Assembly (NCBI GenBank): GCA_965202585.1
Contig: OZ241826.1
Span: 69,130,001 to 69,194,000 of the forward strand
Direction of reading: 5' to 3'
Source of the DNA: Thalia democratica
Lineage: Eukaryota
Length of the DNA stretch: 64,000 nt
The translations under genes were made by a program, and so were the position numbers. Positions within the stretch are counted from its first letter, which is position 1. Every line of letters starts with the position of its first letter. Below the pieces are notes generated by a model. The model did no database searches. It saw only the letters and a program-made list of their open reading frames with translations, and was not told the origin of the DNA. Positions 1-64,000 of this stretch are shown in pieces.

Positions 1-540
1 ACAACGGACACACTTTATGCATGAATGCAACAAAGTCTACGGTAACTAGGCATACTTGCCATAACCTCCCACACATTGGTAGCAGCTGAGTTCTTTCTTT
101 TTTTTGTGATCTCTACTAGCAAATATTTCAAACTTGCTTTGGTTGCAGTATAGATTGGTAGTCTTAGATTTGCTTAAGCTGTTTGTTTGTTTATAATTAA
201 TTTAACAAGACTAGAGAAATCATCACTTGCGGTAAAACTGCGGCTTATCAAAAACACAATTAAAAGCAGATATTGATAGCTAAGCGATCTTTCATAAATT
301 GACTGCTTTCGTTTTTGAGATGTTTATCAATTTTGTGATTTGATTCAATGATCTTTACTGTTGTCTATCTTCATCACGAAATCGATCATTAATTCATCAC
401 TATAAAGTATTTTTGCTACAAGGTTAGCGTCAAGTTCAAAAAGTTTATGGAGTCAGCGAATGTTGAGAAAAAGCGTTAAAGAAATCTGATCAACAGCTTG
501 AATGAACTGGAAAGCTTGAAAAGGCGAGAATGAAAATGAC
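1..540 (-). pseudogene. Decayed minus-strand ORF of the unit (part), unknown product
   Basis: GC-richer, coding-like stretch; manual translation gives interrupted frames (LHKLFELDANLVAKILYSDELMIDFVMKID; ANLRLPIYTATKASLKYLLVEIT). Same sequence in U3 and U4. Confidence 0.4.
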
Positions 541-1055
541 CAGTGTAACATTTTAATACCAGTTGTATTTCCTATGTACTTGTATATATTTCTTTATTTT
601 GTAACTTCTTTCTACGAAAGTGTGCTCGTTTCTAATGGAAACACTAATTTCTCCTATTCATTAGGTTACAGTATTCCTAAAGTTGTTTACATTATTTTCA
701 TGAAATTTAATACAAGTATTTTACTTGATACTGCCTAGATCAAGGAACGATAAATTTTAGTAATTAATAATTCTGAACAAAATTTAATTTCAACTTAAAA
801 TAACTTTTGGCGATTTATTAAAAAGCAACTATGCCGCGTAGTAAAAATTAAAGCTAAACTTTTTTAATTAAAGCTTATATTAGTTTTAACTTAACTATTG
901 TTAAATATAGTTTAAAAAACAATAATTAGTCTAACATTAAATTTTATGTATTATCGATTAACCATACCAATTTTGAAGAGTGTAATATGAAACATTAGAA
1001 GGTTTATTATTCTTAAAAAAAAAAACTTTGTAAATCTTTTATCTAAGGTTTAAAG

Positions 1056-2838
1056 CGGGGAACGGCTGACAATTGGTTCTTCCGGGCCAAATTTCAAGTT
1101 TCAAAATTTTCCGCGGGCCGCAGTTTTAGTTTTAGTCAGTTTTTATTTTTAATAGGGTTTAGTCACATTTAGCTACTTATAGGGGTGTGGCCAGGCTTAT
1201 TTAAAATGCATTTTTATTTTAGTGTCTAAAATTAATATTTAATATAATACTTATCTCCTAATATTATTTCTATCATCATTATAAATTCATTTAAATAAAA
1301 TAAATGTTTTGTTCTTTTCATTATCACCTAACTCTTAAACAATGAAATAAGCAATCTATCAGACGTTTTGTGTTTGAAAAAAACTTACACGATACACAAC
1401 AATAAAAGATCAACTACAAACACAGTGACGCAATAAAATAATTAATAAAATTTGATATCCTTTTCTAGTTCGGTTTCATAAAGTGTTGTTTTTTTTTCTC
1501 TTTCTTCCAGTCTTTTGAATTTTGTAGATGGCCATTTCACGTTGTCATTTACAAGCAACTCTCACTGACATCTGTAAAAACTATGCTCAAAAAACAGATG
1601 TGGATCACTTTATACACTTTTTATATAATCAAGTTCTATTTATTTAGATAACATTTTATTTTAAGTTTTTATATATCTTTATATGATCAACAAAAAACAT
1701 CGGCGAAAGTCAGCAGAGCAGAAGCCTTTCGGTATAAACTTGTGGTCTGATGATCGAATTTGCGTGATCAACTCTATTGTTAAACTTGAGCTTGTCTCAC
1801 GGCAAACGAAAGTCCAGGCTTCTGCTCTGCTGACTTTCGCCGATGTTTTTTGTTGAAGACTAATGAGTCCTAATAAGGACGAAACCGGTCTCAGTCTACC
1901 GAAACTTGTGGTCTGATGATCGAATTGGCTTGATCAACCCTATATCTTTATATGAAAGTAATCTTTATATATTCAATACATTGCACAGAACATATTTAAA
2001 GTTTTAGTTATTTTGTTAAGTTAACTAAAATATAAATAAAACTTATTTTATTTTAAACAGCGCAAGGGATTTATTTAGAACCTTTAAATACTTTAATAAT
2101 CTATTTAAAGTTTTCTTGGTTGCAACTTTTTGAAACAAAAAAGTTACAATCATTTACATCAAACCAGTCAGTGTTTTTAAAAGATAAAAAAAATTTAAGA
2201 AGCCAAGATTGAAAATTTTTGCCATTTAAACAAAACAATTTACAAACTAAAAAAATATTTTAATTTTAGTTAATAGTTTTTTATTTCTTTTAAATGTTTC
2301 TTTACAAATTTCAATATAGTTATAAAAAAATTATAAAAGAAACATTTTTATAATCACATGTCAAAGCAAAGACCTAAATTATAAAGAATTGACATGTTAG
2401 TCAAACATTGTAATGTTTGTACACATAAAAACCTTTACACTAAATAAAATTACTTATTGCATTGTCAACTTACTGAATCTAAGAAACTTTCCAATTCAAG
2501 TACGTAAGCTTTTGTATACAGTCCAAGATTTTGTTGTTTGAAAGGAAAAGCAAAATCTAAACTCTAAAGAAAAACTGCTAGAACTAGTATTTGTCTTTTT
2601 TCACATATTTAAGCTTAAACAGTAAAGATAATAAATGGTTTTTTAAATAATATCCAGAAACTTAAAACAAAACTAATAAAAACACTTTCTTTTTTATTTC
2701 AAAAAGTCAATTTAAGATATAGTTTTGTTTAGCGGGCAAAATTTACATGCTTGCAGGCCGCAGCTTTTTTTTTGCGGGCCACAAATTTACACTTCGAGGG
2801 CTGCAGTTGGCCCGCGGGCCGCAGTTTGCCGACCCCTG
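1056..2838 (-). mobile_element. Old non-autonomous hAT (Charlie-like) element embedded in U1
   Basis: Right end ...gggccgcagtttgccgacccctg is the reverse complement of the start of the 14356 element; left end cggggaacggc...gggccgcagttttagttttag aligns with the reverse complement of that element's other end. The TSD is degenerate (gtttaaag/gactaaaa). Confidence 0.7.
1687..1940 (+). mobile_element. 254-bp retrozyme / non-autonomous Penelope-like insertion, copy 1 (hammerhead core mutated)
   Basis: 15-bp TSD tatatctttatatga at 1672-1686 and 1941-1955; empty site in U3 at 30748-30762; core CTAATGA-GTCC-taataa-GGAC-GAAA-CCGG-TC at 1860-1890; direct repeat with 166-nt period (1736, 1902). Confidence 0.8.
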
Positions 2839-3126
2839 GACTAAAACTTCAACAATTTTGTTCAAATAGCAGCCAAGTACATTGTCAATGCATCCATCTA
2901 TTGCTGAGGAGAGTATCTGTTAAGCAAATGAAAATTATACTTTGTAAAGTTTTTATATCATAAACACATCATTAATATTTTATACATATCAAGCATAAAA
3001 GACAAATTTAAATTCAAATTATTTTAAACTCTTCATCCAAACTTATATATTTTTAAAACGTTGTAAAGAAGTTCAAATAGTTTCAACTAATCACTATTTG
3101 ATATTTATTTAAGTTACAACCAAACA

Positions 3127-3483
3127 TGTGCACGACTGAAAAAATTCGGACGATTCAAATACTTAAACAAAATTATATCAAAAATAATAAATATTTGAAA
3201 ATATAAAAAGCGTATGTAGATCTCATTAATATCTACAAGCCATTTTTTCCTTTCTACAAAACTTTCAATATTTTTTTGAAATGATTTCAACAAACTTTTA
3301 AATATAATTATTTTCAGTAGTTTTAAAAAAATTCAAATAAAAATTATAAATTTTACAAAAGTAAAAAATGACTAGTAGATATTGATAAGACCTACTACAT
3401 ATGTATTAACTTTTAAGATATATATTACTTTTGAAGATACAGTCTGTTAATTTTTTTTAAAGAATTCGGATTGTCATGGAACC
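3127..3483. mobile_element. Fold-back MITE-like element (also ~31870-32232 and ~39810-40172)
   Basis: Central imperfect inverted repeat gtagatctcattaatatctac / gtagatattgataagacctac; ends resemble the gggtgcacgacaattcaaa TIR of the 49122 and 49686 copies. Confidence 0.45.
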
Positions 3484-4938
3484 CAATCAAACAAGTTTAA
3501 ATAAAGAAGGCCCTTTTTTGTAAAAACAAACTTTTGTAATAGTTTAACGATTGTGGTATACCTTATATATATAAAAATATTGTGTTTATTAACCTTAAAC
3601 ACATAGGTAGATAGACAAAAAAACAAAAATAGACCATTAAAGCAGCAGGTGAGGCGACATTCGAACGAACAGTTTGAAGCAGAATTTTACAAAATGTTTC
3701 TGGCTCAACAAATGATACAATTAAACGAGCTGATTTTGTAGTGTGAAAATCATTTTACTGTATAAACTTCATAGAAAAACTTGCTTACAATGATAAATGA
3801 AAATTTTAAGGCTTAAATCAAAATATTTTTTTTTAGTTTCAAAGAGTAAAACAGATTATATCAGTATTTTGCTTGAGGCCATTGGGAATCTTTTTAGAAT
3901 TTTTTAAGTTCAAGTTTAAGAAAAATATATGTACCATTTTTTTAGTTAGAATTGTTTAGTATGGATTTAAAACTTACTTTGTATATATATTTTCTTTCTT
4001 TATATTTCTGTATTTTAATATTTTTTCAATGGTATATTGGAAGTTTTCAAGAAACCAAAAGCTAAAACTTTGGGTTAAAAACTTTTTTATAAAATTCCTG
4101 CAAGTAAAAAAGTAGTCAAAAGTAAACTAAGTTTGAAAAAGAAATTTGTAAAAGTTTGTAGAAGATTGTTACAAAAAACAAGGGGAAGATATACTTAAAG
4201 TAAATAGTCTTTTTTCGACCATTTTAGTTCGGGCTTTCTATAATAAACCTATCGAACTTGCTAACTTTTAATGCTTATGTCAAAAGTTTATTTAAATTTA
4301 GTTAAGTGGTAAAAAGTGTCCGATAACTGTGATAGAATTCTACAAAGTAAATCAACTTGTAAAAAATTAAGTCAATCTTCCTATGACCTTAATCATCAGA
4401 CAGCAAACTGCGGTCTACGGCATACCTAAAAGCTAAAAAAATAATTATTACAACAATTGTTATAAAAATTTTCGTAAAAACCTAACAATACAGTTCTTAA
4501 TCTAGTTATTATCCTTAAACATTTATTATTGCTTCTTTTATCATATTTTTGATAAAGAAGAACAGTTTTAAATTGATAAATACAACCGTTTTGAATTAAT
4601 TTGGGCCCATGAAAGACTTTTTTCTATACAGCGAGGCCTACAAACAACTATTTATAGAAAAACTGATCCGCGACTTATAAAAGGCTGCTGCCTCCTAATG
4701 ATATATAAAAAATCTGTAAGCTGCAAACCTAGGGCGCTTCTGATTGGTTAATGTTTTACTTATTAAAAAATCAATTAAATCCTTAAACTTGTAACTAAGC
4801 ATTTAAAGTATCTAGTGAGTTTCTTTATGACGTTTTGACCAAACTGATATTCAAAACATATTTTGAAACAAAAAACATAAAAACAAACTGTAACAAGTGT
4901 TTTTATACTTTGATTGCATTCCAATTACTAAAATCAAT

Positions 4939-6167
4939 ATGCCAAGTGGTCAAAAGACTTCGGATTTTCTTGATCAAATCATGAAACGAATGGACGAGAC
5001 AATTGGGTCGATCGGCGCATCTAAACAAGTTCCTAAAGTCGAAGAACTTCCTAAGGAGGGACCTGAAGATCGTGAAAAGCTTGTTCTAAGGTTCTATCGA
5101 TTCGAGGCGCCAATTGTCAACTGCACGAACAAAGAAGAGCTGCTGGAACATTTTGAGAAAAGGTGCGAGTGGAAGGTTATGCTCCCTTCAGCTTTTCAAA
5201 ACAATGAGCCCAAGGAAAACATCAAAAGTGAAAAAGTCAGGTCTGATGAGATAATGTTTACTCTGGACGAAGTTTTAAAGCCGTGGTCGAAGGCGAGCAT
5301 GGAGAAGATGCGAATGATGAAGGAAAGAGAGCAGGCAGAGGTGACGCGACTGTGCAGGCCGGATTAAGAATGCGACCCGGAAATCAAGACAACGCAGAGC
5401 AGGTTCCTTTCAGACGCGGAACTTTTCAAGCCGTGCGCGAGCACCACGCAAAAGAAACGGGTCTCAAAGTACTCAAAACTCGAGGAAGGAGGGAACAAGA
5501 AAGCTGTGCTAAAAGAAGATGTTTCTTCAAAAAATCCGATTGTTGCGAAGCGTAACATTTGCGGTTTCAACAGGAGCAAAAAGAGTCTTCGGGAGTTTGT
5601 CGCCAGCAAGAGTGGGTTTAAAAAGTTCAACACCAACAGAAGCAAAGCTTGCAACAATTTGAAAGCTCCTTCTAAAGTGAAAAGACAGCTGGCTTACAAA
5701 AACTCTCAGTTACAATACAGCAAACAAAGTTCCGAGCAAGAAGACCGGGAAAGGGCTTACAAAAAATGTCGTTTGTCATACAGCACAATCTGAACAAGCA
5801 GATGACGAAATATAAGAGCGATCAAAACCCATTCAAGCCTGATTTCACTTGCCGGACGAAAACGAGGCCAAGCTGTTTCAACCCACGAAAATGTGAATGG
5901 TTAGAAAAAAGAGCTGATAAAAAGCGTGCTATTGAAAATAAGTTCAATTCCCAGGCAAATGTGAAACAAACTTCTACAAAACCGATCGATGCAAAATACG
6001 AGAAGAGCTTGAAAAGGTTTATGGACAACACTAAAGCAAATTTGGTCAAATACCAGAAATCCTCGACAAAATTGATCGGTTATGTTCCTCTGACCAGTTC
6101 TCGCAGGCGAAAGTTTAAGTCTAAGATCTCGTTCAGAAATAACAAGTTATTTAAAGCACGTTGTTAA
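4939..6167 (+). pseudogene. Orphan gene copy U1, disrupted
   Basis: Near-identical to the intact U3/U4 ORFs, but TAC->TAA stop at 5365-5367 and a net 4-nt loss at cgtttgtcatacagcac (~5770-5786). Confidence 0.85.
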
Positions 6168-7263
6168 TTTTTAAGTTGTTATTAAAGTTAAAATAATTTT
6201 TACTTATTCAAAATTGAATTTCAATAAGAGCAAAGTAAAAGTATTTTAGTTAGATAAGTTGATTGTTTTATTTCAGTTTTTTTTTGTTAATCTACTTCAG
6301 ACATTCTACCTATTTTTTTTGTATAAAGTCATAAAAAACTTTATGCTAAATTATAAGCAGTTATTGCAAGTAGTTTTTGAGTTAATAAATTTGTACAAAA
6401 CATAAGTTATTGATTTAAAATTTTAGTGTCAGGTTTAAATAATTTACTTCATTGCTTTTTTTCACGTTTAATTTATTTCTAATTAACATTTTCAAATGTT
6501 AGTGTCAGATTTTAAAATTCCAGGTTTTTAAATAATATTTTTTAATGTTAGTGTCAGGTTTAAACACCAGGTTTTTTAAGTACTAATAATTTTTAATGTT
6601 ACTGTCAGGTTTAATATACTAGGTTTTTTTAAGGAAATACTTTTGAATATTAGTTTCAGGTTATTTTTTAAAATTCAGGAAAATCAGGTAAAGTCAGGTG
6701 GTGAGGTTTACAGCTTTGAAACACCATTAAGGTATTTTAAAGCTGTGAAAAGTGCACACTTAATAACAACTGAAGATAAAAAAGTATACATCAATTAACT
6801 TTAATAATTTTCAATTGTTATTATTTCCTTCACGTGGTCCTCGCTGTAAGTAGAGTGTTAGAAACATTAATTAAAAACATAAATAGTTAATGTTTTTGAA
6901 CTTGTTTTCAACACTTGAAACTAAAGTGCACAGTTATTTGTTTTACATTCTCAAGTACTAACTTTAAATTAAAATTACTTAAAATATGATTTAAATTAGA
7001 AAAAAGATACCAATTTTTAATACAATGAAGTTTTATCATTTTTAAATTTGGTCAACTGTAGCTAAGGTTATGAGTTTTGGCCATTAAGGGGTCAATTTTT
7101 TTCACAAAAAAAAAACGATGGTTATTAAACAAAATAATTTTAAAGCATATAGATTAAACAACTAATTTTAAAGAATAGATAATTAGTCGGTATAATCTGT
7201 AATAGGTGTCTTTTATTAAACGTACACTTTTTCATATTTAAATATTTGCAATGGTATGTAATG

Positions 7264-9516
7264 TATAAAAAACTGTCTTGAATATTTCGTTAAACTAAAT
7301 TTAATTTAGTTTAAACACATGCTTAATACTTTTCACAACTAACATGTATTTAACTTATTAAAGTTATTTCTATTTTGTTTTAAAACTTGTTCTTGATTTA
7401 AAACTTGCTAAAAATTATTGAAACCGTAATTGAATTTATTGGTTTATTTAAATTACTGTTGGTTCCTTAAGATAACTTTAACTATTTACTTAGGACTAAA
7501 TTAAAGTACTACTATTTTTTCTTTGACTATCTATAACCAATAAGCTAAAATAATTTAAAAAATGGTTCAATATTAGTGATCTACCGAATCTAAGATTCGG
7601 AATCGGATTCGGCCGAATCCTAATTTCAAAATAAGACTCGAGTTCGGATATTCGATCCGATATTCGGACTCGGTAGACCACTTTAAATTTTTTAAATTTT
7701 ATTCAATTGTTTGTCAAAAGTTAAATGAAATGTAAAACTAATAAATGATTTGACCCTTGAGTTTATAAAACAGTGCTTTTTCACACTTATAAAAGCCTTC
7801 TCAATTTTGATTTAGAATTTTGCACACAGTATAAAAACAATATTTTTAATAAATAATTAAATAATTTTCGTTAGACTCTCAAATAAAATTAAGTACATAG
7901 TTAAGGCGTTTAATCTCAGCTTTTCAGATAACCGCTCTTACTTATTCAGCATATGTTTAGTTTTTTATGTATGCTCGTGAACCTATTTCGGTTCAAATAA
8001 CAAATGCAATTTCTCTTAGGAGAATATAAAAAATAAATATACTTGTAGGTAATTTGTTTCATTTTAGTAAGCTTTTCCTCAGGACACCTTAGTTTAGTTA
8101 AGTTTTATCTGCATAGCTCATGGCTTACCAGGATTTTTTCTAAACATCTCCATTAAGGTTATCTTGAAAACTTATGACATATATTTTGTGGATAAACTCA
8201 TGGATTTTTTAGTAGAGAGATCTAGTTTACAAAGAACATGTAATTATTTTAAGTATATTTTGTTTGGTTGATATGGGTTTCAGTCTCCATTTAGATGTTA
8301 TAGATTATTTATTTAATTGTGTCATAAAAAAATTGTCACAATGATTGTAGGACTTATATATTTTATTTTACGTCTTTCATAGTTTAAAAAAAAGTTATCA
8401 TGATACTATGTCTATTTTGGAGAGCCCGTTAGTTTAAATAAAAAATCTCAGTTATAACAAGGTTGTTTTTTTTGAGATTTTTCATACAAAGGTCAATTAG
8501 TTATACCAAGAAAAAAAAAATTAAATATGTAACTTTAAAGCGGATGCTTGCATACTTTTAGCTATATACCTTTATGTTAACTTTTTTTAACATATTTAAT
8601 TGATAATTGTAATTAATGACTTATATGTTATATATTTTTTATTGAACAATAAAAATAAGCGCTCAAAAAGTTTGGTCTAAGGATTTGGTGTACAAAGAAA
8701 CCTTTTGGTTATCGAGTCGTACACCACACAACTTCAAACATTTTAATATTTTATTTTCAAAACAATGTACTAAAGATAAAAAAATGTTAATAATAGAATC
8801 TTAATTAATTTTTTAATAAACTTTTTTTTTTTTGAGTTTCAATTATTTTGAGTGAAAGATTGTTATGAAAACACAATCTTAAGTAATTGAAGTTATGTCA
8901 TTCTCTTTAGCAATAAGTGGAAACCTTTAATTGTTATTTATATTCAAATCATATATTTCTTTAAGCGCGCATTAGTTAAATGAAAATTTTGAGTGCAAAC
9001 ATCGTGTTTGGCATTGCCGTGAAATGGAGGATGATCACACTGGACAAAAAATTTGTAAACATTCAGGATATACTTAGTAATTGGATCATGTTCACATTTT
9101 TTGCGAGACAATGCAAGAAACATTACAAAGCACAAACAAAACAAAAAGCCTTGCTTCTTGTTCAAGATGCGGATACAAGGTGGAACTCAAAATATTGTAT
9201 GATAGAGAGACTAAAAAAGCTTTAATCAGGTGACCGGTACTATGTGGCTAATTATAAAAACGATCAATATTCGATTGTTACAGCTAAAGAATGGCAACTT
9301 TTTGATCACATTATTCTACTGCTCGAACCTTTTTTATAACACAGGAGTGTAGTAAAAACAATGCATTGCTCTTAAGCGCAATCCCGCATGCAAGATCACT
9401 AACGAAATTTGTTAACACTAATAAAAATTCAAAAGAAATATTAAATGTTTTTAAAAATTTAGCCAAAATATAGAAAGGCTTGCGAAAGAAGGTTCTACAC
9501 TAGGGACTGGCAACGT
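7264..9516 (+). repeat. Flank X, duplicated at 43905-46116
   Basis: Colinear with 43905-46116, including the 110-bp MITE and the hAT transposase remnant. Confidence 0.85.
7574..7683. mobile_element. 110-bp hAT-type MITE
   Basis: TIRs tagtgatctaccga / tcggtagaccact, internal gattcgg repeats; related in style to the tagtgatgtaccgga family; no clean TSD. Confidence 0.55.
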
Positions 9517-10450
9517 TTTTAATCGGATCGGACGCGGATAATGTTAGTCTTTGGCAGGCCGGAGCATTTCAAATTAGTGATTTACCAGATCCAGTATCCG
9601 GGTAATGCCTTTTTAAATCCAGATTCGGCTGGATCCTAACTTAAAAATAATATTCGGACGTTATTGGATACTAATTTTAAATCCAGATTCGGATACGGTC
9701 GGATTCTAACTTAAATAAAAGTTTCGGATTTGGCCAGAATCTAATTTTATAGAAACGGTTGATCACTTTTCTGATCCTACTAATTCCCAAAAAATGTTCA
9801 AACGTGGCAACATAAGATGTAGATTGAGACATATCAGATGTTTATGTAATATCTACAAATAGAATTGACATGGTAAATGACAAACATTGGTATGTAAAAT
9901 ATCAGATTAAAAAAAAACAATTTGCTTTTAGTAATTTGACAAAAATATATTCCAACTAAATTAAAACAGCACAAAATATTAGAACAAAATGTTTTTTATT
10001 AGTAGACATTATTTAAAAAAGCCATTTTCAAACATGTTTTATGTCAGAGTCTTACAGTTGTGCTTTGTAAAAATATGATACAAAGTTTTATTAAACCTTT
10101 GTAATATTGAACCTTGCGGGCCGGACACTTTTATCTCGGGCCAGATTCCATTGTAATTCAGAAAACGGTCGGGGCCGGTAATTTTAACTTCGTGGGCCTT
10201 ACATTGCCCATCCCTATTCTATATCAATAAGAACAATTTAAACATGAATGACGACAAATTACTACTAGTCACAACAGCTGTTGATCAACGATACTGACTT
10301 TTCCTTCTTACCTAAAAAATAATGTTAAAGAGCACCTGAAATTTAATGTAAAAAGAATATTTCTTTCGAGGCTGATCAAAAAGGTGATTCTTCTATATTG
10401 CCACCTGAGAAAATTAAAACCACAAGCCTCTGTAAATTGTGATCCGAAGA
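8979..10450 (+). pseudogene. hAT transposase remnant, split by the 9501-10216 insertion
   Basis: Translated motifs LLVQDADTRWNSKYCMIERL, EWQLFDHIILLLEPF and, after the insertion, LLLVTTAVDQRY resemble the hAT TRWNS and LDPR motifs; stops and frameshifts present. Confidence 0.75.
9501..10216. mobile_element. ~716-bp non-autonomous hAT element
   Basis: TIRs tagggactggcaa / ttgcccatcccta; degenerate 8-bp TSD ttctacac/ttctatat; the transposase remnant resumes after it. Confidence 0.65.
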
Positions 10451-10822
10451 AGTTTAAAACATACTATACTTAGTTTAAATTTATATTTGAGTTTCCAAAT
10501 TGAACTAAATAGTTCTCAATTATTTGAAAATAAGTAGACAAATATACGACATTATAGTTTATTTATTCACTTTAAGCTGATTGTGTATTTAAATCTAGTA
10601 CTTTTATGATTAATACCTAAGTTGAAGTTTTCAATTTATTTAGAAATTCTAGTACATACACTTTTCATTTTCACTTTTTTCATTTCACTTTAGACTCAAA
10701 GTTTCTAACTAACATAAGTTACAATTTCTAATTTACTTGTTTTTTTTTTGCATTATAGTATTTTTCATGTTTTGTTTAACTTTTATTTTTCAGATTTAAA
10801 TTCTAACTGAAATGCTTTAAAG

Positions 10823-11140
10823 TAGAGGTCGGCAAGCAGTTGGTGCTCGCAGGCTAAGTTTTAAGTTTCCAACATCTTTGCGGGCCGCAGTTGTTTTAGT
10901 TTTAGTGACATACATTTAAATAATCTTTCGGTTGTTTTAGTCACACTATAAAAAGTTTTACTTTTATTTAGTTTATTTTGTTAAATAACTTTTAGCTGCA
11001 CATAGAATGCAGATTTAAATTATATATATTTATTGGAATAAAATTTACATTGACTAATAAACTTATGTCTTAATAAACTATGCTCTATCTTAGAGACTAA
11101 ATAAGTTTAACTTAATATTCTTATTATATTACTTTTAACC
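10823..11140 (-). mobile_element. Solo end fragment of the Charlie-like family
   Basis: tagaggtcggcaagcagttggtgctcgc...gcgggccgcagttgttttagttttagtgacat aligns with the reverse complement of ~20900-20998. Confidence 0.6.
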
Positions 11141-11145
11141 TAACT

Positions 11146-14100
11146 CTCTATAAAAACCTATAGAACTCGCCAACTTTTAATGCTTATCTTAAAAGTTTAT
11201 TTAAATTTTTTTAAGCGGTAAAAAGTGTCCGATAACTGTGATAGAATTCTACAAAGTAAAATCAACTTGTAAAAAATAAGCTCAATCTCCCTATGACCTT
11301 AATCATCTGACAGCAAACTGCGGCCTACGGCATACTTAAAAGCTAAAAAATACTTATTACAACAATTGTTATAAAAGTTTTCGTACAGAACTAACAATGC
11401 AGCTCTTAATCTAGTTGTTATTCTTTTTTCTATACTATTACTTCTTTTATTATATTTTTGATTAAGAAGAACAGTTTTGAATTGACTAATAGAATCATTT
11501 TGAATTAATTTGGGCCCATTAAAGACTTTTTTCTATACAGCGCGGCCTGCAAACAACTTTTTATAGAAAAACTGGCCCGCGACTTATAAAAGGCTGCTGC
11601 CTCCTGAAGTATATATAAAAAATCTGTAAGCTGCAAACCTAGGGCGCTTCTGATTGGTTAATGTTTTACTTATTGAAAAGTCAATTAAGTCCTTAAACTT
11701 GTAACTAAGCATTTAAAGTATCTAGTGAGTATCTTTATGACGTTTTCACCAAACTGATATTCAAAACATATTTTGAAACAAAAAACATAAAAACAAACTG
11801 TAACAAGTGTTTTTATACTTTGATTGCATTCCAATTACTAAAATCAATATGCCAAGTGGTCAAAAGACTTCGGATTTTCTTGATCAAATCATGAAACGAA
11901 TGGACGAGACAATTGGGTCGATCGGCGCATCTAAACAAGTTCCTAAAGTCGAAGAACTTCCTAAGGAGGGACCTGAAGATCGTGAAAGGCTTGTTCTAAG
12001 GTTCTATCGATTCGAGGCCCCAATTGTCAACTGCGCGAACAAAGAAGAGCTGCTGGAACATTTTGAGAAAAGGTGCGAGTGGAAGGTTATGCTCCCTTCA
12101 GCTCTTCAAAACAATGAGCCCAAGGAAAACATCAAAAGTGAAAAAGTCAGGTCTGATGAGATAATGTTTACTCTGGACGAAGTTTTAAAGCCGTGGTCGA
12201 AGGCGAGCATGGAGAAGATGCGAATGATGAAGGAAAGAGAGCAGGCAGAGGTGACGCGACTGTGCAGGCCGGATTAAGAATGCGACCCGGAAATCAAGAC
12301 AACGCAGAGCAGGTTCCTTTCAGACGCGGAACTTTTCAAGCCGTGCGCGAGCACCACGCAAAAGAAACGGGTCTCAAAGTACTCAAAACTCGAGGAAGGA
12401 GGGAACAAGAAAGCTGTGCTAAAAGAAGATGTTTCTTCAAAAAATCCGATTGTTGCGAAGCGTAACATTTTCGGTTTCAACAGGAGCAAAAAGAGTCTTC
12501 GGGAGTTTGTCGCCAGCAAGAGTGGGTTTAAAAAGTTCAACACCAACAGAAGCAAAGCTTGCAACAATTTGAAAGCTCCTTCTAAAGTGAAAAGACAGCT
12601 GGCTTACAAAAACTCTCAGTTACAATACAGCAAACAAAGTTCCGAGCAAGAAGACCGGGAAAGGGCTTACAAAAAATGTCGTTTGTCATACAGCACAATC
12701 TGAACAAGCAAATGACGAAATATAAGAGCGACCAAAACCCATGCAAGCCTGATTTCACTTGCCGGACTAAAACGAGGCCAAGCTGTTTCAACCCACGAAA
12801 ACGAAAATGTGAATGGTTAGAAGAAAGAACTGATAAAAAGCGTGCTATTGAAAATAAGTTCAATTCCCAGGCAAATGTGAAACAAACTTCTACAAAACCG
12901 ATCGATGCAAAATATGAGAAGAGTTTGAAAAGTTTTATGGACAACACTAAAGCAAATTTGGTTAAATACCAGAAATCCTCTACAAAATTGATTGGATTTG
13001 TTCCTCTGACCAGTTCTCGCAGGCGAAAGTTTAAGTCTAAGATCTTGTTCAGAAAAAACAAGTTAGTTAAAGAACGTTGTAAATTTTAAAGTTGTTATTA
13101 AAATTGAAATAATTTTTACTTATTCAAAATTGAATTTCAGTAAGAGTAAAGTATAAGTATTTTATTCAGATAAGTTGTTTGTTTAATTTATTTTTTAGTT
13201 AATCTTATTCAGAAATACTACCCTTTTTTTTTTGTAAAAAAAACTTTGTTCCTAAAAAAAAACTATATGTTAAATGATAAACAGTTGTTGCAAGTAGTTT
13301 TTGAGTTGAAAAATTTTTAGAAAATATTAGTTTTTGATTTAAAATGTTAGTGTCAGGTTTAAATAATTTACTTCATTGCTTTTTTTCACGTTTAATTTAT
13401 TTCTAATTAACATTTTCAAATGTTAGTGTCAGATTTTAAAATTCCAGGTTTTTAAATAATATTTTTTAATGTTAGTGTCAGGTTTAATACACTAGGTTTT
13501 TTAAGGAAATACTTTTAAAAATTAGTTTCAGGTTACTTTTTAAAAGTCAGGTAAACTCAGGTAAAGTCAGGTGGTGAGGTTTACAGCTTTAAAATACCAT
13601 TAAGGTATTTTAAAGCTGTGAAAAGTGCACACTTAATAACAACTGAAGATAAAAAAGTATGCATCAACTAACTTTAATAATTTTCAATTGATATTATTTC
13701 CTTCACGTGGTCCTCGCTGTAAGTAGAGTGTTACAAATATTAATTAAAAACATAAATGGTTAATGTTTTTGAACTTGTTTTTAACACTTGAAACTAAAGT
13801 GCACAGTTATTTGTTTTACATTCTCAAGTACTAACTTTAAATTAAAACTACTTAAAATATGATTTAAATTAGAAAAAAGATACCTATTTTTAATAAAATG
13901 AAGTTTTATCATTTTTAAATTTGGTCAACTGTAGCTAAGTTTATGAGTTTTGGCCATTTAGGGGTCTTTTTTTTTTCACAAAAAAAACGATGGTTACTAA
14001 ACAAAATGATTTTAAAGCATATAGATTAAACAACTAATTTTTAAGAATAATTAATTAGTTTGTATAATCTGTAATAGGTGTCTTTTATTAAACGTACACT

Positions 14101-14292
14101 TTTTCATAATTAAATATTTGCAATGGTATGTAATGCAGGGGCGTGTTTAGATTGGTTTCCTGTTTCAAAAAAAAATTTAAAAATTTTACTAAAATTGTTG
14201 TTTATTGACTTTGTTCTGGTTATTTGTTTTGGATTAGACTAAATTAAAGTTTTCGAAAAAACGTTAATACAAGAATTTCATATAGTCGTTAA
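11146..14292 (+). repeat. Tandem unit U2, 5'-truncated, followed by junction J
   Basis: Joins the unit sequence at ctataaaaacctatagaactcgccaac (cf. ~32995); continues through the ORF to aatg|caggggcg (14136), the same junction seen after U3 (36038). Confidence 0.85.
11849..13089 (+). pseudogene. Orphan gene copy U2, disrupted
   Basis: Same TAA stop (12275-12277) and same net 4-nt loss as U1. Confidence 0.85.
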
Positions 14293-14989
14293 CAACTCCA
14301 AAATGATATTTGCAAATTAAAAAATGAATACACTGAGAAAAGCTTGAGTCTAGAACAGGGGTCGGCAAACTGCGGCCCGCGGGCCAATTGCGGCCCTCGA
14401 AGGGTAAATCTGCGGCCCGCGAGCACGTTTTTTTTTTTGAATGGAATGCGGCCCGCGAAATAAATATTTGTGGCCCGCGAGCATGGTAATGTGGCCCGCT
14501 AAGCAATAATATGTTTTAAGTTAAATTTTTACTGGTAATTTAGTTTTGTTTTATTTCGTTTTAAGTTCATGTATAACATTTTTAAATAATAAAAAGACTT
14601 TACTGTATTAGTTTAAAAATGTGAAAAAAACAGATTAGCTTTGTAACAGGGTATTTTGTCATTTTCATAATAGCTTTCTTCTTACAACAGCAAGTAATTA
14701 TTTGAAATAAGAGTGTAAAGAATGCTTATATTTAGTAAGTCAGTTATATAATAGCTACTTGGTAAATAAACCAAATGCAAATGTTTTTCATTTTGCACAA
14801 AAGTATGCACAATAATTAAATAAAATAGCATTTCTTTTCTTTACCGTTTAGATATTCATTTTAAATATATTTTATACCTAAGTTTCTTTTATAGATGTAC
14901 TATTACTGAATATTATGTTTAAGTGTACACAAATACATTAAATATAACATAATAATAAGAAATAAGGCTTATTTGATTTTGGTTTTAAC

Positions 14990-16766
14990 TAGTGATGTAC
15001 CGGACTCACTATCCGGGTCCTGGTCCGGCCGGATATTGCCATTTTTGTCTGATATCCGGATCCGGCCGGATTCTAATTTGAAAAAAAAGTCCGGATCCGG
15101 TTCCGGCCGGACTCTAATTTGAAAAAAAAGTCCGGATCCGGTTCCGGCCGGATTCTAATTTGAAAAAAAAGTCCGGATCCGGGTCCGGCCGGATCCTAAC
15201 AGAGATCCGGCCGGACCCGGATCTAATTAGTAAAAAAGAGCATACTGAAAAGTATTTTTTCAAAAACAAACCCTGTGAAAATTAATAAGAGTCATTTTCG
15301 TCAGTTAAAATTAAACACCTACCGTGATTGGCTCATTTTGTACACGTGACTAATTTACATTTGTTTACATTTAAACTATAAATAAGCATTTCATGAAATG
15401 CAACTCTTTACATATGTTGTAAAATTGAAAACTTTGGAATGAATACTTGCATTATTTATTGTTTAAAGTTGAGCTCAGAGAATATTTAGAGTTAACACGG
15501 TTGAATGTACGAGCCAATGAGAATCATATGACGAAATGTTTCAAACTAAGTACTGATGCAACAAAACATCAGAACATGACAGGCAGTTTATATGTAAGCA
15601 GTTAGTTAGTTTGGTGTGTAGCTTGAAGCAACAAAATATCTTGAACGTTTTTGTGAATGCTTATTGTAAGTAGTGTTTCGTCTTAAAAGTGAATATTTCA
15701 ACAGGTGTTTAATTGTTTAAATATTTAAGCCACGTTTATAGCTTAATAGTTGATTAAAAATTTTACAGTTTCTTGTTTACTAAAAGTTTTATTTAGTTTT
15801 TTGTTTTAAGTCTTTTGATATAGATTTAAATAGCTTCCAGTTTTTTAAGTGTTACCAAAGTAATTAATAATTTTGTATATGCTAGTATTTCTTGTTGTGT
15901 TTTATATAAAAGATTCATCACTCAAAACTGTTGTGTCTGATTATAGAAAGTAGTCTCAGTTAGAATATAGTATTTGTTAGATATTAATCAAATAAGGTAG
16001 GATTTAATTATGATGGGTAGTACTAATAAGTTAAGTGTACCACAATCAGTCCACAACTTTACTACCAAATTGTCAACTTTTGCTAGCTGTTCTACTGATT
16101 ATTAGATTAAAATAATTTTTCAGTTTTTAAAAACCTCATTCTGACTCAGGCTTGTTTATACTCACTATAGCTAGTTTTATTGACTTAAACAGTGGCAACC
16201 CTGCTAGTTTGAAAATTTTTGGGAATTTTAGAAAATCTTGGACTGTCTCAGGCTAGTTTAGTTTTTTATAAAAACTCAGGCTAGTTTTCTTTTAGATTTT
16301 GAATGAGTTTGAGCTGATCCAGTTTTCAATATTTTGTAATTTTCTAGTGTATTTTTTCAAGAACTTGATTTAAGATTTTTAATTGTAAATAGTACCTAAA
16401 TTTGTAAACCTTGTGGCTAGCTGTTCTACTTATTATTAGATTAAAGTTCTTTTTTTTCAGTTTTTAAAAACCTCATTCTGACTCAGGCTAGTTTATACTA
16501 GTGATGTACCGGACTCACTATCCGGGTCCGGCCGGATATTGCCATTTTTGTCTGATATCCGGATCCGGCCGGATTCTAATTTGAAAAAAAAGTCCAGATC
16601 CGGTTCCGGCCGGACTCTAATTTGAAAAAAAAGTCCGGGTCCGGTTCCGGCCGGATTCTAATTTGAAAAAAAAGTCCGGATCCGGTTCCGGCCGGATTCT
16701 AGTTTGAAAAAAAAGTCCGGATCCGGGTCCGGCCGGACCCGAAATTGTGGGTCCGGTACATCACTA
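14990..16766 (+). mobile_element. Composite non-autonomous hAT element, copy A
   Basis: TIRs tagtgatgtaccgga / tccggtacatcacta; TSD gttttaac (14982-14989, 16767-16774); 41-bp subterminal repeats; a second left TIR at 16499. Confidence 0.9.
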
Positions 16767-18996
16767 GTTTTAACACGTTTCGATTTTTTAGTAGTTGTTT
16801 TCACTTAAAATTAATTCCAATGCACACAAGTGTACAAAGATGCTCATATTTTAAACCACTTTTTATTTACTGCTTTAAGTTAGATTAAGTTTAGTTTATG
16901 CATAAATGTCTAACATTATTGTATCTAAATGTAATTTCTAAGTGTGTTCAGAAACATTTAAAACAATATATATGACATAAATTAAAATATTTTTGTTATG
17001 TACATATTTTTATTTTCAAAAGATGTTTTTAGGCAAATGAAGTTAATTGTTATGCATTGCATACTAATATAAACAATTGCTGTTTTTTGAAACTATCAAT
17101 TTATTACAAGCGAGATTCAAGGATGGTAAATTTATTAAGTTTGTACATTGTGAATCAAATAAGTTCAAAATTAATTTTATAAATAACTAAACATTGCTAC
17201 AAACTCAGACTATGACCATTTGAAGACTTTAAATCTCAGGCCAATTTAGTCTTTTTTTCAGTTATTTACTTGAATTGCTTTTTGTATACGAAAATATCAG
17301 GCTAGTTTTTTGTCACTAAGGCTGGCTTTTTTTCTTTAAAGAGTGGCAAATTAAATTTATGATGGATGTTTTGTTCAATACACAGTGTTGGTTTGAATTA
17401 TAATATATGTTAAATTTTAAATCTTGCAGCTGAAACAATTTGAAATACTGTTTATACTACTGTATATAAGTGTGAATAATCAGTGTTGCCAAAAAACTTG
17501 AGTCCCGGTAAATCTTGGAATCTGAAAATTTATACTTAAATAATCTGAAAAAAGTTTGAATTTGAGAATTTTTGAAAAACCTGGAATTTCAAACAATTTT
17601 TACATGTAAAGTAATGAATTTTGATTTGAAACAAAAATTTACCATATAAATATTTTTATTAAAAACCACATTTAAAGTAGCTTAAGAGCATCTTTTCAAA
17701 ATTGATACTATGTTTAAAAGATTTTTTTTACCTTTAGTTTAATTTTATACTGAAAACAGAAGAAAAAAATTGTACTTTCACAAACTTTATATTGGTGCAT
17801 TGCACCTTTGCTTTAAAAAATCTATTTACTTATTGCTGTGCTTTGCATTGGAACTAAACCTAGAAATTTTTCTAAAATTTCAAAATTAGTAAAAACAACT
17901 CAAATTAAAATTCTCATATAACAATATATGTTTTATCAGCGCTCTCATCTTAACAAATTGATTTAAGTCCTAATTTGATTTATGCTGCTTTATAATCTTC
18001 AGGCATTTCTTAAATACGACTTTTGTTGTCAGTAAAGAAATAAACAAAAATATTATACTACCGTCAACATAAATTCTTTTTTTTCGTTTCTTGCAATAAC
18101 TCCTAAATAACGTTTTTCAATACTTATAGCTCGTCTTATATTTCACATTTACTCTTTTCAAATGCAAGATTTTTATTGCAGATAAAGAATTGCTATAGAT
18201 CTTAATAAAAAGTTAGTTATTCTTCTTCATTAAAGGTTTAATAAGCTTTTATACTTTTGTTTAAAGTGTTTAATAAACCGTAATTGTCCATTGAAACTGA
18301 CTTGTAACACTTTTATTTGATTTATATTTAATTCACTGTTAATAAACTTCGTTATTTCTTTATTTTGTGAACTTTCTTTTAAACAAGCTTGCCAAACAAG
18401 TAGGCTAGTTTAAAAGTTTGAAGAATACAGACTAGGTTAAACTTGTTTAAGACATTTTTTGAAGACTCAGGTGTGTGTAAAACTTTTATTTTAAACACTT
18501 TGAATTTTCAGAATAGTTTTTACAACCGTAATGTAGTTTACTAAATGCATTTTTCTTTCTTGTCTTCTTACATATTGTGTACTTTTTTATAATGATGATA
18601 TTTCAATTAGGTATTTAAGCTTGATTAACACTAAGTTTTATGCTTTTTCAACTTTTAATTAACTTGGCTGGTTTGATAAAACTTAGACATTTTGCTGTTA
18701 AAGTGGCAACCATGTAAAATACTAATTAATTACTAATAAGGTATTTTATTAAAGTATTTGAGAGTTAATCATGTTAAAAAATTGTTTTATATTTTTACAT
18801 ACCAAATAGGTATTAGATTTATATTGTTAATTAACTACTGAATTTTTTAAAGAGTGTAAACTATTTTAGATACAATTTTTTTTTTTAATAAATATTTTTA
18901 GAAACATGAAAAAAGGGTTAATAGTACAAACAAGGCATAAAAGTGACCTCTAAAATGTTTTTAAGCTCGAATTTTTATACAGAGTTAGGTTATAAG

Positions 18997-20693
18997 TAGT
19001 GATGTACCGGACTCACTATCCGGGTCCGGGTCCGGCCGGATATTGCCATTCTTGTCTGATATCCGGATCCGGCCGGATTCTAATTTGAAAAAAAAGTCCG
19101 GATCCGGTTCCGGCCGGATTCTAATTTGAAAAAAAAGTCCGTGTCCGGTACCGGCTGGATTCTAATTTGAAAAAAAAAGTCCGGGTCCGGCCGGATCTAA
19201 TTAGTAAAAAAGAGCATACTGAAAAGTATTTTTTCATAAACAAACCCTGTGTAAATTAATAAGAGTCATTTTCGTCAGTTAAAATTAAGCACCTACCGTG
19301 ATTGGCTCATTTTGTACACGTGACTAATTTACATTTGTTTACATTTAAACTATGAAATAAAAATTTCATGAAATGCAACTCTTTACATATGTTGTAAAAT
19401 TGAAAACTTTTGAATGAATACTTGCACTATTTATTGTTTAAAATTGAGCTCAGAAAATATTTAGAGTTAATACGGTTGAATGTACGAGCCAATGAGAATC
19501 ATATGACGAAATTTTCAAACTAAATACTGATGTAACAAAACATCAGAACATGACAGGCAGTTTATATGTAAGCAGTTAGTTAGTTTGGTGTGTAGCAATG
19601 TAGCTTGAAGCAACAAAATATCTTGAACGTTTTTATGCATGCTTATTGTAAGTAAAGTTTTGTTTTAAAAGTGAATATTTCAACAGTTGTTTAATTGTTT
19701 AAATATAAAAGCCAGGTTTATAGTTTAAAAGTTTATTAAAAATTTTACAGTTTCTTGTTTACTAAAAGTTTTATTTAATTTTTAGTTTTTTGTTTTAAGT
19801 CTTTTGATATAGATTTAAACAGCTTCCAGTTTTTAAAGTGTTACCAAAGTAATTAATAATTTTTTGTATGCTAGTATTTCTTGTTGTGTTTTATATAAAA
19901 GATTCACAACTCAAAACTGTAGTGTCTGATTATAGAAAGTAGTCTCAGTTAGAATTTAGTATTTGTTAGATATTAATTAAATAAGGTAGGATTTAATTAT
20001 GATGGGTAGTACTAATAAGTTAAGTGTACCACAATCAGTCCACAACTTTACTACCAAATTGTCAACCTTTGCTAGCTGTTCTACTGATTATTAGATTAAA
20101 GTAATTTTTTCACTTTTTAAAAACCTCATTCTGACTCAGGCTTGTTTATACTCACTCTAGCTAGTTTTATTGACTTAAACAGTGGCAACCCTGCTAGTTT
20201 GAAAATTTTTGGGAATTTTAGAAAACCTTGGACTGCCTCAGGCTAGTTTAGTTTTTTATAAAAACTCAGGCTAGTTTTCTTTTAGATTTTGAATGAGTTT
20301 GAGCTGATCCAGTTTTCAATATTTTGTAATTTTCTAGTGCATTTTGTTCAAGAACTTGATTTCAGATTTTTAATTGTAAATAACACCTAAATTTGTAAAC
20401 CTTGTGGCTAGCTGTTCTACTTATTATTAGATTAAAATTTTATTATTTTCAGTTTTTAAAAACCTCATTCTGACTCAGGCTAGTTTATACTAGTGATGTA
20501 CCGGACTCACTATCCGGGTCCGGCCGGATATTGCCATTTTTGTCTGATATCCGGATCCGGCCGGATTCTAATTTGAAAAAAAAGTCCGGATCCGGTTCCG
20601 GCCGGACTCTAATTTGAAAAAAAAGTCCGGATCCGGTTCCGGCCGGATTCTAATTTGAAAAAAAAGTCCGGATCCGGGTCCGGTACATCACTA
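18997..20693 (+). mobile_element. Composite non-autonomous hAT element, copy B
   Basis: Same TIRs; TSD gttataag (18989-18996, 20694-20701); colinear with copy A. Confidence 0.9.
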
Positions 20694-21006
20694 GTTATAA
20701 GTAAAATTACAAAATATTAGGTTTAACCTATTAGTCTTTAAGAAAGTACATAGTTTATTAAGACTTAAGTACATTAGTCAATGTAAATTTTATTCTATAA
20801 AGTATTTATAATTTAAATAGACATTCTCTGTATATCTAAAATTAATTTTAAATATCAAAGTGAAAAAAATTAAAACTTTCTCTAGTAAGACTAAAAGCAA
20901 AATATTATTCAAATGTCACTAAAACTAAAACTGCGGCCCGCGAAGACTTTGAAAACTTGAAATTTGGCCCGCGAGCACCAACTGCCTGCCGACCCCTGGT
21001 CTAGAA

Positions 21007-21753
21007 CAAAGGTTGGTTGAGTTGAAAAATGATGATTGCACATGTGAAAAAAGTCTTAGCCTTGACAAAAATTATACTGTAATCGAACAAAAAATTAGTG
21101 ATCTACAGACATCATTCCTACAGTTTAAACAAGAATTTTCTACAAAATTTGATAAGTTCCAAACAAAGTTTCTGACCTACGCTGATACAGTTCGATTGAA
21201 CAAACCAGCTGAGTTTTTCACAGATATAAGTACAAAATTGAGTTTGGTTACCAAAAAAATTGAAGCTCAAAGTGATGAAAAATTAAAAGAAAAAAAGGCA
21301 CTCAATGTAATTGTATTCAATATTCCAGAATCAGAAAATCCTAGTAGCTCACTTGAAAATTCAAAAAAAGATTTAAATACTATTCAAGAAAATTTGGAAG
21401 TACATAAAATTATCAAATCTGAATTCAACTCATTGTACAGAATTGGAAAAATTATCAAGAATAAATGCAGACCAATTATAATTAAGCTCAACAGTTTGGA
21501 AGCTAAGCAGAGACTTTTAAAGTTGAGAAATTTAAAAGTTATTAGGAAAGGAAAAGAAAACGCAATATATATTAATCCTGATAGAACGGCTTCAGAGCTA
21601 TTGGCTTTTAAAAAATTGCGAGAAGAGTTAAAAATAAAACAAAAACTAGCTGATGATAAAAATCTGAGAGTACAATATGTAATAAGAAACAACAGAATAG
21701 TTGAGAAAATACAGCAGCCCTTTTGTTACACCACCCTGGAACTCTGGGGTTAG
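21007..21753 (+). pseudogene. LINE ORF1 (3' part; 5' part at 14293-14355)
   Basis: Coiled-coil-like N-terminal part, then KALNVIVFNIPE, RIG, RPIIIK and IYINPDRT motifs typical of CR1/L2-group ORF1. Confidence 0.75.
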
Positions 21754-21899
21754 TGTTAGTTGTAACAACTTTGTTAAAAACTTTAATATATTTAGTCAAT
21801 CTGTTAATTCTGATGGTAATTGTAGTGATTTTCTTCTTAATAATAGTACTGTTAGTTCTTTAAAAAATAGGTGTAGAGAAGCCTTAAACACAAATTTTC

Positions 21900-24640
21900 T
21901 CAATAGGTCAAAGTCTAGTAAAAATTTTATAATAAAAGTTTCCTATACAAATATTAGATCTATCTTAAACAAAATAAGTTTTGTTGAGTTTCATATGTGC
22001 ACAAACAACATAGACTTATTTTTCTTTACTGAAACATGGTTAAATCCTAACATTATCAATTCTTTTTTTTTGTCCATCTGGTTATAACGTTATTCGCAAT
22101 GATAGATTGAGCAGGGGGGGAGGCGTTGCTGTTTTTGTTAAAAATTATTTAAAAGTTATTGAAGTTAAAAGTGAATTTATTGCTTTTGACGGTTTTGAAT
22201 TTATATGCTTTGATTTAATTCTCAACGGATTAAAGTTAAGATTTCTATGTATTTATATTCCTCCAAATCTTACTAAATCTATAAAAATTATATCAAACAT
22301 GATTGACCTTATTAAACATTTCACACCAAAAATTTTTTCTTTCTATATTATTGGTGACTTTAAATTTCCCAATATTGATTGGAGTATTCCGAGCTCAACT
22401 TTCAATGAATGTAATAAAAATTTTATTAAGTTTTGTTCAGAAAACTGTTTATTCAAATTATTGATTCACCTACACATAAAGACGGTGGTATTCTCGATTT
22501 AGTGCTTTGTAATTGCATGGGGTTGGATAGAATTAAATTTCATTCAGTAGATTCACCTTTAACTAATACTAATAACCATTCCCTTATATCTTTTGGCATT
22601 AGTGTTAAAAAGAGCATGAAATCAGCTACTGTGACACTTTACCCAGATTTTTCCAGAGCGGATTTTAAGTGTATTAACTAATATTTGTCAAGTATAGATT
22701 GGAAATTTATTTATAATAAATCAGAGAATTTACAGGAGATTTATGATAAATTTGTTAACATTATTAATCTTACAATCAAAAAATTTGTACCCTTGAAGAA
22801 AAAAAATAGAAAACGTAAGATATATCCTTCTAATTTAAAAAAGCTACTAAAAGAAAAGCAAAAACTATACAAAAAATGCAAGTTAGATCAGCAGATTACT
22901 GAAAAATACAAGCTAGTTTCAAAGGCATACGAAAAAGCTGTAAAAAATTTCGACATACAACATGAAAAAAGCTTCTGTGAAAATACTAATTCAATAAATT
23001 TTTATTCTTTTGTAAAATCAAAGCTAAATCTATCACCTTCCTTTCCTCTTTTACTTGATGAAAATAACTTACCTTTAATTTCTGACTTTGATAAAGCCTC
23101 TTATTTTAACAAATCATTCCAAAAAGTATTTAGTAAAGATTATGAAGATGAACATTTTATACTTATTGATAAGAGTTGTCCTGAAATGCAGGATTTTTTT
23201 ATTAGTAATAATGAAATAATTGAATATGTAAATCATTTAAAAGATAAAATACTCAGAACAGCAGAAATTTTCCCTTGTAATTTTTAAAACGAACTATTTG
23301 CTCTCTCATTTTTCCAATCTCGTTTATTTTAAATTGCTCTTTAGCTATATCTTTCACACCAAGGCAATGGAAAATATCTTATATTATACCAATATTCAAA
23401 AAGGGGAAAGAAAAATAATCCATTAAACTATAGACCAATTTCACTAACTAGTAGCTTTTGCAGATCTTTTGAACATATAATTTCATTAAAAATACTTAAT
23501 CATCTTTTCTTAAATAATCTTATTTCTCCGAAACAATTTGGTTTTCTTCCTAAACGAACTTCATGTATTCAATTATTGGATTGCCTTCATTCATGGTTAG
23601 TATCTTTTCTTACCAATAAATCTATCAATGTAATTTATACAGACATTCAGAAAGCGTTTGACTCTGTCTCTCATTTTAAGTTAATTAAAACTTTATCTCA
23701 ATACAAAATTGATAGAAATCTAGTTGAATGGTTCAAAGAATTTCTTCAGGAAAGAACACAAAGAGTAGTTATCGGTAACACGTTCTCAGAATCCTTACCA
23801 ATTTTTAGTGCAGTTCCGCAAGGAGGGGTTATAGGCCCACTGTTATTTATAATTTATATAAATGATATAGCCTTAGAGGTTGATTCTAATAGCAACATTA
23901 AGCTTTTTGCAGACGACACAAAAATATTTAGCCAATCTAACTTAGTTTTACAAAAATCTACCATTGGTTAAAAGAAAGGAGATTAAACCTAAATCCCAGC
24001 AAATGTCGTGTTTTAAATATTCGCAAAAGTACACCTATTCCAACGTTTGATTTTAAAATAAACAATGCAATCTTACCTAAAACTGAAGTATTTAAAGACC
24101 TTGGAATTTTTATTTTAGATAATTTAAAATGGAACCATCACATTAATTATATTTACCGTACTGCATCAATTTTATCTTTTCAAGTTCTAAAAAGCTTTAT
24201 ATCTACGGATTTGGTAATTCTTAAAAAACTGTACCTAGTTTACATCCGTCCTAAGATGGAATACAACACACCTTTATGGTCTCCATATTCTATAAAAGAC
24301 ATCAACCAACTAGAATCTAATCAAAGAAAATTTACGAGATTAATCTTTAATCGGTGCAACATTTCATATACGTCTTACATAGACAGACTAACAAAGCTTA
24401 ACATAAAAACTTTAGAGTACAGAAGACTTGAATTTGATCTCATTACTTTTTTTAAACTGATTAACAATGAAACTACTATTGATTCTCAAACTTTCTTTAA
24501 ACCTTATGAAAATAATTACTCACTCAGAGGTAATAATAGAAAATATACATGCAAATATCATTTCAACTATGTTGGTTGGCACAAATCTTTTTTCTATAGT
24601 TCAGTAAAATGTGGAACAAACTTCCAAATGAACTAGTATC
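21900..24640 (+). pseudogene. LINE ORF2, APE endonuclease plus reverse transcriptase, frameshifted
   Basis: EN motifs YTNIRSILNK, FTETWL, RGGGVAVFVK, IGDF and THKDGGILDLVL; RT motifs YRPISLTS, YTDIQKAFDSVSH, VPQGGVIGPLLFIIYIND and LFADDTK. Confidence 0.9.
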
Positions 24641-25276
24641 GTGCAAAAATCTTAAACATTTTCGATTAAACTTAAAAAAATTTGATTTAAATAAAATATA
24701 TACCAGTAAAATTTATAAGTGATTAGTTTTGTTCATCTCTTTAACCATTGATTTGGTGTGTGGTATGTAGTTTATTGATAGTTTAATCTGTAAGCTACAC
24801 CTTCCCCTTATAGATTTTAGGTACTTTTCAACTTTGATTTTTTGGAAGGGCTATTGTTAATGTGCTTTGGGCTTTAGATTTTGAAATTATTCGATACTCA
24901 TTTGATTCCTAAGCTAGATTTGTGAACTGTTGCTGCCACATTTTTGAAGTGATTTTTGACTGAATTTGCCGTGGTGAAACTTTAAAACATAACGCGTGGC
25001 AAATAGTAGCTGAGATCAATGTTCTGCAAGATGAAGACAGGTTCTGAAGAATTTTGACAGGAGATGCTTGTTACAGGGATTTGTTGCTTTGGAACGTATA
25101 ATTGGAGATTGGTGACTTTGGAATCGTTGAATATTTGGTTGTGAAAGTTTTAATTTATTCAGTTTGTGCCTTGTATAAGTTTTATGTTTATGTTTATTTA
25201 ATCACTGTAATTTGTTTTTTTTCTTTTTATGTTAGTGTCTTTCAGTTTAAGTGACTTAGGTTTTAATGCCTAGGTC

Positions 25277-25756
25277 NNNNNNNNNNNNNNNNNNNNNNNN
25301 NNNNNNNNNNNNNNNNNNNNNNNNNNNNNNNNNNNNNNNNNNNNNNNNNNNNNNNNNNNNNNNNNNNNNNNNNNNNNNNNNNNNNNNNNNNNNNNNNNNN
25401 NNNNNNNNNNNNNNNNNNNNNNNNNNNNNNNNNNNNNNNNNNNNNNNNNNNNNNNNNNNNNNNNNNNNNNNNNNNNNNNNNNNNNNNNNNNNNNNNNNNN
25501 NNNNNNNNNNNNNNNNNNNNNNNNNNNNNNNNNNNNNNNNNNNNNNNNNNNNNNNNNNNNNNNNNNNNNNNNNNNNNNNNNNNNNNNNNNNNNNNNNNNN
25601 NNNNNNNNNNNNNNNNNNNNNNNNNNNNNNNNNNNNNNNNNNNNNNNNNNNNNNNNNNNNNNNNNNNNNNNNNNNNNNNNNNNNNNNNNNNNNNNNNNNN
25701 NNNNNNNNNNNNNNNNNNNNNNNNNNNNNNNNNNNNNNNNNNNNNNNNNNNNNNNN
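25277..25756. other. Assembly gap (480 N)
   Basis: Run of N. Confidence 0.98.
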
Positions 25757-26487
25757 GTAATAACAATAGTAATAACAATAGTAATAACAATAGTAATAAC
25801 AATAGTAATAACAATAGTAATAACAATAGTAATAACAATAGTAATAACAATAGTAATAACAATAGTAATAACAATAGTAATAACAATAGTAATAACAATA
25901 GTAATAACAATAGTAATAACAATAGTAATAACAATAGTAATAACAATAGTAATAACAATAGTAATAACAATAATAATAACAATAGTAATAACAATAGTAA
26001 TAACAATAGTAATAACAATAGTAATAACAATAGTAATAACAATAGTAATAACAATAATAATAACAATAGTAATAACAATAGTAATAACAATAGTAATAAC
26101 AATAGTAATAACAATAGTAATAACAATAGTAATAACAATAGTAATAACAATAGTAATAACAATAGTAATAACAATAGTAATAACAATAGTAATAACAATA
26201 GTAATAACAATAGTAATAACAATAGTAATAACAATAGTAATAACAATAGTAATAACAATAGTAATAACAATAGTAATAACAATAGTAATAACAATAGTAA
26301 TAACAACAGTAATAACAACAGTAATAACAACAGTAATAACAATAGTAATAACAATAGTAATAACAATAGTAATAACAATAGTAATAACAATAGTAATAAC
26401 AATAGTAATAACAATAGTAATAACAATAGTAATAACAATAGTAATAACAATAGTAATAACAATAGTAATAACAATAGTAATAACAAT
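25757..26487. repeat. (GTAATAACAATA)n 12-mer microsatellite, ~61 copies visible
   Basis: Nearly perfect 12-nt period with a few ATAATAACAATA and GTAATAACAACA variants; flanked by gaps. Confidence 0.97.
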
Positions 26488-26785
26488 NNNNNNNNNNNNN
26501 NNNNNNNNNNNNNNNNNNNNNNNNNNNNNNNNNNNNNNNNNNNNNNNNNNNNNNNNNNNNNNNNNNNNNNNNNNNNNNNNNNNNNNNNNNNNNNNNNNNN
26601 NNNNNNNNNNNNNNNNNNNNNNNNNNNNNNNNNNNNNNNNNNNNNNNNNNNNNNNNNNNNNNNNNNNNNNNNNNNNNNNNNNNNNNNNNNNNNNNNNNNN
26701 NNNNNNNNNNNNNNNNNNNNNNNNNNNNNNNNNNNNNNNNNNNNNNNNNNNNNNNNNNNNNNNNNNNNNNNNNNNNNNNNNNNNN
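26488..26785. other. Assembly gap (298 N)
   Basis: Run of N. Confidence 0.98.
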
Positions 26786-26838
26786 AAAATAAGAAAATTG
26801 TTTTATACTTTAGTTTGTTCAAGATGATGTTTCTTAAC

Positions 26839-28581
26839 TAGTGATGTACCGGACCCACAATTTTGGGTCCGGCCGGACCCGGATCCGGACTTTTTTTTCA
26901 AACTAGAATCCGGCCGGAACCGGACCCGGACTTTTTTTTCAAATTAGAATCCGGCCGGAACCGGACCCGGACTTTTTTTTCAAATTAGAGTCCGGCCGGA
27001 ACCGGATCCGGACTTTTTTTTCAAATTAGAATCCGGCCGGATCCGGATATCAGACAAAAATGGCAATATCCGGCCGGACCCGGATAGTGAGTCCGGTACA
27101 TCACTAGAATAAACTAACCTGAGTCAGAATGAGGTTTTTAAAAACTGAAAAAAAAGAACTTTAATCTAATAATAAGTAGAACAGCTAGCCACAAAGTTTA
27201 CAAATTTAGGTGTTATTTACAATTAAAAATCTGAAATCAAGTTCTTGAACAAAATACACTAGAAAATTACAAAATATTGAAAACTGGATCAGCTCAAACT
27301 CATTCAAAATCTAAAAGAAAACTAGCCTGAGTTTTTATAAAAAACTAAACTAGCCTGAGGCAGTCCAAGATTTTCTAAAATTCCCAAAAATTTTGAAACT
27401 AGCAGGTTGCCACTGTTTAAGTCAATAAAACTAGCTAGAGTGAGTATAAACAAGCCTGAGTCAGAATGAGGTTTTTAAAAACTGAAAAATTACTTTAATC
27501 TAACAATCAGTAGAACAGCTAGCAAAGGTTGACAATTTGGTAGTAAAGTTGTGGACTGATTGTGGTACACTTAACTTATTAGTACTACCCATCATAATTA
27601 AATCATACCTTATTTAATTAATATCTAACAAATACTAAATTCTAACTGAGACTACTTTCTATAATCAGACACGACAGTTTTGAGTGATGAATCTTTTATA
27701 TAAAACACAACAAGAAATACTAGCATATACAAAATTATTAATTACTTTGGTAACACTTTAAAAACTAGAAGCTATTTAAATCTATATCAAAAGAAATAAA
27801 ATAAAAAACTAAAAATTAAATAAAAATTTTAGTAAGCAAGAAACTGTAAAATTTTTAATAAACTATTAAACTATAAACCTGGCTTAAATATTTAAACAAT
27901 TAAACACCTGTTGAAATATTCACTTTTAAGACAAAACACTACTTACAATAAGCATTCACAAAAACGTTCAAGATATTTTGTTGCTTCAAGCTACACACCA
28001 AACTAACTAACTGCTTACATATAAACTGCCTGTCATGTTCTGATGTTTTGTTGCATAAGTATTTAGTTTGAAACATTTCGTCATATGATTCTCATTAGCT
28101 CGTACATTCAACAGTACTAACTCTAAATATTCTCTGAGCTCAACTTTAAACAATAAATAATGCAAGTATTCATTCAAAAGTTTTCAATTTTACAACATAT
28201 GTAAAGAGTTGCATTTCATGAAATGCTTATTTATAGTTTAAATGTAAACAAATGTAAATTAGTCACGTGTACAAAATGAGCCAATCACGGTAGGTGTTTA
28301 ATTTTAACTGACGAAAATGACTCTTATTAATTTTCACAGGGTTTGTTTTTGAAAAAATACTTTTCAGTATGCTCTTTTTTACTAACTAGATCCGGTTCCG
28401 GCCGGATCTCTGTTAGGATCCGGCCGGACCCGGATCCGGACTTTTTTTTCAAATTAGAATCCGGCCGGAACCGGATCCGGACTTTTTTTTCAAATTAGAG
28501 TCCGGCCGGATCCGGATATCAGACAAAAATGGCAATATCCGGCCGGACCCGGACCCGGATAGTGAGTCCGGTACATCACTA
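26839..28581 (-). mobile_element. Composite non-autonomous hAT element, copy C (inverted)
   Basis: Reverse complement of copies A/B; TSD ttcttaac (26831-26838, 28582-28589); absent from the equivalent site in U4 (~36260). Confidence 0.9.
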
Positions 28582-28599
28582 TTCTTAACACAACTTTAA

Positions 28600-29560
28600 C
28601 CATTTAGTTTTTTGTCAATTCACAAAAGTCTACTCTCTGTCGCCCATCGTATCAAAGATAAATATTTGGTTCAAACGACAGTAAAACACATCAAACTTGA
28701 ATGTCCTCGGGTGCTCGTCAATACTGTCTTTTTGTAAAATTTTCTCGGCGAAACAAACCTGTTGCACGTTGAATTAAAAACTTCAAGCTTAATTGAAAAA
28801 TTCTGCCGTAAATATTTATCATAACGACAATTTTGTGATTCTTCCTTTACGTCGGACATATTTGACCGTGACAGACTTTCGCAAACCAGAAATTTTTCCT
28901 CACTGTGCAGGTCCCACTACTTATTGCTTCACTTCGCCACTTTTCTCCATTTGTTATCTTTAAAACTCAACGCATGAGTCAAGATCACCGAAAACGGGTC
29001 CAACGTACCCTTCAACAACGCACACACTTTATGCATAAATGCACCCGCGCAACAAGGTCTACGGTAACTAGGCATACTTGCCATAACTTCCCACACTTTG
29101 GTAGCAGCTGAGTTCTTTCTTTTTTTGTAATCTCTGCTAGCAAATATTTCAAACTTGCTTTAGTTGCAGTATAGATTGGTAGTCTTAGATTTGCTTAACC
29201 TGTTTGTTTGTTTATAATTAATTTAACAAGACTAGTGAAATCATCACTTGCGGTAAAACTGCGGCTTATCAAAAACACAATTAAAAGCAGATACTGATAA
29301 CTAGGCGATCTTTCATAAATTGACTGCTTTCGTTTTTGAGATGTTTATCAACTTTGTGATTTAATTCAATGTTCTTTATTGTTGTCTATCTTCATCACGA
29401 AATCGATCATTAATTCATTACCAGAAAATATTTTTGCTAAAAGGTTAACGTCTAGTTCAAAAAGTTTATGGAGTCAGCGAATGTTGAGAAAAAGCGTTGA
29501 AGAAAACTGATCAACAGCTTGAATGAACTGGAAAGCTTGAAAAAGCGAGAATGAAAATGA
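28600..29560 (-). pseudogene. Decayed minus-strand ORF of the unit, unknown product
   Basis: One frame reads AFMHKVCALLKGTLDPFSVILTHALSFKDNKWRKVAK*SNK*WDLHSEEKFLVCESLSRSNMSDVKEESQ...FTVV with only two internal stops; GC is higher than in the flanks. Confidence 0.45.
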
Positions 29561-30072
29561 CCAGTGTAACATTTTAATATCAGTTGTATCTCCTATGTAA
29601 TTGTATATATTTTTTAATTTTTAACTTCTATCTATGAAAGTATGCTCTTTTCTAATGCAAATACTAATTTCTCCTATTCATTAGGTTACAGTATTCCTAA
29701 AGTTGTTTACATTATTTATATGAAATTTAATACAAGTATTTTTACTTGATACTGCGTAGCAGAGTAACTAAAATGTAAGTAATTAATAATTCTGAACAAA
29801 ATTTATTTTTTAACTTCAAATAATTTTTGGCGATCTATTAAAAGGCAACAATGCCGCATAGTAAAAATTAAAGCTAAACTTTTTCATTAAAGCTTATATT
29901 AGTTCTAACTTAATTATTGTTAAATATAGTTTAAAAAACAATGATTATTCTAATAATAAATTTTATGTTTATTCAATTAACCAGACCAATTTTGAAAAGT
30001 ATAATATGAAACATTAGAAGGTTTATTATTCTTAAAAAATTAGCTTTTTTATACTTTTATCTAAGTTTAAAG

Positions 30073-31586
30073 CAGGGAACGGCTGACAATTGGTTCTCCG
30101 GGCTAAATTCCAAGTTTCAAAATTTTCCGCGGGCCGCAGTTTAGTTTAAGTTAGTTTTTTACTTTTAATCGGGTTTAGTCACATTTAGCTACTTATAGGG
30201 GTGTGGCCTGGCCTATTTAAAATGCATTTTTGTTTTAGAGTCTAAAGTTAATATTTAATATAATACTTTTCTCCTAATATTATTTCTATCATTATTTATA
30301 AATTCATTTAAATAAAATAACTGTTTTGTTCTTTTCATTATCACCTAACTCTTTAACAATGAAATAAGCAATCTATCAGACGTTTTGTGTTTGAAAAAAA
30401 CTTACACGATACACAACAATAAAAGATCAACTACAAACACAGTGACGCAATAAAACAATTAATAAAATTTGATATCCTTTTCTAGTTCGGTTTCATAAAA
30501 TGTTGTTTTTTAGTTTTTCTTCCAGTCTTTTGAATTTTGTAGATAGCCATTTCACGTAGTCATTTACAAGCAACTCTCACTGACATCTGTAAAAAACTAA
30601 GCTCCAAAAACAGATGTGGATCACTTTAAACACTTTTTATATAATTAAGTTCTATTTATTTAGATAACATTTTATTTTAAGTTGTTATATATCTTTATAT
30701 GAAAATAATCTTTATATATTCAATACATTGCACAGAACATATTTAAAGTTTTAGTTATTTTGTTAAGTTAACTAAAATATAAATAAAACTTATTTTATTT
30801 TAAACAGCGCAAGGTTTTATTTAGAACCTTTAAATACTTTAATAATCTAATTAAAGTTTTCTTGGTTGCAACTTTTTCAAACAAAAATGTTACAATCATT
30901 TACATCAAACCAGTCAGTGTTTTTAAAAGATAAAAAAATCTAAAAAAGCCAAGATTGAAAATTTTTGCCATTTAAACAAAATAATTTAAAAACTGAAAAA
31001 ATATTTTAATTTTAGTTAATAGTTTTTTATTTCTTTTAAATGTTTCTTTACAAATTTCAATATAGTTATAAAAAAATTATAAAAGAAACATTTTTATAAT
31101 CACATGTCAAAGCAAAGACCTAAATTATAAAGAATTGACATGTTAGTAAAACACTGTAATGTTTGTACACATAAAAACCTTTATACTAAATAAAATTACT
31201 TATTGCATTGTCAACTTACTGAATCTAAGAAACTTTCCAATTCAAGTACGTAAGCTTTTGTATACAGTCCAAGATTTTGTTGTTTGAAAGGAAAAGCAAA
31301 ATCTAAACTCTAAAGAAAAACTGCTAGAACTAGTATCTGTCTTTTTTCACATATTTAAGCTTAAACAGTAAAGATAATAAATGGTTTTTTAAATAATATC
31401 CAGAAACTTAAAACAAAACTAATAAAAATACTGTTTTTCTTTTATTTCAAAAAGTCAATTTAAAATATAGTTTTGTTTAGCGGGCAAAATTTACATGCTC
31501 GCAGGCCGCAGCTTTTTTTTTGCGGGCCACAAATTTACACTTCGAGGGCTGCAGTTGGCCCGCGGGCCGCAGTTTGCCGACCTCTG
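30073..31586 (-). mobile_element. Charlie-like hAT element in U3 (carries the empty retrozyme site)
   Basis: Same ends as 1056-2838; single tatatctttatatga at 30748-30762. Confidence 0.7.
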
Positions 31587-33354
31587 GACTAAAACTTCAA
31601 CAGTTTTGTTCAAATAGCAGCCAAGTACATTGTCACTGCATCCATCTATTGCTGAGGAGAGTATCTGTAAAGCAAATGAAAATTATACTTTGTAAAGTTT
31701 TTATATCATAAACACATCATTAATATTTTATACATATCAAGCATAAAAGACATATTTAAATTAAAATTATTTTAAACTCTTCATCCAAACTTATATATTT
31801 TTAAAACGTTGTAAAGAAGTTCAAATAGTTTCAACTAATCACTACTTTATATTTATTTAAGTTACAACCAAACATGTGCACGACTGAAAAAATTCGGATG
31901 ATTCAAATACTTTTACAAAATTATATCAAAAATAATAAATATTTGAAAAAATAAAAAGCGTATGTAGATCTCATTAATATCTACAAGCCATTTTTTCCTT
32001 TCTACAAAACTTTCAATATATTTTTTGAAATGATTTAAACAAACTTTTAAATATAATTTTTTTCAGTAGTTTTAAAAAAATTCAAATAAAAATTAAAAAC
32101 TTTACAAAAGTAAAAAATGACTAGTAGATATTGATAAGACCTACTACATATGTATTAACTTTTAAAATATATATTACTTTTGAAGATATAGTCTGTTAAA
32201 TTTTTTTAAAGAATTTGGATTGTCATTGAACCCAATCAAACAAGTTTAAAAAAAGAAAGCCCCTTTTTTGTAAAAAAAAAAACTTTTGTAATAGTTTTAC
32301 GATTGTGGTATACCTTATATATATAAAAATATTGTGTTTATTAACCTTAAACACATAGGTAGATAGACAAAAAAACAAAAATAGACCATTAAAGCAGCAG
32401 GTGAGGCGACATTCGAACGAACAGTTTGAAGCAGAATTTTACAAAATGTTTCTGGCTCAACAAATGATACAATTAAACGAGCTGATTTTGTAGTGTGAAA
32501 ATTATTTTACTGTATAAACTTCATAGAAAAACTCGCTTACAATAATAAATGAAAATTTTAAGGCTTAAATCAAAATATTTTTTTTTAGTTTCAAAAAGTA
32601 AAACTGATTATATCAGTATTTTGCTTGAGGCCATTGGGAATCTTTTTAGAATTTTTTAAGTTCAAGTTTAAAAAAAATATATGTACCATTTTTTTAGTTA
32701 GAATTTTTTGTATAAATTTAAAACTTACTTTAAATATATATTTTCTTTCTTTTTATTTCTGTATTTTAATATTTTTTAATAGTATATTGAAAGATTTAAA
32801 AAAACTAAAACTTTGGGTTAAAAACTTCTATATAAAAATTCCTGCAAGTAGAAAAGTAGTCAAAAGTAAACTAAGTTTGAAAGATAAATTTGTAAAAGTT
32901 TGTAGAAGATTTTAAAAAAAAACAAGGAATTTTGGAATTTGGAAGATATACTGGAAGTAATTTTTTTTTCACCCAATTTAATATTGGGGCTTTCTATAAT
33001 AAACCTATAGAACTCGCCAACTTTTAAATGCTTATCTTAAAAGTTTATTTAAATTTAGTTAAGCGGTAAAAAGTATCCGACAACTGTGATAGAATTCTAC
33101 AAAGTGAAATCAACTTGTAAAAAATAAAGTCAATTTCCCCATGACCTTAATCATCAGACAGTAAACTGCGGTCTACGGCATACCTAAAAGCTAAAAATAT
33201 TTATTACAACAATTGTTATAAAAATTTTCGTACAAACCTAACAATTCAGTTCTTAATCTAGTTATTATCCTTAAACATTTATTATTGCTTCTTTTATCAT
33301 GTTTTTGATAAAGAAGAACAGTTTTAAATTGATAAATACAACCGTTTTGAATTA

Positions 33355-33600
33355 ATTTGGGCCCATGAAAGACTTTTTTCTATACAGCGAGGCCTGCAGA
33401 CAACTATTTATAGAAAAACTGATCCGCGACTTATAAAAGGCTGCTGCCTCCTGATGATATAAAAAAAACCTGTAAGCTGCAAACCTAGGGCGCTTCTGAT
33501 TGGTTAATGTTTTACTTATCGAAAAATCGATTAAGTCCTTAAACTTGTAACTAAGCATTTAATTTATCTAGTGAGTTTGATTATGACGTTTTCACCAAAC
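33355..33600 (+). promoter_or_regulatory. Candidate Pol II promoter of the orphan gene (conserved in all four units)
   Basis: tgggccc, TATA-like tataaaa, reverse CCAAT (ctgattggtt) and tgacgt motifs 100-340 nt upstream of the ATG. Motif inspection only. Confidence 0.3.
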
Positions 33601-33694
33601 TGATATTCAAAACATATTTTAATACGAAAAACATATAAACAAACTGTAACAAGTGTTTTTATACTTTGATTGCATTCCAAATATTAAAATCAAT

Positions 33695-34921
33695 ATGCCA
33701 AGTGGTCAAAAGACTTCGGATTTTCTTGATCAAATCATGAAACGAATGGACGAGACAATTGGGTCGATCGGCGCATCTAAACAAGTTCATAAAGTGGAAA
33801 AACTTCCTAAGGAGGGACCTGAAGATCGTGAAAAGCTTGTTCTAAGGTTCTATCGATTCGAGGCCCCAATTGTCAACTGCGCGAACAAAGAAGAGCTGCT
33901 GGAACATTTTGAGAAAAGGTGCGAGTGGAAGGTTATGCTCCCTTCAGCTCTTCAAAACGATGAAGCTAAGGAAAACATCAAAAGTGAAAAAGTCAAGTCT
34001 GATGAGATTATGTTTACTCTGGACGAAGTTTTAAAGCCGTGGTCGAAGGCGAGCATGGAGAAGATGCGAATGATGAAAGAAAGAGAGCAGGCAGAGGTGA
34101 CGCGACTGTGCAGGCCGGATTACGAGTGCGACCCGGAAATCAAGACAACGCAGAGCAGGTTCCTTTCAGACGCGGGACTTTTCAAGCCGTGCGCGAGCAC
34201 CACGCAAAAGAAACGGGTCTCAAAGTACTCAAAACTCGAGGAAGGAGGGAACAAGAAAGCTGTGCTAAAAGAAGATGTTTCTTCAAAAAATCCGATTGTT
34301 GCGAAGCGTAACATTTGCGGTTTCAACAGGAGAAAAAAGAGTCTTCGGGAGTTTGTCGCCAGCAAGAGTGGGTTTAAAATGTTCAACACCAACAGAAGCA
34401 AAGCTTGCAACAATTTGAAAGCTCCTTCTACAGTGAAAAGACAGCTTGCTTACAAAAACTCTCAGTTGCAATCCAGCAAACAATGTTCCGAGCAGGAACA
34501 CCAGGAAAGGGCTTACAAAAAACGTCGTTTTCTCATAGAACAGCACAATCTGAACAAGCAGATGACAAAGTGTAAGAGCGATCAAAACCCATTCAAGCCT
34601 GATTTCACTTGCCGGACGAAAACGAGGCCAAGCTGTTTCAACCCACGAAAACGAAAATGTGAATGGTTAGAAGAAAGAGCTAATAAAAAGCGTGCTATTG
34701 AAAATAAGTTCGATTCCCAGGCAAATGTGAAACAAACTTCTACAAAACCGATCGATGCAAAATACGAGAAGAGCTTGAAAAGGTTTATGGACAACACTAA
34801 AGCAAATTTGGTCAAATACCAGAAATCCTCGACAAAATTGATCGGTTATGTTCCTCTGACCAGTTCTCGCAGACGAAAGTTTAAGTCTAAGATCTCGTTC
34901 AGAAATAACAAGTTAGTTTAA
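33695..34921 (+). CDS. Orphan protein, 408 aa, basic K/R/S-rich C-terminal half (copy U3, intact)
   Basis: Uninterrupted ORF from the first ATG (MPSGQKTSDF...) to TAA; the track's start at 33653 is a GTG. No domain recognised. Confidence 0.75.
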   Translation: MPSGQKTSDFLDQIMKRMDETIGSIGASKQVHKVEKLPKEGPEDREKLVLRFYRFEAPIVNCANKEELLEHFEKRCEWKVMLPSALQNDEAKENIKSEKVKSDEIMFTLDEVLKPWSKASMEKMRMMKEREQAEVTRLCRPDYECDPEIKTTQSRFLSDAGLFKPCASTTQKKRVSKYSKLEEGGNKKAVLKEDVSSKNPIVAKRNICGFNRRKKSLREFVASKSGFKMFNTNRSKACNNLKAPSTVKRQLAYKNSQLQSSKQCSEQEHQERAYKKRRFLIEQHNLNKQMTKCKSDQNPFKPDFTCRTKTRPSCFNPRKRKCEWLEERANKKRAIENKFDSQANVKQTSTKPIDAKYEKSLKRFMDNTKANLVKYQKSSTKLIGYVPLTSSRRRKFKSKISFRNNKLV

Positions 34922-36289
34922 GCACGATGTTAATTTTGAAGTCGTTATTAAAGTTGAAATAATTTTTTCTTATTCAAATTTGAATTTCAATAAGGTAAAG
35001 TATAAGTATTTTAGTTATATAAGTTGATTGTTTTAATTCAGTTTTTTTTGTTAATTTACTTCAGACATTCTACCCATTTTTTTGTTTAAAAAACTTTGTT
35101 CCTAAAAAAAAATTTTTATGCTAAATGATAAGCAGTTGTTGCAAGTAGTTTTTGAGTTGATAAATTTTTTAAAAAATATAAGTTATTGATTTAAAATGCT
35201 AGTGTCAGGTTTTAAAAAATTACTTTATTGCTTTTTTTCACGTTTAATTTATTTCTAATTAACATTTTCAAATGTTAGTGTCAGATTTTAAAATTCCAGG
35301 TTTTTAAATAATATTTTTTAATGTTAGTGTCAGGTTTAAATACCAGGTTTTTTAAGTAGTAATAATTTTTAATGTAACTGTCAGGTTTAATATACTAGGA
35401 TTTTTAAGGAAACAATTTTTAAAATTAGTTTCAGGTTATTTTTTTAAAGTCAGGTAAACTCAGGTAAAGTCAGGTGGTGAGGTTTACAGCTTTGAAATAC
35501 CATTAAGGTATTTTAAAGCTGTGAAAAGTGCACACTTAATAACAACTGAAGATAAAAAAGTATACATCAACTAACTTCAATAATTTTCAATTGTTATTAT
35601 TTCCTTCACGTGGTCCTCGCTGTAAGTACAGTGTTAGAAACATTAATTAAAAACATAAATAGTTAATGTTTTTGAACTTGTTTTTAACACTTGAAACCAA
35701 AGTGCACAGTTATTTGTTTTACATTCTCAAGTACTAACTTTAAATTAAAACTTCTTAAATTATGATTTAAATTAGAAAAAACATACCAATTTTTAATAAA
35801 ATGAAGTTTTATCATTTTTAAATTTGGTCAACTGTAGCTAAGGTTATGAGTTTTGGCCATTTAGGGTTTTTTTTTTCACAAAAAAAAAGCGATGGTCACT
35901 AAACACAATAATTTTAAAGCATATAGATTAATCAACTATTTTTTAAGAATAACTAATTAGTTTGTATAACCTGTAATAGGTGTATTTTATTAAACGTACA
36001 CTTTTTCATATTTAAATATTTGCAATGGTATGTAATGCAAGGGCGTTTTTTTAATTGGTTTCCTGTTTCAAAAAATATTTTAAAAATATCACTAAAAACG
36101 TTGTTTATTGACTTTGTTTTGGTTAATTATTTTGGTTTATACTAAACTTTTCGAAAAAACGTTAATACAAGAATTTCATATAGTCCTTAACAAGTAAACC
36201 ACAACTGTTAGAATATAAGAAAATTGTTTTATAATTTAGTTCGTTCAAGATGAGGTTGATTAACACAACTTTAACCATTTAATTTTTGT

Positions 36290-37230
36290 TAATTCACAAA
36301 ATTCTACTCTCTGTCGCCCATTTATCGTATCAAAGATAAATATTTGGTTCAAACGAAAGTAAAACACATCAAACTTGAATATCCTCGGGTGCTCGTCAAT
36401 ACTCTTTCCTTGTAAAATTCTTTTAGCGAAACAAGCCTGTTGGACATTGAATTAAAAACTTCAAAGCTTGATTTGAAAATCCTGCCATAAATATTCATCA
36501 TCTCGACAATTTTGTGATTCTTCCTTTACGTCGGACATATTTGACCGTGACAGACTTCCGCAAACCAGAAATTTTTCCTCACTCTGCAGGTCGCACTACT
36601 TATTGCTTCACTTTGCCACTTTTCTCCATTTGTTATCTTTAAAACTCAACGCATGAGTCAAGATCACCGAAAACGGGTCCAACGTACCCTTCAACAACGC
36701 ACACACTTTATGCATGAATGCAACAAAGTCTACGGTAACTAGGCATGCTTGCCATAACTTCCCACAATAGCAGCTGAGTTCTTTCTTTTTTGTGATCTCT
36801 GCTAGCAAATATTTCAAACATACTTTGGTTGCAGTATAGATTGGTAGTCAAAGATTTGCTTAAGTTGTTTGTTTGTTTATAATAAATTTAACAAGACTAG
36901 TGAAATCATCACTTGCAGTAAAACTGCAGCTTATCAAAAACACAATTAAAAGCAGATACTGATAGCTAAGCGAACTTTCATAAATTGACTGCTTTCGTTT
37001 TTGAGATGTTTATCAATTTTGTGATTTGATTCAATGATCTTTACTATTGTCAATCTTCATCACGAAATCGATCATTAATTCATTACCAGAAAATATTTTT
37101 GCTAAAAGGTTAACGTCAAGTTCAAAAAGTTTATGGAGTCAGCGAATGTTGAGAAAAAGCGTTGAAGAAAACTAATCAGCAGCTTGAATGAACTGAAAAG
37201 CTTGAAAAGGCGAGAATGAAAATGACCAGT
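36290..37230 (-). pseudogene. Decayed minus-strand ORF of the unit, copy U4
   Basis: Homologous to 28600-29560; includes the track ORF 36608-36817. Confidence 0.4.
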
Positions 37231-38374
37231 GTAACATTTTAATACCAGTTGTATTTCCTATGTACTTGTATATATTTATTTATTTTTTAACTTCTTTCTA
37301 TGAAAGTATGCTCGTTTCTAATGCAAACACTAATTTCGCCTAGTCATTAGTTTACAGTATTCCTAAAGTTGTTTACATTATTTTCATGAAATTTAATACA
37401 AGTATTTCACTTGATACTGCGTAGATCAAGGAACGATAAATTTTAGTAATTAATAATTCTGAACAAAATTTAATTTCAACTTAAAATAACTTTTGGCGAT
37501 TTATTAAAAGGCAACTATGCCGCGTAATAAAAATTAAAGCTAAACTTTTTTCATTAAAGCTTATATTAGTTTTAACTTAACTATTGTTAAATATAGTTAA
37601 AAAACAATAATTAGTCTAATATTAAATTTTATGTATTATCGATTAACCATACCAATTTTGAAGAGTATAATATGAAACATTAGAAGGTTTATTATTCTTA
37701 AAAAATTTATCTTTTTTAATCTTTTATCTGAGGTTTAAAGCAGGGAACGGCTGACAATTGGTTCTCCGGGCCAAATTTCAAGTTTCAAAGTTTTCCGCGG
37801 GCCGCAGTTTTAGTTTTAGTCAGTTTTTATTTTTAATAGGGATTAGTCACATTTAGCTACTTATAGGGGTGTAGCCTGGTTTATTTAAAATGCATTTTTA
37901 TTTTAGTGTCTAGAATTAATATTTAATATAATACTTATCTCCTAATATTATTTCTATCATTATTATAAATTCATTTAAATAAAATAAATGTTTTGTTCTT
38001 TTCATTATCTCATTACCTAACTCTTAAACAATGAAATAAGCAATCTATCAGACGTTTTGTGTTTGAAAAAAACTTACACGATACACAACAATAAAAGATC
38101 AACTACAAACACAGTGACGCAATAAAACAATTAATAAAATTTGATATCCTTTTCTAGTTCGGTTTCATAAAGTGTCGTTTTTTTTCTCTTCATTCCAGTC
38201 TTTTGAATTTTGTAGATGGCCATTTCACGTTGTCATTTACAAGCAACTCTCACTGACATCTGTAAAAACTATGCTCAAAAAACAGATGTGGATCACTTTA
38301 AACAATTTTTATATAATCAAGTTCTATTTATTTAGATAACATTTTATTTTAAGTTGTTATATATCTTTATATGA

Positions 38375-38628
38375 TTAACAAAAAACATCGGCGAAAGTCA
38401 GCAGAGCAGAAGCCTTTCGGTAGAAACTTGTGGTCTGATGATCGAATTTGCGTGATCAACCCTATTGTTAAACTTGAGCTTGTCTCACGGCAAACGAAAG
38501 TCCAGGCTTCTGCTCTGCTGACTTTCGCCGATGTTTTTTGTTGAAGACTGATGAGTCCTAATAAGGACGAAACCGGTCTCAGTCTACCGAAACTTGTGGT
38601 CTGATGATCGAATTGGCGTGATCAACCC
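38375..38628 (+). mobile_element. 254-bp retrozyme / non-autonomous Penelope-like insertion, copy 2
   Basis: TSD tatatctttatatga at 38360-38374 and 38629-38643; direct repeat gaaacttgtggtctgatgatcgaatt at 38423 and 38589; ~40-bp inverted repeat at the 5' end. Confidence 0.82.
38541..38585 (+). ncRNA. Minimal type I hammerhead ribozyme motif
   Basis: CTGATGA (38548-38554), stem II GTCC/GGAC with taataa loop, GAAA, palindromic stem III ACCGGT, GTC triplet (predicted cut after 38578). Stem I has only 2 clear base pairs. Confidence 0.7.
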
Positions 38629-41608
38629 TATATCTTTATATGAAAATAATCTTTATATATTCAATACATTGCACAGAACATATTTAAAGTTTTAGTTAAT
38701 TTGTTAAGTTAACTAAAATATAAATAAAACTTATTTTATTTTAAACAGCGCAAGGAATTTATTTAGAACCTTTAAATACTTTAATAATCTATTTAAAGTT
38801 TTCTTGGTTGCAACTTTTTGAAACAAAAAAGTTACAATCATTTACATCAAACCAGTCAGTGTTTTTAAAAGATAAAAAAATGTAAAAAAGCCAAGATTGA
38901 AAATTTTTGCCATTTAAACAAAATAATTTACAAACTGAAAAAATATTTTAATTTTAGTAAATAGTTTTTTATTTCTTTTAAATTTTTCTTCACAAATTTC
39001 AATATAGTGATAAAATAATTATAAAAGAAACATTTTTGAAACATGTCAAAGCAAAGACCTAAATTATAAAGAATTGACATGTTAGTCAAACACTGTAATG
39101 TTTGTACACATAAAAACCTTTATACTAAATAAAATAACTTATTGCATTGTCAACTTACTGAATCTAAGAAACTTTTCAATTCAAGTACGTAAGCTTTTGT
39201 ATACAGTCCAAGATTTTGTTGTTTGAAAGGAAAAGCAAAATCTAAACTCTAAAGAAAAACTGCTAGAACTAGTATCTGTCTTTTTTCACATATTTAAGCC
39301 TAAACAGTAAAGATAATAAATGGTTTTTTAAATAATATCCAGAAACTTAAAACAAAACTAATAAAAACACTGTTTTTTTTATTTCAAAAAGTCAATTTAA
39401 AATATAGTTTTGTTTAGCGGGCAAAATTTACATGCTTGCAGGCCGCAGCTTTTTTTTTTTGCGGGCCACAAATTTACACTTCGAGGGCTGCAGTTGGCCC
39501 GCGGGCCGCAGTTTGCCGACCCCTGGACTAAAACTTCAAAAATTTTGTTCAAATAGCAGCCAAGTACATTGTCACTACATCCATCTATTGCTGAGGAGAG
39601 TATCTGTTAAGCAAATGAAAATTATACTTTGTAAAGTTTTTATATCATAAACACATCATTAATATTTTATACATATCAAGCATAAAAGACATATTTAAAT
39701 TAAAATTATTTTAAACTCTTCATCCAAACTTATATATTTTTAAAACGTTTTTAAGAAGTTCAAATAGTTTCAACTAATCACTATTTGATATTTATTTAAG
39801 TTACAACCAAACATGTGCACGACTGAAAAAATTCGGACGATTCAAATACTTAAACAAAATTATATCAAAAATAATAAATATTTGAAAATATAAAAAGCGT
39901 ATGTAGATCTCATTAATATCTACAAGCCATATTTTCCTTTCTACAAAACTTTCAATATTTATTTGAAATGATTTCAACAAACTTTTAAATATAATTATAT
40001 TCAGTAGTTTAAAAAAAATTCAAATAATAATTAAAAACTTTACAAAAGTAAAAAATGACTAGTAGATATTGATAAGACCTACTACATATGTATTAACTTT
40101 TAAAAAATATATTGATTTTGAAGATATAGTCTGTCAAACATTTTTTAAAGAATTTGGATTGTCATGCAACCCAATCAAATAAGTTTAAATAAAGAAAGCC
40201 ATTTTTTGTAAAAAAAACTTTTGTAATAGTTCAACGATTGTTGTATACTTTATATCTATATAACTATTGTTTTTATTAACCTTAAACATAAAGATAGACA
40301 AAAAAAAACAAAAATTAATTATTAAAGTAGCAGGTGAGGCGACATTCGAACGAACAGTTTGAAGCATAATTTTACAAAATGTTTCTGGCTCAACAAATGA
40401 TACAATCAAGCGAGCTGATTTTGTAGTGTGAAAATTATTTTACTGCATAAACTTCATAGAAAAAACTCGCTTACAATAATAAAAGAAAAATTTAAGGCTT
40501 AAATCAAAATGTTTTTTTTTTAGTTTCAAAAAGTAAAACTAATTATATCAGTATTTTGCTTGAGGCCATGGGAAATCTTTTTAGAATTTTTTAATTTCAA
40601 GTTTAAAAAGAATATATCTATCAATTTTATAGTTAGAATTTGTTAGTATGAATTTAAAACTTACTTTAAATATATATTTTCTTTCTTTATATTTCTGTAT
40701 TTTAATAGTTTATTGAAAGATTTAAAAAGAACTAAAACTTTAGGTTAAAAACTTCTTTATAAAAATTCCTGCAAGTAAAAAAGTAGTCAAAAGTAAACTA
40801 AGTTTGAAAGAGAAATTTGTAAAAGTTTGTAGAAGATTGTTAAAAAAAACAAGGGGAACATATACTTGAAGTAATTTTTTTTTTCACCCAATTTAATTCG
40901 GGCTTTCTATAATAAACCTATAGAACTTGCCAACTTTTAATGAATATCTCAAAAGTTTATTTAAATTTAGTTAAGTGGTAAAAAGTGTCCGATAACTGTG
41001 ATAGAATAATACAAAGTAAAATCAACTTGTAAGAAATAAAGTCAATTTCCCCATGACCTTAATCATCAGACAGCAAACTGCGGCCTACGGCATACCTAAA
41101 AGCTAAAAAAATAATTATTACAACAATTGTTATAAAAATTTTCGTAAAAACCTAACAATACAGTTCTTAATCTAGTTATTATCCTTAAACATTTATTACT
41201 GCTTCTTTTATCATGTTTTTGATAAAGAAGAACAGTTTTAAATTGGTATATACAACCGTTTTGAATTAATTTGGGCCCATGAAAGACTTTTTTCTATACA
41301 GCGAGGCCTGCAAACAACTTTTTATAGAAAAACTGATCCGCGACTTATAAAAGGCTGCTGCCTCCTGATGATATATAAAAAATCTGTAAGCTGCAAACCT
41401 AGGGCGCTTCTGATTGGTTAATGTTTTACTTATTTAAAAATCGATTAAATCCTTAAACTTGTAACTAAGCATTTAATTTATCTAGTGAGTTTGATTATGA
41501 CGTTTTCACCAAACTGATATTCAAAACATATTTTAATACGAAAAACATAAAAACAAACTGTAACAAGTGTTTTTATACTTTGATTGCATTCCAATTATTA
41601 AAATCAAT

Positions 41609-42847
41609 ATGCCAAGTGGTCAAAAGACTTCGGATTTTCTTGATCAAATCATGAAACGAATGGACGAGACAATTGGGTCGATCGGCGCATCTAAACAAGT
41701 TCCTAAAGTCGAAGAACTTCCTCAGGAGGGACCTGAAGATCGTGAAAAGCTTGTTCTAAGGTTCTATCGATTCGAGGCCCCAATTGTCAACTGCGCGAAC
41801 AAAGAAGAGCTGCTGGAACATTTTGAGAAAAGGTGCGAGTGGAAGGTTATGCTCCCTTCAGCTCTTCAAAACGATGAAGCTAAGGAAAACATCAAAAGTG
41901 AAAAAGTCAAGTCTGATGAGATTATGTTTACTCTAGACGAAGTTTTAAAGCCGTGGTCGAAGGCGAGCATGGAGAAGATGCGAATGATGAAGGAAAGAGA
42001 GCAGGCAGAGGTGACGCGACTGTGCTGGCCGGATTACGAGTGCGACCCGGAAATCAAGACAACGCAGAGCAGGTTTCTTTCAGACGCGGAACTTTTCAAG
42101 CCGTGCGCGAGCACCACGCAAAAGAAACGGGTCTCAAAGTACTCAAAACTCGAGGAAGGAGGGAACAAGAAAGCTGTGCTAAAAGAAGATGTTTCTTCAA
42201 AAAATCCGATTGTTGCGAAGCGTAACATTTGCGGTTTCAACAGGAGAAAAAAGAGTCTTCGGGAGTTTGTCGCCAGCAAGAGTGGGTTTAAAAAGTTCAA
42301 CACCAACAGAAGCAAAGCTTGCAACAATTTGAAAGCTCCTTCTACAGTGAAAAGACAGCTTGCTTACAAAAACTCTCAGTTGCAATCCAGCAAACAATGT
42401 TCCGAGCAGGAAGACCGGGAAAGGGCTTACAAAAAATGTCGTTTTGCCATAGAACAGCACAATCTGAACAATCAGATGACAAAGTGTAAGAGCGATCAAA
42501 ACCCATTCAAGCCTGATTTCACTTGCCGGACGAAAACGAGGCCAAGCTGTTTCAACCCGCGAAAACGAAAATGTGAATGGTTAGAAGAAAGAGCTGATAA
42601 AAAGCGTGCTATTGAAAATAAGTTCAATTCCCAGGCAAATGAGAAACAAACTTCTACAAAACCGATCGATGCAAAATACGAGAAGAGCTTGAAAAGGTTT
42701 ATGGACAACACTAAAGCAAATTTGGTCAAATACCAGAAATCCTCGACAAAATTGATCGGATTTGTTCCTCTGACCAGTTCTCGCAGGCGAAAGTTTAAGT
42801 CTAAGATCTCGTTCAAAAATAACAAGTTAGTTAAAGCACGTTGTTAA
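41609..42847 (+). CDS. Orphan protein, 412 aa (copy U4, intact)
   Basis: Uninterrupted ORF, near-identical to the U3 copy with a 4-residue longer C-terminus (KARC). Confidence 0.75.
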   Translation: MPSGQKTSDFLDQIMKRMDETIGSIGASKQVPKVEELPQEGPEDREKLVLRFYRFEAPIVNCANKEELLEHFEKRCEWKVMLPSALQNDEAKENIKSEKVKSDEIMFTLDEVLKPWSKASMEKMRMMKEREQAEVTRLCWPDYECDPEIKTTQSRFLSDAELFKPCASTTQKKRVSKYSKLEEGGNKKAVLKEDVSSKNPIVAKRNICGFNRRKKSLREFVASKSGFKKFNTNRSKACNNLKAPSTVKRQLAYKNSQLQSSKQCSEQEDRERAYKKCRFAIEQHNLNNQMTKCKSDQNPFKPDFTCRTKTRPSCFNPRKRKCEWLEERADKKRAIENKFNSQANEKQTSTKPIDAKYEKSLKRFMDNTKANLVKYQKSSTKLIGFVPLTSSRRRKFKSKISFKNNKLVKARC

Positions 42848-44210
42848 TTTTTAAGTTTTAATCAAAGTTGAAGTAGTTTTTACTTATTCAAAATTTAATT
42901 TTTCAAAGATTTAGTTATAAGTATTTTAGTTAGATAAATTGATTGTTTTAATTCTGTTTTTTTTTTGTTAATTTTCTTCAGACATTCTACCCATTTTTTT
43001 TGTTTAAAAAACTTTGTTCCTAAAAAAAAATTTTATGCTAAATGATAAGCAGTTGTTGCAAGTAGTTTTTGAGTTGGCAAATTTTTAGAAAATACAAGTG
43101 ATTGATTTAAAATGTTAGTGTCAGGTTTAAAAAAATTACTCTTTTGCATTTTTTCACGTTTAATTTATTTCAAGTTAACATTTTTAAATGTTATTGTTAG
43201 GTTTTAAAATTCCAGGTTTTTAAATAATATTTTTCAATGTTAGTGTCAGGTTTAATATACTAGGTTTTTTTAAGGAAATACTTTTGAATATTAGTTTCAG
43301 GTTATTTTTTTAAAGTCAGGTAAACTCAGGTAAAGTCAGGTGGTGAGGTTTACAGCTTTGAAATACCATTAAGGTATTTTAAAGCTGTGAAAAGTGCACA
43401 CTTAATAACAACTGAAGATAAAAAAGTATACATCAATTAACTTTAATAATTTTCAATTGTTATTATTTCCTTCACGTGGTCCTCGCTGTAAGTAGAGTGT
43501 TAGAAACATTAATTAAAAACATAAATGGTTAATGTTTTTTAACTTGTTTTTAACACTTGAAACTAAAGTGCACAGTTATTTGTTTTACATTCTGAAGTAC
43601 TAACTTTAAATTAAAACTTCTTAAATATGATTTAAATTAGAACAAAGATACCAATTTTTAATGAAATGAAGTTTTATCATTTTTAAATTTGGTCAACTGT
43701 AGCTAAGGTTATGAGTTTTGGCCATTTAGGGGTCAATTTTTTTCACAAAAAAAAAACGATGGTTAATAAACAAAATAATTTTAAAGCATATAGATTAAAC
43801 AACTAATTTTAAAGAATAACTAATTAGTTTGTATAATCTGTAATAGGTGTCTTTTATTAAACTTACACTTTTTCATATTTAAATATTTACAATGGTATGT
43901 AATGTATAAAAAACTGTCTTGAATATTTCGTTGAACTAAATTTAGTTTATTTTAAACACATGCTCATACTTTTCACAACTAACGTATATTTAACTTATTA
44001 AAGTTATTTTTATTTAGTTTTTAAACTTATTCTTGATTTAAAACTTGCTAAAAGTTATTGAAACCGTAATTGGTTTTATTGCTTAATTTAAATTACTGTT
44101 GGTTCCTTATAACTTTAGCTATTTACTTAGGACTAAATTAAAGTACTACTATTTTTTCTTTGACTATCTATAACCAATAAGCTAAAATAATTTAAAAAAT
44201 GGTTCAGTAT

Positions 44211-44320
44211 TAGTGATCTACCAAATCCAAGATTCGGACTCGGATTCGGCCGAATCCTAATTTCAAAATAAGATTCGAGTTCGGATATTCGATTCGATAT
44301 TCGGACTCGGTAGACCACTT
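44211..44320. mobile_element. 110-bp hAT-type MITE (duplicate of 7574-7683)
   Basis: tagtgatctacc...ggtagaccact ends. Confidence 0.55.
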
Positions 44321-45586
44321 TAAAATTTTTTAATTTTATTCAACTGTTTGTTAAATGAAATGTAAAACTAATTAATGATTTGACGCTTGAGTTTATAAAA
44401 CAGTGCTTTTTCACACTTATAAAAGCCTTTGATTTAGAGTTTTGCACACAGTATAGAAACAATGATAAATTATTTATGTTAGACTCTCAAATAAAATTAA
44501 GTACATAGTTAAGGCGTTTAATCTCAGCTTTTCAGATAACCGCTCTTACTTATTCTGCATATGTTTAGTTTTTAATGTATGCTCGTGAACCTATTTCGGT
44601 TCAAATAACAAATGCAATTTCTCTTACGAGAATATAAAAAATAAGTATACTTGTAGGTAATTTGTTTCATTTTAGTAAGCTTTTCCTCAGGTCACCTTAG
44701 TTCAGTTAAGTTTTAACTGCATATTTCATGTCTTACCAGAATTTTTTTCTAAACATCTCCAATAAGGTTATCTTGAAAACTTATGACATATATTTGTGGA
44801 TAAATTCATAGATGTTTTAGTAGAGAGGTCTAGTTTACGAAGAACATGTAATTATTTAAGTATCTTTTGTTTGGTTGATACGGATCTCAGTATCCATTTA
44901 GATGTTATAAATTATTAAATTAATTGTATCATAAAAGACTTAAAACAAGGATTGTAGAACTTATATATTTTATTTTACGTCTTTCATAATTAAAAAAAAA
45001 AGTTATCATGTTATTTTGTCTATTTTGGAGAGCCTGTTAGTTTAAATAAAAAATCTCAGTTATAACAAGGTTGTTTTTTTTTTGAGGTTTTTCATATAAA
45101 GGTCAATTAGTTATAACAAGAAAAAACTTTAAATATGTATCATTAAAACAGATGCTTGCATACTTTTAGCTATATACCTTTATGTTAATATTTTTTTAAC
45201 ATATTTAATTTATAATTCTAATTGATGACTTATATGTTATATATTGTTTATTGAACAATAAAAATAAGCGTTCAAAACGTTTGGTCTAAGGACCTGGTGT
45301 ACAAAGGAACCTTTCGGTTATCGAGTCGTACACCACATAACTTCAAACACTTTAATGTTTTACTTTAAAAACAATGTACTAAAGATAAAAAATGTTAATA
45401 ACAAAATCTTAACCAATTTTTTAATTATTTTTTTTTTTTTTGAATTTCAATTTTTTGGAGTGAAAGATTTTTAGAAATCAAAATCTTAAAATAATTGAAG
45501 TTATATCATTCTCTTTAGCAATAAGTGGAAATCTTTAACTGTTATTTATGTTCAAATCATATATTTCTTTAAGCGCGCATTGGTTA

Positions 45587-46100
45587 AATGAAAATGTTGA
45601 GTGCAAACATCGTGTTTGGCATTGCCGTGAAATGGAGGATGAGCACACTCGATAAAACATTTGTAAACTTTTAGGATATGCTTAGTAATTGGAATATAGT
45701 AATTGGATCATGTTCACATTTTTTAGCACAAACAAAACAAAAAGCCTTGCTTCTTGTTCAAGATGTAGATACAAGGTGGAACTCAACATATTTTATGCTA
45801 GAGAGACTAAAAAAGCTTTAATCAGGTTACTGGTACTATGTGGCTAACTATAAAAACGATTAAGATTCGATTGTTACAGCTAAAGAATGGCAACTGGTTG
45901 ATCACATTATTCTACTGCTGGAACCTTTTTTTTTATAACAAAGGAGTGTAGAAAAACAATGCATTGCTCTTTAGCGTAATCCCGCATGCAAGATCACTGA
46001 CGAAATCAGTTAACACTAATAAAAATTCAAAAAAACTATTAAATATTTGTAAAAATTTAGCCAAAAATATAGAAGAGGCTTGCGAAAGAAGGTTCTTTAC
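45587..46100 (+). pseudogene. hAT transposase remnant (duplicate of 8979-9500)
   Basis: LLVQDVDTRWNSTYFMLERL motif at ~45750-45810. Confidence 0.75.
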
Positions 46101-49100
46101 TAGGGACTGCCAACACTTTAAATCGTTTTTTTTATTCACACATGACACTTTCTATTCTCCGACATTTCAAATATTCACTTAACCCTCCGACTATAATATA
46201 ATTCTTCACATCTTTGTGTTTTAAGTTTCAAATTTAATTGGAATCTTGTATTCAAATCACAGATAAACCGTGCTTTTTAACTATTACGCCCAATAGAGCT
46301 AGAGGTTTTTTGCTGCAGGTTTATCTTTAGCATATGACCACCTTGTTGTTTTAGGTTTTACATTTTAACTTTCATATATAACACAGTTTAATTATTAAAT
46401 ATTTAAAACATCCTGTATGGGATCTTTAATTTAAACACCCGACTGCTCCTTTATATACAACAATCAATAATTTTAATAACTATTATATACAATATATTTG
46501 TAGTTGAAGTCATTGTGATTTTATGTATGTCGCTGTTACTTAATTATCGGTCAGTGCTTTGTAAGCTTAATAACAAGTTTTTTTTTTTTTTGGCGCTTTG
46601 CTTTCTTTAATTTTTACATTTTTACTAAATCTGCTTCCTAATTGTATCTAACTTTGATTTTGTTATAATTTTAGCTTTAATCATTACAAACATTTAATAT
46701 ATAAAACACACGTTATATCAAGAGTGACTTTATTTCCTGTGACTTTTATTGTCTTTACCATTGTTAGATTTTATTAATTCACTAATTAATGGTTGTTGTT
46801 TCATTTTTATTCAAAATAGAATACATACTACTTTTCATATTAAAGCGCTTTACTGCTTTCCCAAACATAAAGACTAAATTAACTAACTTAACAATACAAA
46901 TTAAACAGCTGTGTTAGTGTTCATATATATTGTGACGTATTTTTTAGATGTATTTTGTTCAATCATTGGCAACGGTAAAATAAATTTGAATTAGTTATTC
47001 TTTCCGTTATAGTAAGTGGTTTGTTTATATTATGATTTGTTGTTTTGTTGTGTATTTTAGCTTACTTTACTTAATCTAGACTTAACAATAACAAAAATTA
47101 TATAGTTTTATAACAGTCGGATTTAACATAAAGTATTTTACCTATTATTAACTATTAATATGTAAAAATTATTTTATTTTAACTTTAATGAAAACACGTA
47201 TAGAACTACTTTATTCTATGCTTCTATTCTTTCATTACAGTAATTATTTTTTTACAGCCAGTTAAAGTGTGTGATATGTTAACACACAGAAACATATGTT
47301 GGTACATACAATAAAGGAAGATTACTGTATAATTTGTTTTTATTCATATTCCAGTGAACTTGTTTCACTAGGATCTTTTGTTAGCAAACGATTAAATCTA
47401 TATTTTGAACAGTTTGGTCACTTTTATACATTTTTTGTATTATGAACCACTTTTTCAGATTTAAAAAGTATTAATTTTTGAAAACCATTTTGGCGTTTTA
47501 AATAGTTTGAACTCTTTGGAAAACTCAGTAATTAGTTTAATAAATAAAATTGATACCTATTTGTATTGAAAAAATAATAATTAAAAATTTTTTAACATGT
47601 ATAATGCTATTATACTTTAATAAAATACCTTATTTGTACTTAATTACTCTCTTACATGGTTGCGACTTTAAACGCAAAAATGTCTGACTTATATCAAACC
47701 AGCCTAAGTTTATTAAAAGTTTAAAAACTTTAACTAAATGCTTAAATACGTCACTAAAATATCATCATTATATAAGAAGACATAATATTTAAAACTAGTA
47801 AAAAATACAATTAATAAACTACACTACAGTAATAAAGCCTATTCTGAAAGCTCGAAGATTTATTCAAAGAGATGATTTTCATATTTAACAAAAAAAAATG
47901 TTATAAGTCAGCTTGATAGGACAATTAACTTCTAAATATAATTATAACGAAAGTCGAATTATTTAATATCCATTAATGAAGTAGAAAAGCTTATTTTTTT
48001 ATTTAGCATTATATATATTATTTATCTGCAACAATTAGGAACAATTCAAAGTTTTTGCACACAAAATGTAACAAAAAATGTCATGAAACGTAACAAGCGC
48101 TAAGCAGTAAAGTTTCAAAATGGAAGATGTTGCCTCTTTTGAGCGATCTTAGCAATTCAAAAGGCAACACATAGTAAAAAGTCGACTTTGTCATCTTAAT
48201 AATTCTCTGACTTAAAGCTTTGTAATATTTTCTAAGCATTTTGTTATAGACTTTGTGTAGCTTTTTTTTAAACTAAAGACTTTTTGTTTCAACAAAAAAA
48301 TTGAATTAATTTGCGTTAGTGAAAACTTTTTAAATATTAACAGTATTTGATTAAAAGATACTTTCTCTGCTACTTGGCATTTATCAACCTATTGTAATTG
48401 AAAATATTTTCTAAAAAATCATATTATCCTAATATTTTCGGCATAAATTTGTTTAAAAGTCTTGCTAATACATTTGTAGATGTTTTTAGTTGTTACAACT
48501 GTTTTAAGTGAGTTTACTTTAAGATAACTTTCTATTCTTCTAAGATCGCCAGTCATTTTGGTTATTCGTGCTGGCTTAACTGCCTGATTTTTTTTTGATA
48601 GATTGCAAAAAGATAATTTTTCATACTTAACTAACTGTATATATAATTTCAAGTCTGCTTATTTTCTAAATCTATAAAGCTTTTATTTTGTTTTTTTATA
48701 GTGCCCTAAGCAATACTATTACATTTTTCAAGCAATATTACTACTAAAATTTATAACTAGATTGTGTAGAGTCAAAGTTACATTTGAAAAAATCATTTGG
48801 TTAGGGGCGGTTTTGTAATTTTTAGCCGAATCAGTGGGCTATTTAGTTAACGAGTTTAGTAAACCCTGCTACAGACTATCCACTAACGAACCTAGATTAT
48901 TTAAAAATGATTCAAATAATAACTAACTAAAAGATTAAAAATTACTTCAATTGTTCGGACTTGCTACAGAACTTTAAAAAACATTAAAAATTAAACTTCT
49001 AACTTGAAACCAAGATTCGCACTTTTTATAAACTCAATAACTCTTCAAAATCAAAAGTTTAATTTGAAACTAATCTAAGAAGTATTGTTGTTTACCGAAA

Positions 49101-49121
49101 ATGAATTGAGAGCAAACTTAT

Positions 49122-49473
49122 GGGTTACATGACAATTTAAATTATAAAAAAAAAATTAAAGGTCCACCCTAAACTTAAAAATTATTATACATTTGAAAAA
49201 AAATAAGTATGTTGGTCTTATTAAAATCTACAAGTAATTTTTTCTTTTTGTAAAATATTAAGTATTTTTAAAGATACTAAAAACATAATAAAAATAAGTA
49301 TACTTTAAAATTTATTTAAGCCACATCAAAAAAATATTTAAAATTTTATTAAAAGAAAAATGAATTTGTAGATATTAATAAGACCTGCATATATATTTTT
49401 TTTTCAAATATATACTACTTTTTAAGTCGTGACCCTTTAATTTTTGTTTTAGAGTTTGAATTGTCGTGCACCC
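49122..49473. mobile_element. Fold-back MITE with long imperfect TIRs
   Basis: gggttacatgacaatttaaa / tttgaattgtcgtgcaccc ends; near-perfect 8-bp TSD aaacttat/aaacttgt; central inverted repeat ggtcttattaaaatctac / gtagatattaataagacc. Confidence 0.6.
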
Positions 49474-49685
49474 AAACTTGTGAGTATTTTATAAAACAAA
49501 GCATATTTCATGATTGAAGTTTAATTAATATGTTGAAGACCAAAAAGCTTTTGTTTGGCGGGCAAGTTGTCAAGCCCTTGTTCAATACCGTGGTTAAGCA
49601 ACGTATTAGGATTAAAAGGCCAATTTTTTTAGAAAAACTTACCTGTTAGCCACAATTCAAAGTATTTTCAAATATCTTTAAAAAT

Positions 49686-50460
49686 GGGTGCTCGACAATT
49701 CAAATTCTTAAAAAAATAATCAAAAGGCCACAACTCAAAAAGTAATGTGTATTTGAATAAAATAAGTACGTATTTAGGTATTATTAATGGGAACGGGTCT
49801 AAATTGCACGAAAAAAAAATTTCACGAAGCCAAATTTGCACGAGGGAAAATTGCTCAAAGACGATTTTTCACGAGTTATATTTTTGCACGATAGTGAAAA
49901 AAACAAAAAATAAATTAATTAAATAAAAAACAGAAAAAAAATACACTAAAAGATAATTTAATAAAAAAAAAGTTACTAACCGAAAGTAAGGGCTAGGGGT
50001 AACAGTGATAGTAAAAATAAGTAATAAAAATTATTATAAAAATATTAATTAAAAAAAAGAAAAGAAGCTACCGGCCGAGGTTAAGGGGTAACAGTAAAAG
50101 AAATGAAAATTAACAAAAAAATAAAAACTCAACTTATGCAAAAATGTCTCCGTGCAAGATTGTCTGCTCGTGCAAATTTGACAGCTACCCATTATTAGTA
50201 CCTACAAGACAATTTCTTTTTCAAAAAAAATTAAATATATTTTTGGACATGGCTAAGACAAGTTTTAAAATACAACTGTTTTAATAAACTTTAAATATCT
50301 TAGAAAATATTAAAAATTTCGCAAAAATAAAAAATGGCTATTAGATAGTAATGAGACTTATATACGTACTTTTCCCTGTATATATTACTTTTTGAGATAT
50401 GGTCTCTTATATATTTTATCAAGAATTTGAGTTGTCGGAATTCGAATTATCATGCAACCT
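49686..50460. mobile_element. Second fold-back MITE of the same family, interrupted
   Basis: gggtgctcgacaattcaaa start and gaattatcatgcaacct end; the central motif is split by the 49789-50190 insertion. Confidence 0.55.
49789..50190. mobile_element. 402-bp MULE-like MITE
   Basis: TIRs gggaacgggtctaaattgcacga / tcgtgcaaatttgacagctaccc; 9-bp TSD attattaat/attattagt (8 of 9 match); it interrupts the host MITE. Confidence 0.6.
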
Positions 50461-51772
50461 ATAAAAATTTACTACTAAAAACAAAATATGTAATATAAAG
50501 CATTAGAACTAACTTATTATTAAATGCTTAATTGTAACATTTTCTTTAATTGCTTTTATTAGTGAACTACAGCTGAAAAGAAATTTGGGGTAGCAGATTT
50601 TTGCTTTTGGAGTTTAATACCAATTGTACAAATGTGCCGCGAACCAGTGTGCTTACTATACCAAAGCGGACTTGAAATTCAGTTGACCATAACTTTTTCT
50701 TATTCTAGTTAATAATTATAATAAACTATAGGCTATAACTAAATTATAACTTTACTGTAATTAAGATAACTATTTTGGGAGTTCAAATTATTTTGAATAG
50801 GCAGGATATTGAAACAAATATAATAAATAAAAAAAGACTTGAATCCGGCTGGTTCTGAATTTCATAAAACTTTTGGGTCCAGTTTCCTATTTAAGATTTT
50901 TTTTTTTAACGAATTAAGTAAAAATTATTAACTAGAAAAGATAATAACTAGAAGGATATTTAGGCTAGTATTTTAAGATCGCTTTTAAAATAAAAGAAAA
51001 GTATAAATGAGTTGAAAACACTTTTTTTATAACTTGAACTACAAATATTTACATAAAATTTGTTATTATATAAAAAAAAATACTAATAACACAACATAGT
51101 AGCTGCTTACAGTTTTTTATTATGTATAAATTTTTAGTTTAATCAAATAAAATAAGATTTTTTTTTGTTTTTGTTTAATTTCAAGTCGTTTTACTTAAAA
51201 TTTATTGTGTTGAATTTTTTTTACATATATTGTTATTTATATTGTCTTTTATTTTGATAACTTTTCGTTTAGTATTTTTTAAATTTTTATATTATAAATA
51301 GTTTAATAGAAACTATTCAAATAATAATTAAATGTTTATAGTGTATGCAAAATAATTGAAAGTAAAGTGGCCGTTCATGAAAGTAGTTTAATAAATTTAC
51401 CTTGTTGTAACCTCTACTTCAGTTTTTTCTACAAAATTTATATTTTCAAATTTATAGCCTTCTCAGTTACTGTATAAAATAATAGGTTGACAGAAATATT
51501 TAAAAACCTCACTTTTAACTTTTATAAAAAAATTAACTTACTTTTGCTAAAGCTTACACAGACCTTATATACGTATAGTATGTAATTGTAAAAAATAAAT
51601 ATGGTTCATAAACAAAAATAGTTTTTATTTAAAAAAAAAAATATTTTCTATATTTAAATTATTTGTGAATCTAGCAACTTATACTATCAAAATTACAAAA
51701 GAAAATTTAAGCATAGAAGTTTTAGAAACAATAGTATTCATGAACCTTAAAGTTTTTTTTACTAGCTACAAG

Positions 51773-51778
51773 TTTATT
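51773..51778 (-). terminator. Candidate polyadenylation signal of PSMB1 (AATAAA)
   Basis: tttatt on the + strand, ~73 nt after the stop codon; weak evidence in such AT-rich DNA. Confidence 0.3.
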
Positions 51779-51850
51779 TATCAACAAATATAATTAACGC
51801 AATTTAAAACATTTAAGGAAATGAACTCTGAAAAAATTAATAAAAAGTTT

Positions 51851-52540
51851 TTAATCACGTCGGAGATCAAACTTTTCAGATTTTACACCATCCTTTTTGA
51901 TAACATACACATAAACACTGTCACCAGTAGTGATATCTCTTTCAGCCGCAGAGATAAAACAATCTATGCAAATTCTTCTAGCTCTTTCTTCGGTCAGAGG
52001 AGGTAGTTCACTCTGCATATTTTTTCCTCCAATTTGGTTATCTAGCAGAGGTTGAATGAGCTCATTGGCTGCTCCTCCAGCTCTATATTTTTCTCTTTCA
52101 TAAGATCCAACTGGGTCATAAGAATAAACACATCCTTTTCCATCTTGATCAAGTCCAGCAACAATGTTATACACATAATACGGGAAGAACCTCCTGTAGT
52201 AAAGCATTTTAGATAGCATGGAAGCCACTGCTGGGGTTGAAGGATAATCCCCATGATCGTGCTGGTATGTTTCAACTTTGTTCATAGCATGCTTTTTGAA
52301 TGTCAAGATGTCTCCTTCGAATCCCGCCATAGCAACAACTGTAGACGGGGTGAGCTGAATGGTTTTTGGATGATCTCTGCTAAAGATTGTAAATCCCAAG
52401 CTCAAACGCGAGTCAGCTGCAATCACTGAAAAGTCATCTCCTGCAATTGCCATTATGCTGCCACCATTCATTGCATACGGGTTGAAGCGATGTTGTTTCT
52501 CCCCACAATGCACAATATCATGGTTGTATTTGTATGCCAT
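51851..52540 (-). CDS. PSMB1: Proteasome subunit beta type-1 (20S beta6), 229 aa, CDS without introns
   Basis: RFNPYAMNGG, LYYRRFFPYYVYNIVAGLD, GCVYSYDPVGSY, QPLLDNQIG, FISAAERDITTGD and C-terminal LRRD match the PSMB1 family over the full length. Confidence 0.95.
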   Translation of the reverse strand: MAYKYNHDIVHCGEKQHRFNPYAMNGGSIMAIAGDDFSVIAADSRLSLGFTIFSRDHPKTIQLTPSTVVAMAGFEGDILTFKKHAMNKVETYQHDHGDYPSTPAVASMLSKMLYYRRFFPYYVYNIVAGLDQDGKGCVYSYDPVGSYEREKYRAGGAANELIQPLLDNQIGGKNMQSELPPLTEERARRICIDCFISAAERDITTGDSVYVYVIKKDGVKSEKFDLRRD

Positions 52541-52569
52541 GTTTTAAGGTAAGCTATAATTTTACCAAC

Positions 52570-52590
52570 CTGTTAGAAGAAATATAAATT
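52570..52590 (-). promoter_or_regulatory. 3' splice acceptor 29 nt upstream of the PSMB1 ATG
   Basis: The minus strand reads tttatatttcttctaacag|gttggtaaaattatagcttaccttaaaacATG. Confidence 0.55.
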
Positions 52591-52728
52591 ATTTTAAACT
52601 TAACAACCAAAATAAGGAAAATGTAGAAATAAAGGTGCAAAAGTTTATTAATTATTGGAGTTACAGTTGATGAAAAAAAGTAAGTATGCAATGTTTTATT
52701 CTTACTTTAGAATATTTTACAGAATCAA

Positions 52729-53376
52729 GGGCATAGGGTAGGGCACTTTTTTAAAATGTTGATTTTGTTTTAGAGAAATTTTACTTAGCTAATAGATGAT
52801 TTTTACCGTTTTGTAAAATTCAAACTAGTTTATGAGATTAGAGGGTACTAAGTCAGAAAGCTCAATAGGCTCCTTATGGAAGGTCCAAAGTAAAAAGACA
52901 AACAAAATTATTTCATTAAAAATCTATCTTCTCCTACAACTTTGAAACAAACTCTCTGAAACTTCAGTTTTATTTTAACTAAATAATCAACTTCAATAAT
53001 CTAAGAAATTTCTTTTTTGAATAGTTTTTTTTAATAATTTGGTTATAATTTTGGTGATATTAGTCTTAGATTTATTTTTTTATTCTTACAATAGATTTTT
53101 TTTCTTTTTATGCAAGGAAAATTTCCTGAAAACTTGAGGTTATTCACCAAAAAATGTAGAAAAAACATAATTCTTAAACTTATAAAAAAACTGAGAAAAT
53201 TGGTAATTATTTTAATCTTCAATACGTTTGTATCAGAAACTTTTTACACAACCAACAATATCTCATAAGTTTTTTTTTTTTTTTCTGCAAAAAGTATCTT
53301 ATAATTTATACTTAAATCGTTAATGCAATATATAATGTTATTTATGTAAAAAAAAATGTTGGACCCACGTATGCCC
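52729..53376. mobile_element. Possible TTAA-targeting (Kolobok-like) non-autonomous DNA element
   Basis: Short TIR gggcata / tatgccc, flanked by tcaa and ttaa. Weak. Confidence 0.3.
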
Positions 53377-56300
53377 TTAAAAAGTGTTAATATTTGTAAA
53401 AGATATTAAGGCTTAATATTTTAACCATCTAATACTTTATAGAAAATGTGCCTTGTATTTTTTTAAATATTTTTTGCTTGTTTTCAATAAACTTAAGTGT
53501 GTTGAATAAAAACATTTTTAACTATTTTAATTTTTGGTTAAGCCTAGCCAAAAAATCTCTTCATTGCAAAATTAATTTTAAAAACATTTTAACACCTGTA
53601 ACTTTATATATACTAAAAGGTTTTACAAAAATTCAGTTTAAATAGTTTAAAATATTCAGAGTAAGTTAGCCTGAGTCAGTCTAAACTTAATAAAAAAATT
53701 ATAAAACCTTTTGTTTCTGGCGTCATTTATGTTTATTTAAATGTTTCTATACAGTTAAATTCAATTTTCAGTTACTAAGAAAATAAGTGTCAATCTAAAC
53801 ATGCATGTTTTGAAAATTATATACAATAAAATAAACATTAAAAAACTGGAAAGTCTATGTAAAGAACTTCTTTCCAACTTCTAAATATTGCAAGGAACAT
53901 TTCCTGAAAGTTAAAAACGTAGAAGATAGGTTTTTAGTTAAATAGTCGTTTTTTGCTGTTTTAGTTTGTGCAGTCATAAGGTACCTATTGTTGCCTCCGA
54001 CTTTGACCTGCAATATCTCAAAAAATATTTAGAATTTTTAAAATCTGTAAAAAGCTTAGTTAAAACTCTATAAAATAAGATTAAATTGTGAAAAAAGTGA
54101 TTTACCCCCATTATGTCCTTAAGTAATCATTTTAAACATAATACTAAACTAGGGTTGCCATTTTTTCAGTTATAAAAACTGTCCTGAGTAATTCTAAGTT
54201 TTACAAATTTTTAAATAAATCAAAAACGTTTTAAAATCAATAAAAGCCTAATTGTTTAACAAAATTAGTGATAAAAAACTAAAATATTGACACTAAGTCA
54301 ACTAAAATTTACTCAAAATATATGAAAAAACAGGCCTAAGATTTTCAAAACTTGAAAATTACGAGTTTTTTAAAAACAACTAAACTGAACTTAGCAAGCA
54401 TGAGTTAAATAAAAATAAACTAGCCTTAACTACCCTAAAAAATTCAAAAAGTCTTAACCATCTTGAGTGTGTGGAAACTCTGCTAAAATAAACGCAAAGG
54501 CTTAGTGTGGAAAATTTTACATGATAGTTGGAATCTACAATGTAAGCACAAAAAACAGTAGTTACAAAAATATTTATAATAATAAAACAATGAAAAAATT
54601 ATCTAAATTTCAGTAAAATTCTTGTAAAACTGGTCTGCAAATTAATTTTCAAACAAAACACCTGTAAACTAGCCTAAGCCTAATTCATACTAATTAAAGG
54701 CATAGAGGGGGAAAATATTTTTGTAGAAAATAACTTAAAATAAATAATAATAAGATACAATAACTTTATAACAATAAATTCAGTTTAAACATTAAGTACA
54801 TTATCATTATAAATCATAATTTGGGCAGTGTAAAAATAACTAAATTTTATACTAAAGCATAATTGCTGCAAGGCAGCAATTTTTGCAAAATGATTGAAAT
54901 CAACATTTTAAAACTACTAGAAGTTTAGTGGTTGAGCTCACAAAGCAAACACAAACAACAGAATAAACTTAATTTAATTCAAGTTATAATAAAAAACAGG
55001 TTTCAGTTTTGTAAAAAAATCAAACTTGCGTAAGTTTCTCAAAATAGTCTCAAACAGCCTAATTTTGTATCAGCCCAGTAAATGTACTCATTAATTTTTT
55101 TAAACCAGGCATAACACTTCAAGTAATAAATATAAAAACAAAAGTAATATTATTTCTTAAATAAAAATACTTATACTAGAATATAAATGGTAGAAAATGT
55201 TTAATTAAGAAACCAAACAGCATTTAGTTTTGCACACAATTAATTACAGAACCACAATATATTTTTTGAGGTTTATACTGAGCAGTAATAAAATAATTCA
55301 ATTAACTTTAATGGTAATTGCTTGTTTAAAAAATTACAAATTATTTTTATGTATCTAAATAATATTACTTTTGTTTTATTAAAAATAAACTATCTCCTCA
55401 TTGCTTTTTGAGAAAAAAACCTAAAACTTTTAGGACTTCTTTGCAGTATTTAGAAAACTTGTCACAAAAAAATTTTAATTGTTTTTTATTTTAACAAAAA
55501 CCATTTTTTTGGCTTATTGGTCATATTTTTTTTAACTTCTTATAACCATGTTATTAAATATTTTCTTAAGATTGAACAATTCCTGAAATTTTGAGTTAGT
55601 TATATCAAAAATGTAGATAATAGATTTTCATTGGTTTTTATTTATTTACTGTTTTAGTTTTCTCCTCCCATAGATCACTTTGTTAAATGATAGTATTGTA
55701 GTATTTTCATAAGCATAAAAATAATGTTTACTACAAAATAATTTTTGTCAAAGTAGTTTAAATATGAGCCTTAAAGTCATTTGGAATCTAACAAAAAACT
55801 AGTTAGAATTTTGAAATATTTAAACTAGCCTGAGTCAGCCTAAATTTTTAGAACTAGTTAAAAGAAGTAATTTGAGTAGCTTGAGTGTGTGGCTCTATTA
55901 GGACTTTAATTGTTTTGCTATTAAACTCATATAAGTATTTTTCACTACAACATCAACAGACTTTATTTTTCTAAATGACAAGATGACTAAAAACTGGTCT
56001 ATTATTACACAATAAGGTAAAATTAAAGGAAATCCATTAAAGTGAAACCCTGTCAAAATAGTAGACAATTTATTTTCATTTTATCATTATCCTTTACACA
56101 ATTTTAAAATACACTTATCCTTAAGTCTAATTAAAAAGAGTACATGAAGCTGTAACACAGCAAAACTGATTCTAACAAGTGATTTGTCCCTTAACTATTG
56201 CTGAGTTGAAAAAATTAATTAAAAATAAAGACCTAAGGGTGGTACAGGTACTTATTTTACATGTAGATCTTATTTTGAAGACCTTTTATATAGTTGCCAC

Positions 56301-59300
56301 TGGTTTTTGAGAAATTCCTTCCAGCTTTTTAGGCCTATTGTCTGTTTAAAGTTAAGTTTAAGGTTTGAACTGTGGTAAGCAGTATAATAACATTAAAAAG
56401 ATACTGTAAAGCTAATTTAAACAAGATTTTGTACAAAAAAAAATTTGATGACAAATCTATTTTATCTATATGATAGATTTCTCGTGTTGAATATATATTT
56501 TACTAGTTAACATGTAAAAATTGTTTAGAATTCCAGGTTTTTTAGTCTAAATTTTCAAATACCAAGTTTTCCATGATTCTAGGCTTGTGGTAACCTTGCT
56601 CTAACTTTGATTTTTACATGGTTTTGTAAAGTTCCAACTAATTTTTAAGATATTAGGGAACAAATTTGGAGATTTCAATAGGTTTCTTATGAAAGGACCA
56701 AGGTAAAAAGGCAAAAAACACTATTTAATTAAAATTATATCTACTCCTACAGTTGTTATGCATTGCTCTTAAATTTTCTGTTTAACTTAATAAAAAACAA
56801 TTCTATTGTAGGAATTTTTTTTTTCAAAATTAAAGGATGATTTTTTTCAATAAAATAAACAGGAGTTTTTATTTTGGCCATATACTTTTTTTTAAATTAC
56901 AATTAAGACTTTACAAAGAAAATTTCCTAGCAATTTTAATCTGAATGATTTAAGAATAAAGAATATTTTTAATAATTAACATGCAGTTAAAATTTTTCCG
57001 TCTATACTTTTGTATTGTTAACTTTTTAAAACATTTTATAGTATTTAATTTTAGCCTTTATATAAAACCAATGTTAAATTTAGTATAAAAATTTATGGAA
57101 CCATCCTTTGTCTTGAAACTTTTATGTAGTAGTCCTAAAATTTAGGTCCAAGCTTTATTCCTCTCTCAGAATTTACTATCAGTATTGTTTTTTTTTTGAT
57201 TTAATGATAAAGTTACTTAACAATCTGGTTTGCACAAATAATTAATCTACTATGCACAGATTATCCAGAGTAAGACAGCACTGACTAAAAGTACTGTTTA
57301 TGTCATCTTTTATTCTTTTTGATAGTATTAGTTTAGTTAATATCATAGTTTTAGTAAATTAATAAAAAACCACTATCAAAAACTTTGATTTTTAACAATT
57401 TTATAATTGCAGCATTCAAAGTCTTATAAACTATAAAAATTAATTCCTGAATGTTTGAGGTCTCTAGCTCACAAAATGAATTCAAAAGTAGACTTTAAGT
57501 GAATTATTAAATTTCCAAGAAAATTGATGATGAAAAAATTGCGGTCTATACAAAACTTATTACAAAAACATCTTACAAATCTTCAAAAACTAATTAAATT
57601 TTTACAACTATTAAAATATAACATTGATTGTTTGCTAATAGAGGTCCTGGCAAAACAAGTTCACTGGAACATATAAACATGTGTTAGATTGATAAAGAAA
57701 GAGTACTGTTCAGATTTATTATTAATAAAAATTATATTCCGTAGAAACTGGCTAGTAGTCTAAGTATAAATGTTTTATTAAAAAAAAAATTCAACCCCTT
57801 AAGCCCTTATATATATTCAATTCTAGGACTGTAAATGAAATTCTTATAAACTTATAACCTTAATATTACTGTACTTTCATACAAAATGGATAAACTTTAT
57901 CAGAAACATATATGTATGTTTTTAAAATTGATTCAGGACTAAGAAAAAAAATAATCCAGAGAAATTATATTTTTTATGATATTTCAAGATTTATCCATAA
58001 AAACCTACTTTTGTTTAATCACAACTAATCCAGGGAGTTCTATGTGAAACCTGGAAAGCTCAAGCTCTAAATCATACAAATGAGAAAATAAATAATCATA
58101 AACAGAAAAAAAATATTTAAAACAATATTTAGAGCTGATGCAGGAATTAGCCTAACTATAACTAAATACAGGTTTTACCTTGTAATTGTAAATAAATGTT
58201 TTATTTAATAAACCCAGTGTAAATCTAAACCCTGCTGAGTGTGTAACAACCCTGCTAAAAGACTTAATTTTAAGTGGAGTGGGTCATGAGTAAAAGCATA
58301 AGTTTATTAAAATAAGTCTTTTTAAGTCTTACTTTACTAAAAGAACATAAAAGGAAAAGAAGTTATAAATACATTTTTGTTATTTGTATAGCTGTAACAA
58401 TGTATCTTTTTATTTTAAAAGCAATTTTTATGTTTTTTTATGGTAAAAAACAGTCATAGTTCAATAAAAATTGAATCAAACTGAAATATACTCATTAACA
58501 GGGTAGCCACTGGTTTTATTCAAAACTTGTTTAATGTTTTCTAAGAATTATTTGGGAATAAGTTTACTTGTTCTTTTACAGTAGAAAATTAAACTTCAGA
58601 AGTAGCTTAAATGGTTCTGTGATGCTATTCTAATTTTGCTTTATAATAAATAAAAATCTGAACTTAATAGAAATTCTTCATTAGATTTTTTAATTCTTTT
58701 TTATTCTATTTAACTTTCATAATTCTATATACATAGATTGTTTTAACTCAAGCTTTTTCATTGATTTTTTTCAAAATTATAGGTTATTTCAAAAAGTATC
58801 AAAATACATATTTTTTAGTAAAATTTAGTTACATTTTCTGTATAAAAAGATTTTATTAGCAAAAAAGCCTAAGCTTTATGACTTTAAGGATAAGCAAAAG
58901 CCTTAGTATAACAAGACTTTTTTTATTTAAATTTTATATAACTATTAACTTAAGAAGATAATTTAAATCATTTAATTTTTGTACTCGTTTTTACAGCAAA
59001 TTTGCATTCAGTAGTTTTTGAAGCTTTACAAATTTCTGATAACAGATTAAACTATCTCAAAAAAGTGTTTACAAAACAAATGGTATAACTCTAAGACCAA
59101 AAAGTTTTACTTCAACCAACCTATTGTCATAGTTTTTTTTTTATGTATATTTGTCAACCACTAAGTTTTAATCTTGCAACTTCAACTCAGAGAGTTGCAT
59201 TTTATTTGAAAATAGCCACATTTTTAGGTATTAAAGTAAGTATATATTCTACTTTATTGATTATAATATAATTTACAGTCCAAATGCTTTAAGATAGTTA

Positions 59301-59914
59301 CAAAGATTGTTTATTAATTGATCAAAGAACAAGGAACACAATTGAATTATAATTTTAGGTATACTTTTAAATATATAAATTGGGCCTTAGTTTAGTGACA
59401 ATGCAGTTTCAAATTTTGTGTTTTCTCAAATTTGAAACTTTTACTTATGCATTGTTTATATACAAACTAAGTTTCATCAGGGACAATTAAAGCTAAAATT
59501 GAAAAAACGTAAAATTTTATTGTATTTTTTTATAACCTTTTTATGCACCATTTGCAACTAAGTATGTATAAGTTACTAATTTTTCTCTTTTATTACACAA
59601 AAGGTATCAAAACTGCACTGAGTTTAATTTTAAATAACAAATTGTTTTGAAAATACTTGGTTAGTAAACTATTGTTTATTAAACTATAAAAAAGCGCTCA
59701 AAATATTTTGTCCTAGGACCTGGTGCACGAAAAAAGGTTATCGAGTTGTACAAATGGATAGCTTTTAATGTTTTGTGCAGGACAAGTTTTAAACAGTTTT
59801 AAAACAAGTTTAAATTATGATATATAAATATATTAAATACAAATTTTAGAGTTAAGCAAGTGAAACTTAAGTAAAAATATGTTTGTTACAAATTGTTTAT
59901 AGTTTAGTTTTTCA

Positions 59915-61700
59915 TTTACTGTTACTTGCGTATTTAACTTGGATCGTTTTTCTTCAATCAATATTGATTCCAAGCTGTAGAATATTTAAATTCTCAATCG
60001 CTCAATTTAAATCGTTTCAAAACTTTAAAGTTTTGTACTACTTCAGAGTTTTGACAGGGTGTGAAGCTAAATTGATTTTCGAGTGTTAAACTGTTTTTAT
60101 CTGTTACACATCGATCAACAATTCGTCGAAAGACTTGTCCTGATGTCTCTCCAATATAGGAGGGACTCTGATCTACAAATTAGGTGTATCTATACCTGAT
60201 ATTAGCTTCGAATATTTCCGATCCGAACATATACTTTTGTTGCCGAAGTAGTAACAAACTTTTGCCGGTGTAGGCCGGTATAATAGCAAAGTTATGTCTT
60301 TGAAATATGGATGCTATTCGTTTTTAAAATCGCAATGAACAATTACTGTCGTAAATTGTTGTGAATAAGATAATTTTTCGAAATCTGTCTTCTTTTCAAT
60401 TTCCGTGTCAGTCTTCAAGTTTTGTTGGTATGTTGAGTTGTCGGTTTCATGAGTTTAAAGAAGTTTATTGATTTTTAGCTTTACAAGATTTTTTGGGTAC
60501 TAATTCTTAAGTAATAAGTTTTTTGTTTATGTTAGTTTTTCTTTAAAAGCTTTAAAATCTGCGCATATTAGATCAAAGCTTTTTAAACCATGTTTCCAAG
60601 ATCTTGGAAAAAAAAATAGTGTATTGCATTAATATTCAAGTGTCTGTTCGTTTTCTGTAAATATTTGTGTGTAGTTTGGTTGATACTTTACTCCAATGTC
60701 CAGATACGGTAGTTTTACGTCAACGGATTTTTCCGGAATTAATTCTAAGTTTGGGAGTAGAACTGTAGAGTATTCATTTCATGATAAAAGTTGGTTGAAT
60801 CAGGGTTGTTTAATGTGACTACAAATATATCATCTACATATCTAATTTAGAATATGCATTTTGTTTCAAAATTTGTTTGTAATCGTTTTTTTTTTCTACA
60901 AACCAGTTTATTAGGATTCGGGCTAATGGGCTACCCATTGCAACACCGTCTATTTGTTTTCAGACTTTTTCACTAAAGACAAAAACACTTTTAGAGCACA
61001 CCTGTAAAATTTTCCGTAACATACTTTATGAATTTTTTTATTTTTAATCAAAGTTATACTTGTGTCATATCTTCGATTACTTTTTTAGTGAAACGTATAT
61101 AGGCTTTTAATGTCTAAACTAGCAAAAGCGATTAAATAATTTTTCTTTAGTTTAGTTATTTTGTTTTCAAATTCACTTGATAATGAAATACTATTTTTGA
61201 CATAAACGAAAATTTTTAATGGTTTTTTTAACCATTAAGCTAGTTTTACTCTGGAAAGTTGATAGGTTATAATACTATTCTTGTTTTAGAGTTTTCTTCG
61301 TGCGTTTTTACAACACCACTTAACTTTTCAAACTACGTGGATAGATGTTGTAATAAACTTTTAGCCTTACTATTTTTTAAAATACTTTTTTCTGCAATAA
61401 TAAACTACTTTGTTTTCTTGTATAATATTTATGATAACATCTCTAATTCATTTTTAACTTAAGTTACCATTTTATTGCAACCAACAACTCTTTTTCCATT
61501 TAACAACTTTATCGAGCAATGCTTTTAAAATTTAACTAATTTCCTTTTCAAAACAAAACAAATACTCACAAGACTATTTAATCAAACAAAATACAAGTAA
61601 ACTTTAAAATCAATCAAGAAAAAACTAAACATATTAATAATTAAAGCTAAAAAAGATGATTTGGACAAAATAGACTATTTAAAAACAAAAATATTGTAAA
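59915..61700 (-). mobile_element. Decayed Penelope-like retroelement (RT + GIY-YIG endonuclease)
   Basis: Minus-strand motifs in the correct order: LDIKSLYT (61117-61094), QIDGVAMGSP (60956-60927), YVDD (60840-60829), LPYLD (60712-60698), YIGET (60158-60144), LESILIEEKRSKLNTQ (~59975-59925). Many stops; 5' boundary approximate. Confidence 0.85.
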
Positions 61701-64000
61701 GAACTACAGACCAAAGAAACAAAAAGAATAAGTAGTATTCTTTTAAGAAACGATTATCCAAGTATTGTAATTTTTTTTATTAAATTAAAACGTTGAACAA
61801 CGAATTTGAACTAAAATAAAAAAAAATAATTAAATTAAATAAGTAAATTTTGACCAATATTTTTTTAATTTCATAATTTTTTTATTAAATAAAAATACTA
61901 TTCGAAATTGTAATCTTTTTTGATTGTTACTTTCAAGTACTTAGATTAAACTATCAATACAAAAAAAGATTCAACTAAGGAGAAAAAATTTAAGTTACTT
62001 TAAAAATTTTGATAGGCTTTAAAAATTTTTAACATGTTTAATACGTTTATGTTTTAATATAACTGAGTAAAAGTTTGAAGACGGGCTTCCATAACATACT
62101 TCATATTTTTATTTTCTATAATTTTTTATCTATTACTTTAAAGAACTACAAGTATTTATTTTTTGATCAATAGTTGTACGTTAGTAATGCTTAATTATCT
62201 AATTTTCTTTTTCAAAGTAATTTTAATGCTGCATTTCGTAACTAAGTAATTAAAAAATTTATACAAAGTAGTTTTCTTGTGTTCTGACATATTCTTAACT
62301 GTTTTTTTACACCCCTTGTCGATTCCTTTATACATAGTAATTTGAGATTTTTGACTAAACTAGTGTTTATACTGAGTATATTGCATGTTCTAAACTTTAT
62401 AATTAACATTATATAATTTTATTATGAAACTTATACGATTGGATATTTTATTAGATAGCAAGTTATGAAATTTAAATAATTTTAATTAACCTAAAATATC
62501 CAATCAAACAGTATGTGTTTATGTTTTAAGTAATTGTAGAAACTATTGACTTATAGTTTACATTGTCGGATTATAAGTTTTGCTTAAGTGAAGTTTTTGT
62601 GATAAAGACGTATTCAGACTCAAGAGAGTGTTTAAAGTAGCTGTCGGTGTATTTTAAACTTTTATAAAATGTATGTGTTGTTTTAAATTTAATAAGTTAT
62701 ATGTTATCTAAACAACTCTAGAAAAATTCAATTAAAAAAAAAACTAACTAGTTTTAGTGTGCCGAATTTTTTATTGTTTATTCACAAGTTAAGCGCGACT
62801 TAAAAGTATTAAAAACATTTTTAGAAAGCTAAAATACAAATTATATATTGGTCGATGTTTTTATTGTTTGTATTAAATATTTTAAAATTCAAGTTAAGCT
62901 ATTTTAGGTCAGTTTAGCATTTTATACTAAATTGTAAGACTTTTCTTTCTTAAAAATTTAAAGTAATTAAAAACTTGTTTTAAAGTTGTCCGTGTCATTT
63001 TCTATAAAACTAGAATCACTGTACAGATAATGATTGACTATTTTTTAGGTAAACAAACTAAATTGAAGTCATCTAAGGAAAAATTGTTAACATTCAAACA
63101 AAACCAAACAAGTGTTTACATGATAATATTATCTCAAAGGTTTCAAAAGAATAAAAAAAAGTACAATTTTACTTAGAGATATCTAGTAAAAACTTGTCTT
63201 TTTGTTGAATTTAATACAAATATAAGTGTCCATATGATTGGTAAACTGTTGCCAAAATTTTGCTTGTCAAGCAAAAACTCTAGCCCGTGGTTTATTTATA
63301 TTTAAATAACAATAAATTTAAATAAAGTGAATTTAAACTTTTTTTCTACTAAAATTTTGCAAATTTGCTTCACAGTAAACGTGCTGCGGCGCTGACTGTT
63401 TTCTGCTCAACTAATTACATATTTGATGTCTTATATACTTTTTTGAAGTTAAACTTTTCAAAAACAATGTCGCCCGCGAATATACTTTTAGTTTTAATAT
63501 AACTCGTTCCATATAAAGAAGTGTAGAGTGCTAATTGATGACAGAGCTTAAGTTTTAGTTGTTGTTAAAATTATAAGCATAAAAGGTTCTACACCTTTAT
63601 GATAAGTTTATCTGCTAGTAGTTTTATGGACAACTTCTTTTTGTTACCTGCCTTTATTTTTTGATTAAGCAGGCATTTTAAAGTTTATTTAGGAAACTAA
63701 AAAAGTGTTTCTCATCCTAGTAAGTTATTTATACATATTTGAACTTTCATGTATTGTAGTTGCAAAGAAACAATTTCATAAAACTGTTTGCAAACATGTA
63801 GAATTTTTTATCAAATATCATTAAGGGTTTTATTGACTTTTGTTATGAAAATTGACATTTAAACAAAAAATCTTAGTGAAACACTCATATTTAAATGTTT
63901 TAAAATGTTAAAAATATTAATATTTATTAACCTTAAAATTCTATTATTTGTTTACTGCACAGTTTGTTTGCTACAGTAATTTTTATTAGTTTACGTGTTT

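Follow-up and report, generated by a model that had tools for sequence, protein, structure and literature searches.

HDV-like ribozymes of mobile elements have been described at the 5' ends of retrotransposons; those of R2, RTE and L1Tc release the element RNA and, in the accounts drawn on here, combine a large J1/2 domain with a 7-bp P1 and a catalytic C in J4/2 (PMC3774820, PMC6765202). In the HDV-like ribozymes of the cited descriptions, P2 stacks on P3 and no more than a single base parts the two (PMC4908430, PMC5640933). Fungal E-loop variants (Li and Breaker 2017), two examples of which cleave in vitro, keep the HDV helix order, with an E-loop-like internal loop taking the place of part of P4 and a single additional base at the P2/P3 junction, and mostly have a C-G pair at the cut (PMC5640933). 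Another precedent, the Clec2 3'-UTR hammerhead, is a self-cleaving RNA that follows the stop codon in genes of a host multigene family (PMC6765202).

Here we describe, in a 64,000-nt stretch of Thalia democratica DNA (the window), an amplified orphan gene with a 232-nt structured element about 500 nt past its stop codon. Orphan genes that encode basic proteins are often amplified, and the added value of this locus is the 3' element. It resembles the retrotransposon ribozymes in having a mobile element as carrier, a large J1/2 domain, a 7-bp P1 and a predicted catalytic C in J4/2, but it follows the ORF on the 3' side and occurs both in host genes and in a DNA transposon. Like the fungal variants it departs from the canonical P2/P3 junction (PMC5640933); it differs from them in a 67-73-nt hairpin, a G-U pair at the cut, the length of P1.2 and P4, both long here, and its occurrence in an animal. 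Theta ribozymes of phages, as described in the source consulted, are without P4, unlike the element (PMC10879173). The Clec2 hammerhead belongs to another ribozyme class, and the part of the account used here reports no transposon source for it (PMC6765202). Searches of an open-access library turned up no paper whose title or abstract links an HDV-like ribozyme to Mutator or other DNA transposons.

An amplified family of orphan genes

Four copies of the gene start at 4939, 11849, 33695 and 41609 (start-to-start spacing 6910, 21846 and 7914), two of them intact, as the original prediction had stated. Copy 3 (33695..34921, +) has an open frame of 408 aa with a stop four codons early, and copy 4 (41609..42847, +) one of 412 aa. 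Copy 1 (4939..6167, +) is broken, with TAA at codon 143, a 4-nt deletion near 5775 and an in-frame 6-nt deletion; copy 2 (11849..13089, +) is broken by the same TAA and 4-nt deletion. The ORF is intron-free. The proposed tandem unit of ~7.8 kb holds for copies 3 and 4, which lie head to tail at 7.7-7.9 kb in a tandem duplication (28585..43904, +; shift 7675-7941), but not for copies 1 and 2; copy 2 has just ~0.7 kb of common sequence upstream. The ORF is richer in GC than its 1-kb flanks (0.42-0.43 vs 0.23-0.28), with G or C at 36 of 60 bases in 34081-34140.

Merging 48 DNA matches and 102 protein matches yielded 67 family loci, a lower bound, distributed over four chromosomes. An ORF of at least 400 aa was kept in 14 of 30 close loci, and one of at least 250 aa in 19 of 20 distant loci. 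Results showed that dN/dS across copies was not neutral (omega 0.4-0.5): omega, calculated from intact copies only and with gene conversion outside the model, was 0.49 for the 14 intact young copies (<1, p = 7e-16) and 0.40 after two older copies were added (<1, p = 2e-39), and subfamily B was near neutral (0.79-0.92). Together with genome and homologue searches, these values support a real coding gene that is lineage-restricted, as had been suggested. The predicted birth-and-death amplification was likewise borne out by paralogues of differing age, some intact and some dead, with purifying selection on the intact ones. Family copies are clustered locally and reflect several independent local amplifications, with many dead copies and fast sequence change; they spread by duplication of DNA segments along with their flanks, and the duplication boundaries differ between copies.

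A family-specific upstream block (TGTAACTAAGCATT ... TGACGT), likely a promoter, precedes copy 4 (41460..41503, +) and recurs at 33546-33589 (copy 3), 11700-11743 (copy 2) and 4790-4833 (copy 1). The motif had 30 genome matches against 1 in the control, all 30 adjoined family loci, and it is common to subfamilies only ~30% identical in protein. We are slightly inclined to think that it would drive every subfamily in the same cell type, with the germline or the early embryo as the probable site.

The protein has the charge pattern previously noted, with a mixed-charge N half (38 basic and 38 acidic residues), a strongly basic C half (55 and 17), the motifs RKRK and RRRKFK, and a pI of 9.7. Family members measure 250-414 aa, contain 18-24% Lys+Arg overall with a neutral N half, and share the short conserved motifs K-L-V-L-R/K-F and W-K-V. 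In agreement with the earlier failure to recognise a domain, a Pfam search of 26 members gave a best E of 0.005, in one member, and an HMG or histone H1-type domain was matched in none of the 26. With the orphan protein, a PDB sequence search returned 0 matches and an ESM Atlas search none at 0.9. AlphaFold predicted isolated helices and no fold for the whole protein (pLDDT 52, pTM 0.18) and for the N-terminal part (pLDDT 60, pTM 0.25), and Foldseek found no match at E 0.001. A search for homologues that started from the most divergent paralogue gave 0 of 1955, and the only relatives of the family are unnamed.

Sperm nuclear basic proteins are very rich in Lys+Arg from end to end, a feature that the orphan protein does not have. 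The Drosophila sperm nuclear basic genes resemble the present family in being basic, fast-changing and repeatedly amplified in tandem with many losses, and their proteins are described with HMG domains and demonstrated testis expression (PMC9917458); the orphan protein differs in its length, neutral N half and lack of a domain. Nuclear or nucleic-acid binding, as originally predicted, is plausible, and a germline-type basic nuclear protein is the likely identity, a proposal drawn from charge and gene layout. The mostly disordered protein would, slightly more probably than not, enter the nucleus, where the basic half would contact DNA or chromatin and the two conserved motifs a partner.

A candidate HDV-like ribozyme past the stop codon

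The element lies at 6700..6931, 13573..13804, 35476..35707 and 43342..43573 (all +) after copies 1 to 4, and was assigned as an HDV-like ribozyme candidate by fold and core motif. In the copy-4 element, P1 (43342-48/43481-87) is followed by the P1.2 hairpin (43349-91), P2 (43394-99/43568-73), an extra hairpin (43401-67), P3/L3 (43469-79) and P4 (43496-557); the predicted catalytic C is at 43563 (35697 in the copy-3 element) and the predicted cut site just 5' of 43342. A leader with repeated TCAGG motifs (43110..43341, +) precedes it. The fold had a z of -6.3, with 0 of 200 shuffles as stable. SL RNA, miRNA hairpin and hammerhead identities were given up after the HDV-type core had been recognised, and we take the loop identity to be that of CPEB3.

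Canonical HDV-like ribozymes combine a P1 of 6-7 bp that starts at the cut site, a P3 that closes a 7-nt L3, a P1.1 pseudoknot of 1-2 bp, a P2 of 5 bp or more and, in J4/2, a catalytic C with a conserved A after it. In the element all seven P1 pairs form, the first being G-U. One C-G pair of P1.1 is possible in 16 of 17 alignment rows, without covariation. P2 can form 6 bp with 99% of cells paired, and compensatory (two-sided) change occurred in 0 of 6 pairs. P3 retains L3 and two of its pairs, both C-G; the outer pair is T-T, or else requires an invariant A to reach over the inserted hairpin. The J4/2 C, followed by a conserved A, is retained in 22 of the 26 copies listed; two element copies behind intact ORFs have A at the catalytic position. 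Because the 67-73-nt hairpin parts P2 from P3 in all five versions parsed, so that P2 is not stacked directly on P3, the element is a variant candidate without canonical HDV stacking of these helices. An Rfam scan at the element matched no HDV family.

Element identity was 0.88-0.91 in 9 of 9 paralogues compared, equal to that of the ORF, against 0.57-0.82 upstream and 0.45-0.92 downstream. A conserved poly(A) hexamer was not found in the 3' regions of these paralogues. The element core had 25 genome matches, 24 of which stand behind a family copy, and genome-wide matches ruled out a dispersed high-copy repeat. In a quick protein tree, the 14 intact element-bearing proteins and one outside protein formed one clade (SH-aLRT 98). 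Older subfamilies are without the element and amplified nonetheless, so it is unnecessary for amplification.

A core pattern derived from the element retrieved 114 distinct metagenome or viral contexts. A 7-bp P1 was present in 82 (shuffled mean 7.9, max 16), the J4/2 motif, which lies outside the search pattern, in 70, and the full canonical HDV fold in 60. This metagenome family has P3/L3, J1.1/4 and J4/2 letters identical to those of the element (52 of 70 with GAAACTAA); it is compact and canonical, unlike the element. Among 125 loci of prokaryotes and viruses that matched a pattern with the inserted hairpin, none had the full fold, and an Rfam scan of 15 of the 146 outside loci gave a single, sub-threshold CPEB3 match.

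The element in a Mutator transposon and a RING gene

The same architecture, with compensatory changes, was found behind a Mutator transposase and behind an unrelated RING gene with roughly 290 tandem copies. The orphan, RING and two Mutator versions have an identical order of parts and four different P1 helices that all pair; the RING and Mutator versions retain the J4/2 C, and the last ~20 nt of the leader recur ahead of both. The distance from stop codon to element is 223 nt in Mutator, 250 nt in RING and ~500 nt in the orphan gene. The Mutator element (PF00872, 21.5 bits vs a cut-off of 21) is a young DNA transposon with dispersed copies and 73-bp TIRs; all 5 copies checked have 9-bp TSDs. 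P4 of the orphan and RING versions contains an AGTA/GAA internal loop, which we take to be an E-loop-like motif, and which is absent from the Mutator versions. The P1.1 G is absent from 2 of 5 RING copies in one stretch. A ribozyme-defined, retrozyme-like repeat unit was discarded, since the single RING array end that was inspected breaks off within the ORF rather than at the cut. Among 40 of ~70 listed non-family sites, 8 were Mutator, 1 was a RING fragment and the rest were unrelated, adding no further host gene with the element; another 20 genome sites had none behind host genes. The link to mobile elements sits not in the ORF but in the non-coding 3' element, a feature that the original prediction did not list.

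Proposed explanation and alternatives

We give about even odds (roughly 0.5) to the explanation that an amplified family of basic nuclear proteins carries a transposon-derived, self-cleaving 3' element that cuts the transcript. The most likely course is capture of a ribozyme from the transposon by the youngest subfamily, which then retained it as a transcript-cutting 3' element. That the candidate self-cleaves is probable, and its passage from transposon to gene rather than the reverse appears quite likely; the cut would end the transcript or block read-through into the next copy, rather than silence the gene. More tentatively, and at less than even odds, a DNA transposon may carry, behind its transposase, an active HDV-like ribozyme whose hairpin between P2 and P3 is a new architecture, and two unrelated, heavily amplified host genes may have domesticated it separately to form or mark off their transcript 3' ends. 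A self-cutting RNA behind the gene, if true, would be an unusual route of ending an mRNA. Cleavage would also widen the HDV fold, give a DNA transposon a ribozyme, and provide a case in which host genes adopted a ribozyme as a 3' signal, the naturally dead copies serving as controls.

The same family might instead carry a ribozyme-derived fold that no longer cleaves and serves as a protein-binding or stability element. The non-canonical P2/P3 junction, the C-to-A change behind two intact ORFs and a leader conserved although dispensable for catalysis all point this way; we nevertheless consider it rather unlikely, since L3, P1.1, the G at the first position of P1 and the C of J4/2 rank with the most strongly conserved letters in all three contexts, and these letters match a natural family with the canonical fold. 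A selfish germline system, in which a driver or suppressor is caught in an arms race and loss of the poly(A) tail through ribozyme cutting damps expression, would account for the independent local amplifications, many dead copies and fast change, as described for the Drosophila sperm basic genes (PMC9917458), and has a precedent in the Clec2 hammerhead as reported to cut off the poly(A) tail (PMC6765202); an overall omega below 1 speaks against it, and we hold it to be improbable.

Two readings assign the gene itself to mobile DNA. Spread of the gene units by transposition, with the Mutator element moving them as accessory genes or Pack-MULE-like cargo, agrees with the similar stop-to-element distance in transposon, orphan and RING. 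It is nevertheless very improbable: no TIR of the Mutator family found here and no transposase lay beside family or RING loci, duplication boundaries vary among copies, older subfamilies are without the element, and family copies are locally clustered vs the dispersed Mutator copies. A viral or Polinton origin of the ORF agrees with an intron-free frame richer in GC than its flanks; a viral or mobile-element source had been raised in the original prediction, but this reading is least credible of all. None of 168 pattern matches in viral contigs was confirmed, the protein has no likeness to the Mutator transposase, and no virus-like neighbour genes occur in the window. Composition likewise speaks against this origin, with a GC3 of 0.49 in the orphan gene, below the 0.86 and 0.77 of two conserved-looking host ORFs (ClpB-like and BTB-like, labelled by eye and met by chance). 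The ORF does have more CpG, as had been noted (o/e 0.97-1.04 vs 0.84 for the window), but this follows mostly from its higher GC; with o/e values of 0.95 and 1.21 in the two host ORFs, the CpG content of the orphan gene is ordinary for the Thalia democratica genome.

The orphan gene family and its protein

The four intronless copies of the orphan ORF start at window positions 4939, 11849, 33695 and 41609, and the original prediction of two intact frames was confirmed, with copy 3 encoding 408 aa and copy 4 encoding 412 aa. The same TAA (codon 143) and the same 4-nt deletion disrupt copies 1 and 2, which therefore derive from one broken ancestor copy. The proposed tandem unit of about 7.8 kb held for copies 3 and 4, the only head-to-tail repeat (shift 7675-7941), but not for the remaining start spacings (6910 and 21846). 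The predicted GC enrichment also stood (0.43 in the ORF vs 0.23-0.28 in the flanks), whereas CpG observed/expected was only about 1.0 against 0.84 in the whole window. In the suggested codon-usage comparison, two host ORFs encountered by chance had higher GC3 than the orphan ORF and similar CpG; given these and the ordinary CpG ratio, the composition does not point to foreign DNA. No viral relative of the protein was confirmed in viral contigs, and a viral origin is not supported.

In its own genome the orphan gave 48 matches by DNA search and 102 by protein search, which, merged within 2 kb and counted from listed starts, set a lower bound of at least 67 loci on C1, C2, C4, C6, C8 and two small contigs. 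An ORF of at least 400 aa was kept in 14 of the 30 closest loci, and one of at least 250 aa in 19 of 20 distant loci fetched. Identity falls to about 30% across several subfamilies; in a quick tree, several of these had separate unnamed relatives beyond this genome. Among intact copies (p-values from tests against omega 1 with two degrees of freedom and kappa set to 2), omega was 0.49 in 14 young copies (p 7e-16), 0.40 when two older copies joined them (p 2e-39), 0.58 in subfamily C and 0.79, barely different from neutral, in subfamily B. Kilobases of flank are common to family copies, with boundaries that vary from copy to copy, which is consistent with spread by duplication of DNA segments. 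The family is real and of an ordinary kind. Broken copies related to its most distant member (L048) lie outside the 67 loci (L052-L054, on C10 and C817).

Pfam, PDB and Atlas contained no match to the orphan protein. Outside relatives formed six clusters among 1530 candidates (0 of 15 members named), and a profile search of 1.84 billion proteins gave 50 matches; the 12 read all resembled family members or fragments, and none of the 24 members behind the 10 looked up carried a name. These results bear out a lineage-restricted protein with no known domain, as originally described, and the suggested structure prediction yielded isolated helices only, at low confidence (AlphaFold). K/R-L-V-L-K/R-F and W-K/R-V were each present in 49 of 51 family sequences and basic clusters in 50; the C half is strongly basic and the N half neutral. 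From these short motifs, the charge, the AlphaFold model and the layout of the gene (no introns, CpG not depleted, a single common promoter-like block, fast change, local amplification), we infer a nuclear protein, largely disordered, that would belong to the germline or early embryo. Compared with sperm basic proteins of the HMG or H1 kind, it fell outside both. A block about 110-150 nt upstream of the ORF is kept across subfamilies and contains TGACGT, which we take to resemble a CRE half-site. A pattern from this block had 30 matches (control, 1), all beside family loci; since it was drawn from these same loci, it demonstrates conservation and family specificity, not function. The family's history resembles that of amplified sperm basic protein genes (PMC9917458).

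A ribozyme-like element behind the young copies

Paralogue homology climbs again about 500 nt past the orphan stop codon, at a 232-nt element (43342-43573 behind copy 4) that is much more stably folded than its shuffled versions (z -6.3). In nine paralogues its identity is 0.88-0.91, compared with 0.57-0.82 just upstream, 0.45-0.92 downstream and 86-91% in their ORFs. The order of its parts matches an HDV-like ribozyme: a 7-bp P1 with first pair G-U at 43342, a J1/2 containing a hairpin, P2, P3 with a 7-nt L3, a one-pair P1.1, a long P4 capped with an E-loop-like motif, and a C-N-A-A J4/2 with the predicted catalytic C43563, followed by the P2 partner. In an alignment of 17 copies, 93% of the cells are paired and two-sided changes affect 12 pairs vs 4.5 shuffled. 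As the fold was derived from the first row and the rows share descent, this count leans in its favour. P2 showed no covariation in this alignment, and Rfam had no match at the element itself. A 67-73-nt hairpin, similar in length and different in sequence in every version, separates P2 and P3, whereas tested fungal variants with an E loop in P4 have one base there (PMC5640933). In other reports, R2 ribozymes withstand mismatches within P2 and P3 (PMC3774820), and a large J1/2 domain can accelerate cleavage (PMC4908430). As the departure is larger than in these cases, we regard the element as a variant candidate, not a canonical HDV-like member.

The strongest external check was retrieval: a 17-letter pattern taken from the element's core found at least 146 metagenome and viral loci. 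Among the matches listed were 114 distinct contexts, with a Watson-Crick outer P3 pair in 94, a full P1 within 60 nt in 82 (shuffled, 7.9), the same J4/2 motif, absent from the search pattern, in 70, and a complete canonical fold in 60. Rfam on 15 outside loci gave one sub-threshold CPEB3 match. These loci (L099-L244) represent a compact E-loop HDV-like family of wide occurrence; some members lie beside tRNA genes, and Rfam misses most of them.

Carriers of the element

The orphan-type core had 25 matches in the own genome, 24 behind a family copy and one alone; one of the 24 is the far half of an element split by an LTR retroelement (L022:3233-3325, L250:8329-8500). The 14 element-bearing intact proteins form one clade in the quick tree, and the element was found neither within about 1.3-1.5 kb of older copies (L023-L025, L028-L050) nor in five 6.5-7-kb stretches beside these copies. 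A decayed solo element with common flanks lies on C5 (L076:4278-4553), with no family gene found upstream.

An unrelated RING-H2 gene carries the same architecture 250 nt past its stop; it forms arrays of 2035-bp tandem units close to the beginnings of C9 and C10 (L077, L078, L245-L248; on C9 from about 313 to 506 kb and further on, on C10 around 450 kb). The RING core pattern had 314 matches (control, 0), indicating roughly 290 copies. These are about 99% alike, each followed by a candidate ribozyme; the gene is lineage-restricted, its outside relatives form four unnamed clusters (49-99%), and the unit contains no histone-tail motif. A looser pattern gave 14 further sites, 8 with the whole architecture behind a Mutator-family transposase, the element lying 223 nt past its stop in a 7.35-kb carrier with 73-bp TIRs and, in 5/5 copies, 9-bp TSDs. 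Copies of this young family are 97-99% alike (L273:1253-8600; relatives L260-L264, L270-L272, L411, L425, L429), and 40 other sites included 8 more Mutator copies or remnants. Neither this family's TIR nor a transposase was detected near the orphan and RING loci, and the orphan gene product is unlike the transposase. What sets the finding apart is the ribozyme candidate, common to a DNA transposon and to two amplified host genes; we found no description of it in the open-access literature.

Possible origin and effect

The simplest history is capture from Mutator to gene, twice, the direction being suggested by mobility: one Mutator copy would have left the element behind the ancestral gene of the young orphan subfamily, and a separate event behind the RING gene. 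Cleavage by such ribozymes leaves a cyclic phosphate on the upstream product (PMC5640933), and a cut here would place that end about 500 nt past the stop. Were a poly(A) site to lie upstream, the cut would be co-transcriptional and might limit read-through between tandem copies; this terminator reading is weakened by a reporter study where ribozyme cuts left a 5' OH poorly handled by the termination nuclease (PMC2702688). With a poly(A) site downstream, the tail would be removed and expression lowered, as for Clec2 (PMC6765202). Poly(A) hexamers are not conserved, being absent from copy 4 and present in 12/13 others at unshared places, and so favour neither arrangement. Two intact genes are followed by elements with A at the catalytic position, and older subfamilies lack the element altogether, which makes it dispensable for the family.

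Other ribozyme-like sequences and repeats were also observed. Near position 6514 of L268 (C7, 64.3-66.1 Mb) lies a 16.4-kb tandem unit with at least 26 copies and no rRNA match in the scanned stretches, each carrying a different HDV-like core with a possible 7-bp P1. In the window, a hammerhead core (38533-38601, plus strand; Rfam HH9, E 0.011, under the gathering score) sits in a very high-copy repeat inserted into copy 4's unit. A proteasome beta subunit gene (51851-52540, minus strand), a single CpG-depleted ORF, lies beside a block (53-59 kb) in which CpG is strongly depleted, and a 1.7-kb repeat ending with GC-rich 41-bp tandem units is present in three copies (15095-16769, 18997-20683 and 26836-28581).
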